From positions 186,001-250,000 of the forward strand of contig JAWLHB010000006.1 of the NCBI GenBank assembly GCA_041690595.1: 64,000 nucleotides of DNA. The letters run 5' to 3'. Numbering within the stretch: position 1 is the first letter of the stretch; each line of letters begins with the position of its first letter. The translations under genes were made by a program, and so were the position numbers. Of this stretch, positions 1-64,000 are shown piece by piece. Source of the DNA: Lentisphaeria bacterium. GTDB taxonomy: Bacteria > Verrucomicrobiota > Lentisphaeria > JABSQK01 > JAWLHB01. The notes below the pieces were generated by a model. It was not told the DNA's origin, made no database searches, and saw nothing but the letters and a program-made list of their open reading frames with translations.

Positions 1-27
1 CAGATTCGTTGCCAAAAGCGCCGTCGC

Positions 28-43
28 TGGCATGGCACCTGCT
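28..43 (+). promoter_or_regulatory. Putative sigma54 (-24/-12) promoter
   Basis: TGGCATGGCACCTGCT fits TGGCAYG-N4-YTGCW with exact GG/GC spacing, ~125 bp upstream of the first CDS. Confidence 0.6.
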
Positions 44-169
44 TTCGACGAAAACAACCGCCGATGTCCATGCGGCTCACCCGGGCATCCTCTCAGAAAG
101 TGTAAAGCAATCAAGCCGACACCGTCAACAATTCTGTCATGAGTGTAACAACTGACCATAGTGCCTACC

Positions 170-1696
170 ATGAGCAAGCAAGAGGATGAAAAAGATACGA
201 GCAAGGATGGCAATAAGATGATGGGCAGCCGCGGTGTTTCCCGTCCCATGGCCATGAAGCAGATGAAACAGCATCACGACAAGCAGCAGAAGGACGACGG
301 CGGCATGGATCGCGACATGATGCTGCACATGCACCACAAGCAGACTCTCTGGATCTACTGGGTGTTGATCCTGCTGGGGCTCTGGACCATGGCCGCACCC
401 TTTGCATTCGGCTACTGGAACAATCCCGTGCAGCCGGCGGGAGGCCGCGACGTCTGGCTCGCGCAGGAAACGCGAATCCAATGCATGATCTGGAGCGATC
501 TCATCAGCGGTCTGCTGCTGGTCATCTTCGGCTGGCGAGGACTGCTGCCAAACCGTCCCATCAGCCTCTGGCTGGCATGTGGAGTCGGCGTCTGGATGAG
601 TTTTGCCCCCATTCTCTTCTGGTCGCCAAGTGCCGCGGCTTACTATAATGACACCTTCGTCGGAGCCCTGATTATCGCCCTCACCATCCTGATTCCCGGT
701 ATGCCCAACATGATCAACTACATGAAGATGGGCCCGGAACAGCCACCCGGCTGGAGCTACAATCCATCGAGTTGGCCGCAGCGATCGATCATGATCGCCG
801 CCGGTTTCGCCGGATGGCTCGTCTCCCGCTATGTCGCCATGTTCCAACTCGGCTACATCGACCAGGTCTGGGATCCCTTCTTCGCCGAAGGAAGTCGCCT
901 CGTCCTGACCAGCAAGATGAGCGAAGCGCTGCCGATCTCGGACGGTGCACTCGGCACCTTCGCCTATACCCTTGAATTCCTCATGGGGTGGATGGGCTCA
1001 CCCTCGCGGTGGCGAACCATGCCATGGATGGTGGCCCTCTTCGGCATTCTGGTGATCCCACTGGGGCTGGTGCATATCTTCCTGGTAGCCTCCCAGCCGG
1101 TGATTATCGGCGAATGGTGCACCATGTGTCTGCTGGCAGCCGCCATCATGTTGCCGATGATTCCTCTCGAGATCGACGAAGTCATTGCCATGATGCAGTT
1201 CATGAAGAAAAAGAAACGCGAAGGAATGTCCCTCTGGATGACCTTCTGGAAAGGCGGTACCGTCGACGGCGGCGGCAGCGACAAGCGCACCCCCGAGATG
1301 ATCGCATTCCCCCGGCAACCCATGAAGGTAACGGCCTCCATGTTCTGGGGCATGACCTTTCCCGTCACCCTCGTCATCACCACCCTCATCGGCGTCTGGT
1401 TGATGGGCGCGCCGGCCGTTCTCGAAACCCAGAAACCCATGATGGACGTCACCCGCATCTGCGGGGCCCTTGCCATCACCATCTCCGTTGTCTGCATGGG
1501 AGAGCCTCTCCGCCTGGGCCGTTACCTCAACCTTCTGGTCGGCGCGACCCTCATCATGGCACCATTCCTCGCCGGCGGCGGCACCACCCTCAGCCTCATG
1601 AACTCGCTCGCGGCAGGCATCCTCCTGATCGTCCTCAGCATTCCCCGCGGCCCGATCAATGAAAGCTTCAGTACATGGGACAAGCTGGTCCGCTGA
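170..1696 (+). CDS. Vitamin K epoxide reductase (VKOR) family membrane protein with SPW repeats
   Basis: Many TM helices. YNPSSWPQR...YQ/FQLGY...WDPFF...VLTS...PISDG.LG core and WCTMC CxxC motif; SPW-like hydrophobic repeats at both ends. ATG at 170 preferred over GTG at 161. Confidence 0.8.
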   Translation: MSKQEDEKDTSKDGNKMMGSRGVSRPMAMKQMKQHHDKQQKDDGGMDRDMMLHMHHKQTLWIYWVLILLGLWTMAAPFAFGYWNNPVQPAGGRDVWLAQETRIQCMIWSDLISGLLLVIFGWRGLLPNRPISLWLACGVGVWMSFAPILFWSPSAAAYYNDTFVGALIIALTILIPGMPNMINYMKMGPEQPPGWSYNPSSWPQRSIMIAAGFAGWLVSRYVAMFQLGYIDQVWDPFFAEGSRLVLTSKMSEALPISDGALGTFAYTLEFLMGWMGSPSRWRTMPWMVALFGILVIPLGLVHIFLVASQPVIIGEWCTMCLLAAAIMLPMIPLEIDEVIAMMQFMKKKKREGMSLWMTFWKGGTVDGGGSDKRTPEMIAFPRQPMKVTASMFWGMTFPVTLVITTLIGVWLMGAPAVLETQKPMMDVTRICGALAITISVVCMGEPLRLGRYLNLLVGATLIMAPFLAGGGTTLSLMNSLAAGILLIVLSIPRGPINESFSTWDKLVR

Positions 1697-1723
1697 AGCA
1701 CTCTCTCCACAAGGATAAGAAAG

Positions 1724-2995
1724 ATGAAGCAAGCACAGGTAGCTCTGGCCAGACTGGAAGACGACTCCGAGGATGCCATCCGTGCCAGCGTTCGACGCGC
1801 GCTGGATCATATCGGCGGTATCACCAGCTATGTAGCCGCGGGGCACAAGGTCCTGCTCAAACCCAATCAGACTCTCTTCATGCCCGAGCGCAGCGGCTCC
1901 ACGACATCGCCGCGCCTCATCCGCGTGCTCGTCCAACTCTGTCGCGAAGCGGGTGCCAAAGAGGTCTGGGTGGCCGAAGCCGCGGGCCACGCACAGAAGA
2001 GCCGCAATATCATGGAAAGTACCGGCATGGTCAAGGGTGCCAGAGAGGCTGGCGCTCGCCTCATCTTCCTGGACGAGATAGCCGAAGACATCGACGACTT
2101 CGGTGAGGATGCCGGAGACCTGCGCTACATGCCCGCTCCCGAAATCATGCGCCGGGCCGACGTCATCATCGATGTCCCCAAGGCCAAGACGCACTTCATG
2201 GACCCCATCAGCGGCGCCTGCAAGAACTGGGTGGGCGTCATCCCCATGTCCTACCGCCTCGCCTTGCAGCGCAAGGTCGATCCCTATTATCGCGCCACCG
2301 CCCTCTTCCTGCGCCAGTACCGTCCCCATCTCACCATCTTCGACGGCGGACATGCCGGCGAGGGACAGGGCCCCGGCTCCAACGAAGCCTTCTGGTGGGG
2401 CTGGACCCTGGCTTCCAGCGACCCCTGCGCCGCCGATGTCACCGTCTGTCGCCTCTTTGGTCTCGACCCCGCCAAATGCCGCATGGTCCGTGAAGCGGCC
2501 CAGCTTGGCGTAGGCATCTTCGATCCAGATCGCATCCAACTCCTCGGGGCCACCTTCGAGACGGCCTTTCGTCAGGCCAAGCCGGCCGATCCCAGCGTCG
2601 ACCGCTACCCTGTCCGCGTGATTGTCGGCCAAAACGGCGCCTCCATGGAGGGTACCCTCGGACACTGGAAAACCATCGCCGACGGCTGGCTCGACACCAA
2701 CGTCTGGAAGCTCTTCACCATCAAGGGAAAACCCACCTTCCTCTTTGGCGATGCGGAAGATCCCGACTTCGAGAAGCACCTCGAAGAGGGCCCCTATGTC
2801 GTCCTCGACGATGCAGCCCTCGACAAGTACAAGTACCATCCCGAGGTAACCTTCGTCCCCGGTTCTCCCGTACCCCAGTCCTACATCCAGAACGAGATGG
2901 TCGAAGGCATGGGCTTCGGCGGCATATACCAGTTTGGTCTCTCCATCGAGAAGATGATCGAGAAGTGGAAAGGCAAACGCCAGTCCACCGACTGA
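1724..2995 (+). CDS. DUF362 domain-containing protein
   Basis: KVLLKPN, TTSP, VPKAKTH, GACKNWVG, GEGQGP and ASSDPCAAD motifs typical of DUF362. Confidence 0.8.
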   Translation: MKQAQVALARLEDDSEDAIRASVRRALDHIGGITSYVAAGHKVLLKPNQTLFMPERSGSTTSPRLIRVLVQLCREAGAKEVWVAEAAGHAQKSRNIMESTGMVKGAREAGARLIFLDEIAEDIDDFGEDAGDLRYMPAPEIMRRADVIIDVPKAKTHFMDPISGACKNWVGVIPMSYRLALQRKVDPYYRATALFLRQYRPHLTIFDGGHAGEGQGPGSNEAFWWGWTLASSDPCAADVTVCRLFGLDPAKCRMVREAAQLGVGIFDPDRIQLLGATFETAFRQAKPADPSVDRYPVRVIVGQNGASMEGTLGHWKTIADGWLDTNVWKLFTIKGKPTFLFGDAEDPDFEKHLEEGPYVVLDDAALDKYKYHPEVTFVPGSPVPQSYIQNEMVEGMGFGGIYQFGLSIEKMIEKWKGKRQSTD

Positions 2996-3009
2996 CCACC
3001 CCCGCGCCC

Positions 3010-3090
3010 GATCCGCCTGATCCGCCCGATCCGCCTGATCCGCCCGATCCGCCTGATCCGCCTGATCCGCCTGATCCGCCCGATCCGCCC
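3010..3090 (+). repeat. Tandem 9-bp repeat (GATCCGCCY)x9
   Basis: Read directly; intergenic, just after the DUF362 stop. Confidence 0.95.
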
Positions 3091-3126
3091 GATCTCGCGT
3101 CCCCGCGCTCGCCCTACCCCGCTCCT

Positions 3127-3157
3127 TCTTTGCGATCTTTGCGTTCTTTGTGGTTAA
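3127..3157 (+). repeat. Short 9-bp triplet TCTTTGCGA-TCTTTGCGT-TCTTTGTGG-TTAA
   Basis: Read directly; 27/31 identical to 17067-17097. Confidence 0.85.
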
Positions 3158-3261
3158 TTCCTGCCGCGTCCTCGTCTCCACCCATCCACTGCCGCCTCCC
3201 CGCCTGGCACCCGTCGAATTGGGTTGTATCGTATGCCACACCACAAAGACGGGAGAAACCG

Positions 3262-4341
3262 ATGATCGACGCGGCGAGATGGGCAAGACTGGGCGATGAA
3301 CCGTTGCCGGGCAAACTGCGGCTGCTGGACCAGACAAAGCTGCCGATGGAGACAACCTACATCGAGCTGGACGATGCCGCTCTCATCCATGAGGCCGTCA
3401 AGCGCCTGGTGGTGCGTGGCGCCCCCGCCATTGGCATTGCCGCCGCCTACGGGCTGATCGCCGTCGTGCAACACTCCCAGGCTACCAACGCCGCTGACTT
3501 CGAGAAAGAGGTGCGGAAGGCTGCCGACTACCTGGCTACGTCGCGCCCCACGGCGGTCAATCTCTTCTGGGCTTTGGACCGCTGTCGCGGGCGGCTCGCG
3601 CGGGAAATGGCCTCAAACCCAGACGTCGCGGCCCTCAAGGCGGCGCTCTGGCAGGAGGCGGATGCCATCTGCCGTGAAGATATCGCCATGTGCCGCGGCA
3701 TCGGCGAACACGGCGTCGAACTCTTCACCGCCCAGACCGGTGTCCTCACCCACTGCAACGCCGGTGCGCTGGCGACAGGCGACTACGGCACCGCCCTCTC
3801 CCCCATCTATCTGGCCCATGAGCGCAAGCTGAAGCCACGCGTCTTCGCCGACGAAACGCGGCCCCTCCTGCAGGGCGCGCGGCTGACCGCCTGGGAGCTA
3901 CAGCGGGCCGGCGTGGATGTAACCGTCATCTGCGACAACATGGCCGCCCAGGTCATGCGCGAAGGAAAGATCGACCTCGTCATCGTCGGCGCCGACCGCA
4001 TCGCCGCTAACGGCGACGCCGCCAACAAGATCGGCACCTATGGCGTCGCCATTCTCGCCAACTACCATGGCATCCCCTTCTACGTCGCCGCCCCCTACTC
4101 CACCATCGACATGGCCACCCCAACCGGAGCAGGCATTCCCATCGAGCAGCGTGATGGCGCCGAAATCGGCCACGGCTTCGGCCGTCAGACCGCCCCCACC
4201 GGCGTGACCTTCTACAATCCCGCCTTCGACGTCACCCCCCACGACCTCATCGCCGGCATCATCACCGAGCGCGGCATTCTCCGCGCCCCCTACGACCAGA
4301 GCATCCGCCAACTCTTCGCCTCCCCCACCCCCACAGCCTGA
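3262..4341 (+). CDS. mtnA: S-methyl-5-thioribose-1-phosphate isomerase
   Basis: LLDQTKLP, VRGAPAIG, SRPTAVNLFWA, LTHCNAGALAT, DETRPLLQGARLTAWEL, GADRIAANGDAANKIGTY, NPAFDVTP. ATG 3262 follows a GGGAG RBS; the ORF-track N-terminal PPD extension is the translated repeat. Confidence 0.95.
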   Translation: MIDAARWARLGDEPLPGKLRLLDQTKLPMETTYIELDDAALIHEAVKRLVVRGAPAIGIAAAYGLIAVVQHSQATNAADFEKEVRKAADYLATSRPTAVNLFWALDRCRGRLAREMASNPDVAALKAALWQEADAICREDIAMCRGIGEHGVELFTAQTGVLTHCNAGALATGDYGTALSPIYLAHERKLKPRVFADETRPLLQGARLTAWELQRAGVDVTVICDNMAAQVMREGKIDLVIVGADRIAANGDAANKIGTYGVAILANYHGIPFYVAAPYSTIDMATPTGAGIPIEQRDGAEIGHGFGRQTAPTGVTFYNPAFDVTPHDLIAGIITERGILRAPYDQSIRQLFASPTPTA

Positions 4342-4350
4342 CGCAATCCC

Positions 4351-4395
4351 GTCCGACACGTCCGACACGTCCGACACGTCCGACACGTCCGACAC
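4351..4395 (+). repeat. Tandem 9-bp repeat (GTCCGACAC)x5
   Basis: Perfect tandem array directly after the mtnA stop. Confidence 0.95.
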
Positions 4396-4436
4396 GTCCC
4401 CAGCCCCAACGGGCCCAACGGGGCTACGTCCCTTAG

Positions 4437-4473
4437 CCCAGGGTTGTGCCGCCAACGGCGGTGCTACCCTGGG
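4437..4473. repeat. REP-like palindrome / hairpin between convergent genes
   Basis: CCCAGGGT-tgtg-CCGCC-aac-GGCGG-tgct-ACCCTGGG forms a long stem with G-T pairs. Confidence 0.65.
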
Positions 4474-4480
4474 TAAACCC

Positions 4481-4513
4481 CAGATCCGTCAGATCCGTCA
4501 GATCCGTCAGATC
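4481..4513 (+). repeat. Tandem 9-bp repeat (CAGATCCGT)x3 plus partial unit
   Basis: Read directly. Confidence 0.9.
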
Positions 4514-4785
4514 GATCTGATCAGCGTCGCTTTCGCCCTGAGAACGGCATTCGCCTGAGTGGCCCCGCATTCGCGTTGCCCCTTCCCAACGCCTGCCTCC
4601 CCTGATCCGCCCTCCGTCCACCCCTTACCCCCGCGTCCCCCATTATCACCCCATACCTTGCCGGGAGCTGGAGATCCGATCTCCAGCTCCCGACAAGCAG
4701 CAATGAGGGGTCTGGGGAGGTGCGCCTCCCCAGCGGGGTCCGGGGCAGCGCCCCGCCGGTCCGCCCCGCCGATCGTCCCGCGCCC

Positions 4786-7700
4786 CTACTCCACCGGCTG
4801 GTAGCCGGCGGGCAGGCGAGCTTCAAGGAAATCCACCGCCTCCAGCAGGCTCATTCCTTCACGGTTGAAGTGCAGCGTCTCCGTCGCGCGCAGGGTCCCA
4901 CTCAGAATCGCCTGGTGGTACTCCTGGCTATCGGGAGCGTGGCGCCACACCTCCCCAGCCAGACTGCCCGGGAAGCTCTGCACACTCCCTCCGCCGATGT
5001 CGGCGGCTCGATTCGCTCCGTACAGCAGCTTGAACTGGATGCCCGTCCCCTGAGTCGTGCCCGCCGGATCGTAGCCGCCCAGCATCGTATACGCATTGCT
5101 CCCATCCTGCAGTTGGTAATGGAAGGCCTCCAGCGGCGTCCACTCCTCGATCGTGTACCAGAGACCGCTGGCATTGCGCCAGCCGAGGATCGCCTGCATC
5201 TGGCCGCTGGCCAGATCGAGCACCAGATAACCGCTGTAGCTCATCGTCATCGCCGCACCGTCCACCATATCCAGACCGCTGTAGCTCACACTGTAACAGA
5301 TCAACCCTTCACCCGCCGTTGACGGCGTTGCCGAGGGGGTTGCCGCCAACGAGGTCGAGCCGCCCACCTCGATGCCATACCGCGCGATCAGCTCCTCACA
5401 CAGTTCCACGTGCGAGCGATTGCGCAGGTTGGCGTCACGCCCCGTCACCAGATCGATCCGCGCCGCGAAGGTCACCGCACTCGTGACCGTCGGCTCGTTA
5501 ACTCCCTCGCCGAAACGCCAGTCGCCACCAAAAGCGGCGCAGACCATCGCACTCTCTCCGCCAAGATCCACCGCCGTGCTGCTCGCTTCTCCAACCAGCT
5601 CCGCGTAATCGAAGCGGCCCGCCTCCCCCCTGCCATCGCTGTTGGTCAGGAACCAATAGGTGCGCCCATCGTCCAGCGCCACGCTGTACCACAAGCCCGC
5701 GGCCGACCAATCCAACCGTTCGCCCGCGCCATTCCCCCAGCGGACGAGCATCGTCACCAGGCGCCGTTCCAGGTCGAGCACCAGAAAGCCGCTGCCACTC
5801 AGCGTCTCCTGGATACCGTATTGGTTCCCACGCAGCGTCAGGTTGTAGACGATGTTCAGCGCCTTGTCGTCATCCACAACCGTCAGCGTCGCACTCCCCG
5901 ATGCATGCCCCAGCGCCGTGGCGGTGATGAGCACCGCCTGATCCCCATCGGCCACGTCGTCGTCACCCACGGTGATGGTGAAGGTCGTCGACAGGCTCCC
6001 CGCGGGGATCGTCGCCGTGGCGGGCACCACCGCTTCCGTCGCATCGCTGCTGCTCAGGCTCACGACCAGCTCCGCCGTCGTCTCCGTGTTGCGGCTGAGC
6101 GTGGCGCTGGTGGTGCCACTGCTTTCCCCCACGCGCTCCGCAAGCAGCGTCACGGTCAGCACGGGATCGTCATTGTCGATGATCGTGCCGGTCGCCGTCA
6201 GCACACCCGGGACCAACGACTCCAGGTCAGCCAGGGTGACCGTGAAGCTCTCCATCGGTTCGTTAAGTCCGTCATCCACGGTTTGGACGTCGATCATCCG
6301 GCTGGTCACCCCCGCGGCAAAGGTGAGGGTGCCGCTGCCATTCACGTAGTCGCTGCCCGCGAGCGCGCTGCCAGGCGTCAGGCTCCAGCTCACACTGGTG
6401 ACCAGCGGGCTGGCCCCATCGAGCGTCACCGCCAAGCTCAGCACCTGCCCCTCCGTTGCCGACGACGCTGCGATGCTCACCGCCGGTGCGTCGTCATCCA
6501 GAATGGTGCCAACCCCCGTGCCGACCGCGATTGTCGCCCGCTCAGCGGAGGACAGGATCACCGAAAAGCTCTCCGTCAACTCATGCACCGCGTCGTCGAT
6601 CAGCGACACGTCAATGGTGGCAGTGAACTGGCCAGCGGCGATGGTCGAGGTGCCACTGGTGCCCACGTAGTCGCTGACGGCGGTAGCGCTGCCCGCGACC
6701 GTCGCATACTCGACGGTGACGTCACGGCCACTCAACTCGCTGAGGGTGACCGTGAAGGTCAACGCGCCTTCGTCCTCATCGCCGGTGACGCTGTCGATGC
6801 TCAACGTGCGATTGATCGCGTCCACGGTCAGGGTGACCGTACCGACATCGCTGGCGATGCCGTCGCTCACCGTATACGTGAAGCTGTCAGGGCCAGCATA
6901 GCCATCGGCCGGCATGTAGGTGAAGGAACCGTCAGTGGCGAGGTTCAGCTCGCCGTGGATGACGTCGGTGGCGACCGTGGCGGTAAGCTGGTCGCCATCG
7001 TCATCAGTGTCGTTGGCGAGAACGCCCGCGGCGGAGACGGTCAGCAGGTTGTCGCTGCCGATCGACCAGGCGTCGGCGACGGCGACGGGCGCCGTGTTCT
7101 CCAACTCGTAGGCCCCCATATCGACGATATCCTTCTTGATACGGGCAGTACCATCGAGATCGAAAGGAATGGGCTCGGCGGTGTCGAGATCGCCGTCGAG
7201 GTCGGCGAGGTCTGCGGGGATCGCGGCGTTGCTGCCAGCGTTGCTGGCGGGGGAGCCGGGCTGGAGACGATAGTCGCCGTTGGCAGCGTCGACGAAGAGC
7301 GGGTCGGCGTTGAGGTTGCCCTCGCCGGTCCAGCCGCCTTCGACGATGGAGTAGGAGACGAGGGTGAGGGCGCCAGCGTTATCGACGATTTCGGTGCCGT
7401 TGCCCCAGAGGATGCAGTTGGTGAGCGTGGGGGAGCGCTCCAGATTGGTGTAGAGAGCGCCACCGGTGCCGGAGGCGCTGTTGCCGGTGAGGGTGCAGTT
7501 GATGAGCGTCGGGAACGAGTAATCGTTGGATATGGCACCTCCATCCCTGGCAGCGCTGTTGCCGGTGAAGATGCAGTTGATCAGCGTCGGCGAAGAGCTG
7601 CTGCCGTTATAGATGCCGCCACCGTCGTAGAGTGCACTGTTTGCGGTGAAGGCGCAGTTGATCAGCGTCGGTGAGGATTGCGAATTGCTTATGCCGCCGC

Positions 7701-10700
7701 CAAATAGCCCATGGTTTGCCGTGAAGGTGCAAGTGCTTATGGTCGGTGAAGAGGCGTTGTTACGCATGCCGGAAGTCGTAGCCCCGGTGATGGTAACGCC
7801 GTCGAGGATGGCGGTGGCGTCGAGGTCTTGGTTCAGGACGACATAGTAGGCGTTGTCGCTGTTGTCCGTGGGCGTGCCAAGGTCACCTGAGAGGATGGTG
7901 ACGTGGCTCCGCCAGTCGCGCTCATCGCGCGCGCTCTCGGTACCGGCAAAGCCGCCGTAGATGCCGACGTTGTTCTTCATCTGGAAGGTCACATAGCGGG
8001 GACCGCTGCCGCCGACCTGCACGGAGGGGTAGTAGGTGCCAGCCGCGATCCAGATCTCGTCGCCGGGGATGGTATTCGCGAGGGCATCCTGGAGGTCGAG
8101 GAAGGCGTTGGCCCAGGAGAAGCCATCATTAGCCCCGCCAGTGGCGTCGAGGTCGACAAAGAGGGTCGTCGGGAGCCGGTCGTTGTCGATGATCGCGATC
8201 TGCGCCTGGTCAGGACTGCCGGCGGTGGCGCCAGTGACGCTGGCGAGGGTGAGGACGACCGTCTCGTTGTCACCCGGCTCGTAGAGGGTGTCGTCGATCG
8301 CAGTGACAGTCACGCTGCCGGTCGTCGCGAGCGCGGCGATGACGATGGTCTGGCTGGAGACGCTGAAGTCGCTGCTGTCGGCCGTGCCGCTGATGGCAAG
8401 ATTGACGGTGACCTCCTGGGTAGTGGCGTGGCTGAGGGTCGCCGTGAAGGTGGCGACACCACCCGCTTCGTCGATAGTCGCCGGGGCGCTGGTGAGCGTC
8501 ACGGTCGGGAGCCGGTCGTTGTCGATGATCGCGGTCTGCGCCTGGTCAGGACTGCCGGCGGTGGCGCCAGTGACGCTGGCGAGGGTGAGGACGACCGTCT
8601 CGTTGTCACCCGGCTCGTAGAGGGTGTCGTCGATCGCAGTGACAGTCACGCTGCCGGTCGTCGCGAGCGCGGCGATGACGATGGTCTGGCTGGAGACGCT
8701 GAAGTCGCTGCTGTCGGCCGTGCCGCTGATGGCAAGATTGACGGTGACCTCCTGGGTAGTGGCGTGGCTGAGGGTCGCCGTGAAGGTGGCGACACCACCC
8801 GCTTCGTCGATAGTCGCCGGGGCGCTGGTGAGCGTCACGGTCGGCTGGTTTTCGTCGTCGAGGATGGTGCCGCTGCCGCTGCCGACCGCGATCGTCGCCC
8901 GGTTCGGGTTGGAGAGGACCACCGTGAAGCTCTCCGTGCCCTCGTACACCGCATCGTCGATCACCGACACGTCAATGGTGGCAGTGAACTGGCCAGCGGC
9001 GATGAACAAGGTGCCACTGATGCCCACGTAGTCGCTGACGGCGGTAGCACTGCCCGCGACCGTGCCATACGCCGCGCTCACCTCACGGCCACTTACCTCG
9101 CTGAGGGTGACCGTGAAGGTCAAAGCGCCTTCGTCCTCATCGCCGGTGACGCTGTCGATGCTCAACGTGCGATTGATCGCATCCACGGTCAGGGTGACCG
9201 TACCGACATCGCTGGCGATGCCGTCGCTCACCGTGTAGGTGAAGCTGTCAGGGCCGGCATAGCCATCGGCCGGCATGTAGGTGAAGGAGCCGTCCGCGGC
9301 AAGGTTCAGCTCGCCGTGGATGACATCCGTCAGCACCGTCGCCGTCAACTGGTCGCCATCGTCGTCGGTGTCGTTGCCGAGAACGCCGGCGGCGGAGACA
9401 GTCAGCAGGTTGTCCCTGCCGATCGACCAGGCATCAGCCACGGCGACGGGGGCAACGTTGGGAATGAGTAGTTCGTATGCGCCCATGTCGACCGTGTCGT
9501 TCTTGACGCGATCGGTGCCGTCCAGGTCGTAGGCGATGGCCTCGGCGGTGTCGAGATCGCCGTCGAGGTCGGCAACGTCGGCAGGCAAGGCGGCGTTACT
9601 GCCAGCGTTGATGGCGGGGGAGTCGGGCTGGAGACGATAGTCGCCGTTGCCGGCGTCGACGAAAAGCGGGTCGGCGTTGGTGGCGCCCGTGAACCCGCCT
9701 TCGACGATGGAGAAGGTGACGGTGGTGACGGCAGCGTCGGTGTCGACGATTTCGGTGCCGTTATCCCAGAGGATGGAGTTGGTGATGGTGGGGGAGCCGT
9801 CGAAGTCGTTGTAGATGCCGTCGCCGGTGCCGGTGGCGCTGTTGCCGGTGAGGGTACAGTTGATCAGCGTCAGTGAGGAGCGGAAATTGTGGATGGCGCC
9901 ACCATTGATAGTCGCGCTGTTTCCGGTGAGGGTGCAGTTGATCAAGATCGGTGAAGAGAAGCCGCCGTTCTTGATGGCGCCGCCATCCCAGGTCGCGCTG
10001 TTGTCGGCGAAGGTGCAGTTGACCAGCGTCGGTGAAGAGAAGCTGACGTTGTTCATGCCGCCACCGTCTCGTCTCGCGCTGTTTGCGGTGAAGGTGCAGT
10101 TGGTCAGCGTCGGTGAGGAGCTGACGTTGTACATACCGCCTCCGTATGCCCCATGGTTGGCGGTGAACGTACAGTTGGTGATGGTCGGCGAAGAGTAGTT
10201 ATTCCACATACCGGCCTCAGACGCACCGGTGATGGTAACGCCGTCGAGTATGGCGGTGGCGTCGAGGTCTTGGCTTTTGATGACGTAGGAGGCGTTGTCG
10301 GAAGCGTCGTCCTCAATTCCGATATCACCGGAGAGAATCGTCACGTGGGTCTGCCAGTCACGCTCCTCGCGGGCCGTCTCGGTACCGGAAAAACCGCCGT
10401 AGATGCCGACGCCGTTCTTCATCTGGAAGGTGGCGAAAGGCGCACCGCTGCCGCCAACTTCGACGGAGGGCTTGTAGGTGCCGGCAGCAATCCAGATCTC
10501 GTCGCCGGATTCAGCGAGGGTAAGCGCGTCCTGCAGGTCGTTCATGGCATTCGTCCAGTCGGAGCCGTTACCGCCGGGGGCGGAGGCATCGACGTAGAAG
10601 ATGGGGCCCACGTAGACAGAGCCCTCGAAGGCACCCATGTTGACGGTACCGCTTTGGATGCGGGCACTGCCGCGGAGGTCGTAGGGGATGGGCTCGGCGA

Positions 10701-13700
10701 AATCGCTGTCGCCGTCGAGGTCGGCGGTGTCGGCGGGGAGGGCGGCATTGGAGCCGGCATTGATGGCGGGGGAGCCGATCTGCAGGCGATAGTCGCCAGT
10801 GGCGGCATCGACGAAGAGGGGGTCGGCATTGAGGTTGCCGGTGCCAGCGTAGCCGCCCTGGATGATGGAATAGGTGACGACGGGAGTGCCAGTACCGTTG
10901 ACGATCTCCGTGCCGTTGCCCCAGAGAATGCAGTTGGTCACCGTCAATGAGGATGAGTTCTGATTGTACATCCCGCCGCCGTCGCTGGCACTGTTAGCGG
11001 TGAAGGTGCAGTTGGTTACTGTCGGGGAGGAGGTGCTGTCATTGTACATCCCGCCTCCGTCATCAATGGCAGTGTTGGCGGTGAAGGTGCAATTAGTCAC
11101 CGCCGCGGAGGAGCCTATACTGAACATACCCCCGCCGAATCTGGCGGTGTTGCCCGTAAAGGTGCAGTTGGTCACCTTCGGGGTGGAGCTTTGATTGTAC
11201 ATCCCCCCGCCGCCGGTGTTGCCTGTGTTGGCCGTAAAGGTGCAGTTGGTCACCGTCGGGGAGGAGCCATTATTGTACATCCCGGCGCCGCGGTGGTTGG
11301 AACTGTTGCCCGTAAAGGTGCAGTTGGTCACCGTCGGGGAAGAGCCGTCATTGTACATCCCGCCGCCGAAGGCGTTTTCGCCATTAGCAGCATTGGCGTT
11401 GCCTCTCGTGATGATGACGCCGTCGAGGATGGCGGTGGCGTCGAGGTTGGTGCCAGACGGATGCCGAAGGACATGGTAGGCGTTGTCGGAGGTGTCGCCC
11501 GGGGTGCCGATATCGCCGGAGAGGGTGGTGATATGAGTGGACCAGTCGCGCTGCTCACGGGCGGTCTCGGTGCCCGCAAAGCCGCCATAGATGCCGACGC
11601 CGTTGATCATCTGGAAGGTGGCATAGCGGTCGCCGCTGCCGCCAACTTCAACGGAGGGCTTGTAGGTACCCGCGGCGATCCAGATTTCATCGCCGTCGAG
11701 GGCAAAGGCGAGGGCGTCCTGCAGGTCGTCGAAGGCAGTGCCCCAGGTGAGGCCGTCGCCACCGTCGGCTGCGTCGGCATCGACGAGCAGGATGCTGTTG
11801 CGGATGGTGACGGTGGCCGCGGCGGAGGTGTTGCCGGCGCTGTCGTAGACTTCATAGGTGAAGCTGTCGCTGACGACGCTGGCGCTGTCGGGGGTCCAGG
11901 CGAAGGAGCCGTCCGCGTTGAGCACGAGGGTGCCGTTGCTCGCGTCGGTGACGAAGGTGGCGGTGAGCTGGCCGCCGTCGGCATCGCTGTCGTTGGCGAG
12001 CACGCCGGCGGCGGAGACGTGGAGGGCGTTCCCCTGCATGAAGCGGTAGGCATCGTCGACGGCGACCGGCGTGCTGTCGGTGTCGGTGACGGTGAGGCTG
12101 TCGCTGGCGCCGGTGTAGTATGGGGCGCTGGCGCTGATGGTCACCGACTGGTCGCCGTCGTCCACGCCGCCGTCATCGATGGCCGTGAAGCTGAAGGCGG
12201 CGGTGCTGGCGCTGGCGGCGAAGGTGACCGTGGCGGGCACGGTCGCTTCGCTGGTGTCGTCGCTGCTCAGGGTGACGGTCAGCTCGGTGCTGAAGGGGAG
12301 CGAGCGGGTGAGGATGCCGTAGGCAGCCCCGGCACCAGCGGCTTCAGAAATGGAGTCCGGATTGATGACCAGCGTCAGCGTGGCTGGGTCGTTGTCTTTG
12401 ATCGTGGTCGTGGCGACGCCAGAGGCGAAACCTGCGGCGCTGGCGGTGATCTGGACTTGGGTGTCAGCCGTGTCGTCGGCATCATCAATGTTGGTGATGG
12501 CGAAGGTGGCTTGAGATGTGCCAGCAGCAATGGTGACGGTGGCGGGGACGGTGGCTTCGGCGGTATCGGCGGAGGTGAGGGTGATGACGAGACTGCTGGG
12601 GCCAGCGTTATCGCGAGCGAGCAGACCGACGCCGCTTTCGCCTTCATAGCGGTTGTCGGTGATGATGTAGAGGCCAACTTGGTCGGTTTCGTAAGCTCCC
12701 ATGTCAACGAGACCGAATTTGACGCGGCGGCTGTTGGCGAGGTCGTAGGGGAGGATTTCGGCGGTGTCGAGGTCACCGTCGAGGTCGGCAGTATCGGCGG
12801 GGAGGGAGGCGGTATTGCCGGTGTTGATGGCAGGTGAGCCGGAGCCGAGGCGGAAGTCGCCATTGGCGGCATCGACGAAGAGGGGGTCGGCATCGAGGTT
12901 GCCAGTACCTGTGTAGCCGTCCTGGACAATGGAATAGGTGACGTTGGTTGTGCTACTATTGTTGGTGATTGCCACGCCATTCTCCCAGAGGATGCAATTG
13001 ACGATGGTCACTGAGGGCGAGTTGTAGTTATAGAACCCGCTGGAATTGTTGCTCATGGTGCAGTTGGTAAGGATCGGCGAGGAGGCGGAGTTGAACATGA
13101 TACCACCATTGCTGGCTATGTTGTCGCTGATAATGCTGTTGGTGATGACTGCAGAGGAGGCGGAGATGTTGAAGAGAGCGCCTCCGTTGCCAGCAACATT
13201 ATCGATGATCGTGCAGTTGGTGAGAATCGGGGAAGAGGCACTATTGTAGATGCCGCCGCCTTTTTGAAAGCCAGTAAGATTGCCACTGATGGTGCAGTTG
13301 GTGAGGGTCGGCGAGGAGGATGAGTTGTAGATGCCGCCGCCGTCGCCACTATTTTCGGTGGAGTTGTCGCTGATGGTGCAGTTGGCAATGGTGGGCGAGG
13401 AGGAGGTGTTGTAGATGCCGCCACCGCCGCCGAGGGCAGTATTGCTGGTGATGGTGCAGTTGGCGATGGTGGGCGAGCATGCATCATTATACATGCCGCC
13501 GCCGACGCGGAACTCACTGGAGCCGCCATTGGCGTTGCCGCCGGTGATGGTGACGCCATCGAGAATGGCGGTGTCGTCGAGGTTGGTGCCAGAGGGGTGG
13601 TAGAAGACGTGATAGATGTTGTCGGTGACGGTAACCTTGACACCGATGTCACCGGAAAGGATCGTCACGTTGGCGCTGACATCCCGCGCCTCACGCAAGT

Positions 13701-16692
13701 CCTCGTTGCCGGCGAAGCCACCATAGATGCCGACGCCATCGACCATCTGGAAGGTCGCATAGCGGTCGCCGGTGCCGCCGACCTGGACAGAGGGCCTGTA
13801 GGTCCCGGCAGCGACCCATATCTCATCACCACTAACTGCCCCTGTGAGCGCGTCCTGCAGGTCGTTGAAGGCGGTGGCCCAGGCGAGGCCGTCGCCGCCG
13901 TCGGCTACGGAGGCATCGACATACAGGATGGCGGCGACGCGCCCGGCTTCGTAAGCACCCATGTCGATCATGTCGTTCTGGACGCGATCATTGCCGGCGA
14001 GGTCGTAGGGGATGAGCTCGGCGGTGTCGTCGTCGCCGTCGAGGTCGGCAATGTCAGCGGGGAGGTAGAAGTCGACGTCGACATCTATGGCGGGTGAGCC
14101 GGCCTGTAGAGTGAGGTCGTCGTTGGGGGCATCGACGAAGAGGGGGTCACTGCCAGTCGCGTAAGTACCGCTCTGGATGATGGAACTCTGGATAATGATG
14201 GGATGGTTAATGAAATTAGCGATGACGATCTCGGTGCCGTTGCCCCAGAAAATGGAGCTTTGGGTGAAGTAGATATACTCGAAATTCTCGTTGTCGACAT
14301 CCATGTAGGCCGCGCCGCCGTTGCTGGCGGTGTTGAGACTGAAGGAGCAGTTGGTGATTATGGCCGTGCCTAAGAATTGATAAAGGGCGCCGCCCACGTC
14401 GGTGCTGCTGTTTCTGCTGAAGAGGCAGTTGGCAAAGGAGAGCGTGGAATATTGAGCTGCGATGGCGCCGCCCTGACTGCCAGTGGCGGAGTTTTGAATA
14501 AAGCGGCAATTGACGTAGGTCGGCGAGGAGAAATGCTCGTAGATGGCACCGCCGGTGGCAGCGGTGTTGAGGGTGAAGGAGCAGTTCGCGATGATCGGCG
14601 AAGAGGAGTAGCTGTTGTAAATGGCCCCGCCGCTGGTAGCGGTGTTTTGAGTGAAGGAGCTATTTCTGATGGTCGGGGATGACTCGGCATTGAAGATAGC
14701 GCCGCCAGATAGCGCGGAGTTCCGTGCGAAAGAGCAATCGGTGATCGTCGGTGAGGAGGAGTCTGTGTTGTAAATGGCACCGCCGTCAGAGCCGGAAGCA
14801 TTGTCGGTGATGGTACAAGCGGTGATGGTCGGCGAGGAACTGTGGCTGTAAATGGCGCCGCCACTACTGCCGTAACCGGCGACGGAGTTGTTCGTGATGG
14901 TGCAGTTACTGATGGCCGAGGAGGAGGAGATGAGGGCAATGGCGCCGCCGCTTTCGCTGGCATAATTTCCAGTGATCGTGCAGTTGCTGATAGTCGGTGA
15001 GGAGGAGTTGTTATAGATGGCACCCCCAAACTGGAAATCTTGATTAAGATCGGCGGTGCCGCCGGTAATCCTGACGCCGTCGAGGATGGCGGTGGCATCG
15101 AGCGCGAGGCCAAACTTGTGATAGAAGACGTGGTAGGCATTGTCGGGGGTGTAGTCCTGGGTGCCGATGTCGCCGGAGAGGGTGGTGATGTGGGTCTGCC
15201 AGTCGCGCTCCTCACGCGTGGTCTCTGTACCCGCAAAGCCGCCGTAGATGCCGACGCCGTTCTTCATCTGGAAGGTCACATAACGGGGACCGGTGCCGCC
15301 GTCTGGGCCGGCGGTGTTGCCAATGACCTGCACGGACGGCTTGTAGGTGCCGGCGGCAACCCAGATCTCGTCACCACTACCGGCCAATGTGAGCGCGTCC
15401 TGCAGGTCGTTGAAGGCGTTGGTCCAGGCGGAGCCGTCACCGCCGTCGGGGGCGGAGGCATCGACATAGAAGATGGGGCCGGTATAGTCGGGTACTTCGT
15501 AGGCACCCATGTCGACAGCGCTCCACCTGACACGCACTTGGCCGGCGAGGTCGTAGGGGATGGTCTCGGTGGTGTCGCTGTCGCCGTCGAGATCGGCAGT
15601 GTCGGCGGGGAGGGCGGCGTTGGAGCCGACGTTGATGGCGGGTGATCCGGGCTGGAGTCGAAGATTGCCATTGGCGGCATCGACAAAGAGGGGGTCGGCA
15701 TCGAGGTTGCTGTCGCCGGTCCAGCCGCCTTCGACGAGGGAGTAGGTGACGAGGGTTAGGGCGCCAGCGTTATCGACGATTTCGGTTCCGTTGCCCCAGA
15801 GGATGCAGTTGGTGAGCGTGGGGGAGCGCTCCAGATTGGTGTAGAGAGCGCCACCGGTGCCGGAGGCGCTGTTGCCGGTGAGGGTGCAGTTGATGAGCGT
15901 CGGGAACGAGTAATCGTTGGATATGGCACCTCCATCCCTGGCAGCGCTGTTGCCGGTGAAGATGCAGTTGATCAGCGTCGGCGAAGAGCTGCTGCCGTTA
16001 TAGATGCCGCCACCGTCGTAGAGTGCACTGTTTGCGGTGAAGGCGCAGTTGATCAGCGTCGGTGAGGATTGCGAATTGCTTATGCCGCCGCCAAATAGCC
16101 CATGGTTTGCCGTGAAGGTGCAGTTGCTTATGGTCGGTGAAGAGGCGTTGTTGCGCATACCGGCAGACCCGGCGCCGGTGATGGTGACGCCGTCGAGGAT
16201 GGCGGTGGCGTTGAGGTCCTGGTTCAGGACGACGTGGAAGGCGTTGTCGGAGACGGCGGCCTGGATGCTGATGCCGGGGGAGAAATCGCTGGTGGTGACA
16301 ATGTCACCGGAGAAGATAGTCCTGTGAGTAGTCCAGTCGCGATCGGCGCGGACGGTCTCGGTGCCCGCAAAGCCGCCATAGATGCCTACGCCGTTCTTCA
16401 TCTGGAAGGCGGCGTAGCGGTCGCCCGTGCCGCCGACCTGAACGGAGGGCTTGTAGGTGCCGGCGGCGATCCAGATCTCGTCGCCGCTGACGGCGACCGT
16501 CAGGGCGGCCTGCAGGTCGGTGTACGCGTTGGCCCAGTCCGCGCCGCTGCCCGTGCCGACAGCGTCGGCATCGACATGCAGGATGGAGGTCTGCGCCATG
16601 GGCGTCTGCGCCATGGTGGCAACCGAGGCAAGAAACGCCAACAACCCAAGCCTGATGTGACGCACAAACGAAGGTCCTACGGAAGCCGACAT
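4786..16692 (-). CDS. Giant secreted modular surface protein/adhesin: 6 parallel beta-helix (choice-of-anchor Q-like) modules, Calx-beta and Big_9/Ig-like domains
   Basis: ~3970 aa with a signal peptide. Six modules run from YVDA..GGDG..W..AF.DLQDAL...GDEIW.AAGTYKP to VDMGAYE and contain GGG(I/M)YN..SSPT..NC.F..N repeats; APVAVADA...GSFTY Ig repeats; Calx-beta ...TILDDD/DND. ATG 16692 has a GGAG RBS (alternative start 16719). Confidence 0.85.
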   Translation of the reverse strand: MSASVGPSFVRHIRLGLLAFLASVATMAQTPMAQTSILHVDADAVGTGSGADWANAYTDLQAALTVAVSGDEIWIAAGTYKPSVQVGGTGDRYAAFQMKNGVGIYGGFAGTETVRADRDWTTHRTIFSGDIVTTSDFSPGISIQAAVSDNAFHVVLNQDLNATAILDGVTITGAGSAGMRNNASSPTISNCTFTANHGLFGGGISNSQSSPTLINCAFTANSALYDGGGIYNGSSSSPTLINCIFTGNSAARDGGAISNDYSFPTLINCTLTGNSASGTGGALYTNLERSPTLTNCILWGNGTEIVDNAGALTLVTYSLVEGGWTGDSNLDADPLFVDAANGNLRLQPGSPAINVGSNAALPADTADLDGDSDTTETIPYDLAGQVRVRWSAVDMGAYEVPDYTGPIFYVDASAPDGGDGSAWTNAFNDLQDALTLAGSGDEIWVAAGTYKPSVQVIGNTAGPDGGTGPRYVTFQMKNGVGIYGGFAGTETTREERDWQTHITTLSGDIGTQDYTPDNAYHVFYHKFGLALDATAILDGVRITGGTADLNQDFQFGGAIYNNSSSPTISNCTITGNYASESGGAIALISSSSAISNCTITNNSVAGYGSSGGAIYSHSSSPTITACTITDNASGSDGGAIYNTDSSSPTITDCSFARNSALSGGAIFNAESSPTIRNSSFTQNTATSGGAIYNSYSSSPIIANCSFTLNTAATGGAIYEHFSSPTYVNCRFIQNSATGSQGGAIAAQYSTLSFANCLFSRNSSTDVGGALYQFLGTAIITNCSFSLNTASNGGAAYMDVDNENFEYIYFTQSSIFWGNGTEIVIANFINHPIIIQSSIIQSGTYATGSDPLFVDAPNDDLTLQAGSPAIDVDVDFYLPADIADLDGDDDTAELIPYDLAGNDRVQNDMIDMGAYEAGRVAAILYVDASVADGGDGLAWATAFNDLQDALTGAVSGDEIWVAAGTYRPSVQVGGTGDRYATFQMVDGVGIYGGFAGNEDLREARDVSANVTILSGDIGVKVTVTDNIYHVFYHPSGTNLDDTAILDGVTITGGNANGGSSEFRVGGGMYNDACSPTIANCTITSNTALGGGGGIYNTSSSPTIANCTISDNSTENSGDGGGIYNSSSSPTLTNCTISGNLTGFQKGGGIYNSASSPILTNCTIIDNVAGNGGALFNISASSAVITNSIISDNIASNGGIMFNSASSPILTNCTMSNNSSGFYNYNSPSVTIVNCILWENGVAITNNSSTTNVTYSIVQDGYTGTGNLDADPLFVDAANGDFRLGSGSPAINTGNTASLPADTADLDGDLDTAEILPYDLANSRRVKFGLVDMGAYETDQVGLYIITDNRYEGESGVGLLARDNAGPSSLVITLTSADTAEATVPATVTIAAGTSQATFAITNIDDADDTADTQVQITASAAGFASGVATTTIKDNDPATLTLVINPDSISEAAGAGAAYGILTRSLPFSTELTVTLSSDDTSEATVPATVTFAASASTAAFSFTAIDDGGVDDGDQSVTISASAPYYTGASDSLTVTDTDSTPVAVDDAYRFMQGNALHVSAAGVLANDSDADGGQLTATFVTDASNGTLVLNADGSFAWTPDSASVVSDSFTYEVYDSAGNTSAAATVTIRNSILLVDADAADGGDGLTWGTAFDDLQDALAFALDGDEIWIAAGTYKPSVEVGGSGDRYATFQMINGVGIYGGFAGTETAREQRDWSTHITTLSGDIGTPGDTSDNAYHVLRHPSGTNLDATAILDGVIITRGNANAANGENAFGGGMYNDGSSPTVTNCTFTGNSSNHRGAGMYNNGSSPTVTNCTFTANTGNTGGGGMYNQSSTPKVTNCTFTGNTARFGGGMFSIGSSAAVTNCTFTANTAIDDGGGMYNDSTSSPTVTNCTFTANSASDGGGMYNQNSSSLTVTNCILWGNGTEIVNGTGTPVVTYSIIQGGYAGTGNLNADPLFVDAATGDYRLQIGSPAINAGSNAALPADTADLDGDSDFAEPIPYDLRGSARIQSGTVNMGAFEGSVYVGPIFYVDASAPGGNGSDWTNAMNDLQDALTLAESGDEIWIAAGTYKPSVEVGGSGAPFATFQMKNGVGIYGGFSGTETAREERDWQTHVTILSGDIGIEDDASDNASYVIKSQDLDATAILDGVTITGASEAGMWNNYSSPTITNCTFTANHGAYGGGMYNVSSSPTLTNCTFTANSARRDGGGMNNVSFSSPTLVNCTFADNSATWDGGAIKNGGFSSPILINCTLTGNSATINGGAIHNFRSSLTLINCTLTGNSATGTGDGIYNDFDGSPTITNSILWDNGTEIVDTDAAVTTVTFSIVEGGFTGATNADPLFVDAGNGDYRLQPDSPAINAGSNAALPADVADLDGDLDTAEAIAYDLDGTDRVKNDTVDMGAYELLIPNVAPVAVADAWSIGRDNLLTVSAAGVLGNDTDDDGDQLTATVLTDVIHGELNLAADGSFTYMPADGYAGPDSFTYTVSDGIASDVGTVTLTVDAINRTLSIDSVTGDEDEGALTFTVTLSEVSGREVSAAYGTVAGSATAVSDYVGISGTLFIAAGQFTATIDVSVIDDAVYEGTESFTVVLSNPNRATIAVGSGSGTILDDENQPTVTLTSAPATIDEAGGVATFTATLSHATTQEVTVNLAISGTADSSDFSVSSQTIVIAALATTGSVTVTAIDDTLYEPGDNETVVLTLASVTGATAGSPDQAQTAIIDNDRLPTVTLTSAPATIDEAGGVATFTATLSHATTQEVTVNLAISGTADSSDFSVSSQTIVIAALATTGSVTVTAIDDTLYEPGDNETVVLTLASVTGATAGSPDQAQIAIIDNDRLPTTLFVDLDATGGANDGFSWANAFLDLQDALANTIPGDEIWIAAGTYYPSVQVGGSGPRYVTFQMKNNVGIYGGFAGTESARDERDWRSHVTILSGDLGTPTDNSDNAYYVVLNQDLDATAILDGVTITGATTSGMRNNASSPTISTCTFTANHGLFGGGISNSQSSPTLINCAFTANSALYDGGGIYNGSSSSPTLINCIFTGNSAARDGGAISNDYSFPTLINCTLTGNSASGTGGALYTNLERSPTLTNCILWGNGTEIVDNAGALTLVSYSIVEGGWTGEGNLNADPLFVDAANGDYRLQPGSPASNAGSNAAIPADLADLDGDLDTAEPIPFDLDGTARIKKDIVDMGAYELENTAPVAVADAWSIGSDNLLTVSAAGVLANDTDDDGDQLTATVATDVIHGELNLATDGSFTYMPADGYAGPDSFTYTVSDGIASDVGTVTLTVDAINRTLSIDSVTGDEDEGALTFTVTLSELSGRDVTVEYATVAGSATAVSDYVGTSGTSTIAAGQFTATIDVSLIDDAVHELTESFSVILSSAERATIAVGTGVGTILDDDAPAVSIAASSATEGQVLSLAVTLDGASPLVTSVSWSLTPGSALAGSDYVNGSGTLTFAAGVTSRMIDVQTVDDGLNEPMESFTVTLADLESLVPGVLTATGTIIDNDDPVLTVTLLAERVGESSGTTSATLSRNTETTAELVVSLSSSDATEAVVPATATIPAGSLSTTFTITVGDDDVADGDQAVLITATALGHASGSATLTVVDDDKALNIVYNLTLRGNQYGIQETLSGSGFLVLDLERRLVTMLVRWGNGAGERLDWSAAGLWYSVALDDGRTYWFLTNSDGRGEAGRFDYAELVGEASSTAVDLGGESAMVCAAFGGDWRFGEGVNEPTVTSAVTFAARIDLVTGRDANLRNRSHVELCEELIARYGIEVGGSTSLAATPSATPSTAGEGLICYSVSYSGLDMVDGAAMTMSYSGYLVLDLASGQMQAILGWRNASGLWYTIEEWTPLEAFHYQLQDGSNAYTMLGGYDPAGTTQGTGIQFKLLYGANRAADIGGGSVQSFPGSLAGEVWRHAPDSQEYHQAILSGTLRATETLHFNREGMSLLEAVDFLEARLPAGYQPVE
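8168..8844. repeat. Near-perfect intragenic tandem duplication, 336-bp period (112-aa Calx-beta-like domain x2)
   Basis: Block starting GTCGGGAGCCGGTCGTTGTCGATGATCGCG at 8168 recurs at 8504; the protein repeat PTVTLTSAPATIDEAGG...IIDNDRL is seen twice. Confidence 0.9.
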
Positions 16693-16934
16693 GAGCAATC
16701 TCCATGAAAAAATGAACATTACCAGCCGATCCGGCGGCTAAAAGGAAAAACAGTCTTGGATAGAATCGCATAATAATGTTCTATATCGATATTAGTACAA
16801 GATTTAGAATGCTTTTATTTTTAAACCAAACTATAATCAAATACATGCCTCCATTTGCCACCCCCCCATTCCGCCGACTTCCGCCTCGACAGGCCCGACA
16901 ACGTGGGAGTCCCCATCCTGGCCCTGCTATTGCC

Positions 16935-17234
16935 GTCCGACCCGTCCGACCACGTCCGACCCGCTTCTCTTGCCCCAATGGGTCCCCGCCCGAGCTCAAC
17001 TCCCCCCCAATCTTCATGCCCTTCATGGTCCACGTCTCCGTCCTCCCCGCCTCCTCGTGCAGCGAATCTTTGCGCTCTCTGCGTTCTTTGCGGCTAATCC
17101 TCTGAGCTGCTCTTCATAAGCTGCCGGCCTCCACACCGCCCCATCTCCGTGTCTCCGTGCCTCCGTGGTTCATACCCGGCCGTCGTGGAAGCCAGACTCT
17201 CTTCCTCACTGGCCTCTGAGTCCTCTGTGGCAAA
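16935..17234 (+). repeat. Cluster of five different short tandem repeat families
   Basis: GTCCGAC x3 (16935-16962); CTTCATG x2 (~17011-17029); TCT(T/C)TGCG x3 (17067-17097); CTCCGTG x3 (17145-17170); CCTCTG x2 (17213-17234). Confidence 0.8.
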
Positions 17235-17265
17235 CATCCCACCTCCCCAAATCACTTATTTCTTT

Positions 17266-17293
17266 TTGCGATATATCCCCGAGCGGCTATAGT
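17266..17293 (+). promoter_or_regulatory. Putative sigma70 promoter
   Basis: TTGCGA-16bp-TATAGT ahead of an AGGAGG RBS and ATG 17314. Confidence 0.45.
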
Positions 17294-17313
17294 ACCGCAA
17301 CAGGAGGCCGCCC

Positions 17314-18414
17314 ATGCCAAGCACCTACCCATCCCTCATCTGTGGATTCCTCTCGCTCATGGCGTGGGCCGCCGAACCCACACCCGTCGCGACACATCCT
17401 CGACAAGCCCCACTCCTGGCCCTGCAAGCCTTCGACGGCCGCATTTACGCTCAGCCCGCCCAAAGCAACCACGGCGTCGACATCTTCAGCTATTCCCCCG
17501 ACGCCCTGGAGTGGCGACGCGAACTGGCCCTCCCGGACGTGCGCGCCGGCCGACACTACCGGCTGCTCGACGCCCGGCTGATCCTGCCGATCGCCGGCGG
17601 CTATTGCGCTTCCGCCGGCAACGGAGCCTGGGAGCGGGTGGAGCTGCCGGATGCCGCCGACCTCCTCTTCGAGGATGCCACGCTGCATGAAGGGCGCTTC
17701 TTCCTGGCCGGTGGCGGACCCGACGGCGCCTGCGTCGCCTGGCGCGATGGCGATGGCCCATGGAAGATCGAAAAACTGTGGGAGCAGGCCACCCGCTTTT
17801 CCCCCCGGGCGGTCACCTTCCTGCAAACACCCCGGCACCTCAGCCTGCTCGCCTCTCGCCATCCCAAGGATCCGCCACGCACCTTCATTGCCGAATGGGG
17901 CGCCTGGTATCTCCTCCACTACGTCCCCAAGGGCAGCGACCGCGGCTTTCTCTTCGATGCCCTGCCCCGTCCCCTCCCCGTCCTGAACGCCCTCGCCCCC
18001 GGTTCCGCCCTGCCGCGCAACCCCCAGGCCCTCATCTCACGCGCCGTCCGCTGGGGAAACGACCAGCTCCTCTACCTGATCGCCATCGGCGACGGAACCA
18101 TGATCGATGAGCAAGGGGGGCTTTACCTCGCCGACCTTGCCACCGGCGATCCCCAGACCGGGACCACCTTCTTCGGCAAGCGTCTCGCCGGCATGGAGCT
18201 TGCCCGCGACATCAAGGTAGTCGACGGCTGGTGCCATCTGCTCCTCGCCGCCAATACCGCCCGCACTGGCAGCATCGTGCGCTCCCGGGACCTCGAAACC
18301 TGGGAAACCCTCTATGCCGGTGACTTCGCCGCGCCTCCTCTCTCCCTGGCAATCCTCGACGGCGTCTGCCACGTCGGCTTGGACAACGGTACGCTCCTGA
18401 GGCTCGAACCATGA
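17314..18414 (+). CDS. Secreted hypothetical protein (possible beta-propeller)
   Basis: AGGAGG RBS, signal peptide, C-ending codon bias, S.DL.TW Asp-box-like motif; overlaps the next start (ATGA). Confidence 0.65.
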   Translation: MPSTYPSLICGFLSLMAWAAEPTPVATHPRQAPLLALQAFDGRIYAQPAQSNHGVDIFSYSPDALEWRRELALPDVRAGRHYRLLDARLILPIAGGYCASAGNGAWERVELPDAADLLFEDATLHEGRFFLAGGGPDGACVAWRDGDGPWKIEKLWEQATRFSPRAVTFLQTPRHLSLLASRHPKDPPRTFIAEWGAWYLLHYVPKGSDRGFLFDALPRPLPVLNALAPGSALPRNPQALISRAVRWGNDQLLYLIAIGDGTMIDEQGGLYLADLATGDPQTGTTFFGKRLAGMELARDIKVVDGWCHLLLAANTARTGSIVRSRDLETWETLYAGDFAAPPLSLAILDGVCHVGLDNGTLLRLEP

Positions 18415-21400
18415 TACGCCTGCTCATCGTCGTTACCGTCCTCCTTCTCGCGCCACTCACCCAGTCCCAGAGCCACGAGTTGCTGGTCCGCAACCCGCTT
18501 CCGGAACCCAGGCCCGGCTGCTGGGTCACCGTAACCCTGACGGAACTCGGCCTGCCGGCCGACCCCACGTGGCGAAGCGTCACCGTTCGCGACGAGGCGG
18601 GAACCTTCATCCCCGCCCAACTCGATCGCATGGATCCAGCCACTGGATTCAGCTCCGAGATCCTCATGCGTCTCGATCTGGCCCCCCTCGCCGAACGCCG
18701 CCTCCTCCTCCAGCTCTCCACCGATTCCCCGACCGACGGCGAGCGCTGCACCGTGCGCCCCGACGGTGACAGCCTCCTCGTGCAGACGCCCGCCGCCCTC
18801 TACCCTGTCAGCCGCTACCGCGACACCCTCCGCGTCGAACAACCACGGCCAGGCTCCACCGAAAGCCGCCGAGAAGCGGCAGTCGAGGATATGCTCGACG
18901 AGCTGCTCGACGCACCCACGGCCCCGGCCACCACCATCGGCGTCAAGCCGAAGCTCGATCCCCCCATGCGCGACGATGGACTCCCCTTCTGCATCCAGGG
19001 GCTCAATCGCTTCACCAGCAACGCCCGCCTCATCAGCTGGAACGGCTCCCTGCGCGCGAGCATCGCGCTGGTCGACGAGATCATCCTCGGCGAGGGAAAA
19101 GCACGAATCATGCAGCGCTTCTGGTTCCCCGTCGACGGCCGGGAGATCCACCTCGACGCTGCCATCCAGGTTCTGGAAGCCATCCCCAAGGGACGCTTCA
19201 CCTTCGGCGCCATCCAGCTCAACAGCAAGGACTTCCCCTGGACGGCACACTTCGGCCAGGACAGCGGCCCACCCCTGACAGCCCCCGTTCAGCTGGCGAT
19301 TCGCGCCATCGGCAAGCAGCCCTATCTCGAAGGCTACCAGCGCAGCAGCTTCAACCATCTCTTCGCCACCCTCGCCGGCTCCCCCGGTTGGATCGCCACC
19401 CTCCTCGACCGGCGCACCAGCAGGCTCGGCCTCACCACCCACTGGGGCACCGGCCGCATCCTTCTCGACTCCCGCCTCAACTATGACGATCCCGGCCCCC
19501 ACGCCCCCACCCTCGCCCATGTCCTGGACCACCCCGACCTCCCCGCCGGTTTCACTGGCAGCCTGCGCGCCCTCTTCCCCTTCGGCACCGAAACCGAGGC
19601 AGCCATGCCCGACTCCCTGCCACGCTCCTTCCAGCATCCTCCCGCCATTCTCCCGATCCAGCCCCTCCCCCACCCCACCCCAGACGCCCAAACCCTGCGC
19701 CACCTCATCGACACCCGTCGTGTTCTGATCGCCGTGCCCGATCACGAGCCCGACGAGCGGCGCAAACTGTGGGATCGCCTGGCCGCCGCAACCGGCGGGA
19801 TGTGGCGACGCTCCGCGGGCATCCTGCATTTCATCAACACCGTCCATGGCGGCAAAGTCCCCACCGGCATGCTCATCATCGTTGTCGGCTCCCCCGGCTG
19901 TGGCGGCCTCTTCGACCAGATGAACCAGAGCCATCAGGTGCTCAACCCGTACCCACTCACCGACGCGCGCCGCATGCTGGCGTTGATCGACGGACAGCCC
20001 GCCGCCGACCCCGACGAGGCGGGAGCACTCCTGATCGCCGCCACCAATCGCCAGGCTCACCTCCCCGACCTCGTCGAGACCCTCCTGGGCCAGCTCGGCG
20101 AACGCCCGCCGCGACCGCCCATCACCCTCTCTCAGCAGTCGTGGGCCGACAAAATGCCCGCCCCGTGGGAGGGATTGAGCGACACCCCCTCCCCCTTCCG
20201 AGCCCTCGCCTGGCGTCGCGGCCACGCCGAGTACCTCCTTCTCCTGCGCGCCAACCAGCCCCTTCGCCACCTCGAGCTGGCAGCTCCCCCGGACGCCACC
20301 ACCCGTTTCATAACCTGGACCTACGAGGCCGCGGAAGGCCCCCGCGTCGTCCCCCTCCACGATGCCGCCGTGCCCGAGCCGCCCGACCTTCTGGAAGCAA
20401 ACCACCAACTCGGCATCTGGATCACCCTCCCCATTCCCGCCGATGCCCCCGTCGGCCTGCAGCGCCACGAGGCCACCCTCACCTGGGACGGAGGCAGCCG
20501 CGACCTGCTCTTCGAGACCGAGATCCTCGCCCCCATTCTGCCCGACAAGCCCGTTCTCGGCTTCTACCCCATGGGCATGCACAAGCAGGAAGTCTGCCGT
20601 TACTTCCACTGGGATCTCGAAACCTACTACGCCCGTCTCCCCGACCTCCTCCGCCAGCGCCGCGACTTCCACGCCTCCACCTACACCCTCGACATGCGAA
20701 CCATCCGGCTCCACCTCGACGACGACGGCAACCTCTCCGCCGATACCTCCGAGTTCCGCCGCGAACTCGACGCCGTGCGCCAATCCGGTGCCATCGATAC
20801 CCTCTTCATCGACAACCCCAAGTTCTTCGAGCGCGAAAACAAAAGCGTCATCGCCGAACTCATCCGCCACCACCAGCTCCCCGACGACTTCGCCGCATGG
20901 GAATACATCATCCCCGTCATCCACGCCGAAATGGAAGAACTCGGCCTCGCCGGCAGCATCGTCTGCCGTTATGCGGATGAGATCGACGATTACGAGCGCT
21001 GGCTGGCCTACGCCCGCCTCTACGCCCGCTGCGGCTTCCGCATGTCCGTCGCCATCAACGGCTACGGTGTCTTCAACAAGCATCAGGGTGTCGGCACCAT
21101 GGGCTTCTGGATCCCCCTCTACAACTTCTACCTCAACCGCTGGGGAAACTCCATCCCCGATGACGATCCCGAGCACTTCTCCAGGCACTTCCGCGATGCC
21201 CGCCAAGCCGCCGGCGAACCCGTCTGGCCCTATGTCTGCGGCCCTGGTCCCTACGCCTGGTCGGCCCGCCCCCGCTCCCAGGCGCGCTTCCTCGCGCTCG
21301 ACACCTACATGAAGGGCGCCGACGGCCTCAGCTACTACGGCGGCACCGTCTGGTCTCACGCCCTCGATCCCTTCTACCGCGACAAGCTCGTTCCGGATTT

Positions 21401-21677
21401 GCGCGGCATCGATGCAACCTTCACCACCCTCTTCTACCCCGACGCCGCCCATCACCGCCTGCTCCCCTCCCTCCGCGCCGCCGCCTTCCGCCTCGGGTTC
21501 GAGGATGCCGCCGCCACCGAAGCCGTCCGCCGACTCGCCGAAGCAGCCGGTCGAGCCGACGACATCGAATCCCGCCTCCAGTCCCTCTTCGCCACCCTGA
21601 CCATGGACGCGCCCCAAGCCGTCTTCGATGACTATCGCCGCTCCCTCAGCGCTCTCGCCCTCTCCCTGCAACCATGA
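18411..21677 (+). CDS. Large secreted glycoside-hydrolase-like protein, DUF4091/GH123-like C-terminus
   Basis: Signal peptide, YADE motif, VWPYVC, and LPSLRAAAFRLGFED, which resembles the DUF4091 S.R.E..R.G.ED terminus. Confidence 0.6.
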   Translation: MIRLLIVVTVLLLAPLTQSQSHELLVRNPLPEPRPGCWVTVTLTELGLPADPTWRSVTVRDEAGTFIPAQLDRMDPATGFSSEILMRLDLAPLAERRLLLQLSTDSPTDGERCTVRPDGDSLLVQTPAALYPVSRYRDTLRVEQPRPGSTESRREAAVEDMLDELLDAPTAPATTIGVKPKLDPPMRDDGLPFCIQGLNRFTSNARLISWNGSLRASIALVDEIILGEGKARIMQRFWFPVDGREIHLDAAIQVLEAIPKGRFTFGAIQLNSKDFPWTAHFGQDSGPPLTAPVQLAIRAIGKQPYLEGYQRSSFNHLFATLAGSPGWIATLLDRRTSRLGLTTHWGTGRILLDSRLNYDDPGPHAPTLAHVLDHPDLPAGFTGSLRALFPFGTETEAAMPDSLPRSFQHPPAILPIQPLPHPTPDAQTLRHLIDTRRVLIAVPDHEPDERRKLWDRLAAATGGMWRRSAGILHFINTVHGGKVPTGMLIIVVGSPGCGGLFDQMNQSHQVLNPYPLTDARRMLALIDGQPAADPDEAGALLIAATNRQAHLPDLVETLLGQLGERPPRPPITLSQQSWADKMPAPWEGLSDTPSPFRALAWRRGHAEYLLLLRANQPLRHLELAAPPDATTRFITWTYEAAEGPRVVPLHDAAVPEPPDLLEANHQLGIWITLPIPADAPVGLQRHEATLTWDGGSRDLLFETEILAPILPDKPVLGFYPMGMHKQEVCRYFHWDLETYYARLPDLLRQRRDFHASTYTLDMRTIRLHLDDDGNLSADTSEFRRELDAVRQSGAIDTLFIDNPKFFERENKSVIAELIRHHQLPDDFAAWEYIIPVIHAEMEELGLAGSIVCRYADEIDDYERWLAYARLYARCGFRMSVAINGYGVFNKHQGVGTMGFWIPLYNFYLNRWGNSIPDDDPEHFSRHFRDARQAAGEPVWPYVCGPGPYAWSARPRSQARFLALDTYMKGADGLSYYGGTVWSHALDPFYRDKLVPDLRGIDATFTTLFYPDAAHHRLLPSLRAAAFRLGFEDAAATEAVRRLAEAAGRADDIESRLQSLFATLTMDAPQAVFDDYRRSLSALALSLQP

Positions 21678-21688
21678 AGGAATGACGC

Positions 21689-24600
21689 ATGAAACGACTC
21701 CTCGCCCTCCTCCTCTCCCTGCCACTTCTTGCCCTCGCCACTATCGATCTCCGCTTCGAAAAAGATGGCGCCGCCATCTTCGAAAACGAGCTGATCAAGG
21801 TCACCTTCGCGCGCCACCCGGGTCACGCCTACGGCATCTATCAGTGGTTCTTCAAACCGACCGGCTACGAAATGGTCAATGTCCTCTATGGCCAGACCGA
21901 CTACGTGGAAGGACACGTCCTCGGTGAGCGCTGGGACCACGTAGAGAAACCCGGCCTCATCAGCAGCTCTCCCGACACCGGCAGCATGTACATCCCTGTC
22001 GAATTCGGCATCAGCGACGATGGCGCCGCCGCCAGGCTCGTCCAGGAAGCGCGCGGCAGCCACACCCTCCGCCGCACCATCGTCATGCGGCGCGACCTGG
22101 CCACCCTCGAAGTCAGCTACGATCTCCTCAACCGCGATGCGCCGACCAGCCTCGTGGCCCTGCGCTTTCACAGCGCCTGGAGCCCCGGCGCCCGCGGCCC
22201 CTACCAGCGACGGGACGACACCATCCACCTCGCTACCACCACCGGCATCCTCGCCCTCGATCAAGCCCTCAACAATGAGCAGTATCGTCACGCGCACGAG
22301 TGGGACAAGTTCTTCTATGCCGATTGGATGGAGGAACCGCGACGTAGCTGGACCCGCCCCAACCAGGCCCACGCCACCCTCGCCGACAGTTGGGCCGCCC
22401 AGGTTAACCGCACCCATGGCGATGGCATGGTCTTCGTCATGCAGCCCGATGGCTTCATGGGTTACTACAACTGCCCCGGCATCACCCTGGAGCCCGTCTA
22501 TCGCCCCGTCGCCCTCTCCCCCGGCGAGTCATGGTCCACCGTCGTTCATGTCGGCGCCTTCTCCGGCGCCAAAGACCGCCAGATCGTCGGCGCGACCCCC
22601 ATCTACCTCCTGGCCGACCCTTTGACCCTCCAGAATGGCAGACTGACCGCTACCCTCCTTCCCACCTTCGCCGGAACCCTTCTCGTGCGCGACGGCGATA
22701 CCGAGGCCGCCCGTCTCACCGCCTCCCCTGACACGCCCCTCCCCCTCGACGCCGCCGTCGCCGGCCCCCACTGGAGCATCGAGGCCCTCGACCGCCACGG
22801 CTTGTCCATCGGCCTCGTCAGGAGCGACGGCTCCTTTCATCTGCGCCAGGTGAACGTGCGTTTCGAACCGCCGGCCCGCCCCCCAGTCGCCGACCGGCAG
22901 GTCATTGTCGCGCCAGAGGATGAAGCCCACATCGCCGCCTTCCTCGCCCAGCGGGATCACGAGCTGACGGTCGTCTGCCCCCACGACTCCGACGACGCCA
23001 TCAAGCAGGTCGCACGCGAGATCGCCGACCGCCTCGGCCTGGGACTCGCATGGACCGATATCGGCGGACGCCAGATCGTCGTCGGCAGCACCCATAGCCA
23101 GCTCATCCGGGACATCGGCCAGCTCACCAACTCCCTCTCCGCCGAGTGGCCGGGTGCCGGCAAGGGCGCCATCCTTCACTTCCCCAACGTCGAACTCACC
23201 CAGGCGCCCATGGTCCTCATTGGCGGCACCGGTCCCGCCGGAACCCTGGCCGCCGCGCAACGCTTCATCGCCGATCATCCGGGCTCCCCCCGCCAGACAA
23301 CCGGCTTCCACCTGTGGGCCAGTCGTCCGGACCGCAAGCTCTTCCCCTACAGCCGCCCATTGCCCGATGATCCCGCCACCATCGAAATCTGGGCAGCCAA
23401 GGGAGAATACGAGCTCGCCCAGATCGCCATCACCGCCTTCGAACAACTCAAGGAGGTGGAGATTGTCACCTCACCCCTCATCCACCAGGAAAGCGGCGAG
23501 GTGCTCTCCTCCGCCAAAGAGATCACCCGCCATCGCAAGCTGAACGGCCCCCTCTGGGTACGCTGGGTCGACTACTTCCCCATCGACCGGCAGGATGGCT
23601 GGGCCGGCTTCCCCGATCCGCTCTTCGAACAGGCCGTAACGCCCATCCAGCCCGGCGCTACCCAACCCCTGTGGCTGACCTTCATCGTCCCCGAAACCGC
23701 TGCCCCCGGCACCTACACCAGCACCCTCACCGCCACCGCCAACGGCGTCTCCCACCAACTCCCCCTCACCCTCCACGTCTGGGACTTCACCATCCCCCGC
23801 GACGGCCTCAAAGGCGAACCCTACATGGATATGGCCGCCCTCAACCTCCACCAGGTCACCCGCGAACTCCGCGACAACCAGCTCCGTGACCTCATCAGCA
23901 ATCTCGTCGAACATGGCATGCGCGTCATTCACCTCGGCCCCACCGACATGTTCCGCTGGCACTTCAGCCCCGATGCCAGATACAGCCAGATCGATTTCGA
24001 TTGGCTCACCTGCAGCGATGATGGCACCATGGCCCTCGACGCCAGCCGATTCGACGAACTCATCGCCTGGTGCGACCAGGCTGCCAAGCCCTTCCAAATC
24101 ACCTTCATGCTCTACGCCCGCCCACTCCTCGACAAGGGATACGGCGACTTCCGCCGCGCCTTCCCCAAACGATTCGACCAGGCTCCCGAACGGCCGGATA
24201 CCCACTGGTACGCCCAGCACTATGCGGAAGCCATGCTCCGCGTCTATCGCAAACATCTGGAGAAGCGTGGCTTGCTCGATCGCGTCGTCCTCAAGCTGGC
24301 CGACGAGCCGCCCGGCTTCAGCTACTGGTACAACCGCTTTACCGAAGCCGCTCGCAACGTCGGCGTCCCCATCATGACCTGCTTCAACAGCATCGACTGG
24401 GAGGAAACCCGCGGCTTCGAGGACAAGGTCTCCCTCTGGCAGCCGCTCTACATGCACTACGATCCCGAAGTCTTCGCCCGCTTCCGCGAAGCAGGCGCCC
24501 AGATCTCCTGGTACAACTGCGGCCCACCGCCACGCATCACCAACGCCGTCCCCGCCGGCGAACTCCGCGGCTACCTCTGGCAGGCCGCCAAGGCCGATCT

Positions 24601-25018
24601 CGACGTCGTCGCCTGGTGGGGAATTCAGAACTGGGGCTACTACAATGGCTCCGAAGCACTCTGGCGCGACCGCTATTCACACTGGAACACCGTCACCTAC
24701 CCGCCCCATCCCACGCGCAAGCCATGGATGAAGCCTGGCAAGAGCTGGGTCGATTCCACCATTATCGACAGCATCCGCTGGGAGATGATCCGCGAGGGTA
24801 TGGAGGACGCCTGGTACGTCAACGAGCTCCGAAACCGCATCGCCAACGCTCGCGACAATGGCAACGATAATGCCGCCGACAAGGCCGAACAGGTTCTCCA
24901 CAACCTCTGGCAATCCACCTTCCCCACCCTCAACCACTACGCCCCGCCCTACCCCAGCATCATGCACGCACGGCGCACCGTCGCCGAAACCATCCTCGAC
25001 CTCGACCCTCGAAAATAA
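21689..25018 (+). CDS. Secreted DUF4091 (GH123-like) glycoside-hydrolase-like protein
   Basis: Signal peptide; AAKGEYE.AQ, FPDPL, QPLWLTF.VP..A.PGTY, L.VWDFTIP, LADEP, SIRWEMIREGMED. Confidence 0.75.
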   Translation: MKRLLALLLSLPLLALATIDLRFEKDGAAIFENELIKVTFARHPGHAYGIYQWFFKPTGYEMVNVLYGQTDYVEGHVLGERWDHVEKPGLISSSPDTGSMYIPVEFGISDDGAAARLVQEARGSHTLRRTIVMRRDLATLEVSYDLLNRDAPTSLVALRFHSAWSPGARGPYQRRDDTIHLATTTGILALDQALNNEQYRHAHEWDKFFYADWMEEPRRSWTRPNQAHATLADSWAAQVNRTHGDGMVFVMQPDGFMGYYNCPGITLEPVYRPVALSPGESWSTVVHVGAFSGAKDRQIVGATPIYLLADPLTLQNGRLTATLLPTFAGTLLVRDGDTEAARLTASPDTPLPLDAAVAGPHWSIEALDRHGLSIGLVRSDGSFHLRQVNVRFEPPARPPVADRQVIVAPEDEAHIAAFLAQRDHELTVVCPHDSDDAIKQVAREIADRLGLGLAWTDIGGRQIVVGSTHSQLIRDIGQLTNSLSAEWPGAGKGAILHFPNVELTQAPMVLIGGTGPAGTLAAAQRFIADHPGSPRQTTGFHLWASRPDRKLFPYSRPLPDDPATIEIWAAKGEYELAQIAITAFEQLKEVEIVTSPLIHQESGEVLSSAKEITRHRKLNGPLWVRWVDYFPIDRQDGWAGFPDPLFEQAVTPIQPGATQPLWLTFIVPETAAPGTYTSTLTATANGVSHQLPLTLHVWDFTIPRDGLKGEPYMDMAALNLHQVTRELRDNQLRDLISNLVEHGMRVIHLGPTDMFRWHFSPDARYSQIDFDWLTCSDDGTMALDASRFDELIAWCDQAAKPFQITFMLYARPLLDKGYGDFRRAFPKRFDQAPERPDTHWYAQHYAEAMLRVYRKHLEKRGLLDRVVLKLADEPPGFSYWYNRFTEAARNVGVPIMTCFNSIDWEETRGFEDKVSLWQPLYMHYDPEVFARFREAGAQISWYNCGPPPRITNAVPAGELRGYLWQAAKADLDVVAWWGIQNWGYYNGSEALWRDRYSHWNTVTYPPHPTRKPWMKPGKSWVDSTIIDSIRWEMIREGMEDAWYVNELRNRIANARDNGNDNAADKAEQVLHNLWQSTFPTLNHYAPPYPSIMHARRTVAETILDLDPRK

Positions 25019-25098
25019 ACCCGCGCCCACTGGCATCCTTTATATAAAAAAGATATAATGACTTGAGCGAATACCCTTCACCAAAAGGAGACTGCCTC

Positions 25099-25761
25099 AT
25101 GCATCAGCGAAGCCGTTTCACCTTGATCGAGTTGCTGGTTGTGGTGGCCATAATTGCCATCCTCGCCAGCCTCCTCCTCCCCGCCCTCGCAAAAGCACGC
25201 AGCGTCGCCCTCCGCACCTCCTGCGCCAACAATCTCAAACAACAGGGCCTCGCCTTTGCCATGTATGCTGCCGATAATGACAGCTGGTTGGGCGGGCATG
25301 ACGGTTCCGCCGCCAAGAAATCCATCTGGCGTCACGAAGTCGGCCCTTACGTCGGCGGCTACTCCGGCGGCTACACCCTCACGCCCAACGAAATCTTCGT
25401 CTGCCCCGCCCTCGATGTCGGCAGAATCGGCTGGCTCCAGCAGTATCGCAATGAAAGCTATGTCAAGGGACAGCCTCGCGGCCTTCCCTATCATCCCGAC
25501 TATACCGATTATCACATCAACTACAGCTACCACTTCTATCGCGAAAACTCCCTCGATGTGCCCGAAGAACGACTCCTCCTCGCCGACGGCAAGACCCTCA
25601 GCGAAACCATGAACCCCGCCAACACCTTTATCGGCATCGATAGGGCCTTCCGCGAAGAATACCGTCACGATCTCCAACTCAACGTCGTCCATGCCGGAGG
25701 AAACGTGGGAACCTACCCCTTCCAACTGAGGGTTCTCCAGTACGCCATAGGGATGTACTGA
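25099..25761 (+). CDS. Prepilin-type N-terminal cleavage/methylation domain protein (PVC pseudopilin family)
   Basis: [28 protein letters not shown]...C.NNLKQ; F.CP; degenerate H-X9-GG tail; AGGAG RBS before ATG 25099. Confidence 0.9.
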
Positions 25762-25762
25762 T

Positions 25763-27619
25763 ATGATCACACCCTCCATGAGCACCCTCCCGGCGGAAAT
25801 TCGACGCGCCATCGACGAAGATCTCGACCTCATCGCCCGACTCGCCCCAGAGCGCCTGCTCCCCCTGCAGGGACGCCACCTCCAGCTCGTCTCCCTCAGC
25901 GACGGCAAGCCCCCCGCCGATATCCCCGATCACCAGCTCATTCGGCCCGCAACAACCATCCCCTCCCCCTTTGACCAGCGCTGCAAATGGGAAATCGAGC
26001 GGCAGTCCTTCCAGATCATCGACCGCGGTGATACCCTCTGGGTGATCGGCGGCGCCGCGCCGGGATGCTACTACGGCATGCTTGAACTCCTGGAAGCGCT
26101 CACCGGCGTCATCTGGGCTGGGTTGACCGAGGCGGACATCTGGTTCGGCCCGACCCTGCCGCTCCCGACCGCGGTTCAACGCCCCACCCTCGCCTTCCGC
26201 TCACGCGATGGCGCCGCCCCCAACGGCGATCTCAGTCACGACTTTCTGCGCTGGCTCAGCCGAAATCGCTACAACAACTGGCGCCGCAACAGCCAGCACT
26301 GGGTGCGTCTACCCGTCCAGGTGCGCGAGCCCCTCCTCCGCCTCTGCCGCGAGCGCTCCATTCACCTCACCCTCGGCGACCATGCCATGGCTTACTTCCT
26401 CCCGGAAGAGATCTACAGCCAGCGCCCCGACTGGTTCGGCATGCGCGAAGGCAAACGGCTCCGCCGCGGTCATGTGACCATGCCCGACGTCCCCCACCTC
26501 AACTGTGAACTCCCCATCCAGCCATGCTTCAGCAACCCCGACCTGCGCGAATACCTCGCCGGGCGCATGGCCGCCCACATGGCCGAGCATCCACAGGCCG
26601 ACATCTTCGGGCTCTGGCCCCACGACGGCGTCAACAACTGGTGCGAATGCGAAAACTGCCTGCGCAGCACCCCCTACGAGCACATGCATGCCCTCGCCAT
26701 GGTGCTCAGCGAAAAACTCCCCCCGCATCTGCCCATCGAGCTGATCTCCTACTCCAACCTGCTCAATCTGCCATGGAAGCCCCTGCCCCGCAACGACCGC
26801 ATCTTCACCATGCTCTGCCCCTATCTCCGCCCCTTCCGGCACCGCATCTTCGAGCCATGGGATCACCCCCTGGAAACGGGTACCAAATACCCCGCACCAG
26901 ACCGCATCAACCCGGTTGACGACCGCGAATACGGCATCCTCTTCGAGCGCTGGAAGCAAACCTGCGATGCCGCCGGACAAGCCATCGCCATCTTCGAATA
27001 TGGGCCCCCTTTCCCCGACGAAACCCGCCGCTTCGACCGCACCCGCTATCATTACCATCCCTGCCTCGAACTGCGCGCCGACGAAATCCGCTGGTACAGC
27101 CGCCGCGGCGTCAGCCTCTACTACCTCTGCAATGTCCACAATGGCTGGCCAGACTCCTTCCACCAGCTCATGCACGGCAGGCTGATGTGGAATCCCGATG
27201 CCCTCATCGACCAATGGGCGGCAAGGTACTATACCGCCATGGCCGGCGAAAAAGGGCTGCCACTGCGCAAGGCCCTGTGCCGGATCGACGAGGTCCTCCT
27301 GCGCGAAGAGTCCCCCCTTCTCGAACTCGCCGTACTGGCCGAGCTCCTTGACGGCACCCTCAACGCCCCATGGGCAGAACGCTATCGCCTCTGGATACGC
27401 TATGTGCACATCGCCCGCGCCGCGCGTGAAGCCGAACTGGCCGCCGATTACGAGACTGCCATCCGCTATGAGCAGCGCATTCAGGCATTGCTGGACGACA
27501 TCGCGCCCGCCATCGAGAACTACATACCGCCCGACTACCTGCGCCGCAATTCTATCCTCTTCGAACAGCGACACAAGGAGAAGCTCGGCGCCTCCCAATC
27601 CTGCGCCTATCACCTCTGA
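25763..27619 (+). CDS. DUF4838 domain protein (glycoside-hydrolase-like)
   Basis: GH67-N-like G..YGM.E.LE; WL.RNRYN; PDWF; QPCFSNP; PHDG.NNWCECENC; LMWNP. Confidence 0.75.
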   Translation: MITPSMSTLPAEIRRAIDEDLDLIARLAPERLLPLQGRHLQLVSLSDGKPPADIPDHQLIRPATTIPSPFDQRCKWEIERQSFQIIDRGDTLWVIGGAAPGCYYGMLELLEALTGVIWAGLTEADIWFGPTLPLPTAVQRPTLAFRSRDGAAPNGDLSHDFLRWLSRNRYNNWRRNSQHWVRLPVQVREPLLRLCRERSIHLTLGDHAMAYFLPEEIYSQRPDWFGMREGKRLRRGHVTMPDVPHLNCELPIQPCFSNPDLREYLAGRMAAHMAEHPQADIFGLWPHDGVNNWCECENCLRSTPYEHMHALAMVLSEKLPPHLPIELISYSNLLNLPWKPLPRNDRIFTMLCPYLRPFRHRIFEPWDHPLETGTKYPAPDRINPVDDREYGILFERWKQTCDAAGQAIAIFEYGPPFPDETRRFDRTRYHYHPCLELRADEIRWYSRRGVSLYYLCNVHNGWPDSFHQLMHGRLMWNPDALIDQWAARYYTAMAGEKGLPLRKALCRIDEVLLREESPLLELAVLAELLDGTLNAPWAERYRLWIRYVHIARAAREAELAADYETAIRYEQRIQALLDDIAPAIENYIPPDYLRRNSILFEQRHKEKLGASQSCAYHL

Positions 27620-27625
27620 ACCCGA

Positions 27626-28717
27626 TCAGCGATACGCCTCCACCCGCTCCCAAAGTTGGTGGAAGCTATCCAGATTGTCACACAGGCAGTGGATGTAGAC
27701 TCCCTTCGAGCCGATCGCATCGAGCAGCGGAATGACCTCCTCAGGCTTCACGCAGATCACCTGCAGAGACTTGCCAGCCGCCAGGATACGGCGATACATC
27801 TCGTGCCAGCGCGGCGATCCGCCACCTTCTATGCCCGCCTGCGGCGTCCACTCGATAGCGGTCAGCGGCTCGATCTCCAGCAGGTGGTCGAGGTGGCAGA
27901 TGCACTGGGTCCCATCCAGATGAAAAAGGGAATTGTCCAGCCACGCGCACTGCGCCGTCAACGCCGGGACCACAAAACGCTTGAACATGGCGGGGGAGAA
28001 CATGGCCCCCGCGTCACACTGCACTTTCGCCGTCTTGCCCGGACCCCAGATGCCGAAGCAGGCAAAGGCACTGCTCCCATCCTCCAGCTTGATGATCTCG
28101 TAAATGCGCTCATACGCCGCAAACCAGACCTCATTGATCTCCAACACCTTCTCTTCCACCCACTCCGGGCGCTCTATCATGTCCATCATCAGATGCTGAG
28201 GATCGCGCAACGCCGAAAGAATGTCCACGTTCTCCACCAGATCCGGACACCCCGTCAGATACTTACCATGACCAAGCCGCACATTGGCCCGGCAAGTCTC
28301 CGCGTGGATCTGGAAAAAACGATTGCTCTCGTCAAAGCGAAAAGGCGGCTCACTTTCCGGCTCGGCCAGCGAAACCATGGTCGGCTCGAACCAGACGGTA
28401 GACGGTGAATAGCCCGGCTCAGAACCCAGCAGCAGCGCCAGCGATCCCGGACCAACCATGGTGTCCGCAACAGGCAGCGAATCTCCAGGATACGCAACCT
28501 GCGCAAGCCGAGAGCGATTCCACTCGGCCCGCCAGTCCGGATCCTCGAAGAAATCGCCACCCGTCGGTCTGCCCTTCGACGGCTCCGGCACGACTTCATG
28601 CACCTGCTCACTGCGAATGCCGCCCCAGCTACAGAAAACCATTCCCTCACCCGACCACCATTGCCGGAAATGCTTCTGGGTACGTTCCCAATCTGCCTGC
28701 CATGACAGTTGCGTCAT
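27626..28717 (-). CDS. URO-D/methyltransferase superfamily TIM-barrel protein
   Basis: GPGSLA.LLG, PDL, LSALR, MIERPEWV, QCD..AMFSP.MF..FV.P, FHLDG, IEWTP.AG. Confidence 0.7.
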   Translation of the reverse strand: MTQLSWQADWERTQKHFRQWWSGEGMVFCSWGGIRSEQVHEVVPEPSKGRPTGGDFFEDPDWRAEWNRSRLAQVAYPGDSLPVADTMVGPGSLALLLGSEPGYSPSTVWFEPTMVSLAEPESEPPFRFDESNRFFQIHAETCRANVRLGHGKYLTGCPDLVENVDILSALRDPQHLMMDMIERPEWVEEKVLEINEVWFAAYERIYEIIKLEDGSSAFACFGIWGPGKTAKVQCDAGAMFSPAMFKRFVVPALTAQCAWLDNSLFHLDGTQCICHLDHLLEIEPLTAIEWTPQAGIEGGGSPRWHEMYRRILAAGKSLQVICVKPEEVIPLLDAIGSKGVYIHCLCDNLDSFHQLWERVEAYR

Positions 28718-28865
28718 CGTCGCTCCCCCATTTGTGTCTCAAGTGACTGGATTCGCATAAGCTACCGCTCAGGATCGTTCTTGCCACCCTGCCAAACAAA
28801 AGAATGATGTTGCATTTGGCCACAGCCTCGCTATCCTACAATCGAACCGGAAGGGAATACCAACG

Positions 28866-30284
28866 ATGCCCCAAGCCGACATGCAGCACTTTGAACTCGC
28901 GCCCCCTCCAGGGTCGGATCACCACCCCACGACCTTCCGCGGCCGCGACGATCATGCGCTCGGCTTTCCTTCCCTCCAGCGCAATATCACCTGGTTCATC
29001 CGCCTGCGATGGATCGTGGTCTCCACCTTTCTCCTCCTCGCCGCGCTGGACGCACTGGGCATGACGCAGGTGATCGGCCTCCGCCTGCCGATCCATTGCC
29101 TGCTATGGCTTGCCGGCATCCTCGCCGCTGCCAACCTCACCTTCGTCATGCACAACCGCCGCCTGTCGCCGGCGCGCCTGCTGGCAGTGCATGGCAACCT
29201 CTGGGCACAAATCACCCTCGACCTGCTGGCACTGACCGTCCTCATCCACTTCGTCGGCAGTCAGGGCACCTTCGCCCCCTTCCTCTTTCAGGTACACATC
29301 ACCCTCGCCTGCATCTTCTTCGCCCGGCGTGAGAGCTTCCTCGTCCTCCTCCTCGCATCCGTCCTCTATGTCTCCATCGTCTGGGCGGAAAACGCCGGGA
29401 TGCTCGGCTCCTTCCATGTCTTCACCCACGCTGGACCTCCAACCCTGCCCATCCAGGCGCAGGTCGTCCACGTGGCCTCTGCCGTCCTCTTGTGGACGAT
29501 CATGTGGGCCCTCGTTTCCCAGCTCAGCGCCCGTCTCCGCATGAGACAACTGGACTTGATCGAGGCGCGCGAGCAGGCCCTCAGAACCTATCGCGACGGG
29601 CAGCTTCACCTGCGCCATACCGCCCACCAGATGAAGGCCCCACTGGATGCCATCCATTCGCAACTCAACCTCATTCAAGGTGGCTACGCCGGCGAAGTCA
29701 GCGACGACGTCGACGCCATACTCGGCCGTATTCAGCAACGTTGCGACAGCCTGGCAAGGTTTGTCGAGGACGTGCTCCACCTGGCGCGCCTCAAGTCCGG
29801 CGAAGAACGGCACCGGGAGACGGAAGCGCTGGCACTCAACGACCTCCTCGCCGAAATCGTCGAAGCCCATTCCGCGCGTGCGGAAGCCAACGCCATCGCC
29901 TGGCGAACCGAGCTGGCCCCCGTCACCGTCGAGGGTAATCGCGAATCCATGGTCATGATGCTCGACAACCTGGTCTCCAATGCCGTCACCTACTCGAATC
30001 CCGGCGGCACTGTCGAAATCTCCTGCTCCCCCGATGCCGATCGGGATGGTGCCCTCGTGATCGTGCGCGACTCGGGCATTGGCATCCCCGCCGACAAGCT
30101 CCCCCGCATCTTCGACGACTACTACCGCACCAACGAAGCCAAGGCCCACAACGCCCACAGTACCGGCGTCGGCCTCGCCATTGTCCGCCAAGTCGCCCTG
30201 AATCATCGCATCCACCTTCTGGTGGAAAGTGCTCCAGCCATCGGCACCACCTTCACCCTGCACATCCCCCCGCACCAGACATAA
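28866..30284 (+). CDS. Membrane sensor histidine kinase
   Basis: Multiple TM helices; H-box AHQMKAPL, N-box NLVSNAVTY, G1 DSGIGI, F-box IFDDYYR, G2 TGVGLAIV. Confidence 0.9.
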   Translation: MPQADMQHFELAPPPGSDHHPTTFRGRDDHALGFPSLQRNITWFIRLRWIVVSTFLLLAALDALGMTQVIGLRLPIHCLLWLAGILAAANLTFVMHNRRLSPARLLAVHGNLWAQITLDLLALTVLIHFVGSQGTFAPFLFQVHITLACIFFARRESFLVLLLASVLYVSIVWAENAGMLGSFHVFTHAGPPTLPIQAQVVHVASAVLLWTIMWALVSQLSARLRMRQLDLIEAREQALRTYRDGQLHLRHTAHQMKAPLDAIHSQLNLIQGGYAGEVSDDVDAILGRIQQRCDSLARFVEDVLHLARLKSGEERHRETEALALNDLLAEIVEAHSARAEANAIAWRTELAPVTVEGNRESMVMMLDNLVSNAVTYSNPGGTVEISCSPDADRDGALVIVRDSGIGIPADKLPRIFDDYYRTNEAKAHNAHSTGVGLAIVRQVALNHRIHLLVESAPAIGTTFTLHIPPHQT

Positions 30285-30294
30285 CCACCATGGA

Positions 30295-30402
30295 GATCCC
30301 CCCCGATCCGCCCGATCCGCCCTGATCCGTCCGATCCGCCTGATGATCCGCCCGATCCGCCCGATCCGCCCGATCCCCCCTGATCCGCCTGATCCGCCCG
30401 AT
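30295..30402 (+). repeat. Imperfect tandem GATCCGCCY array (~11 units)
   Basis: Same unit as 3010-3090, between convergent genes. Confidence 0.9.
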
Positions 30403-30404
30403 GT

Positions 30405-30851
30405 TCAATCCGCGGAAGACGCTTCCGGCCCGGCTGGCGATGCCGTCTTGACCACATTCCCGGCAAGGTGGCGGCAAAGGTAATAATCGGAGACAAAAGC
30501 ATCGTACGTAGCGGGATCACGATAGACGTCATTGACCGTATACCACGCGATCTCTCCGACTTCGGCTTCGTTGGCGAAATAGACCTGCAGCAACGTCGAG
30601 GTACCGCGAAGCGTCCCCGTCACACAGACATAAGTCGCCGGCGACATCCCGGAGGGAGCCTCCTTCTTCCCGATGCGCCGTGCCTCCCAGCTTGCCTCTT
30701 CGAGCATGTCCGCATAAGCAATCGCCAGCGTCACCGTCCCCAACGTCACCCGCTCTTGCATGGCCCGGATGCGGCGCTGACGACAGCCGGTCGAACCCAG
30801 CAGCAAGAGAAGCAGAATCAGGACATGGAGGCAGCGCGGATTAAAGATCAC
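30405..30851 (-). CDS. Putative lipoprotein
   Basis: Hydrophobic signal ending in lipobox-like GSTGC; GTG start overlaps the upstream gene end. Confidence 0.55.
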   Translation of the reverse strand: MIFNPRCLHVLILLLLLLGSTGCRQRRIRAMQERVTLGTVTLAIAYADMLEEASWEARRIGKKEAPSGMSPATYVCVTGTLRGTSTLLQVYFANEAEVGEIAWYTVNDVYRDPATYDAFVSDYYLCRHLAGNVVKTASPAGPEASSAD

Positions 30852-31644
30852 CTAACGTCTCCAGTTCGTCGATTGTCGTATGCATGGCTTGCGACAGATC
30901 ACGAAGCCCCACATCGATCGGTCGATAGTTGAGCCCTTCCGCGGAGCGGGCCTTTGCCGCCGCGATTTGGTCCTCCAGCGCCTTCAACTCGCGCTCGAAC
31001 TGCTGTCGCCTCTGCAAGGGGGTCATCTTGTCCGTGAAGTTCACCGCGACACCCCGCTCCTGCAGTGCATCACGATCCTTGATAAGCTGCTCCAGAAGCG
31101 CCTCGGACTGAAGATAGAGCTTCGCATACAGGTGATTCTCCTGGTCGAGCCCCGTCAGCGCCTCGGCCAGCAACCCAAACAACGAAACCTCTGGAAAAAG
31201 GAGATAAAGCTCCTCCGCGACGGCCTTCTGCCGGTCAACCGTAGCCGGTGAAAGATCGTTGATCAGCGTCCGAAAGAGCGGCGCCAGGGGACCACCTTCA
31301 ATCTGATGCCGATAGCTCCGCCCCAGATTCTCCACGGAACGCTCCGCCTTTGCCGACACCTGCTCCCAGTTCTCCCGCTGCAACGCCGAACAGACCAGTG
31401 ACAACACCTTCTTGCTCGGCTCCGGATAGTGACTGTGAAGAACCTTTGCCGCGGCCCGCGCCCGCTCCGCTTCCCCGGTCGACTCGGCATAATGCAGGAG
31501 TTGTGCCGCAATCCTCACGGCCGTTTCAGAAGATGGTACACCGGCGGCGCTCTCCGCCTGTATACGCGTCAGGAAACCCGTCAGGGCGACGATCAGAACC
31601 AAGAGTGCCTGTAAAGCATTGTTCCGTGGTCTATGCATACCCAT
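30841..31644 (-). CDS. Exported helical hypothetical protein
   Basis: Signal-like N-terminus (ALQALLVLIVALTG...AES) and coiled-coil-like C-terminus; start uncertain. Confidence 0.6.
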   Translation of the reverse strand: MGMHRPRNNALQALLVLIVALTGFLTRIQAESAAGVPSSETAVRIAAQLLHYAESTGEAERARAAAKVLHSHYPEPSKKVLSLVCSALQRENWEQVSAKAERSVENLGRSYRHQIEGGPLAPLFRTLINDLSPATVDRQKAVAEELYLLFPEVSLFGLLAEALTGLDQENHLYAKLYLQSEALLEQLIKDRDALQERGVAVNFTDKMTPLQRRQQFERELKALEDQIAAAKARSAEGLNYRPIDVGLRDLSQAMHTTIDELETLGDL

Positions 31645-31712
31645 ATCATAGCACACCAGCGAACAATGCCTACTGCAATTCAAAAAAAGTTGCTGCAATC
31701 GCCAGAATGTGC

Positions 31713-32363
31713 CTACTTCTCCAGCTCCTTCTGAAATTTCTTAACCTTGGGCTTGATCACGAACTGACAGTAGCTGGCATTCGGATTCAGGCGAAAGTAC
31801 CCCTGATGATACTTCTCGGCAGGATAGAACTTCTCCATGCTTTCAATGGTCGTCACGATTGGATCTTCGAACCGACCCGCCTTCTCCAACTCCCGAATCT
31901 TCCCTTCCGCAATCTTGCGCTGTTCGTCATTTGCCGGAAAAATCACGGAACGATACTGCGTGCCCACGTCATTGCCCTGCCGATTCAGCGTCGTCGGATC
32001 GTGCGTGTCGAAGAAGACGGTGAGCAGCCTTTCGTAGCTGACCACCGCGGGATCGTACTGCAACTGCACCACCTCCGCATGACCGGTACTCCCGGAGCAG
32101 ACCTCTTCGTACGTCGGGTTCTCCGTCTTCCCACCGGCATAACCGCTCACGATCGACTCGACCCCTTCGACAAGCTCATAAATGGCCTCGGTACACCAGA
32201 AGCAGCCGCTGCCGAAGGTTGCGGTCTGCAGATTATTGCGATCACTCATGGAATCGTTGCTCCTCTTGTCGCTCGCAGGCTCCTCGGAACAGGCAGTGAG
32301 TGCAGCCACGCACAGGAGCAGAATGCCCCGGCCCAGCCATTGCGAGTAGTGGTACATCTTCAT
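31713..32363 (-). CDS. msrA: Peptide-methionine (S)-S-oxide reductase with lipoprotein signal
   Basis: GCFWC active site, GYAGG...PTYEEVC...GHAEVV, HDPT.LNRQGND.GTQYRS, FYPAE.YHQ.Y; GGAGGAG RBS; LTAC lipobox. Confidence 0.95.
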   Translation of the reverse strand: MKMYHYSQWLGRGILLLCVAALTACSEEPASDKRSNDSMSDRNNLQTATFGSGCFWCTEAIYELVEGVESIVSGYAGGKTENPTYEEVCSGSTGHAEVVQLQYDPAVVSYERLLTVFFDTHDPTTLNRQGNDVGTQYRSVIFPANDEQRKIAEGKIRELEKAGRFEDPIVTTIESMEKFYPAEKYHQGYFRLNPNASYCQFVIKPKVKKFQKELEK

Positions 32364-32495
32364 CTCCTCCTTCTGAACGGCAGAATCTGCCGGTTGGCGC
32401 CAACGCACCTGCTTACTCTACAGCAATCCCGTCCAAAAGAGAAGCATGTCGCCACATGGAGCCTCAGCTGAACGTCGCGGCACGAGGCACAAGCC

Positions 32496-32921
32496 TCAGT
32501 TCAGATCGCCGTTCCGACCGCGGAGGGAGATCCCATTCAGCTGGGCGGGACGAGCGAACCAGCCCTTCTCGCTGTCGCACCGGCTGCAACGCACCCAGGG
32601 ATCGGATGGTTGCGTGACACCAGGCGTGCCGGGTGCAAAGGAGAGCCACGACTTCTGGTCCGGCGTCTGCCGTCCAGAACAGCCATGCGGGCAGATATCG
32701 AGCGCCCAGCAGGGGCAGGCTTGATTCTCCTTCGCTGCGTCCTGATGAAGCTTCATCAGCAGCAGCGCCATCAGCTTCAGTTCTGGCGGCATGGAATCCC
32801 ATTCCGGCTCGAACTGCTGCACCTCCTCAGGCGTGATGCCGAGGCGTTGCGCAAGTTCACCCCGGCTGATGCCGAGTACCCAACGCAGGTCTGCCAATGA
32901 AATTGGTCGTTTACCGTCCAC
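32496..32921 (-). CDS. XRE-like HTH protein with Cys-rich C-terminal domain
   Basis: LR..LGISRGELAQRLGIT.EEVQQFE HTH; C-terminal CPCW...CP.GC...C..C. Confidence 0.6.
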   Translation of the reverse strand: MDGKRPISLADLRWVLGISRGELAQRLGITPEEVQQFEPEWDSMPPELKLMALLLMKLHQDAAKENQACPCWALDICPHGCSGRQTPDQKSWLSFAPGTPGVTQPSDPWVRCSRCDSEKGWFARPAQLNGISLRGRNGDLN

Positions 32922-33081
32922 CGCTCATAGTCCTGTAAGTGAGAGTGCAGCTCTGGCTGCTTGCTGAATATACCCCCACTCCATGCCGCGTCAAATCACA
33001 AACTCCTTTCGCCCCTCAACGCCTCTTCCCGCCTTCTCCGAACCCAGTGGACGCACCTGCGGTATACCCGTCCACCCCCCC

Positions 33082-33110
33082 GATCCGCCCGATCCGCCCG
33101 ATCCGCCCGA
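33082..33110 (+). repeat. Tandem (GATCCGCCC)x3
   Basis: Third array of the same 9-bp unit. Confidence 0.9.
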
Positions 33111-33123
33111 CCCACCATCACGA

Positions 33124-35580
33124 TCAGCTGCTCTCGCCAGTAGCGACCGGGGGCTCGATCGGGCCTCGCTGCAGGCGGGTCTGGAGACAGGCGATGACAT
33201 AGAAACCGATGAGGACATCCAGTTGATCGATAGGCCCCCAATTCTCTTCGGCCCAGTTTTCCGTCAGTGCATCCAGATACCAGATCCCCAGGGCACTGTG
33301 CTGATCGCGCCAGACCAGATCGGCGATCACCGCCTTGGCGTCGGGACCCGAGTCGATGCTGTAGCCGATGGCCGCGATCCCAATGGCAAGTTTGAGGAGG
33401 AGGTCGGCACAGGAACGCCATTCCTGCCGGTCGTAGGCGCTTTCCAGAGCCAGCGTCATGCGCAGGAGCGCGTCGTCCTCTTCATCGCTGCCGACACGAT
33501 TGAGCCGCTTGTGCAGCATGCGCCGCAGATCCTTGAGCAGCCGCTCCAGCTCACTCCCGTTCGCCTGCAGTTCCCGTGTCAGGAGGCGGTAGAACTCACC
33601 GGGCGTACCCAGAAGATCCGCGACCGCGACGGCGAGGGAGCGTTTGAGGACCGGATTGCGGGTATTACGCAGGTGGGGGATGATTTCATAGATCGCCGCA
33701 AGCTCCCCCAGCCGTGCCAGCGCTTCGCTGGAAGCAGAAAGTACCTTGGAGTCGTCGGTGGTGCGAATCAGGTCGAGCAGCGAAGGAATGGCGCGCGGAT
33801 CTCCGATGGCCCCCAGCGTGCGCGCGCTTTCGGAACATGTCTCGCGATCCCCGTCCGACAGCTTCTCCAGAAGCGCATCGACACTGGCTGGGGCAGGGTT
33901 CTCCCGCAAGGCGCGCGCGATCTGTGGCGCCAAATCGGATTCAGGGGTCTGCAGGCGCTCGATCAACGCCTGAATGGCTTCGGGACTGCCGATCTTACCG
34001 AGCGCCAGCACGGTCTCTTCGCGCACATCCGGCGAAGGATCATCGAGCTTTTCGATGAGATCGCTGACCGCGATACTGGTCTTGCGCTCTCCAAGCCGGC
34101 GAGCCGCGCCGGCGCGCTTGTCGCTGGAGCCATGACTGTTGATCTGGTAGATGTGATAGAGATTGCTCATCGCGCGGAGGGGATTGCCGATCCGCGCCAG
34201 AGCCAGGCCCAGCGGAAGATCGCCTCCCCGGCTGCGCACCATCAGCATCAGCGGCGCACAAATCAGCCAGGAGACACTCACATGCCCCATCGCCAGAACA
34301 TGATAGAAGGAGACGCCGGCGCCGCTGGGCAGTTTCCACGCAAGCGGATGCTCACCCACCCAGTCCATGATGAAACCCGCGATAACCGGCCCGAGTGCCG
34401 CCAGCAGGCCGATGATCGACCAGTGCATCGCCATCGCCACCGTGCGCCCCTCCTTGGGCGCGAGCTGGCTGGCAAGGTGCAACTGGCAGATGCCGATTCC
34501 CGAGTACAACGCCCCGGCTACAAGGTTGGTGCAGGCAAACATCGCGATCGGCTGCGGAACCACAACGGCCCCCAGTATCGGCAGGTACACGTGAACCGGA
34601 TGCGGCGACACGAAGAACCAGGCAAAAGCAAAGGCCGGCGCGGCCACCAGCAGTATCGTCGCAAAGGTACGTGCCCCTACCCTGTCCGCCAGATAACCCA
34701 GCGGGAAGCCACCGATCACCCCCCCCAGCGACGCGCTGATGGTGATCAGCGCAATGTGCGTGTACGAGGCCCCGAAATCTCGCTTCAGATAGATCATGGC
34801 GAAGGAGCCAACCAGGCCGACCCCAAAGTACCACATCCCCATCGAACAGGTCAGCCACCGGAAATCCCGATCCTGAAGCGGCTCCAGCAGCCGCGCCATC
34901 ACCTTGACCTGGTGCGTGCGCCGACGTGCCCGCGGCTCCGGGACACGCAAGTGCACGAGGATATCCGCAATCCCCAGAAGTGCGGCTATGCTGAAGACGA
35001 TCGAGAAGCCCGTGTACTTCCCCGCGTCCGTCGGGAAGGCATCCAGAATCACGCCCGCCACACCCATGGCGATCAGGTACGCGAGCATCACCCAGCTCTG
35101 CCGTTTGCCCCAGAAGCGGCCGCCCACCCCCTCCGGCACCAGATCGGCCATCCAGCTGAACCAGGACGCTGCCGATGCCTGTGCCAGCACCGAGCTGATC
35201 AGCACCACCCCGAGCACCGACCACGCCGTTGCACGGCGATGCTCCGACAAGAGCAGCGGCAGCAGCGCCGGAAGAAACCAGACCACCCGATGCACCACCG
35301 CAAGCGACGCCCAGTATAACTTCCGCGAGGCCAGCCGTTCCGACAAGAACGCCGCCGGCACCTGCGCCACCATCGAGAGCTGCTGCACCGTCACCGTCAT
35401 GCCGATCATCACGCCACCCGCGCCCAGCGCTTCGAAGAGCATCGTCAGCGGTATCCCCAGCGCCATCGCCAACCAGCCCATGCCAAAGGCACCGGCAACA
35501 ATATTCGTGCGCAATCCCTGGCGGATGCGCCGATCAGTCAAAGGCAGGCCATCGACAGTGACCAGAGGGGGCGAAGACAC
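33124..35580 (-). CDS. MFS transporter fused to C-terminal HEAT/PBS-lyase repeats
   Basis: ~12 TM MFS region (SWMADLVP...GRFWGKR; GYLADRVG) followed by LIEKLDDP.PDVREE.VLALGKIG-type HEAT repeats. Start uncertain: GTG 35580 or ATG 35676. Confidence 0.8.
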   Translation of the reverse strand: MSSPPLVTVDGLPLTDRRIRQGLRTNIVAGAFGMGWLAMALGIPLTMLFEALGAGGVMIGMTVTVQQLSMVAQVPAAFLSERLASRKLYWASLAVVHRVVWFLPALLPLLLSEHRRATAWSVLGVVLISSVLAQASAASWFSWMADLVPEGVGGRFWGKRQSWVMLAYLIAMGVAGVILDAFPTDAGKYTGFSIVFSIAALLGIADILVHLRVPEPRARRRTHQVKVMARLLEPLQDRDFRWLTCSMGMWYFGVGLVGSFAMIYLKRDFGASYTHIALITISASLGGVIGGFPLGYLADRVGARTFATILLVAAPAFAFAWFFVSPHPVHVYLPILGAVVVPQPIAMFACTNLVAGALYSGIGICQLHLASQLAPKEGRTVAMAMHWSIIGLLAALGPVIAGFIMDWVGEHPLAWKLPSGAGVSFYHVLAMGHVSVSWLICAPLMLMVRSRGGDLPLGLALARIGNPLRAMSNLYHIYQINSHGSSDKRAGAARRLGERKTSIAVSDLIEKLDDPSPDVREETVLALGKIGSPEAIQALIERLQTPESDLAPQIARALRENPAPASVDALLEKLSDGDRETCSESARTLGAIGDPRAIPSLLDLIRTTDDSKVLSASSEALARLGELAAIYEIIPHLRNTRNPVLKRSLAVAVADLLGTPGEFYRLLTRELQANGSELERLLKDLRRMLHKRLNRVGSDEEDDALLRMTLALESAYDRQEWRSCADLLLKLAIGIAAIGYSIDSGPDAKAVIADLVWRDQHSALGIWYLDALTENWAEENWGPIDQLDVLIGFYVIACLQTRLQRGPIEPPVATGESS

Positions 35581-35826
35581 GAGTAGATATTCTCCAGAAT
35601 AGTCGGCGTACGTTAACCTCTCTTCCCCAACTTTCGAGCCATAACTAAAGGAATAAAAACCCTTTCTCCCCTTCATTCAGACATCAAAGATGCAATGCTT
35701 TGCTTTAAAAGCGATATAGTCGCGCTATCTTCCGCTGAATCCACCTGAGCAAGAACGCCCAAGCCAGGGTGCCGACGCGCCTGCCCCCCCCATCTTCATC
35801 GTCCACTTTCAGCTGCGAGTACTGTC

Positions 35827-37875
35827 ATGCAAGATTCACGTCCCTGGAGCCCCGAGGCGCAGCAGCGCCGATTCCGCGACCTGGCCGCCTTTATCCGCCG
35901 GCAATTCCGCCCTCTGCTGAGTGACGATGCTGAAGCGCCGCGATTGCTCTGGTGGGATCAGCCCCGCGTGCACCTGTGGAGCACGCAGGCGTTCCTTGCC
36001 GGCGATGACAAGGATGCAGCCTTTGCCAACACCATCATCCGTCACGTCCGTGACATCCTTAAGCCGGATACCAACGGCCCCATGCCATTCGAGGCCAGTG
36101 CCAGCGCCAGCATTCTCGCGGCATACGACGACAAGCTGAACGAGGATACCCGCGACTACCTCCGCAACCTCCTGCTGAACGTCGCCCCACACGGCACCAC
36201 CCGCGACTTTCAATTCCACGGCTATAACGACAACATGCCCGTCATGTGGAGCTGGGCGCTGCTCTTCGCGGGCGAGCGTTATGACCGGCCGGAGCTGCTC
36301 GACGTGGCCCGCGCCAACCTGCTGCAGCTCAAGGACATGCTGCGCCGCCGCGGCATCCTCTCCGAGTACGGCATGGGCTACGCAAATCACCGGCTGACAG
36401 GCATCGCCCACATCGCCCATCACTCGCGCGACGCCGAACTGCGGCAGTTGGCGCTCGATCTCGAAGCGCGCCTCTGGGCGGAGTTGGCGGGCCATTGGAA
36501 TCCGGCGTTGGGCATGGTCTGCGGTGCGTCGATGCGGGGCGGTCATCCGGTCAATCCGGAGCAGCATGCCCTCTTCATCAATGTCTTCGGCAAGGGGATA
36601 GAGCGTCCCTGGATGCCTCAGGAGAACCACTTCGACACCAGAGAGGTGGTACGCGAGCTTGGGCACGATCCCGCCCAGTACACCTTTGCCTATCCCTTTG
36701 CCTACGCGGCCGAGTTCGCCGGTGCCGTATATCACGTCCCCGACCAGGTGGCGCCCCTCTTCTACGGTAAGGAGACCCCCTTTACCTTCACCTGCACGGC
36801 CGAATGCGGCTACGTCCATGAAGGCATCTTCCGCAAAATGGAGAAGGTGCTGGGCCAAGGCGGAATCGTCATCACCAACCGCTTCACGGACCAGATCATC
36901 GAGATCGAAGATTATCCCCAGCATGGGGCGCAGCCCCACCGCCTGGTCACCCACCACGGCCGCAACTTCTCCCTCGGCAGCGCCAGCACCAACCTCTTCA
37001 CCACCTCCCATGCCCTGCGTTGCACCTATCGCCGCACGGAGGACGCCGCCAAGTGGGCGGATATCGGTGAGCTGGCGATCCGCTACAATATCAATGGCAA
37101 AGTTCCAGGCGGCCGAACCGTCAACACCTACGCCAAGTCCCCCGAGTACATCGAGCAGGCCGATAATTACTGTCAGCTCTATCGCGACATGGGGCGGCAC
37201 GCCTGCATGCAGCACGGCCCCACCGTCCTCTGCCTCAGTACCCCGGAATTCCGCGAACATTGGGATGTCACCGAATTACGGCTCGACCTCTGCCTCCTCC
37301 AGCAGCATGGCAAGGTGAAGCATTGGGAGCTTGCCGCCGATGGCTCCTCCATCGACCTCAACGAAGGCGCCGTCTACCTGCGCATTCGGCCACTCATCGG
37401 GCGCCACCTCGAACGGAACGTGCCGATACGCGTGCGCGAGATCAAGGAATGGCTGGTTGTCAGCCTCTACAACTACGAAGGCCCTTCCCGGGCTTTCGGC
37501 AAACGCGAAATCGCGAAGCTCGGCAACGGCTTTGTGCTCGAGGTGCGCGATGCCGCGGATTTCCCCTCCTTCCAAGCTTTCCAGGATCGGATGAACGCGG
37601 CGCGCGCACTCGATCAGCTCTATGGCGGCCGTCGGCGCGTCCATTACGCCACCCCAGACCTGCGCCTCTCAACCCACTACTGCCCCTATGCCCACACCAC
37701 CATGCATGCCAGCGTCAACGGCCTCGAAATGGACTGGCCACAGCTCGCCTTCAGCAACGGCCTCGAGCGAGAACTGCCCTTCACCAACGGCAAAGAGGCA
37801 CCCGGCTTCGAGGATTGGGAGTGGATCCGCACACAAATCGAACGCCAAGGCGAAAGCTATAATCCACAGGATTGA
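35827..37875 (+). CDS. Hypothetical protein, possible alpha/alpha-toroid polysaccharide lyase/heparinase-like
   Basis: 682-aa ORF with native codon bias; helical N-half with YNDNMP...G.LSEY motif and beta-rich C-half. Confidence 0.55.
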   Translation: MQDSRPWSPEAQQRRFRDLAAFIRRQFRPLLSDDAEAPRLLWWDQPRVHLWSTQAFLAGDDKDAAFANTIIRHVRDILKPDTNGPMPFEASASASILAAYDDKLNEDTRDYLRNLLLNVAPHGTTRDFQFHGYNDNMPVMWSWALLFAGERYDRPELLDVARANLLQLKDMLRRRGILSEYGMGYANHRLTGIAHIAHHSRDAELRQLALDLEARLWAELAGHWNPALGMVCGASMRGGHPVNPEQHALFINVFGKGIERPWMPQENHFDTREVVRELGHDPAQYTFAYPFAYAAEFAGAVYHVPDQVAPLFYGKETPFTFTCTAECGYVHEGIFRKMEKVLGQGGIVITNRFTDQIIEIEDYPQHGAQPHRLVTHHGRNFSLGSASTNLFTTSHALRCTYRRTEDAAKWADIGELAIRYNINGKVPGGRTVNTYAKSPEYIEQADNYCQLYRDMGRHACMQHGPTVLCLSTPEFREHWDVTELRLDLCLLQQHGKVKHWELAADGSSIDLNEGAVYLRIRPLIGRHLERNVPIRVREIKEWLVVSLYNYEGPSRAFGKREIAKLGNGFVLEVRDAADFPSFQAFQDRMNAARALDQLYGGRRRVHYATPDLRLSTHYCPYAHTTMHASVNGLEMDWPQLAFSNGLERELPFTNGKEAPGFEDWEWIRTQIERQGESYNPQD

Positions 37876-37896
37876 TCGCTACTGAACTGCCCCGAT

Positions 37897-37930
37897 TTGA
37901 CTTTACTGAAGCGTTGTTATAAACTAAAGT
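37897..37930 (+). promoter_or_regulatory. Sigma70 promoter with overlapping inverted repeat
   Basis: TTGACT-17bp-TAAACT; ACTTTA (37900-37905) and TAAAGT (37925-37930) form an inverted pair. Confidence 0.55.
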
Positions 37931-37974
37931 AATTCCCTGTATAGCGAAGGATTCACAGCATTCGGAGCTTCAGC

Positions 37975-38712
37975 ATGAACACTTTGTCACTCTGCGGGAA
38001 GAGAGCTTTTACCCTCATCGAATTGCTCGTTGTCGTTGCTATTATCGCCATCCTCGCCTCCATGCTCTTGCCGGCGCTTACGCAAGCGCGGACCAAGGCA
38101 AGGGCGAGCTTGTGCCAGAACAACCTCAAACAACTCCGCATGTTCTGCAATCTCTATGAGAATGACTTTGACGATTACGCGATCCCCGTAGCCTGGTTCG
38201 ACCTGCCCAACTGGAACCAGCGGATGAAATATCCATGGTGGCAGGCAAATCTGACCGACCTCGGATACTGGACCGGCAAGCTCGCCAACGACCTCGACTG
38301 TCCGCTCCTCCCGACCGCGACCACGGACAAGACCGCCGATCTGCGCGGCTTCAACTATCGCGCCTATTCCCAGCGTGCATTTATCACTTGGAATGGTGAC
38401 ATCCAGCATATCAACTGGCCGCGGTATGGCCGCAACTGGTACATGAACTACTCGAACATCCATGGCTATCGCCACATCAAGGTCACCTCGATGGCGCGAT
38501 CACCCTCGGATCTGCTCGAATTTGCCGACATGGAGCCCGTCTGGGCCTGGGGCGGCGATTCGATTCGCATGCCATACAACATCGGCTGGTATCAGAACCT
38601 TGCGCAAAGCACGCACGACGAGAAGCCGAACATCGGCTTCCTGGACGGCCACGTCGAGCGCCGCCATTACAGCGAAATGAGCAACACCACCAAGCACTTC
38701 TACCACTGGTAG
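37975..38712 (+). CDS. Prepilin-type N-terminal cleavage/methylation protein with H-X9-DG motif
   Basis: [28 protein letters not shown]....[23 protein letters not shown]. Confidence 0.9.
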
Positions 38713-38713
38713 A

Positions 38714-40306
38714 TCATCGGGGCAAGGCCGTACCGTCTTGCGGTGGGGCCAGACTCTCCCTCGCCTTGTGAAGCTTGTCGATGAATCTGCCTCGCTTGAA
38801 GGCACTGAGCCAGTGCTGCATGATGATCCAGCCCCCAAAGCGCCGTATCGAATTCCGCCATGAACGGTACCACCGCCGCCACCCCACCTGCAGCCGGAAG
38901 ACAGAGAAGACCATCGAGGGAAAGATCAGGATGTTGAGGGCTATGGCGAACATGTACCGGAAGCGATAGAAGCGTCCCATGATGCGGCGAAGGCAGATGA
39001 GCATCTGCTCCGGCGTCATCGGCGGATCCGGCTGAAAGAGCGGAAAATTCCCGTCGTAGTAGTCCCACCCGATGATGTCGCGAGGAAAGATCCGGTGCTG
39101 CGCGTCGAGCCGCGCCGTCAACTCCGTTCCCGGCAGAGGCACCGGAAGCAGTATCTGAATCGTGTCGATGCGCGCCTTTTGGATGAATCGCCTGAAGTGA
39201 CGGACCCGCTGCTCAGGAGTTGTGCTCAGGTGTACCCCGTCCGGCATCGGATAGCCGAAGATGAACATCCCGTGCACCAGAAAGCCCGCTTGGTGAAAGA
39301 TTTTGGTGAGCGCGAGCATCTCCTCCGGCTTCACCTTCTTGTTCATCGCCGCAAGCTCTTCAGGTATCGGCGATTCGAAGCCGATGCAGACCGTGTTGAT
39401 CCCTGCGGCTCTCATCGCCGTAAGCAGCTCCGTATCCCGCGCCCGGTCGAGGCGGATCTGAACCGTGATGTCGAGCTTGCCGCGGATCGCCGCCTGGTAA
39501 TCCGCGAGCAGTCGGCAGAGCCGCAACGCCTCGACCCGACGTTGCCCGAAAAGATCGTCCACAATGAAAAAGGTCCGCGCGTTGCGGCTCTCCACCAGCG
39601 CGGCTATCTGCTCGACAACACGCTCCGCGGACGACGGCCGCGGCTTACCCTTGACGGTGCAGAACTCGCAGTCCATGCCGCAGCCGCGCACCCAGTTGAT
39701 AGGATAGACCTTGACCTTGGCGTAGCGCAGAAGGCTGTAGTCGGTCAGGGGAAGGTGGTCGAAGTGGGTCAGGGGCGGCCGCTGCGCGGTCTGAATAACC
39801 TGACCATCCCGCTTGAAGGCGATACCCGCCACCTTGCCCGGATCCTCGTTGAGGGTGATGGCGGTGAGCAACGCCTGAATACTCTCCTCGCCCTCGCCAA
39901 GGACGACATAGTCGATGCCATGATCCAGCGCGTCGGCAATGTTGTCGCCGCAGAAGTGCTGCCCGCCGGCTATGGTGATCACCCCCTGAGCATGGTAAAA
40001 TTCGGCGATCTCGAAAAGCCTGGGAATGGTGCTGCTCAGACCACCATACAGACCAAGCACATCGACCGACCGGATCAACTGCAGCGTCGCATGATCGGGG
40101 CGACCCGATTCATCGGCGGGACCGTACTTGCGGTAGTTGTTTTCGTCGATCATCTCCACGTCCCAGCCTTCCATGTGGCTGATAACGGTGGCGACGTTCA
40201 GCGGCCCCAGCGCCGTTGTCTGCCTGGCAATACCGGAGTAGACATTGAACGCCGGATACGCGGGCGCGACCATGCGGAAGCGGCGAACCCTGGCGGCAGT
40301 TTGCAC
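38714..40306 (-). CDS. B12-binding radical SAM protein
   Basis: N-terminal cobalamin-binding-like region (AGGQH, VLGEGE); RGCGMDCEFC CxxxCxxC; FIVDDLF; IGFES; PLPGT. Confidence 0.9.
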   Translation of the reverse strand: MQTAARVRRFRMVAPAYPAFNVYSGIARQTTALGPLNVATVISHMEGWDVEMIDENNYRKYGPADESGRPDHATLQLIRSVDVLGLYGGLSSTIPRLFEIAEFYHAQGVITIAGGQHFCGDNIADALDHGIDYVVLGEGEESIQALLTAITLNEDPGKVAGIAFKRDGQVIQTAQRPPLTHFDHLPLTDYSLLRYAKVKVYPINWVRGCGMDCEFCTVKGKPRPSSAERVVEQIAALVESRNARTFFIVDDLFGQRRVEALRLCRLLADYQAAIRGKLDITVQIRLDRARDTELLTAMRAAGINTVCIGFESPIPEELAAMNKKVKPEEMLALTKIFHQAGFLVHGMFIFGYPMPDGVHLSTTPEQRVRHFRRFIQKARIDTIQILLPVPLPGTELTARLDAQHRIFPRDIIGWDYYDGNFPLFQPDPPMTPEQMLICLRRIMGRFYRFRYMFAIALNILIFPSMVFSVFRLQVGWRRWYRSWRNSIRRFGGWIIMQHWLSAFKRGRFIDKLHKARESLAPPQDGTALPR

Positions 40307-40577
40307 ATGAACCTCTCATCTTTGGACGAATTGGCGGCATAACGAAATCGTGACAACACTACCATATCATCCAAAACCACTTGAAAGCAACAGCGCTGTC
40401 TTCGGTCCGTCCATGCCGTCCATGCCATCCGTACTTCTGTGTCATCGCCTCGCCTCCCGTTCTTCATGTCCCTCAAGCCTGCATGGCGAATTCCCCCTCC
40501 TGCTGTCACCGCATGACCACTATACTGGAATCGGCTGCATCCGGCTGCAAACGATAGAGCCTTACGTTAGCTAACGC

Positions 40578-40593
40578 TGGCACAAAAGTAGCG
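40578..40593 (+). promoter_or_regulatory. Putative sigma54 promoter upstream of MCP
   Basis: TGGCACAAAAGTAGCG has GG and GC at exact -24/-12 spacing. Confidence 0.45.
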
Positions 40594-40660
40594 TAAGTGG
40601 CTACCAACGCGGCCTTTACGGAATGAACAAAGTTAGGAACACAAGCAAAAGGGGAACAGA

Positions 40661-42760
40661 ATGGGCAGAAACATCAGTCTGAAACAGCGCTTACTGGGAG
40701 CGGGTGTGATCCTCACACTTGTGCCGATGGTGGTACTTCTGGGGCTCTTCATCTGGAAGAATCATGGCATGACGCGGGAAGCTGGAGAGGGATGCACCGA
40801 ACTGGCGTACAACGATCTGGACCATCTCGCTGCTACCGTGAATGCGATGTGCGCGGCGCAACATGAGCAACTGGTTGGCCAGTTGAAGTCCATGCTTCTG
40901 GTCGCGCATCGCGAGATCGAGCAGCTGGGCTCTGTCCGACAAAGCAGCGAAACGGTCGAGTGGCCGCTTCCGACATCTGCCGGATCGAGTGGATCGACGG
41001 TGGCGTTGCCAAAGCTCCAACTGGGGGAGACGCCGCTCCTGCCGGTATCCCGCCTGGAGGAGCCGGCCCTGATCGTCGACCAGGTGGTCAGCCAGCTTGG
41101 TGGGATGTGCAGCATCTTTCAACGGCTCAACCCGGAAGGGGATATGCTGCGGATCAGCTCCACGGTAGAAGATGGAAACGGCAAACGGGCCTTGGGCACC
41201 ATCCTCCGCGCCCGCAATGACGATGGGTCGAGGAATCCGGTGATCGCGGCGGTACTCGCTGGGGAACAGTTCCAGGGGCGCTCGGTCGTCCTGAATCAAT
41301 GGTATCTGACGGCATACGAAGCGCTGCGAGATGGAAAGGGTGAGATTATCGGCACAATCGGCGTCGCGCTCAAGCAGGAATCGACCGCGGTACTTCGAGA
41401 GACCATCGAGCGGCAGAAAGTGGGCGCGACGGGCTACATCTTTGTCCTCAACACCATCGGCAAGGATCGCGGGCGCTATGTCATCAGCCAGAACGGGAAA
41501 CGGGATGGTGACGTGATTCTTGATGCGAAGGATTCAGACGGTAACGCATTCATCGAATCCATTTGCGCCAGAGCCGATGTGATGCGCCCCGGGGAGATCG
41601 GGGAGCAGCAATACCCATGGCTCGACGCTGGAAGCAGCACCCCGCGCATGAAGATTGCGCGCCTCATCTACTTTGAGCCGTGGGACTGGATGATCGGCGT
41701 GAGTTCCTACCTGGACGAGTTCTACCAGGCTCGCGACCGCGTTCAGGAGATGGGGCGTTCGACGGTCTACACCTCGCTGGTCGTGGCGGTCATCACGCTG
41801 ATCCTGAGCGTCCTCACCTGGATGATCGTAGCGAGGTGGATCGGAGGCCGCGTCGGCCGCGTCGCGGATGAACTTCGCAAGGCGAGCGAGCAGGTGAGCG
41901 CCGGCTCGCGACAGCTATCCAGCTCATCGCAGGCGCTGGCGGAAGGTAGTTCAGAACAGGCGGCAGCCATCGAGGAGACCTCCAGTTCGCTTGAAGAGAT
42001 GTCCGCGATGACCAAAGAGAATGCTGCCAACGCGCAGTCGGCCAACAGCCACATGAGCGATGCGCAGAAGGCGGTGGACAGTGGACAGTCTTCCATGAGC
42101 CGCCTCAGTCAGGCCATCACCAGAATCAAGGATTCGTCGGACAAGACCGCCGTCATCGTGCGCACCATCAACGACATTGCCTTCCAGACAAACCTGCTCG
42201 CGCTCAACGCGGCCGTCGAGGCCGCTCGGGCCGGCGAGGCAGGCAAAGGCTTCGCCGTCGTCGCCGAGGAAGTGCGGAACCTGGCCCAGCGTGCCGGTAC
42301 CGCGGCGCGGGAAACGGCCGATCTCATCGAGGAATCCGCCAAGAATGCGAACCATGGGGTCGGGGTGAGCGAAGAGACCTCCCACTCGCTGACCTCCATC
42401 ACGGGCGCGGTCAAGCAGGTCAACGATCTGCTCAACATGATCGTCACCGGGACAACCGAGCAGAGTCACGGCATCGATCAGATCAACATCGCCATCGGTC
42501 AGATGCAGATCGGAACGCAGACGACAGCCGCGAATGCGGAGGAATCCGCATCGGCCTCCGAGGAGCTGAATGCGCAGGCGGAAGAACTCAACCGTATGGT
42601 GCTCGACCTGGAGACCCTGGTCTACGGCGGCGCCGTGCAGAGCCAGGCGAATCCCGTCGCTCTTGTCGGCAACGGAACGCATGCGCCCAAGGCGCCGTTG
42701 AACGCCTCCAGCGCCGGCCGGAATGGGAAGCCCCACCTGCAACCCGCGTTGTATCACTGA
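40661..42760 (+). CDS. Methyl-accepting chemotaxis protein with Cache (Cache_3/Cache_2-like) sensor domain
   Basis: Two TM helices; MLRISST...RA.GT, YLTAYE, G.TGY.FV, FEPWDW.IG; signalling hairpin [34 protein letters not shown]. Confidence 0.95.
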
Positions 42761-42921
42761 TCATCCAGGCCCGGCAGCGATTGAAGACGCTGCCGGGCCC
42801 CACATCGATCTTGGACAGAGTGTCAAGGCGGTGGCGGCCGCCATACCGTCTCCGCGGCAAACCCATCGGCCTGCTCGCGACGAGGCTTGCGGAAAGGCTG
42901 GAGCGGCTTATAGTAGACAGC

Positions 42922-43335
42922 ATGAAAGCAAGACTCCAATACAGCCATCTTCATGCCCTCCTGGCCTGCGCGCTCTTCCTCGCGTCGCAAGTCGTGGCAG
43001 CAGTCAGTTGTCTGCCGGAATGCCAGGATGAGCGCGAAGCTCTGCGCGGGATGGCCGCTATGCAGCTGGACGATTGCTGCGCACCGCTGCCGGCGGTTCG
43101 TGCCATGGACGATGGCTGCACGGATTGCGCGGTGGCATGTTGCGAGCAGAAACCGATGGTTGTGCAGGCCATGGAGGATCGTCCGTCCAGCCGGCTCGAG
43201 CTGGTCATTCTCGAATCCTGTTCTCCCGTGCCCCTTTGCGGCGAATGGAGAGCGCCCGGACAGACGCTCGCGGCGCTTTTGCCACTCCCGCCAACACCCC
43301 CGATCTATGTCCTGAGCTGCTCCCTGTTGTTGTGA
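42922..43335 (+). CDS. Small exported Cys-rich protein with C-terminal Pro-rich tail
   Basis: Signal peptide; C..EC, DDCC, C..C..ACC; PPTPPIYVLSCSLLL end; ATG 42922. Confidence 0.6.
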   Translation: MKARLQYSHLHALLACALFLASQVVAAVSCLPECQDEREALRGMAAMQLDDCCAPLPAVRAMDDGCTDCAVACCEQKPMVVQAMEDRPSSRLELVILESCSPVPLCGEWRAPGQTLAALLPLPPTPPIYVLSCSLLL

Positions 43336-43398
43336 TACCTGACGAGACACATGCTCTTCGTCCGTCAGCAAAGGTATTCACCCAACAGGAAGTTTAAT

Positions 43399-44925
43399 AT
43401 GGCGTCCAATTTACTGGACTTACATCAGGAAGGATCATCGGCAAACGCGGTTGCACGACCGCGATTGAAATGGTGGTCGAGAGTTTTCATACCGGCACTT
43501 GTGTTGCTCGGCGTCGGAGCCTTGCTGGTCGGCGCGGCGTGGCAGCATCTGCTTCCGACACCGGTCGTGCAGGTGGAAGCTGCCATCGCGAAGCGTGTGG
43601 GCGATAGCCACCCGGCGAGCATGGTGGTACAGGCGGCGGGCTGGCTGGAAGCGTTTCCGTATCAGCATCATGTAACGGCGCTGACGAACGGCGTTGCTCG
43701 GGAAATCCTCGTCCTGGAAGGCGATGCCGTCGAGAAGGGAGCCGTTGTGGCGCGCCTGGATGCGCGGGATGCGGAACTCGGGGTGCAGACAGCCGCGGCA
43801 GAGCTGGCCCTGCGACAGGCAGAGCGGGATGAAGCTGCGGCGCGGCTTGCCGCGGCCAGGCAGACATGGGACCATCCGGTCGCGCTGGAGCGGCAGATTG
43901 CCATGGCAGGCGCCTCCGTACGGGAAGCCACCGCCGACATCGCCGAGATTCAGGCCCGCATCGCCGAGAAAACCTCGATCCTCGACCAGGCGCGAAAGGA
44001 CGCGAGCCGGGCGGAGCGGCTTTTCGAAGCCAAAGTACTGAGCAATCGCGATGCCGAGCATGCCTCGACCGATGCGGAGGCGGCCCAGTCGGCCTTCGAC
44101 GCGCTGGAACGTAGCCTGACGGCAGCGACGGAACGACGCCAACGGGCCGAGGCCGATCTTCATGCGGCCAACCGGGAACTGGAGCTGCGGATCGCCGATC
44201 GCCGGGAACGGGACGAGGCCACCGCCCTCCTGAGCCGTTCGGAAGCAGCCGTCAAACTGGCAGAGGTTGCTCTGGCAAAGGCGGAGTTGCGCCTGGAGAG
44301 AATGACCATCACCGCCTCCGTGCCGGGAATCGTCGTGACTCGTCACAAGGAGCCGGGCGATAAGGTGATGCTGGACACCGACTCGCCGCGCTCCGCCACC
44401 ATCGTCAGCCTCTACAATCCGGACGACCTCCAGGCACGCGTCGATGTGCCGCTGGCCGATGCCGGACAGATCACTGTCGGCCAGCTTTGCGAGATCACCA
44501 CCGACGTCCTGCCGAACCGCACCTTCAAGGGGAGAGTGACGCGGGTGCTGCATCGGGCGGACATCCAGAAGAACACCCTGCAGGCGAAAGTGGCGATCGA
44601 GGCGCCAACGGCCGAACTGCGACCGGAGATGCTCTGCCGGGTGCGTTTCCTGGCGCGCCGGGAAACCCCCGATCCTGACGACGCAACCGTCACCCGAATC
44701 TTTGCCCCCAGACGCGCCATCGTCGATGGGAAACTGTGGATCGTTCATGACTCGGATGGAACCTTTGCGCGGGTGGAATCCCATGCGGCGCCGGCGGCAA
44801 CGGAGATGGACGAGTGGATGGCCGTCGACGGTTTGCATCAGGGTGCCCTGGTCGTCGTGAATCCAACGGCGGAGCTGAAGTCCGGCCAACGTGTCCGCCT
44901 GGCGACGCCGGAGGTGGCGCCATGA
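43399..44925 (+). CDS. Efflux periplasmic adaptor subunit (HlyD/MacA family)
   Basis: N-terminal TM; AAGWLE, V.EGD.V.KG.VVARLD, long coiled coil, I.A.VPGIV, ARVDVP, L.PEM. Confidence 0.9.
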   Translation: MASNLLDLHQEGSSANAVARPRLKWWSRVFIPALVLLGVGALLVGAAWQHLLPTPVVQVEAAIAKRVGDSHPASMVVQAAGWLEAFPYQHHVTALTNGVAREILVLEGDAVEKGAVVARLDARDAELGVQTAAAELALRQAERDEAAARLAAARQTWDHPVALERQIAMAGASVREATADIAEIQARIAEKTSILDQARKDASRAERLFEAKVLSNRDAEHASTDAEAAQSAFDALERSLTAATERRQRAEADLHAANRELELRIADRRERDEATALLSRSEAAVKLAEVALAKAELRLERMTITASVPGIVVTRHKEPGDKVMLDTDSPRSATIVSLYNPDDLQARVDVPLADAGQITVGQLCEITTDVLPNRTFKGRVTRVLHRADIQKNTLQAKVAIEAPTAELRPEMLCRVRFLARRETPDPDDATVTRIFAPRRAIVDGKLWIVHDSDGTFARVESHAAPAATEMDEWMAVDGLHQGALVVVNPTAELKSGQRVRLATPEVAP

Positions 44926-45626
44926 GCTTCATCGAATGCCGCGCCTTGACGCGGACATACCGGCGTGGCGAGGTCGAGATCACGCCGCTGGATGGGCTCC
45001 ACCTGGATGTGCAGCGCGGGGAGTTTCTGGCGCTGATGGGACCGAGCGGCAGCGGCAAGACAACCCTGCTCAACCTGATCGCCGGCATCGACCAGCCAAC
45101 GGCTGGCAGCCTCGTCATCGACGGGCAGGACATCGCCAGGCTCTCCTCGCGCCGGCTCGCCCGGTGGCGCTCGCAGTACATCGGTTACGTCTTCCAGCTC
45201 TACAACCTGATCCCGGTGCTGACCGCCTATGAAAACGTCGAGGTGCCACTGCTCCTGCACGACATGGGCAGGCGCGAGCGCCACCAGCGGGTCAGCGCCG
45301 CTTTGGAACTCACCGGAATCGCCGATCGTCACGATCATTATCCGCGACAGCTTTCCGGCGGGCAGGAGCAGCGGGTCGCCATCGCGCGGGCCTTGGTCAC
45401 CGACCCGCGGATCATCGTGGCGGACGAGCCGACGGGAGACCTGGATCGTCATTCGGCCGCCCAGATCATGGCCTTGCTCCAGCGGCTCAATCGCGAGCTG
45501 GGGCGTACCCTCATCATGGTGACGCACGACGAGAAGTCGACCCGATTCGCCACGCGCACCCTGCATGTGGACAAGGGCAGACTCCTGGAATCGCCGGCGC
45601 ATACGCTCGTGGCGGAGGATGCATGA
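44922..45626 (+). CDS. ABC transporter ATP-binding protein (LolD/MacB-type)
   Basis: [36 protein letters not shown]. Confidence 0.95.
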
Positions 45627-46776
45627 CATGCTGAAACCAAAGTTCCTGCCCTTCGTTTTCAAACACATCATCCGGCACCGGTGGCGCAGCCTGCTGACGG
45701 TGCTGGGCGTGGGAACCGCCATGTTCCTCTTCTGCACGGTGCGCGCCATGCAGCAGGGGGTCAGGAAAGCGACCGTGGCGACGGCGGAGGATACCACTCT
45801 GGTCGTCTATCGCGAGAACCGTTTCTGCCCCTTTTCGAGCCGCCTGCCCCAGGATTACACGGCTCAGATCGCCCGCGTGTCCGGGGTGGCCAGCGTCACG
45901 CCCGTCAAGATCCTCGTGGGCAACTGCCGGGCCGCCCTCGACATCATCACCTTTCGCGGCATTCCTCCAGAAGACTTCCGCCACTTCGCTGACGACCTGA
46001 CCCTTGTTGCAGGATCCGTGGAAGCGTGGCGACGACGGAGCGATGCGGCCCTCATCGGCAAACGGGCCGCCGAGCGCCGCCGACTGAGCATCGGCGACCG
46101 GCTGGAGATTGCCGGCGTCACCATCACCATCGCCGGTATCGTCGATTCCACGCGGCCCCAGGATCAGGAGTCGGCCTTTACCCATCTCGACTTCCTGCAG
46201 CAGAATGCCGGGACGGGGCTGGGCAGCGTGACGCAGTTCAACGTCAAGGTGACGGACCCGGCGCGGCTGGATGAGGTCGCCGCCAGTATCGACGAGCTCT
46301 TCGCCAGCGCTCAGGAGCCGACGACGACCTGGAGCGAGAAGGCCTTCACGGTGCGGGCGGTGGCGGACATCGTGGAGCTGGCCGGCTTCGCGGCCTGGCT
46401 GGGCTGGGGAGCCTTGGCGGCGGTCTTCGCGCTGGCGGCCAACGCCATCATCCTGAGCGTACAGGACCGCGTGCGGGATCATGCCGTCTTGCAGACGCTG
46501 GGATATGGGAGCGGCCTCATCGCCCGGCTCATCGTGGCGGAAGCGGCGATGCTCAGCATCCTGGGTGGCGCGGTCGGAGTGGCCGGCGCCGCGGCAGTTC
46601 TCCACTGGGGGCGCTTCTCGATGTCGGTGGAAGGGTTGAGCGTGCAGGCCAACGCGGATCTCTCCACGGTTCTGCTGGGACTGGCCTACTGCCTGGTGCT
46701 CGGCATATGTGCCGGCCTCTTCCCTGCCTGGCAGGCAAGCCGCCGCGAAATCGTCAACTGCTTCCGGGCCGTATAG
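45619..46776 (+). CDS. ABC transporter permease (MacB/FtsX family)
   Basis: R...RS.LT.LG; periplasmic domain; SVQDR.RD.AVL.TLG; G.FPAWQASR. Confidence 0.9.
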   Translation: MHDMLKPKFLPFVFKHIIRHRWRSLLTVLGVGTAMFLFCTVRAMQQGVRKATVATAEDTTLVVYRENRFCPFSSRLPQDYTAQIARVSGVASVTPVKILVGNCRAALDIITFRGIPPEDFRHFADDLTLVAGSVEAWRRRSDAALIGKRAAERRRLSIGDRLEIAGVTITIAGIVDSTRPQDQESAFTHLDFLQQNAGTGLGSVTQFNVKVTDPARLDEVAASIDELFASAQEPTTTWSEKAFTVRAVADIVELAGFAAWLGWGALAAVFALAANAIILSVQDRVRDHAVLQTLGYGSGLIARLIVAEAAMLSILGGAVGVAGAAAVLHWGRFSMSVEGLSVQANADLSTVLLGLAYCLVLGICAGLFPAWQASRREIVNCFRAV

Positions 46777-46787
46777 GAGAGACATCG

Positions 46788-47948
46788 ATGCGTATTCTGC
46801 CTTACGACTATGCTATCCGCAACCTTGGGCGGGCGCCGTTGCGCCTGGTCGCCACGGTGGGCGGTTGCGCCATCGTGGTAGTGATCATGATGGCGGCGGC
46901 GGCCTTTGTGCAGGGGATGCGCCGCTCCCTGACACCCAACCTCCAGAACCGCAACGTGCTGCTGCTCGGTGTGGGCAGCGAGGAGAGCGTGGAGCGCAGC
47001 CAGATCGGCGCCGCCGTTCCCGGCCACGTGCGGGCTGGCGTTCAGGGTATCCGGCAGCGGCTCGGCGAACCCTATATCTCACCCGAAATTCACCTTGCCC
47101 TGATCGTCTCCCGACCGGACCGAAACGAGGAACTCCGGGCCCTCTTCCGGGGAATCGACAGCGGCGCCTACCTGGTCCATTCACGGGTGGAGATCGTCGC
47201 CGGCCGCCCCCCGCGCCACGGCTACAACGAGCTGCTGGTGGGAGCACTTGCCGCGGACAAGCTGGGCATCCCGGAGCCGGATCTGGCCATCGGCAAGCAG
47301 CTGATTCTCGAAGGGCGGCCGTGGGAGATCGTCGGCCGCTTTCAGGCACCCGGTACGGTGATGGACGCCGAACTCTGGACCAGCGTGACCGACCTGCAGA
47401 TCGCGACGCAACGGGACAGCCTCTCCTGCGTCATCGTCACCCTGGACGAAGCCGAACTGGCCGATCTGGAGGCGTGGGCGGCGACTCGTCTCGACCTCGA
47501 ACTGGCTGCCTTGAGCGAAGCAGAGTACTACGACTCGCTGCGGCGCTTCTATGGTCCGGTGCGGGGAATGATCTGGGCGACCGCGGTGCTCATGGCGCTG
47601 GCGGGTGTACTGGGGGGACTCAACACCTTGTATGCCGCTTTCGCCGCGCGAACGCGCGAGCTGGGAATGCTCCAATCGCTGGGCTTCTCGCGCGGCGCCA
47701 TTCTGCTGAGCCTGCTGCAGGAGTCGATCCTGGCGGGCGCCGCCGGCGCTCTGCTGGGCGCGGCCCTGGCGATGCTCCTCCTGGAAGGCCATGCGGTGCG
47801 CTTTTCCATGGGGGTCTTCGAGCTTCGGGTCGATGCCGTGGTCATGCTCATCGGCATGGGCAGCGGGCTCCTCCTCGGGGCAATCGGCGCCCTGCCCCCC
47901 GCCATCCGCTGCCTGCGCCTTCCCCTTCCCGATGCCCTTCGCTCTTGA
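46788..47948 (+). CDS. ABC transporter permease (MacB/FtsX family)
   Basis: YAIRNL.R; NTLYAA.AARTRELGML.SLGF; G.LPPAIR. Confidence 0.9.
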   Translation: MRILPYDYAIRNLGRAPLRLVATVGGCAIVVVIMMAAAAFVQGMRRSLTPNLQNRNVLLLGVGSEESVERSQIGAAVPGHVRAGVQGIRQRLGEPYISPEIHLALIVSRPDRNEELRALFRGIDSGAYLVHSRVEIVAGRPPRHGYNELLVGALAADKLGIPEPDLAIGKQLILEGRPWEIVGRFQAPGTVMDAELWTSVTDLQIATQRDSLSCVIVTLDEAELADLEAWAATRLDLELAALSEAEYYDSLRRFYGPVRGMIWATAVLMALAGVLGGLNTLYAAFAARTRELGMLQSLGFSRGAILLSLLQESILAGAAGALLGAALAMLLLEGHAVRFSMGVFELRVDAVVMLIGMGSGLLLGAIGALPPAIRCLRLPLPDALRS

Positions 47949-47985
47949 CTGAACAGAACACCAACACCACCACAAGGAGAACGAC

Positions 47986-48510
47986 ATGAAGAAACTCACG
48001 GCAACCACTCTGGTCATCCTGGTCGCGGCCCTGGCAAGCGGATGTGGCAAGACACCATCCGCCGATTCGGCCAGCCGCCCGGAAAACACCGCCGCTCAAC
48101 TGCCGGCGACGCTGATGGTCGCCAGCGTCGATGGAGAGCCCATCAGCCTCCTGCAGGCAAAGCAAGCCGCCAAAGCGGGCGAACCGGTGCTGCTGACCGG
48201 TCACATCGGCGGCCGTCCGAAACCCTTTGTGCAGGGGCGCTCCATGTTCACGCTGGTGGACTCGAGCCTGCCGGCCTGCACCGATGGATGCGCCACCGCC
48301 TGGGACCTCTGCTGCGAATCGCCGGCGGATATCACGGCGGCCGCGGCAACCATCCAGGTAGTCGATGACGCGGGCAGGCCCCTCGCCGTCTCGCTGGAAG
48401 GGCCGGGGCTGCTGGCGCCGGGGCAACGCGTCGCGGTGGCCGGCACCGTCCATCAACGCGACGACGCCACCTTCGTCGTCAACGCGGAGCGGATCGCCAT
48501 TCTCGACTGA
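47986..48510 (+). CDS. Cys-rich lipoprotein (OB-fold-like)
   Basis: AAGGAG RBS; LASGC lipobox; C.DGC.T.WD.CC motif; G.RV.V.G.V. Confidence 0.75.
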   Translation: MKKLTATTLVILVAALASGCGKTPSADSASRPENTAAQLPATLMVASVDGEPISLLQAKQAAKAGEPVLLTGHIGGRPKPFVQGRSMFTLVDSSLPACTDGCATAWDLCCESPADITAAAATIQVVDDAGRPLAVSLEGPGLLAPGQRVAVAGTVHQRDDATFVVNAERIAILD

Positions 48511-48525
48511 GCCTGCCGATGGCGG

Positions 48526-49296
48526 TCAGGCGTGAGTCTGGCCGCCATCCACCAGCACACAGCTCCCGGTGACGAAGGAGGCGCGGGGCGAGGCAAGGAA
48601 CGCAGCCACGTCAGCGATCTCGCGAGGAGTGCCGAAGCGCTGCATCGGCACGTTTTCCCGAATGTATGTCTCGAAGAACTCGCGCCGTTCCGCCAGCTTT
48701 TTCTCCCAGGAACCGCCCGGAAAGAGGATGTTGCCGGGGGCAATGGCATTGACGCGGACGCCCGACGCGGCAACCTGGCGGGCCAGGTTCTTGGTGAGAC
48801 TGAGGAGTGCCGCCTTGGCGGCGCTGTAGGGGAGAGGTGCCGGAGTCGCTTCCCAGCCGGTGATGGACGAGATGATCACCAGGCTGCCGCTGCTCGCCAT
48901 CAGGCAGGGCATGATCTGACGGATGAGGCTGGTCGCCGAGGTGAGGTTGACAGTGAGCAGGCGGCTCCACTCCTCCTGGTCGATATCCCAGCCCGGCTGG
49001 CCGCTGCCGCTGCCGACATTGGCAACCGCCGCATGAATCTCACCGAAGCGGCCCTGCGTCCGGGAGATGAAGTCAGCCAGTTGCTTGGCGTCGGTCACAT
49101 CGGCAGGCATGGCAAAGAGGCGATCCTCACCGAAGCGCCCGGCAAGTTCGGCGCGGCTCTTCTCGAGTGATTCGGCACCACGGGCACAGATCGCGACGCT
49201 GGCCCCCTCCTCCAGGAAGACCTCGGCGATCGCCCGGCCGATGCCGCGGCTGGCACCGGTGATCAGGGCAACCTTTCCATGCAGCTCAAGATTCAT
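48526..49296 (-). CDS. Short-chain dehydrogenase/reductase
   Basis: TGASRGIG, YSAAK, RVNAIAPG, VTG..V.VDGG; ATG 49296 overlaps the upstream gene. Confidence 0.9.
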   Translation of the reverse strand: MNLELHGKVALITGASRGIGRAIAEVFLEEGASVAICARGAESLEKSRAELAGRFGEDRLFAMPADVTDAKQLADFISRTQGRFGEIHAAVANVGSGSGQPGWDIDQEEWSRLLTVNLTSATSLIRQIMPCLMASSGSLVIISSITGWEATPAPLPYSAAKAALLSLTKNLARQVAASGVRVNAIAPGNILFPGGSWEKKLAERREFFETYIRENVPMQRFGTPREIADVAAFLASPRASFVTGSCVLVDGGQTHA

Positions 49297-50149
49297 GCCT
49301 CGCCTCCTCAAGATGCTCTTCCACGAAGCGGCGGTGGGCGATGGCCAGCTCCACCTCCCCACCCTCCTGGCCGCGAGCGGTCTGGAGGATGTAGGGGCGG
49401 TCGTAGCCCAGGCGAAGAAACGCCGCGAAACAGGCCGCGAAATCCGTGTCGCCGGTGCCGGGTTCGACGGTGCCGCCGCCGCGGAGGCGATCCTTGATGT
49501 GGACGCTGCCGAGACGATGACCGTAGGCGGCAAGCTCCTCAGACGGGCGGTATCCCAGGCTGGCACTGTTGCCGGTGTCATAGTTGGCACGAATCCCGGG
49601 AGGGCACTGGTCGAGGAGCCCAGCAAAGTCACTGGGTGGTAGATCGGTCTCGAGATGCAGTTCGAGCCCATGCCGGTCGAGGAGCGGCTGCAGGTCGCCG
49701 AGTTGCGTGGCGAGCAGCTCCCGACTGGCCGCATCGTGGCGGAGGGAGGAGCTGTCGACGAAGGGTAGGACGATATAGTCGAGGCCTAGGATGGCCGCCT
49801 GACCGATGAGCCAGCGAAGATGCTCCCAAGTGTCGGCATCGGGACGGCCGTCGCGGATCAGCAGCTCGGTCATGAAGTAGTCCGCGCAGATGGAGCGGAT
49901 GCGAACGCCCGTCGCCTCGCTGAGCCGACGGATCTCGTCGAGCCCGCTTGCGCTCCCGATCGGATTCTCCGCCAGATGTGGCCGCTCATGGATCCACTCG
50001 ATGGAGACAAGCCCGGCGTCGCGGGCTCGGGCAAACTCCTCGCGCCAGGAGTCGGCCGGAAAGGCCTGAAAGCGTCCTTCAAAAGGGGGCGAAAGGCGCC
50101 CATGCATGATGCCGACCTGAACCGGCCGCGCTGTAGGGGATGGATTCAC
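49286..50149 (-). CDS. Sugar phosphate isomerase/epimerase (xylose-isomerase-like TIM barrel, hexulose-phosphate epimerase-like)
   Basis: GIMHGRL, IEWI, SICADYFM, LHLETD, NYDTGN, VHIKDR, GTGDTDF. Confidence 0.85.
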   Translation of the reverse strand: MNPSPTARPVQVGIMHGRLSPPFEGRFQAFPADSWREEFARARDAGLVSIEWIHERPHLAENPIGSASGLDEIRRLSEATGVRIRSICADYFMTELLIRDGRPDADTWEHLRWLIGQAAILGLDYIVLPFVDSSSLRHDAASRELLATQLGDLQPLLDRHGLELHLETDLPPSDFAGLLDQCPPGIRANYDTGNSASLGYRPSEELAAYGHRLGSVHIKDRLRGGGTVEPGTGDTDFAACFAAFLRLGYDRPYILQTARGQEGGEVELAIAHRRFVEEHLEEARHES

Positions 50150-50182
50150 GGAAAGCTCCCTCTCGGTGTTGATCGGACAGGC

Positions 50183-51166
50183 CTAACGCTTGAAGCGATA
50201 GGGGGAAGGGCCGGCTGATGTTTCACCGCTACGCTCGGCATCCCATCGCTTGATCTGACCGATGATGTCGACATTGACATTGGCGCTCCACGCATCCAGC
50301 AGTTGGCGGGTGACCGGCCCCATCGGGCCACTGCCGATGCTCTCGGAATTGAGCTGGCTGACAGGCAGAATGCAGAAGGGGGTGCCGGTCATGAAGGCCT
50401 CATCGGCCGTGATCACGTCAAAGGGATGCAGGTTGGTTTCACGGCAGGGCAAGCCGAGCTGAGGGGCCAGGACATCCATGACGTACTGGCGGCTGATCCC
50501 GCGCAGGATGTTGCGCCCTTCCGGCGTAAGGATGACGTTGTCCTTCACGATGAAGAAGTTATCGCCTGTTCCCTCGGCGATGAAGCCGTCGGTGTCGAGC
50601 AGAAGCGCCCAATTGTTATCCCCGGCGTAGTTCGAGACTTCGATGTTCGCCATCTGGTAGTGAATGCGGCTGCGATTCTTCACCTTCGGCTCGAGCAGAT
50701 CCGCGGGGATGGCGCGCTGGGAGGGAATGACGGCATTGATGCCGGTATCGAAGAGATTGCCCATCCCGGTTACTGTCCAGCGGAGCGGAAAGTCGGCAAT
50801 GACGACATTGGGTCCCTTGCGCAGCCCGGGGATCCCCTGATAGATGGAGAGGAGCCCGCGCGACACGTCGATCATGATGCGATGCTCGTCGTCGTCACTG
50901 AAGGTCGGATCGTTCTCCTCGATGGTCGCGTAGACCAGCGCTTCCATCTCGTCGATGGAGATCGTCATCGGGATCCGCAGGAAACGGATGGAATCGTACA
51001 GGCGGACGAGATGCTCCCGCAGCTTGAACTGCTCCTTGTTGAAGGAGCGGGTCATCTCGAAGACCATGTCACCGAACATCAGGGCGGAATCGTAGACGGA
51101 AATCCGAGCTTCCGATTCTGCTACAAACTCACCATTCATCCAGATCTTACGCTGCGGAGTGGTCAC
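50183..51166 (-). CDS. Class IV (BCAT/DAAT/ADC-lyase fold) PLP aminotransferase
   Basis: IWMNGEFV, FGD.VFE..R, H..RL..S, PKVK (PLP lysine), EGTGDNFF, ILRGISRQ, DEAFMTGT. Confidence 0.9.
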   Translation of the reverse strand: MTTPQRKIWMNGEFVAESEARISVYDSALMFGDMVFEMTRSFNKEQFKLREHLVRLYDSIRFLRIPMTISIDEMEALVYATIEENDPTFSDDDEHRIMIDVSRGLLSIYQGIPGLRKGPNVVIADFPLRWTVTGMGNLFDTGINAVIPSQRAIPADLLEPKVKNRSRIHYQMANIEVSNYAGDNNWALLLDTDGFIAEGTGDNFFIVKDNVILTPEGRNILRGISRQYVMDVLAPQLGLPCRETNLHPFDVITADEAFMTGTPFCILPVSQLNSESIGSGPMGPVTRQLLDAWSANVNVDIIGQIKRWDAERSGETSAGPSPYRFKR

Positions 51167-51190
51167 TGATCGTTGTCCTTGAAAAAGGGT

Positions 51191-51937
51191 TTACTGGGCG
51201 AGCGATGGCCGATAGACGGTATCGTACCATGCGATGATGTCGGTGATGTGAAAGCTCGGATTGCGCGGATACAGGTAATCGTAGAGTTCCGCCATGAAGC
51301 GGTACTGCTTCTCGGTGTTGACGTCCAGCACGAGATCCGGTCGCCGGAACGCTTCCGGGCAGGAAACCGTGCCGACCGGGAAGCGCTCCGCATCCACGGG
51401 CCGCTGCCCGTCATAGTCGTAGAAGTTACGATGCGGATGCTCACGAAGCAAGGGATCGCTGACACTGCTCCAGACCGACTCCAGGCAATCGACCCGCATC
51501 ACCTCGGCCCCGATACCATCCGGATAGCCATTGCCCATCACCTGTGCCAGATTGGACGAGAAGGCATTCGGGGAGGCGAGGTGGTAGTCGATGATCCGGT
51601 CGATCTCGGCCGGCTCCGGGGTGACGTTGTCCGCAGGCAACCGCGCAATGTCGGTGACGCCGACATGGCGGGCAGCCATCAGGTAGCGATCGACAAGGTC
51701 GTTCTCGGCGCCGCGGAAGACGACGACGCCATAGCGTTCACCCAGCTCGGCGAGCACGTCATCTTCGGCCTTCTGGGGAATGGCCAGAACGATGGCGCTG
51801 GGACGGCGACAGCGCTTGACCCGTTCCAGTATGCGCCCGACAAGGGGCTCCCCAGCCAGTGGCATCATGGATTTGCCCGGCAGGCGCGTGGAGCCCATGC
51901 GGGCCTGAAGAATGAGAGCAGCACTGCGTTCGGCCAT
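51191..51937 (-). CDS. SpsF-like/acylneuraminate cytidylyltransferase family protein
   Basis: ILQARMGSTRLPGK, FRGAENDLVDRY, R.PADN, YPDG..AEV, REH, LDVNT; start ATG 51937. Confidence 0.85.
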   Translation of the reverse strand: MAERSAALILQARMGSTRLPGKSMMPLAGEPLVGRILERVKRCRRPSAIVLAIPQKAEDDVLAELGERYGVVVFRGAENDLVDRYLMAARHVGVTDIARLPADNVTPEPAEIDRIIDYHLASPNAFSSNLAQVMGNGYPDGIGAEVMRVDCLESVWSSVSDPLLREHPHRNFYDYDGQRPVDAERFPVGTVSCPEAFRRPDLVLDVNTEKQYRFMAELYDYLYPRNPSFHITDIIAWYDTVYRPSLAQ

Positions 51938-51953
51938 GTACCGGTACTCCGGA

Positions 51954-52802
51954 TTAAGCGGTGGGAAGGTGCTGACGGAGTTTTTCGGCGACTTTGCGTT
52001 CTTCGGGCAGGATGCGCTTGACCCCATCGCCCATGGCGCCCGGGATCTTGCGTATGGCGCCGACCAGCATGCGGAGGCCGGATGGTTCGACGGAGGCGGC
52101 CTGGTCGCTGCCATACATGCTGCGGTCGAGGGTGATGTGGCGCTCGAGGGAGGTGATGCCGAGGGCGGCGGCCGCGTAGGAGACGGCGAGACCCACTTCA
52201 TGACCGCTGTAGCCCACGGCGCAGGTGTACCGGTTGCGGAGAGTTTCGATGCACTTGAGGTTGGCGTGGCTTTCGTCCATCGGATAGGTGCCGACGCAGT
52301 GCATGAGTTCGAAGGGGCAATCGGCATCCCGGAAGATCTTGACGATGGCGTCGATCTGCTCCAGTTCCGACATGGCGGTGGAGATGAAGGTGTGCTTGCG
52401 GCGCTGGGCAACGGCGCGGGCGAAGTCGGGCCAGGCATTCATGGCGCCGGCGACCTTCTGGTACTTGCAGTCAAACTGGTCGAGGAAAGCGAGCGCGTCG
52501 AGATCCCAGGCCGAGGCGAACCACTCGATGCCCTGCTCGCGGCAGTAGCGGTCGATCTCGCGGAACTCCTCCAACTCGAACTCGAGCCCCTTCTTCTGGT
52601 CGCGCTGCGTGGTTCCCCAGGGGGAGTCGCGGAGGCCGTCGAGATACTCCTGGGTGTAGACCTTGTCGATCGTGCGCTTCTGGAACTTCACGGCGTCGCA
52701 GCCCGCATCGACCGCTACATCGATGAGCTTCTTGGCAATATCGAGATCGCCGTTGTGGTTGATCCCGACTTCGGCAATAACAACTATGCGGGGATTACTC
52801 AT
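51954..52802 (-). CDS. neuB: N-acetylneuraminate synthase (NeuB/SpsE) family, short form without C-terminal SAF domain
   Basis: IAEVGINHNG, DAVKFQKR, FASAWD, ISTAMS, MHC..TYP, GYSGHE, ERHITLDR.MYGSDQ.AS. Confidence 0.85.
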   Translation of the reverse strand: MSNPRIVVIAEVGINHNGDLDIAKKLIDVAVDAGCDAVKFQKRTIDKVYTQEYLDGLRDSPWGTTQRDQKKGLEFELEEFREIDRYCREQGIEWFASAWDLDALAFLDQFDCKYQKVAGAMNAWPDFARAVAQRRKHTFISTAMSELEQIDAIVKIFRDADCPFELMHCVGTYPMDESHANLKCIETLRNRYTCAVGYSGHEVGLAVSYAAAALGITSLERHITLDRSMYGSDQAASVEPSGLRMLVGAIRKIPGAMGDGVKRILPEERKVAEKLRQHLPTA

Positions 52803-53314
52803 GATGCGTCTCCTTTAAGTGAGGGAAAGAGAGCGTCGGCAAGGGCGCGGATGACCCCTTCGCCGCCGCGGCGGTCAAGGATACAGTGAGCCAGATCGAG
52901 GATGATCGGATGCGCATCGGCCGGACAGAGCCGCAGGCCGACCGCGCGCATGACGGAAAGATCGTTGAGATCGTTGCCCACAAAGGCGACCCGATCCAGG
53001 TCGATCTCGCGTTCGTCGCAATAGCCGCGCAACGTGGCAAGCTTGTCGCTGCTGCCATGCAGAACCGGCAGCTTGAGCTTCTCGGCGCGACGGGCAACCA
53101 CCACGTTCCGCTCCGTGGAAAGAATGAGCATCTGGCAGCCGGCGGCGCGCATCATGTCCAGCCCCAGACCATCCCCCCGATTGCAGAAGACAGCTTCATG
53201 GCCGTCGTCGAAGACGAGGACGCGGTTGTCCGTCATGACACCGTCGAAATCGAAGACCCAGAGGCGAATGCTGCTGAGGTGATCGCTGGAGATCTGAACG
53301 GTGGAAGATGGCAT
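52799..53314 (-). CDS. KdsC-family HAD phosphatase (Kdo8P/KDN9P phosphatase-like)
   Basis: FDFDGVMTD, R.DG.G, ILSTE, K, FVGNDLND, CPADA, GGEG..R; ATG 53314. Confidence 0.85.
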   Translation of the reverse strand: MPSSTVQISSDHLSSIRLWVFDFDGVMTDNRVLVFDDGHEAVFCNRGDGLGLDMMRAAGCQMLILSTERNVVVARRAEKLKLPVLHGSSDKLATLRGYCDEREIDLDRVAFVGNDLNDLSVMRAVGLRLCPADAHPIILDLAHCILDRRGGEGVIRALADALFPSLKGDAS

Positions 53315-53469
53315 GACGAATGGACGCAGTGGGTATGGAGGCTGGCCGACCGGCTGAGTGAAGGGTGGCGGCTGGGACATAGTATACAAAGGTAACGTTG
53401 GCTTTGCAATTCTGCTCACCCGAGAATTTCCCACGACCTGCATGGTTCCCGAGGCGGCTGCCATCCTCT

Positions 53470-53697
53470 TCGCCTCTTGTCTCCTTTGGAAACGAGCATC
53501 AGGCACAGCTGCACGCGCTTCTGGCCTTGGATCATGAAGGGAGTGGGACAAGGGAATCGCCGCGGGACCTGGAAAACAAGCTGGATGCAGACCTTGCAGG
53601 GGACTGGGGTGAGAAGGCTAAGGCAATCGTGATAGAACCGGAACTCGAAATATGGATGTGGGGCAGCGACGCCGCACTCTCGCAAGTCTGTTGATAA
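53470..53697 (+). pseudogene. Internal fragment of a MAD4-like (methylation-associated defence system) gene
   Basis: HALLALDHEGSG...DLE..L...L...WGEKAKAIVIEPELEIWMW matches the DHEGSG...W..RA..IV..PELE.W.W pattern I recall for MAD4. No credible start, two tandem stops, and lower GC than the neighbours. Confidence 0.55.
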
Positions 53698-53816
53698 GTA
53701 GTCCTGAAGTGGTGGGGAGCCGTGCCGAGGGGATTTTCGATGGCTATAGAGCTGGCCAATGGGCCGGAGTGCGGTATTGTGAGTGGTTTGCGATGCTTCA
53801 ATCGGGGAGATCCGGA

Positions 53817-54911
53817 ATGGCTCACGACCTACTTTCGCTGCCGGTACAACATGATTGGGAAGGGCTGCGCGACTGCATCCTGCGCCGCGGAACACCCGAC
53901 CGCGTCTACAACATCGAACTCTTCCTTGACCAGGAGGTGCAGGATCTTGTTGCCGCCAGTTATGGCCTCAACACCGGTCTCGACCTGACCACGCTCGAAG
54001 GGCGCTGCCAACGCCACCTGCGCGTCATGCGTCACCTCGGCTACGACTATGTCCGCGTCGGCCTGGACGACCTGCCCTTTCCCATGCACCGGGCAACCGT
54101 CAAGGATACCGCCACCCTCGAACGCGGTGGCGGTCGTGCCTACGTCAACCAGCAGCGTGGCCCCATCACCACACGCATGGAATTCGAGACCTACCCTTGG
54201 CCGCATGTCAGCGATGCCACCACCCGGGCCCTCGAATGGTACCAGCGCAATCTTCCCGACGATATGTGCATCATAGCGGGCGGCGGTTTTGCTCACTTCG
54301 CCGAGTACCTTGTCTGGCTGCCTGGCTACGAGACCCTCTGCACCCTGCTTTACGACAATCGCCAGCTCCTCGAAGATATCCGCGACCGCCTCATGGCGAT
54401 CTACTCCGACTCTCTCCGGCGCATCCTCCGGTTCGATCGCGTCAAGCTCGTCTGGGGCAGCGACGATATGGGCTACAAGAATGGTCCGCTCATTTCGCCG
54501 CGCGACCTGCGGGAGCTGGTTCTGCCGGGGCACAAGCAGATGGCTGCCATGGCGCATGGCGCAGGCCTCCCCTATCTGCTGCACTCCTGCGGCGATCTCT
54601 CCACCATCATCGACGACCTCATCGACGATGTCGGAATCGACGCCAAACATTCGTTCGAGGACACGATCGAGGATGTTGTCGATGTCAAGCTTAACGGGTA
54701 CGGTCGCCGGATCGCCGTGCTGGGCGGCATGGATGTCGATTTTCTCTGTCGTGCGGGTGAGGAGGCCATCCGTGATCGTGTCCGGCGCACCCTCGACAGT
54801 TGCCAGCCCGGCGGCGGCTATTGCCTGGGCACCGGGAACAGCGTCGCGAACTACATCCCGCTCGAAAACTACCTGATCATGCTTGACGAAGGCCGTCGCT
54901 ACGGCCGTTGA
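53817..54911 (+). CDS. Uroporphyrinogen decarboxylase family protein
   Basis: GYDYV, F..YPWP, GYE.L, SDDMGYK.G..ISP, LHSCG, KHSFED, LGGMDVD, GGGY.LGTGNS. Confidence 0.85.
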   Translation: MAHDLLSLPVQHDWEGLRDCILRRGTPDRVYNIELFLDQEVQDLVAASYGLNTGLDLTTLEGRCQRHLRVMRHLGYDYVRVGLDDLPFPMHRATVKDTATLERGGGRAYVNQQRGPITTRMEFETYPWPHVSDATTRALEWYQRNLPDDMCIIAGGGFAHFAEYLVWLPGYETLCTLLYDNRQLLEDIRDRLMAIYSDSLRRILRFDRVKLVWGSDDMGYKNGPLISPRDLRELVLPGHKQMAAMAHGAGLPYLLHSCGDLSTIIDDLIDDVGIDAKHSFEDTIEDVVDVKLNGYGRRIAVLGGMDVDFLCRAGEEAIRDRVRRTLDSCQPGGGYCLGTGNSVANYIPLENYLIMLDEGRRYGR

Positions 54912-54962
54912 ACCCCTTTTATTCGCACAGCAACCGTATTCTCACATCAAAGGAGTATTTTC

Positions 54963-55994
54963 ATGACCGATCAGCCGAAACTCAAAGTAGCCCAGGTTGG
55001 TGTCGCCGGATTTGGCGCCGCCCGTCGCGCCCGCATGCGTGTAACGGGGCTCTTCGATCTCGTGGCCAGCCACGACTGGAATGAAGCGGCCATGACCTCC
55101 GCCCAGGCGGAAGATGGGGCGACGCCAGTCGGCAGCTACGAAGAGCTGCTCGACTATCCGGGGATCGAGGCAATGATCATAGCCACCGGCGGCAAGTATC
55201 ACGCCGAGCAGGTGATCGCGGCCGCCGATCGGGGGCTGCACGTCTTCGTTGAAAAGCCACTCTGCTCCAGTGAAGACGAGATGCTTGCCATCCTCGACGC
55301 GCAGAAGCGCAATGGCGTCGTCATGGCCTGCGGGCACAACGACCACAGCCATGACCGGCATTCGGTGACTATCAAGAGCCTGCTGGACAAGGGCGAGCTG
55401 GGCGATCTTGTCGCCTTCGATTCGACTACCTGCCACAATGGCGGCCTGATGATCAAGCCCGGCGACTGGCGCGGCGATCCGGAGAAGAACCCGGGCGGCA
55501 TGCTCTTCCAGTGCGGCGTCCACAAGCTTCATGAACTGATGTACTACTTCGGCCCCGTCAAGCGCGTCAGCTGCAAGATGCGTTATGACATCAACCGCAA
55601 CACCGGGACCGCGGACATCGCGCTCTGCCACCTCGAGTTTGTTTCGGGCCTCACCGGCTGCCTCAACGCCTATCACGTCAGCCCGTATTATCACACCATC
55701 AACATCTTCGGCACGCGCGCCAACCTCTTTCAGGAGCATCGCTACTTTGACGAAGGTACGCACCTGAATCTGCAGGTCAGCCATCTGGACGGCAAGTACG
55801 AGCCCAGAGTGCCTGTCGATCTGATCGGCGAGGATGATGGCAGCGGCAATGTGCGCAGCTTCTACAACGCCATTCGCAACGGCGAGACGCTTTATCCCTC
55901 CGTTCAGGATGGCGCCCGCGCCGTAGCGGTTGTCTTCGCCGCCGAAAAGTCCGCCAAGCAGGACGGCGCCACGGTCGAAGTCACCCAGATCTGA
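54963..55994 (+). CDS. Gfo/Idh/MocA family oxidoreductase
   Basis: VGVAGFG, YEELL..P.IEA, HVFVEKP, WR......GG.L...G.H. Confidence 0.9.
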   Translation: MTDQPKLKVAQVGVAGFGAARRARMRVTGLFDLVASHDWNEAAMTSAQAEDGATPVGSYEELLDYPGIEAMIIATGGKYHAEQVIAAADRGLHVFVEKPLCSSEDEMLAILDAQKRNGVVMACGHNDHSHDRHSVTIKSLLDKGELGDLVAFDSTTCHNGGLMIKPGDWRGDPEKNPGGMLFQCGVHKLHELMYYFGPVKRVSCKMRYDINRNTGTADIALCHLEFVSGLTGCLNAYHVSPYYHTINIFGTRANLFQEHRYFDEGTHLNLQVSHLDGKYEPRVPVDLIGEDDGSGNVRSFYNAIRNGETLYPSVQDGARAVAVVFAAEKSAKQDGATVEVTQI

Positions 55995-56015
55995 GCACTC
56001 GACAGGAATCCAGAC

Positions 56016-57236
56016 ATGAGCACCAAACGAGTTGCTTTCATCGGCACCGGGGGGCGTAGCGTCTCCTACGCTCAGCACTTCCTCAAGCAGGGAGCCATCG
56101 ATATTGTCGCCCTGGCAGATCCCGTCGCACAGAATCGCGGCGCCATGCGCCAGCGCGCCGGCATGACCCATGCGCCAGAGGAATTTGCCGACTGGCGGGA
56201 GATGCTGCGCGTTCATGGGGACGGACTCGACGGCATGGTCATCTGCAGCCCCAACCACCTCCATGCCGAGCAGGCCATCGCGGCTCTCGAACGGGGGCTG
56301 CCCATCGCCTTGGAGAAACCGCTTGCCGCCAACCAGGGGGACTGCGAGCGCATCATCGATGCCGAACGCGCCAACAATGGACGTACGCTCATCGGTTTTG
56401 TCCTCCGCTCGACGCCCTTCTACTCGACCATCAAGCGACTCGTCGAGGGCGGGCGGATCGGGCGCATCGTCTCGGTTCAGGCGGATGAGCTGGTCGGCTG
56501 GATGGTTACCTCGCTGATGGCACGCAACGCCTGGCGCCGACGCACCGAGACAAGCGGCGGCTCCATGCTGGAGAAGTGCTGTCACGACGTGGATATCCTC
56601 AACTGGATGATTGGCTCGCGGCCATTGCGCGTCAACTCCTTTGGCGGCTGTCTGCACCTCAATCCCAACTCTCTGCTTCCGGACGAGTGTCCCGGCTGTC
56701 CTCAGGAGAAGAGCTGCAACTACTACCAGATGCCGGTGCGGGCCGATCACGAAGATGCCGGCGAGCAGATGCTGCACAGCTTCGTCAGCGATACCCACAA
56801 GTGCATCTACAATATCGACAAGGATGTCCTCGACACCCAGACCCTCGCCATCCAGTATGAAAACGGCGCGCTTGCCACCTTCCTGCTCAGCTTCAACGCC
56901 GCCGGTCCACGCGCCGGTCGCAGCATCTGCCTCGTCGGCACCCGCGGCATGATCTGGGGGCACATCGACGAACTGAAGGTTTCCGTCTACGACAATCATA
57001 CCCATGAGACCGAAGTCTTCGATACGGCCGGCGACGGCAGCGGCCACGGCGGCGGCGACCGTGCCCATGCTCTCAACCTGCACCGCATGATGTGCGAACC
57101 CGATTATCGACCCGAGCAGAATGCCTACGCCGGCTATCTGAGCGCCATGGTCTGCTTCGCCGCGGATCACAGCGTTCGCGAACAACGCCAGATCGCCCTT
57201 CGGTACAGCATCGGAGGCCAGGTAGAACTGCAGTGA
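56016..57236 (+). CDS. Gfo/Idh/MocA family oxidoreductase
   Basis: IGTGGR, SPNHLH, LEKP, GFVLR, WRR....SGG..LEKCCHD.D, Cys-rich insert, GHGGGD. Confidence 0.9.
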   Translation: MSTKRVAFIGTGGRSVSYAQHFLKQGAIDIVALADPVAQNRGAMRQRAGMTHAPEEFADWREMLRVHGDGLDGMVICSPNHLHAEQAIAALERGLPIALEKPLAANQGDCERIIDAERANNGRTLIGFVLRSTPFYSTIKRLVEGGRIGRIVSVQADELVGWMVTSLMARNAWRRRTETSGGSMLEKCCHDVDILNWMIGSRPLRVNSFGGCLHLNPNSLLPDECPGCPQEKSCNYYQMPVRADHEDAGEQMLHSFVSDTHKCIYNIDKDVLDTQTLAIQYENGALATFLLSFNAAGPRAGRSICLVGTRGMIWGHIDELKVSVYDNHTHETEVFDTAGDGSGHGGGDRAHALNLHRMMCEPDYRPEQNAYAGYLSAMVCFAADHSVREQRQIALRYSIGGQVELQ

Positions 57237-58759
57237 GCAGCGCCGCTCTACAACCCCTTCTCGCCTGGCATGACGTCACCCTGCGCGATGGCGATGCTCT
57301 CCGCTTTGCGAGGACTTCGTGGACAATTCATGCCGGCGAGCACTGGGGCATCGTCGGCGCGACGGAGAGCGGTAAGAGCCTGCTGGCCCGGGCGCTGGCG
57401 GGCCGGGTCGCCATCTGGCGCGGCCGCTTCGATCATCCAGAAGGCCGCACGGAGCTGCTCTCCTTCGAGAGCCAACGCGACCTGCAGCGCGGCCTCGGTA
57501 CCTTCCATCAGGCGCGGTGGAATGCCTTCGCCGGCGAGGGGGCTCCCACTGTGGCCGATCTCCTCTCCCGGCAGGCCGTCATGGGCATCAGCCCTTACCA
57601 GGTGCTTGCCGCGGATGGCAATGCCGACTATGCCGACCGCCTGCCCGGCGTCATCGCGCTTCTGGAGATCGAGCCCCTGCTCGACCGCAAGGCGCTCCAC
57701 CTCTCCAACGGCGAGAGTCGCAAACTTCTCCTCGCCCGCGCCTTGCTCCGGCAGCCTCGCCTCCTCATCCTCGACGATCCCTATGCCGGCCTCGATCAGG
57801 CTTCGCGCCAGCACTGGCAGGAGCTGCTCTCGCTCCTCGCCACGCAGCTTACCCTCGTCTGCGTCACCGGCCATCCCGATGAGTTGCCCGAGCCGATCAC
57901 CCATATCCTTGGCGTTCGCGACCACCGCATCCTCTTCCAGAGCCCCCGCAACCGCGTGACTGCACGGCAGTGGCGGGAACTCCTGCCCGATGAACGACCG
58001 GCGGCCCTATCGTCTGCTCACTTGCCTCCGGCACCGAAGCTCGACACCTTTCTCCTCGACCTGCGCCACATCACCGTCCGTTACGGCTCGACCACCATCC
58101 TGCACGACCTCACGTGGCGGGTGGAGCCCGGCGAGCGCTGGGCGCTGCTCGGTCCCAACGGCTCCGGCAAGTCCACCCTTCTCAGCCTGATTCTGGGTGA
58201 CAATCCACAGGCTTATGCCAATCAGGTGCACCTCTTCGGCAGGCGTCGGGGCAGCGGCGAGAGCATCTGGCAGATCAAGGCTCGCATCGGCGCGGTTGCT
58301 CCCGAGATGCAGACCCACTACGATGCCCGCGCCACCTGTCGTCAGGTCGTTGTCTCGGGTTTCTACTCCTCCATCGGTCTCTATTATCAGCCCACTCCCG
58401 ACCAATGGAAAGCTGCCGACCAGTGGCTGGAGCGACTCGCCCTCACCCCCCATGCCACCGATCCCTTTCCCCTGCTCCCCGCTGGCGTACAGCGCCTCGT
58501 TCTCCTCGCCCGCGCCCTCGTCAACAATCCTCCCCTGCTTGTCCTCGACGAACCGTGCCAGGGGCTTGACGACGCGCAGCGCGACCGGCTTGTTCCGCTC
58601 ATCGACACGCTTTGCCGGCTCCCCGGCCGCGCCCTCATCTACGTCACCCATCATCCCGAGGAACTGCCCCCGGGCCTCACTCACCTCCTGCGCCTGCACG
58701 CCGGCACTCCCGCCTACATCGGCCCCTTTTCCGCCGACGAGCAAATGCCCGGCACGTGA
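57233..58759 (+). CDS. Dual-ATPase ABC protein, ModF-like
   Basis: GATESGKS / LSNGE / LDDPYAGLD, then GPNGSGKS, NPQAYAN...FGRRRGSGESIW.IK, LDEPCQGLD; GTG 57233 overlaps the previous stop. Confidence 0.85.
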   Translation: MSSAALQPLLAWHDVTLRDGDALRFARTSWTIHAGEHWGIVGATESGKSLLARALAGRVAIWRGRFDHPEGRTELLSFESQRDLQRGLGTFHQARWNAFAGEGAPTVADLLSRQAVMGISPYQVLAADGNADYADRLPGVIALLEIEPLLDRKALHLSNGESRKLLLARALLRQPRLLILDDPYAGLDQASRQHWQELLSLLATQLTLVCVTGHPDELPEPITHILGVRDHRILFQSPRNRVTARQWRELLPDERPAALSSAHLPPAPKLDTFLLDLRHITVRYGSTTILHDLTWRVEPGERWALLGPNGSGKSTLLSLILGDNPQAYANQVHLFGRRRGSGESIWQIKARIGAVAPEMQTHYDARATCRQVVVSGFYSSIGLYYQPTPDQWKAADQWLERLALTPHATDPFPLLPAGVQRLVLLARALVNNPPLLVLDEPCQGLDDAQRDRLVPLIDTLCRLPGRALIYVTHHPEELPPGLTHLLRLHAGTPAYIGPFSADEQMPGT

Positions 58760-58770
58760 CGCGCACGGTC

Positions 58771-60264
58771 CTACTTCGCAAGACGATCCATCTGCCAGAC
58801 ATGCACCTGATCGTCATGCGCCATGGGCGCAATCAAGTGCCGCCCATCCGACGAGATGATCAGGGAGAAGGGGGCGTGCACGAAATGGCCCAGCTCCGCC
58901 AGCAATTCGCCGCTATCGACGTCGTGGATGAAGACGACGTTTGGTGTCATGCCGCCCGTCCAGGTCGAGCTGGCGATACGTTTACCGTCAGGGGTCAAAG
59001 CCAGACACTTTATGCCATTGGCCCGCATTTCCTGTATCTTGCTGCCGGTAGCGCCATCCCAGACCACAATCTGGCGGTTCATGAAAGCAGTCCCCGCTAT
59101 CCGGGAATAATCGCTGCTGAAGGAGATGGATTCCATGTCACCAGCCTGCTCCAGCGCCGCCACCTTTTCGCCACTCTTCAGATCGTAGACAAACAAGCTG
59201 CGATCCGGCAGCATCACGACCGCGCGTGCGCCGTCACGACTGATACCGATGACGCGCGATTTTTCGCCGCTGCCGATCTCGAGAACAGGCTGGTCCGACT
59301 CCCACGACAGGATGGCAAGACCGGATTCCGTTCTGGATAACACACCTGAACCATCGGGCATCAGCCGGTCGCTCAGGCTGACGAATGAACGCTCCGCGAG
59401 AATCTTCTGGTCGGACAGGCTTATCCGGAAGGCTTTCTTCTTCTCACCCGCGAGCGTCACCGTCTCCGTATCACCGGCGAAAGCCGCTCCCTCGCTGCCA
59501 TCCACGAGTGCGCCATCGATTTGGGTTAGGGTCTTGACGATTTCTCCGCGGTTGAGGTCGATCACGCCCAGGTATCCGCGCTTGGCCACAACAAGCAGCT
59601 CGTTGTCGGCGGAGATCCCAGCACCCGCAAACATGTCCTGCTTGACGGTGTAGCTCTGATGTGGCGCGATAGCCCATTCGCTGGCGGCAACAAGCAATAG
59701 TGCGTTCATAGCCTCTCTCTCCACTTCCACGGTCAGGGAGGCTTTCCACTGGTCACCGTTCGGCCAAAGCTGCATCGTCACCTCGATACCACCGGGAAGA
59801 ACTGCCTTTCCCTCCGGCCGCCGCTGGGCATCCTCAGCCAGGGCGTGCCAATCCTCGACACTCTTCCTTAGATCACTCTCGGCAAGAAACGAGTGTGCCT
59901 TGAGCACGGCCCGGCACGCTTCCACGGCTTCCACATAGCTGCCATTTGACGGAAGAGAATAGTTCACCGCTGTCAGAATACCCGAGTACGCACGGACCGT
60001 CGTCCAAGTCGATTCCGCCTTCACCTGCCGCTTTTCATCGAGCTTCGTCACAACCGTCGATCGCTTCTGGATCCATCCATGGACCAAGTTGTTCCGCTCA
60101 ACCGGCAAGGGCTGTCCGTCTACACTCTTCGGCGCCACCTTTCCCAGAACAAAAGTATCGACCGATTCACGTGCAGACGCGGGGAGAGAACCGTGCAGCA
60201 TCGCCACAAGCCCCACAATAGCAACCCAACCACGTATGACTGACTCCATCATCCCGATCTCCAT
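58771..60264 (-). CDS. Secreted WD40-repeat protein
   Basis: Signal-like N-terminus; repeats such as FSSD...I..WD..TG, LTPDGKRIAS, SSDGRHL...VHVW. Confidence 0.75.
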   Translation of the reverse strand: MEIGMMESVIRGWVAIVGLVAMLHGSLPASARESVDTFVLGKVAPKSVDGQPLPVERNNLVHGWIQKRSTVVTKLDEKRQVKAESTWTTVRAYSGILTAVNYSLPSNGSYVEAVEACRAVLKAHSFLAESDLRKSVEDWHALAEDAQRRPEGKAVLPGGIEVTMQLWPNGDQWKASLTVEVEREAMNALLLVAASEWAIAPHQSYTVKQDMFAGAGISADNELLVVAKRGYLGVIDLNRGEIVKTLTQIDGALVDGSEGAAFAGDTETVTLAGEKKKAFRISLSDQKILAERSFVSLSDRLMPDGSGVLSRTESGLAILSWESDQPVLEIGSGEKSRVIGISRDGARAVVMLPDRSLFVYDLKSGEKVAALEQAGDMESISFSSDYSRIAGTAFMNRQIVVWDGATGSKIQEMRANGIKCLALTPDGKRIASSTWTGGMTPNVVFIHDVDSGELLAELGHFVHAPFSLIISSDGRHLIAPMAHDDQVHVWQMDRLAK

Positions 60265-60374
60265 TCTGGTGCTGTCTGTTTCTCAGTGCCGCTCGAAAAG
60301 GCGTTGCCGACGATACCTGTCGCCTGCCCCCGAGCCACCTGAGTGACTATACACCGACGGCTTGTTCGCTGCTA

Positions 60375-60558
60375 CTAGTCCTCAATCTCGTGCGTGAACC
60401 GATTCCGGTTGGCCCAAAAGGGGCACATCGGGCAGTACGTTCCTTCCGGATAATCTATTCCCTCTTCATGAGGACAGCCGATGATCCCGTCAGTCACGGC
60501 GACGGACTTGACGTCGTGCTCCTCCAGAAATGCTGAGTTCTTTCCGTCTCTTCTTCAT
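60375..60558 (-). pseudogene. Remnant of a small Cys-motif conserved hypothetical gene
   Basis: Minus frame 60533-60375 reads AFLEEHDVKSVAVTDGIIGCPHEEGIDYPEGTYCPMCPFWANRNRFTHEIED*. It has an in-frame TGA upstream and an out-of-frame ATG (MKKRRK) at 60558; not in the ORF track. Confidence 0.6.
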
Positions 60559-60625
60559 GATCTTTCAGTGAAGGTGCTTTTTCTACTCTGGAGCCCTTTG
60601 TTTGGCCGCACAAAGCCACCGACAA

Positions 60626-60654
60626 ACTATAGCCACCCCGACGGCGCGATGCAA
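60626..60654 (-). promoter_or_regulatory. Putative sigma70 promoter (minus strand)
   Basis: TTGCAT-17bp-TATAGT on the minus strand. Confidence 0.5.
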
Positions 60655-60696
60655 GCGATTCCGCCGCGCGAGGCTGCCGAAGGTGCGGGCGAGGAA

Positions 60697-60725
60697 TTGA
60701 CTGGGGCATTACCACGTGTTATGCT
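60697..60725 (+). promoter_or_regulatory. Putative sigma70 promoter (extended -10)
   Basis: TTGACT-17bp-TATGCT with a TGn extension, upstream of an AAGGAG RBS. Confidence 0.6.
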
Positions 60726-60782
60726 TGTGCATGAGCCCGTACGTCACGAGGTTCAGCCCCTGTATCGATCAAGGAGAGTGTC

Positions 60783-63782
60783 ATGATGAAGTTCTGGTGT
60801 TGCCTGTTTCTCATGCCCCTGATGGCGCTGGCCGCGGAGCTGATAGTGCCGCTTGATAAGGCGTTGCCGACAGAGGGGCAGTTTGTGCCGGTTGACCTTT
60901 CGAGCGTCGCCAATGCCCAACAACCGTTGGAGATGCCGGCGGACAAGGTGACAATCCAGAAGATACCCTTTCACTTGGTGTCGGGAGGGGATGCCAATCA
61001 TCTCTTCATGAAGCCGATCGGCTGGTCGGCAGCCGAGAACGAGGGCCGGCAGGAGTATCCCGGCTACATGGCCAGATACGACTTCTTTCCAGAGCCAGGC
61101 GACTGGTCACGGGCGACGCTGGAAATACCTGTCGCCGACTATGCAAGCGTCTATCTTCTGGCCGCGGCGGACGATGAGGAATCGCTGACGAATCACCTGA
61201 CCCTGCGCTTCGGCCGCTTTGACGGACGGGTGCGCACCTCCTATCACGACTTCACGGCGACGATTCCGCGGAGCAGCGATGCGAGCGTCAAGGCGCGGAG
61301 TGGCAATGTGGTGCAGGTGGTGCCGACGGAAAGCGGGCGGCTGTATGTGGTGCGGATCCCGATCAACCGAGCGTTCTCACAGGATTACCAGCGCCACTGG
61401 GCGATGCATCTCGACCTGACACGTGAGCTGAAGGTGGCGATCAACCTGCCCGATCCCTTCCGCTTCCAACTGCGCCCTCTGGGAGACCCGAGCGGCGTGC
61501 GTATCTTCGCGATGACGCTGGAGCGGTCGTCGCCGCAACTGGAACTGACGGCGCGGGAGCCGGGCAACGTCTTCAATCAGCCCCAGAAGCCGGTCTTCGA
61601 CCTGCTGATGCGCAACCATTACGATCACCATCGCGAGCACCATGTCGAGGTTGAGACAAGGCGGGATGACGGCGAGGTGCAGACCTTCGTCTTCAACACC
61701 TTCCGCTTGTGGCGCGAAGGCAACGCCAAGCAGACCTTGACGCTCGATCTTAGTGAGCGCGGCCACTACGACGTCGTCTTCCGGCTCTTCCGTCAGGGGC
61801 AACTGCTGCTGGAGCGGCCGACGACGTTGGCGATCCTGGCGCCGGACACCCGCAAGCACCGCGAGAGCAGTCCGTTTGGCACCTGGGATTTCGGTGGAGG
61901 TCATGAAACGCCTTTCGACATCGACCAGACGGGGCCCCTGGCGGTGAAGGCCGGCCTGCGGTATCTGCGCGACAGCGAGAGCCACGGGCTCGTGAGCTAC
62001 CGCGATGTGAAGCTGACGCCCAAGTCGGTGGAGAAGCTGATCCAGCGAAAGGCGCAAGAGCCGGATTTCGTACCACCGGCCCGAGGGTTGATCTTCCATG
62101 AGAACAGCGTCTCCGGGCCACATGTGCTGCGCTCGCCGGATCTCTTCACCGGCAAGCAGTACGACCTGACGGAGAACGATCGGGAACGCTTCGAGAAGCT
62201 GTGGACGGAGGCCATGCAGACCTTTGCGCTGATGGAGGAGCATTTTCCGGAAACGGAGATCTACTTCGGCAATGGCATGCCGCACCTGATCGAAGAGTTC
62301 TGCCGCCAGGGCATTCCGCACAAGTACCTGAAGGTGGCCGGCAACGAAAGCGGCAACTTCATGCGCCCTCCGGAGACGCAACCGACGGATTTCGTGGCCA
62401 ACAACGCGGGAATCTTCATGTTCCGCCGGGTGCTCGATCACTATGGATATGCGGATACGAAGGTCTATCAGTGTTTCGAGATGTGTTACCCGAACACGAA
62501 TCCCGGGAACCTGACGCATCAGACGCAGGCGGAATATTTCGTTCGCCATGTGATGCACTCGCTGGCGTGGAGAATTCCGCTGATCCGGGTTGGCCTGATC
62601 GCCGATGTCGGCAACAGCTACTACCACAGCAACTGGGGAGCAGCCGGTTTCTGCTTTGGCTATCCGAATGTGTCGCCGAAACGCTCCTATGTGGCGATGG
62701 CGGTGATGACGCAGGTGCTGGATGGGGCCACCTTCAGCCGCATCGTGCCGACCGGGTCGGATGCCGTCTACGCGTTCGAGTACAAGCGGGGATGGAACGA
62801 CTTTGTCACCTGTCTCTGGACCACGCGGGGGAGCCGTCCGGTGATGCTCGGCGTGCCCTTCTCGGGGCGGGCGGAGGTGACGCGCCTGTACGGCCGGGAA
62901 GAATCGCTCAATGTAAAGAATGACTGGCTGACCATCGGAACTGCCGCAACCTTTGTGCGCACGAAGCGGCCAATCCGCAGGCTGCAATTGGGCGAACCGA
63001 GCCATGCGCCCCCGCCCGAGGGCGATGCCTTTGTCATCTCCAGCCTCAGCAGCATGAGCGAGTGGGAGCTCGAACAGGAGCGCAACTATGAGTTGGAGAG
63101 CTTCAACTTCATGAACCAGCGTCGGCCGGGCATCTTCGTTCATGAGGAGATGCCGGAGCTGGCGGGACGCGAAAAGGTTATCGCGATCGAAGCGCGGGAA
63201 TCGGCCCCGGGCACGTCGGAGTACCTGCAGAGGTATACGGTGATGGCGATGCGGGAGCCGGTCGAGATCCCCGGCATGCCGACCGAGGTCGGGCTCTGGG
63301 TGCACGACAACGCCACCTGGGGACGGGTCATTTTCGAGTTGGAGGATGCCGGTGGCCAGCGCTGGATATCCATCGGCGCCGAGCAGGGGGGCGAGCCGAA
63401 TCCATGGATGGCGGACTGGCTGCCGAAAGAGGAGTTCGCAAAGCTGAAGGATAGCGGTAAGGCGGGGATCAGCGACTGGAACAGCGATGACGCCTGGGGC
63501 TGGAGCCGCCTCAATCACGACGGCTGGCGCTACGTGAAATTCCCGTTGCCGGGCCAGTACGGCAGCAACCACGACATCTATCACTGGCCGTACACCAGCC
63601 AGTGGCGTTTCTCCGGCGATGGGAAAGTGAAGTACCCGCTGACCTTCAGGAAGCTGGTGGTCACCATGCCGGAGAAGGTACTCTACGGCACCGACTGGCG
63701 CCCGCTCCGCCACCCGCGGATCGGGGTCAGCACATTGCAGGTCACCTATGTGCCTGCCGAGGAAGCCTTCATCGGCGAGTAG
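60783..63782 (+). CDS. Large secreted hypothetical protein, probable glycoside-hydrolase-like (TIM barrel plus beta-sandwich)
   Basis: AAGGAG RBS, signal peptide; PGNVF, SPFG.W, IFHE, FEM.Y, QAEY.VR, PK.SYVA.A.MT..L. Confidence 0.55.
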   Translation: MMKFWCCLFLMPLMALAAELIVPLDKALPTEGQFVPVDLSSVANAQQPLEMPADKVTIQKIPFHLVSGGDANHLFMKPIGWSAAENEGRQEYPGYMARYDFFPEPGDWSRATLEIPVADYASVYLLAAADDEESLTNHLTLRFGRFDGRVRTSYHDFTATIPRSSDASVKARSGNVVQVVPTESGRLYVVRIPINRAFSQDYQRHWAMHLDLTRELKVAINLPDPFRFQLRPLGDPSGVRIFAMTLERSSPQLELTAREPGNVFNQPQKPVFDLLMRNHYDHHREHHVEVETRRDDGEVQTFVFNTFRLWREGNAKQTLTLDLSERGHYDVVFRLFRQGQLLLERPTTLAILAPDTRKHRESSPFGTWDFGGGHETPFDIDQTGPLAVKAGLRYLRDSESHGLVSYRDVKLTPKSVEKLIQRKAQEPDFVPPARGLIFHENSVSGPHVLRSPDLFTGKQYDLTENDRERFEKLWTEAMQTFALMEEHFPETEIYFGNGMPHLIEEFCRQGIPHKYLKVAGNESGNFMRPPETQPTDFVANNAGIFMFRRVLDHYGYADTKVYQCFEMCYPNTNPGNLTHQTQAEYFVRHVMHSLAWRIPLIRVGLIADVGNSYYHSNWGAAGFCFGYPNVSPKRSYVAMAVMTQVLDGATFSRIVPTGSDAVYAFEYKRGWNDFVTCLWTTRGSRPVMLGVPFSGRAEVTRLYGREESLNVKNDWLTIGTAATFVRTKRPIRRLQLGEPSHAPPPEGDAFVISSLSSMSEWELEQERNYELESFNFMNQRRPGIFVHEEMPELAGREKVIAIEARESAPGTSEYLQRYTVMAMREPVEIPGMPTEVGLWVHDNATWGRVIFELEDAGGQRWISIGAEQGGEPNPWMADWLPKEEFAKLKDSGKAGISDWNSDDAWGWSRLNHDGWRYVKFPLPGQYGSNHDIYHWPYTSQWRFSGDGKVKYPLTFRKLVVTMPEKVLYGTDWRPLRHPRIGVSTLQVTYVPAEEAFIGE

Positions 63783-63790
63783 ACCTGGCG

Positions 63791-63837
63791 CCACCTGATC
63801 GGAAGCGTCGCGTCGACGGCGCTTCCGGTATCGGTGG
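63791..63837. terminator. Hairpin between convergent genes
   Basis: CCACC-t-GAT-CGGAAGCG ... CGCTTCCG-gt-ATCGGTGG inverted repeat. Confidence 0.55.
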
Positions 63838-63839
63838 TT

Positions 63840-64000
63840 CTATGCGTCCAGCTTCAGAATGTGTATGGCATTCCGGCGGGCAACCTTCTGGAAAACATCC
63901 TCCGAGATCTCGCCGGAGGCGCGCAGGTCGAGGAGGTAATCAACCAGAGGCGTGGGTGTATCCGGAGCGCATATATCCGTTCCGAAGAGCAGGCGATCCT
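63840..64000 (-). CDS. Amidohydrolase family protein, C-terminal part (truncated by window edge)
   Basis: Minus frame DRLLFGTDICAPDTPTPLVDYLLDLRASGEISEDVFQKVARRNAIHILKLDA*. Confidence 0.75.
   Translation of the reverse strand, partial: DRLLFGTDICAPDTPTPLVDYLLDLRASGEISEDVFQKVARRNAIHILKLDA

Follow-up and report, generated by a model that had tools for sequence, protein, structure and literature searches.

A NeuB-linked gene cassette with a fold-type IV aminotransferase, probably for a sialic-acid-like amino sugar

A compact six-gene cassette of a Lentisphaeria bacterium, encoded in a window of 64,000 nucleotides (the whole stretch of DNA analysed), probably builds a sialic-acid-like surface sugar with an amino group. 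In the reading that we favour, with a probability of about 0.7, an ulosonate acquires a ketone in its side chain by oxidation, this ketone is aminated and the sugar is activated with CMP, and the route to the CMP-activated amino-ulosonic acid runs without NeuC. Many microbes cap their surfaces with ulosonic acids and, to our knowledge, the known amino-ulosonate pathways take their nitrogen from NeuC or from fold-type I aminotransferases. The fold-type IV aminotransferase of the cassette is of a type not known to act on sialic-acid-like sugars. The cassette family, with members in numerous bacterial phyla, in two archaea and on 32 viral contigs, is apparently widespread in microbes and viruses and unstudied.

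Gene set, synthase and CMP activation

The cassette reads from 53314 to 48526 on the minus strand, in the order HAD phosphatase, NeuB, SpsF-like cytidylyltransferase, aminotransferase, TIM barrel and SDR. The junctions are, in this order, an overlap of 4 nt, gaps of 16, 24 and 33 nt and an overlap of 11 nt, and all six ORFs are intact with their catalytic residues kept, in agreement with the original prediction of six tightly spaced genes. One promoter-like site was found (53409-53381), where chance alone predicts 0.8. A search of the whole window with this genome's own proteins gave no match to NeuC, PseB/LegB, PseC/LegC, PseG, PseH or NeuD, and there is no glycosyltransferase among the six genes; the predicted absence of NeuC, of a PseB/LegB dehydratase, of a DegT-type aminotransferase and of a glycosyltransferase was thereby borne out. 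Compared with the Neu5Ac, Leg and Pse pathways, the window lacks the 4,6-dehydratase, the DegT aminotransferase and NeuC/LegG/PseG. Neu-, Pse- and Leg-type gene sets are present elsewhere in this genome.

The short NeuB (51954..52802, 282 aa) matches PF03102 alone, the SAF domain being unmatched as predicted. It also differs from the synthases of those pathways by scoring below the NeuB (232 bits against 399.65, TIGR03569) and PseI (168 against 340.25, TIGR03586) cut-offs. The NeuB phylogeny, which had been proposed as a check, placed it with 93 other cassette NeuBs, in a group separate from this genome's Neu, Pse and Leg synthases and from the Nonomuraea/Hymenobacter type, the Nonomuraea/Hymenobacter/Methylomagnum group being a presumed KDN-type reference only. 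K42-R43 are invariant across 91 clade members, and the window NeuB deviates at three near-invariant positions of the clade (G119, A143 and G171). The enzyme would condense PEP with an aldose phosphate, either heptose 7-phosphate or mannose 6-phosphate.

The KdsC-like HAD phosphatase (52799..53314, 171 aa, PF08282) scored below the cut-offs for KdsC (102.6 against 208 bits) and for the KDN-9-phosphate phosphatase (94.8 against 180 bits, NF058599), and may strip the terminal phosphate off an ulosonate phosphate. The SpsF-like CMP-ulosonate synthetase (51191..51937, 248 aa) matches PF02348 above cut-off and shares 65-69% identity with its SpsF-like counterparts in L024 and L026; in most other loci a NeuA-type gene fills its place. 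In Bacteroides thetaiotaomicron, CMP-KDN is made via KDN 9-phosphate. The cassette has in common with that route a NeuB-family synthase, a HAD phosphatase, a CMP synthetase and the absence of NeuC, but its SAF-less synthase belongs to a separate clade with another substrate-loop motif, its phosphatase lies under the NF058599 cut-off, it has in addition an aminotransferase, a TIM barrel and SDRs, and related loci show a link to GmhA.

We consider it quite improbable that an imported cassette is decaying here, incomplete and yielding at most CMP-KDN. An SDR displaced to another contig, a transferase that is not adjacent, the three NeuB substitutions and the finding of a NeuB-linked aminotransferase in none of 40 sampled relatives would fit such an import, but the six ORFs and the displaced SDR are intact, the six genes have a GC3 of 0.74-0.84, the GC content of the genome being 0.615, and contig C63 of this genome contains matches to a LIC12162-like transferase (20-22%) and to a cassette-type methyltransferase (34-38%).

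An aminotransferase clade linked to NeuB

The class IV aminotransferase (50183..51166, 327 aa, PF01063) shares its fold, PLP-binding residues and catalytic Lys with branched-chain amino acid aminotransferases, which also provide its nearest solved chains (5mqz, 5cm0 and 5e25). The PLP residues R55, K163 and E198 are invariant in the 79 aminotransferases of the clade. Nevertheless, the cassette enzyme differs from the branched-chain enzymes by changes from G to M at 38, Y to E at 94, Y to R at 167 and A to P at 263, by the additional invariant residues R103, R165 and Y109, by its NeuB linkage and by the long stem branch that carries its tight clade. M38, E94, R103, Y109, R165 and R167 are found in 79/79 sequences and P263 in 77/79, and M38, E94, R167 and P263 are unlike all five IlvE-like outgroup sequences. 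The scores missed the IlvE-type cut-offs (182 against 245.55 bits for TIGR01122 and 206 against 363 for PRK08320), as well as those for D-amino-acid transaminase (110 against 277, TIGR01121) and aminodeoxychorismate lyase (66 against 177, TIGR03461). The (R)-selective amine transaminases of fold type IV are distant matches only, with about 100 bits compared to 179 for branched-chain enzymes. Where clade members are named, the names are only 'branched-chain' or 'class IV' aminotransferase.

NeuB lies beside the aminotransferase in 34 of the 36 genome loci, the two exceptions being contigs shorter than 4.5 kb, and near it in 28 of 32 viral loci, all counts being of loci related to each other and hence not independent. 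None of 44 distant aminotransferase relatives has NeuB nearby, and in four close loci (L014, L020, L032 and L034) the NeuB present is a more distant, SAF-bearing one only. Housekeeping-type class IV genes occur elsewhere in this genome and in 5/5 other hosts tested. A sister aminotransferase, 45% identical, is found in 3 of 40 relatives with no cassette gene within 16-17 kb. An ordinary IlvE that is not co-conserved with neuB, as considered in the original prediction, is ruled out by the dedicated clade, its own active-site residues, the missed cut-offs and the NeuB linkage.

From these residues and neighbours, the aminotransferase may aminate a sugar ketone. Fold type IV enzymes act mostly on 2-oxo acids, and Arg96, the equivalent of the conserved Arg of branched-chain enzymes, is kept; both points would suit an enzyme that makes an amino acid (e.g. 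a D-amino acid) as an acyl substituent, or that only recycles the amino donor, the sugar being KDN or an epimer. We consider this highly improbable, since in related loci SDR oxidoreductases or a class III aminotransferase take the place of the aminotransferase, one for one, no recurrent ligase or acyltransferase was present among the gene clusters examined, and the D-amino-acid transaminase score is far under the cut-off. The replacement by SDR oxidoreductases likewise makes the D-amino-acid-related substituent that had been suggested unlikely.

Exchange of tailoring enzymes between related loci

UlaE, an L-xylulose-5-phosphate 3-epimerase, is the nearest solved structure to the xylose-isomerase-like metal TIM barrel (49286..50149, 287 aa, PF01261), both in a profile search (E 5.9e-26) and in Foldseek with the predicted model (pLDDT 92; TM 0.80), and the keto-sugar isomerase Art22 is also among the nearest. 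The first Glu, Asp and His of the metal site that UlaE and ketose 3-epimerases have on this fold are kept, and E167, D191, H217, K219, D220 and Q256 are invariant in 34/34 proteins. Gln256 aligns to the Glu of UlaE's LIEMW motif, i.e. to the second Glu, which in UlaE-type enzymes serves two-base epimerisation. The predicted epimerase is therefore doubtful, and the protein may be a one-base isomerase or eliminase on a keto sugar. AciC is presumably a TIM barrel of the same family. Among 401 genomes of a single gammaproteobacterial order, searched without positive control, none had a match to the TIM barrel.

The SDR of the window, SDRa (48526..49296, 256 aa, PF13561), carries an NADP(H)-type Arg39, conserved in 14/14, and is therefore more likely an NADPH reductase than the oxidising enzyme that had been proposed. 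The usual companion of the TIM barrel is SDRb, an NAD-type enzyme with Asp40 in 30/30, which is missing from the window and was found intact on another contig of this genome (G000:C81:7678-8505), between legB-like and legC genes. With SDRb of locus L024 it shares 70% identity, and it resembles PRK09186. In its position on C81, SDRb could instead serve legionaminic acid.

The TIM barrel and two SDRs might also perform an acinetaminic-type epimerisation of a CMP-nonulosonate, e.g. CMP-legionaminic acid made elsewhere in the genome, the aminotransferase intercepting an oxo intermediate and the short NeuB making a separate KDN-like sugar. The Leg, Pse and Neu sets of this genome, the surroundings of SDRb and its likeness to PRK09186, and an Azospirillum cassette copy that adjoins leg genes speak for it. 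So do the Acinetobacter baumannii aciABCD and aciAECD modules for acinetaminic and 8-epi-acinetaminic acid, as far as covered by the available portions of PMC5595891 and PMC9676051: they contain SDRs, proposed to convert CMP-Leg (PMC5595891), and share with the cassette a CMP synthetase and SDRs reworking the ulosonate side chain, one gene swap altering the product. However, in these portions the modules are described on a full lgaABCDEF pathway and without an aminotransferase, whereas the cassette has no NeuC/LegG, and the lgaABCDEF pathway that an acinetaminic acid module requires was not found adjoining it. Among 148 related loci, NeuC (NeuC/LegG) occurs in none and LegB/LegC-level matches in one, and none of the 32 viral loci holds Leg or Pse genes at the thresholds used, yet NeuB, NeuA and the aminotransferase stay together there. 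We regard such an epimerisation as very unlikely.

Other loci hold a sister form of the cassette, with a radical SAM enzyme in the place of the TIM barrel and SDRb; no copy of this enzyme was found in the present genome. The enzyme's nearest solved relative is BtrN (profile E 4.3e-13; Foldseek rank 1), at 18% identity. The two never occur together (0/36 genome and 0/32 viral loci, 0/68 overall); radical SAM loci number 13 against 19 TIM/SDRb loci in genomes and 14 against 15 in viruses, with 12 switches along the aminotransferase tree. The phosphatase, searched for with two HAD families and a motif scan, is present in 26/34 TIM/SDRb loci compared to 1/107 radical SAM loci. BtrN is a twitch radical SAM dehydrogenase that is paired with an aminotransferase in butirosin formation, and the sister-form enzyme resembles it in alternating with NAD(P)-dependent enzymes, but it stands in for the phosphatase as well, something that a dehydrogenase alone would not explain.

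The partners vary as well. Within 80 radical SAM loci we found a class IV aminotransferase in 22, a class III aminotransferase in 23, SDRc in 6, SDRd in 5, both aminotransferases in 1 and none in 23, many of the latter being short contigs. The Azospirillum plasmid combines SDRc with the TIM barrel, SDRa and SDRb, and a class IV aminotransferase is not annotated within 24.8 kb. Four loci have the aminotransferase with SDRc alone, three of them with the phosphatase, so that a terminal deoxy group cannot be required. These swaps and exclusions fit the oxidation and transamination by a fold-type IV enzyme of the original prediction; the epimerisation placed between them is disfavoured by the Gln for Glu change.

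Near-identical NeuBs are paired with different tailoring partners, which places tailoring after NeuB. If the amine were instead added ahead of NeuB, an aldose or ketose phosphate would first be oxidised by SDRb/TIM or by the radical SAM enzyme and then turned into an amino-aldose phosphate by the aminotransferase, for NeuB to join to PEP, following the kanosamine NtdABC logic. UlaE works on a ketose phosphate, transaldolase- and transketolase-family genes are present in L034 and L036, and several invariant Arg of the aminotransferase could bind phosphate, all in keeping with that order. We nevertheless hold it to be unlikely: NeuBs only a few hundredths of a substitution per site apart (e.g. 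L114/L115, L125/L131 and L132/L138) pair with class IV or class III aminotransferases or an SDR, so that the NeuB substrate seems unchanged by the partner, and the missing phosphatase of the radical SAM form would be left unexplained.

Proposed pathway and length of the backbone

From the gene identities, the dedicated clade, the residue changes and the patterns of co-occurrence and exclusion, we infer a pathway with its substrates, amine position, step order and chain length. The short NeuB would join PEP to an aldose phosphate from central metabolism, namely D-glycero-D-manno-heptose 7-phosphate from GmhA, for a ten-carbon product, or mannose 6-phosphate, for a KDN backbone. The HAD enzyme would take off the terminal phosphate, and the NAD-type SDR of C81, the TIM barrel and the NADPH-type SDR would remodel the side chain and leave one ketone. 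This ketone would be converted to an amine by the class IV aminotransferase, and the SpsF-like enzyme would add CMP before or after the remodelling and amination. In the sister form, one BtrN-like radical SAM enzyme would do the job of both SDRs, the TIM barrel and the phosphatase. As no phosphatase is needed where this enzyme is present, in keeping with elimination of the terminal phosphate, we tentatively place the ketone on the penultimate carbon, next to a terminal deoxy group, at clearly less than even odds.

KdnA is the aminotransferase of the Kdo8N pathway, with which the cassette likely shares its logic, an ulosonate hydroxyl being oxidised and then transaminated. It differs by an SDR/TIM set or radical SAM oxidant in place of an iron-dependent alcohol dehydrogenase, a fold type IV aminotransferase, and a NeuB-type synthase in place of KdsA. 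KdnB of Shewanella is an iron-dependent 8-oxidase, according to the part of PMC5125639 available, and its family is absent from the six genes and from the recurring neighbours scanned.

GmhA lies within 700 bases of NeuB in 25 of the 30 loci having both, and in L011 and L035 it forms a fusion with the phosphatase, suggesting that the backbone may have ten carbons. It is present in 7/9 loci from lineages without LPS compared to 2/27 others, and overall in only 36 of 148 loci; the window holds neither GmhA nor SDRb. GmhA elsewhere in the hosts is uninformative, as 39 of 40 cassette-free relatives also have a match. The best family of the locus copies is GmhA, at 152-204 bits against a TIGR00441 cut-off of 209, a range shared by most stand-alone host copies, and GmhA-type motifs are kept in most of 31 locus copies, those of L002 and L103 being divergent. 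A ten-carbon backbone from heptose 7-phosphate and a KDN-type backbone from mannose 6-phosphate each come just short of an even chance. Of the amino-nonulosonate originally predicted, the amino-ulosonate part fits the gene swaps, which agree with oxidation followed by transamination, while the nine carbons need not hold, given the GmhA link.

A bolder version, which we consider rather doubtful, is that the products of the whole family are ten-carbon ulosonic acids, built from heptose 7-phosphate and PEP and activated with CMP. The window copy would then give an amino-dec-2-ulosonic acid, probably the 9-amino-3,9,10-trideoxy compound, with a fold-type IV aminotransferase acting on the sugar; the twitch radical SAM enzyme of the sister form would eliminate the terminal phosphate to a 9-oxo-10-deoxy ketone in one step, and a class IV or class III aminotransferase or an SDR would set the C9 group. 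At the level of single enzymes, the cassette family would have a fold-type IV aminotransferase for a sugar ketone, and possibly a radical SAM enzyme in the place of a phosphatase and three others as well as a NeuB that accepts heptose. In Magnetospirillum, ten-carbon CMP-ulosonic acids have been described from mass-spectrometric data, and the available part of that report (bioRxiv 10.64898/2026.04.20.719630) assigns no genes to them; the cassette bears on a genetic route to such compounds. If formed, the 10-deoxy ten-carbon acid (C10H18O9, 282.095) would share its formula with O-methyl-KDN and has possibly been misread in mass surveys.

The cassette and its dedicated aminotransferase

The six tightly packed minus-strand genes of the original prediction were all found in the claimed order, with intact open reading frames. 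They encode a KdsC-like HAD phosphatase (53314-52799), a NeuB of 282 residues (52802-51954), a SpsF-like cytidylyltransferase (51937-51191), a class IV PLP enzyme, the aminotransferase (51166-50183), a TIM barrel protein (PF01261; 50149-49286) and a short-chain dehydrogenase, SDRa (49296-48526). The NeuB is short as claimed, and a search for the SAF domain gave no match in it. Across the window, NeuC, PseB/LegB, PseC/LegC, PseG, PseH and NeuD gave zero matches, in agreement with the claimed absence of NeuC and PseB/LegB, and none of the six proteins scored high enough to be assigned to any named NCBIfam model. The flanking genes have other functions, and a promoter and terminator scan of the cassette performed no better than chance level. 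Elsewhere in the genome, contig C4 carries both NeuA-NeuB-NeuC and Pse sets, contig C63 a Leg-type set and contig C81 legB-like/legC genes. Besides the NeuB of the cassette, this genome (G000; loci L081-L084) has three more synthases of the NeuB family on C4 (about 41 kb; 164-171 kb), C63 and C81, neighboured by Neu-, Pse- and Leg-type genes, and the NeuA-NeuB-NeuC set of C4 adjoins fliF.

We consider the window's cassette to be genuine and intact, one of a widespread family of amino-ulosonic acid cassettes, split across two contigs in this genome, and a variant on a known pathway type, with a probability of about 0.7 for the core mechanism.

Relatives of the aminotransferase were collected by a scan with one genome per species. 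The best 80 of 169 were retained, and these comprise 36 close loci (59-75% identity), including L036 with a frameshifted gene scoring 43%, and 44 distant loci (29-34%). Of the 36 close loci, 34 include a NeuB, and the two without one are contigs 3.5 and 4.3 kb long; 30 of these NeuBs are 47-70% identical to that of the window, and the other four belong to a more remote type. The five other cassette genes are all absent from the 44 distant loci. Judged by record titles, the close loci span many bacterial phyla and two archaea, and a protein search by sequence alone gave 7005 candidates, of which 5826 had E <= 1e-60. The PLP residues R55, K163 and E198 are invariant across 79 clade members, as are M38, E94, R103, Y109, R165 and R167, none of which is shared by the five IlvE-like outgroups; P263 is found in 77/79. 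Additionally, this genome carries two other class IV genes, and further copies occur in 5/5 other hosts tested. An ordinary IlvE that is not co-conserved with neuB is therefore ruled out by the below-cut-off scores, the NeuB linkage, the other class IV genes and the clade-specific residues, and the aminotransferase is dedicated to the cassette.

A sister aminotransferase, 45% identical, occurs in 3 of 40 sampled relatives, all of one genus, with no cassette gene within 16-17 kb, which counts against a clean clade boundary. In these loci (L205-L210; genomes G427, G433 and G423) a KNRSR-like motif is kept while EHR and GTPF are not, and the neighbours, judged by eye from translations, are metallo-hydrolase-like, TIM-barrel-like and class III-like aminotransferase genes, with no NeuB. 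The NeuB-linked form was found in 0/40 of the sampled relatives; the cassette is thus patchy and was probably acquired by this genome.

The cassette core works like the KDN-9-phosphate route, and its likely tailoring logic resembles that of the Kdo8N pathway and of BtrN/aminotransferase pairs. By membership tests, it falls outside Kdo8N itself, the Neu/Leg/Pse pathways and the Aci module as the available part of its description presents it (PMC5595891), its aminotransferase falls outside IlvE and D-amino-acid transaminase, and its TIM barrel outside the two-Glu epimerases. In the literature covered on nonulosonic/ulosonic acids, NeuB, GmhA, radical SAM, aminotransferase and 'deculosonic', which lay mostly outside subscription journals, this gene set is not described as far as titles and abstract openings show.

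Interchangeable tailoring genes

The second strand ends with Arg in 14/14 SDRa sequences, the usual NADP(H) fingerprint of SDRs, and with Asp, the usual NAD(H) fingerprint, in 30/30 sequences of SDRb, which is the usual partner in related loci. The window's SDR is more likely a reductase, judging from this residue, and the role of oxidant that it had been assigned was rejected on the same ground. SDRb lies alongside the TIM barrel in 16/18 genome and 14/15 viral loci and is missing from the window. An intact copy is present at C81:7678-8505 and shares 70% identity with the SDRb of locus L024, whose other cassette genes are 46-72% identical to those of the window. Because it is flanked by legB-like and legC, with a gene resembling O-antigen ligase next to it, the C81 copy may have a role in the Leg pathway.

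By both profile and predicted fold, UlaE is the nearest match of the TIM barrel, which retains E167, D191 and H217 and has the keto-sugar isomerase Art22 as its second profile match; a single-sequence PDB search gave nothing, while the profile search did match. Gln256, conserved in 34/34, aligns to a Glu of UlaE that we take to be the second acid/base of that enzyme, a role for which we found no confirming text in the literature on the UlaE catalytic residue. If this is so, the enzyme is better explained as an isomerase or eliminase with one base than as the epimerase initially proposed.

The TIM barrel/SDRb pair alternates with a 266-residue radical SAM/twitch protein. Among solved structures this protein comes closest to BtrN, both in a profile search (E 4.3e-13) and in fold, at 18% identity. 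Among the 36 close loci, TIM barrel/SDRb is present in 19, the radical SAM protein in 13, both in 0 and neither in 4; in the 32 viral loci the corresponding numbers are 15, 14, 0 and 3. This exclusion is repeated, yet the loci are not independent, because there are 12 switches on the aminotransferase tree against a shuffled mean of 23.5.

Among the 506 metagenome loci of the radical SAM protein, 80 were used to count its partners: the class IV aminotransferase accompanies it in 22, the class III enzyme in 23, two other SDRs, SDRc and SDRd, in 6 and 5, and both aminotransferases in 1, with no partner visible in 23, many of them on short contigs. A glyoxalase-fold protein always accompanies the class III enzyme and also occurs alongside SDRd. 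The Azospirillum thermophilum plasmid encodes short NeuB, HAD, NeuA, TIM, SDRa and SDRb together with an orthologue of SDRc (up to 52% identity), and no class IV aminotransferase is annotated in the 24.8 kb covered. Since the aminotransferase is exchanged for another aminotransferase class and for oxidoreductases, it would most simply act on a sugar ketone. In a tree of 111 NeuBs, the 94 cassette sequences cluster (FastTree support 0.96) with the partner types intermixed among nearly identical synthases, so that tailoring probably follows the NeuB condensation. Different partners tend to go with different types of CMP synthetase: 70/91 class IV loci have one type and 21/25 class III loci another, which may reflect specificity or plain linkage.

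A related but different set lies on the Methylomagnum ishizawai plasmid (L200, 2014-8459), with an SpsF-like gene, two transketolase subunits, a class III aminotransferase, an SDRb-like SDR (48%), a short NeuB of the Nonomuraea/Hymenobacter type and HAD. Annotated phage and plasmid records contain the TIM barrel in 0 and 2 cases, respectively, and no member of the aminotransferase clade (best match 33-37%).

Phosphatases were searched with profiles of the two HAD families found in these loci. They are present in TIM/SDRb loci (15/19 genome, 11/15 viral), in 3/4 loci combining SDRc with an aminotransferase, and rarely in radical-SAM loci (1/13 genome, 0/14 viral, 0/80 metagenome); among loci of at least 9 kb with NeuB the contrast is 26/31 for TIM/SDRb versus 1/56 for radical SAM. 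A looser motif scan added five matches in radical-SAM loci, two of which are GmhB-like motifs in 400-residue proteins several kb away. This near absence suggests that the radical SAM enzyme stands in for the phosphatase, the TIM barrel and the SDRs. The simplest chemistry for this sister form would be hydrogen abstraction at the penultimate carbon with loss of the terminal phosphate, giving a methyl ketone, a scheme to which we assign roughly equal chances of being right or wrong. We know of no enzyme precedent for it, and none was found in the literature on twitch, BtrN and phosphate elimination. Fold-type IV (R)-amine transaminases and class III transaminases both take methyl ketones. The window's form could yield either this deoxy ketone too or instead a hydroxymethyl ketone, and the four SDRc and aminotransferase loci suggest that the terminal hydroxyl can stay.

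Chain length of the product

NeuB K42-R43 is invariant in 91/91 sequences, with T/L-Y at the same place in the Neu/Pse/Leg synthases of this genome, and in this the cassette NeuB resembles synthases acting on phosphorylated sugars. The loop motif differs from that of the Nonomuraea/Hymenobacter type, which we presume to be KDN-like. GmhA-family genes, whose enzyme makes a phosphorylated sugar, occur in 36 of the 148 genome, viral and radical-SAM loci, radical-SAM loci among them, and within 700 bases of NeuB in 25 of the 30 loci holding both; GmhA motifs are kept in most of the 31 locus copies, and in two loci GmhA is fused to the phosphatase. GmhA is found in 7/9 genome loci from Chloroflexota, Actinomycetota, Bacillota monoderms and archaea (two of the seven closely related) versus 2/27 others. 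This distribution would fit a pathway needing heptose 7-phosphate, borrowed from LPS synthesis where present, possibly here too. Against heptose, GmhA is missing from the window and from most loci, and an altered SIS enzyme could yield another aldose phosphate. Although 15/20 hosts without GmhA in the locus carry a strong copy elsewhere, host-level GmhA was dropped as evidence, as 39/40 relatives without the cassette also have a match and this genome contains HldE- and GT9-type genes.

A methylated 3,10-dideoxy ten-carbon ulosonic acid reportedly occurs in a Rhizobium radiobacter O-chain; a literature search did not turn it up, and it is given no weight here. In Magnetospirillum, the available part of one report describes ten-carbon CMP-ulosonic acids by mass spectrometry, with no genes assigned (bioRxiv 10.64898/2026.04.20.719630); these are di-N-acetylated and mono-O-acetylated, which goes beyond what the cassette alone would explain. 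The predicted nonulosonate stands as an ulosonate, its carbon number being in doubt through the GmhA linkage, with a ten-carbon backbone slightly short of an even chance. For the candidate CMP-activated products, the calculated [M-H]- masses are 572.113 (CMP-KDN), 571.129 (amino C9), 555.135 (amino-deoxy C9), 602.124 (C10), 601.140 (amino C10), 585.145 (amino-deoxy C10) and 586.129 (deoxy C10). The complete scheme, a CMP-activated ten-carbon amino-ulosonate made from heptose 7-phosphate and PEP via the fold-type IV aminotransferase, with radical SAM terminal-phosphate elimination in the sister form, is tentative and rather unlikely as a whole.

SAF-less NeuBs form a known environmental group, according to the part of the source available (PMC8208679). 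At L020:5548-7437, a 629-residue NeuB that includes SAF plus an additional domain at the C-terminus replaces the short NeuB and adjoins HddA/HddC-like genes; the NeuB of Serratia KL1/KL2 carries an added isomerase/epimerase domain, as the accessible text states (PMC9000132).

Genomic surroundings

Related loci lie amid polysaccharide genes, namely LIC12162-family transferases, flippases, ABC exporters and methyltransferases, and in this genome C63 carries, near the Leg-type genes, a methyltransferase of the cassette type and a LIC12162-like gene that matches weakly. The aminotransferase clade is present in 32 of 33 viral loci (L165-L197), 28 of these 32 with NeuB and in both cassette forms, and a bacterial contig (L028) holds the cassette amid SU10 capsid and adaptor genes, which suggests virus-encoded glycosylation. 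In L015 and L031 the aminotransferase runs in the opposite direction to NeuB and TIM, and the assembly shows frameshifts in the L031 aminotransferase and in the aminotransferase and TIM of L036.

Elsewhere in the window, a probable large surface protein of 3977 residues is encoded at 4789-16719 (minus strand); it combines beta-helix and Calx-beta domains with cadherin-like and Ig domains. Short tandem repeats at about 2965-4455 and near 33000 give PPDPPD or VSDVSD runs in overlapping open reading frames. A VKOR/SPW protein (161-1693), an MFS-HEAT repeat fusion (33127-35676) and a B12-binding radical SAM protein (38717-40306) have no visible tie to the cassette.
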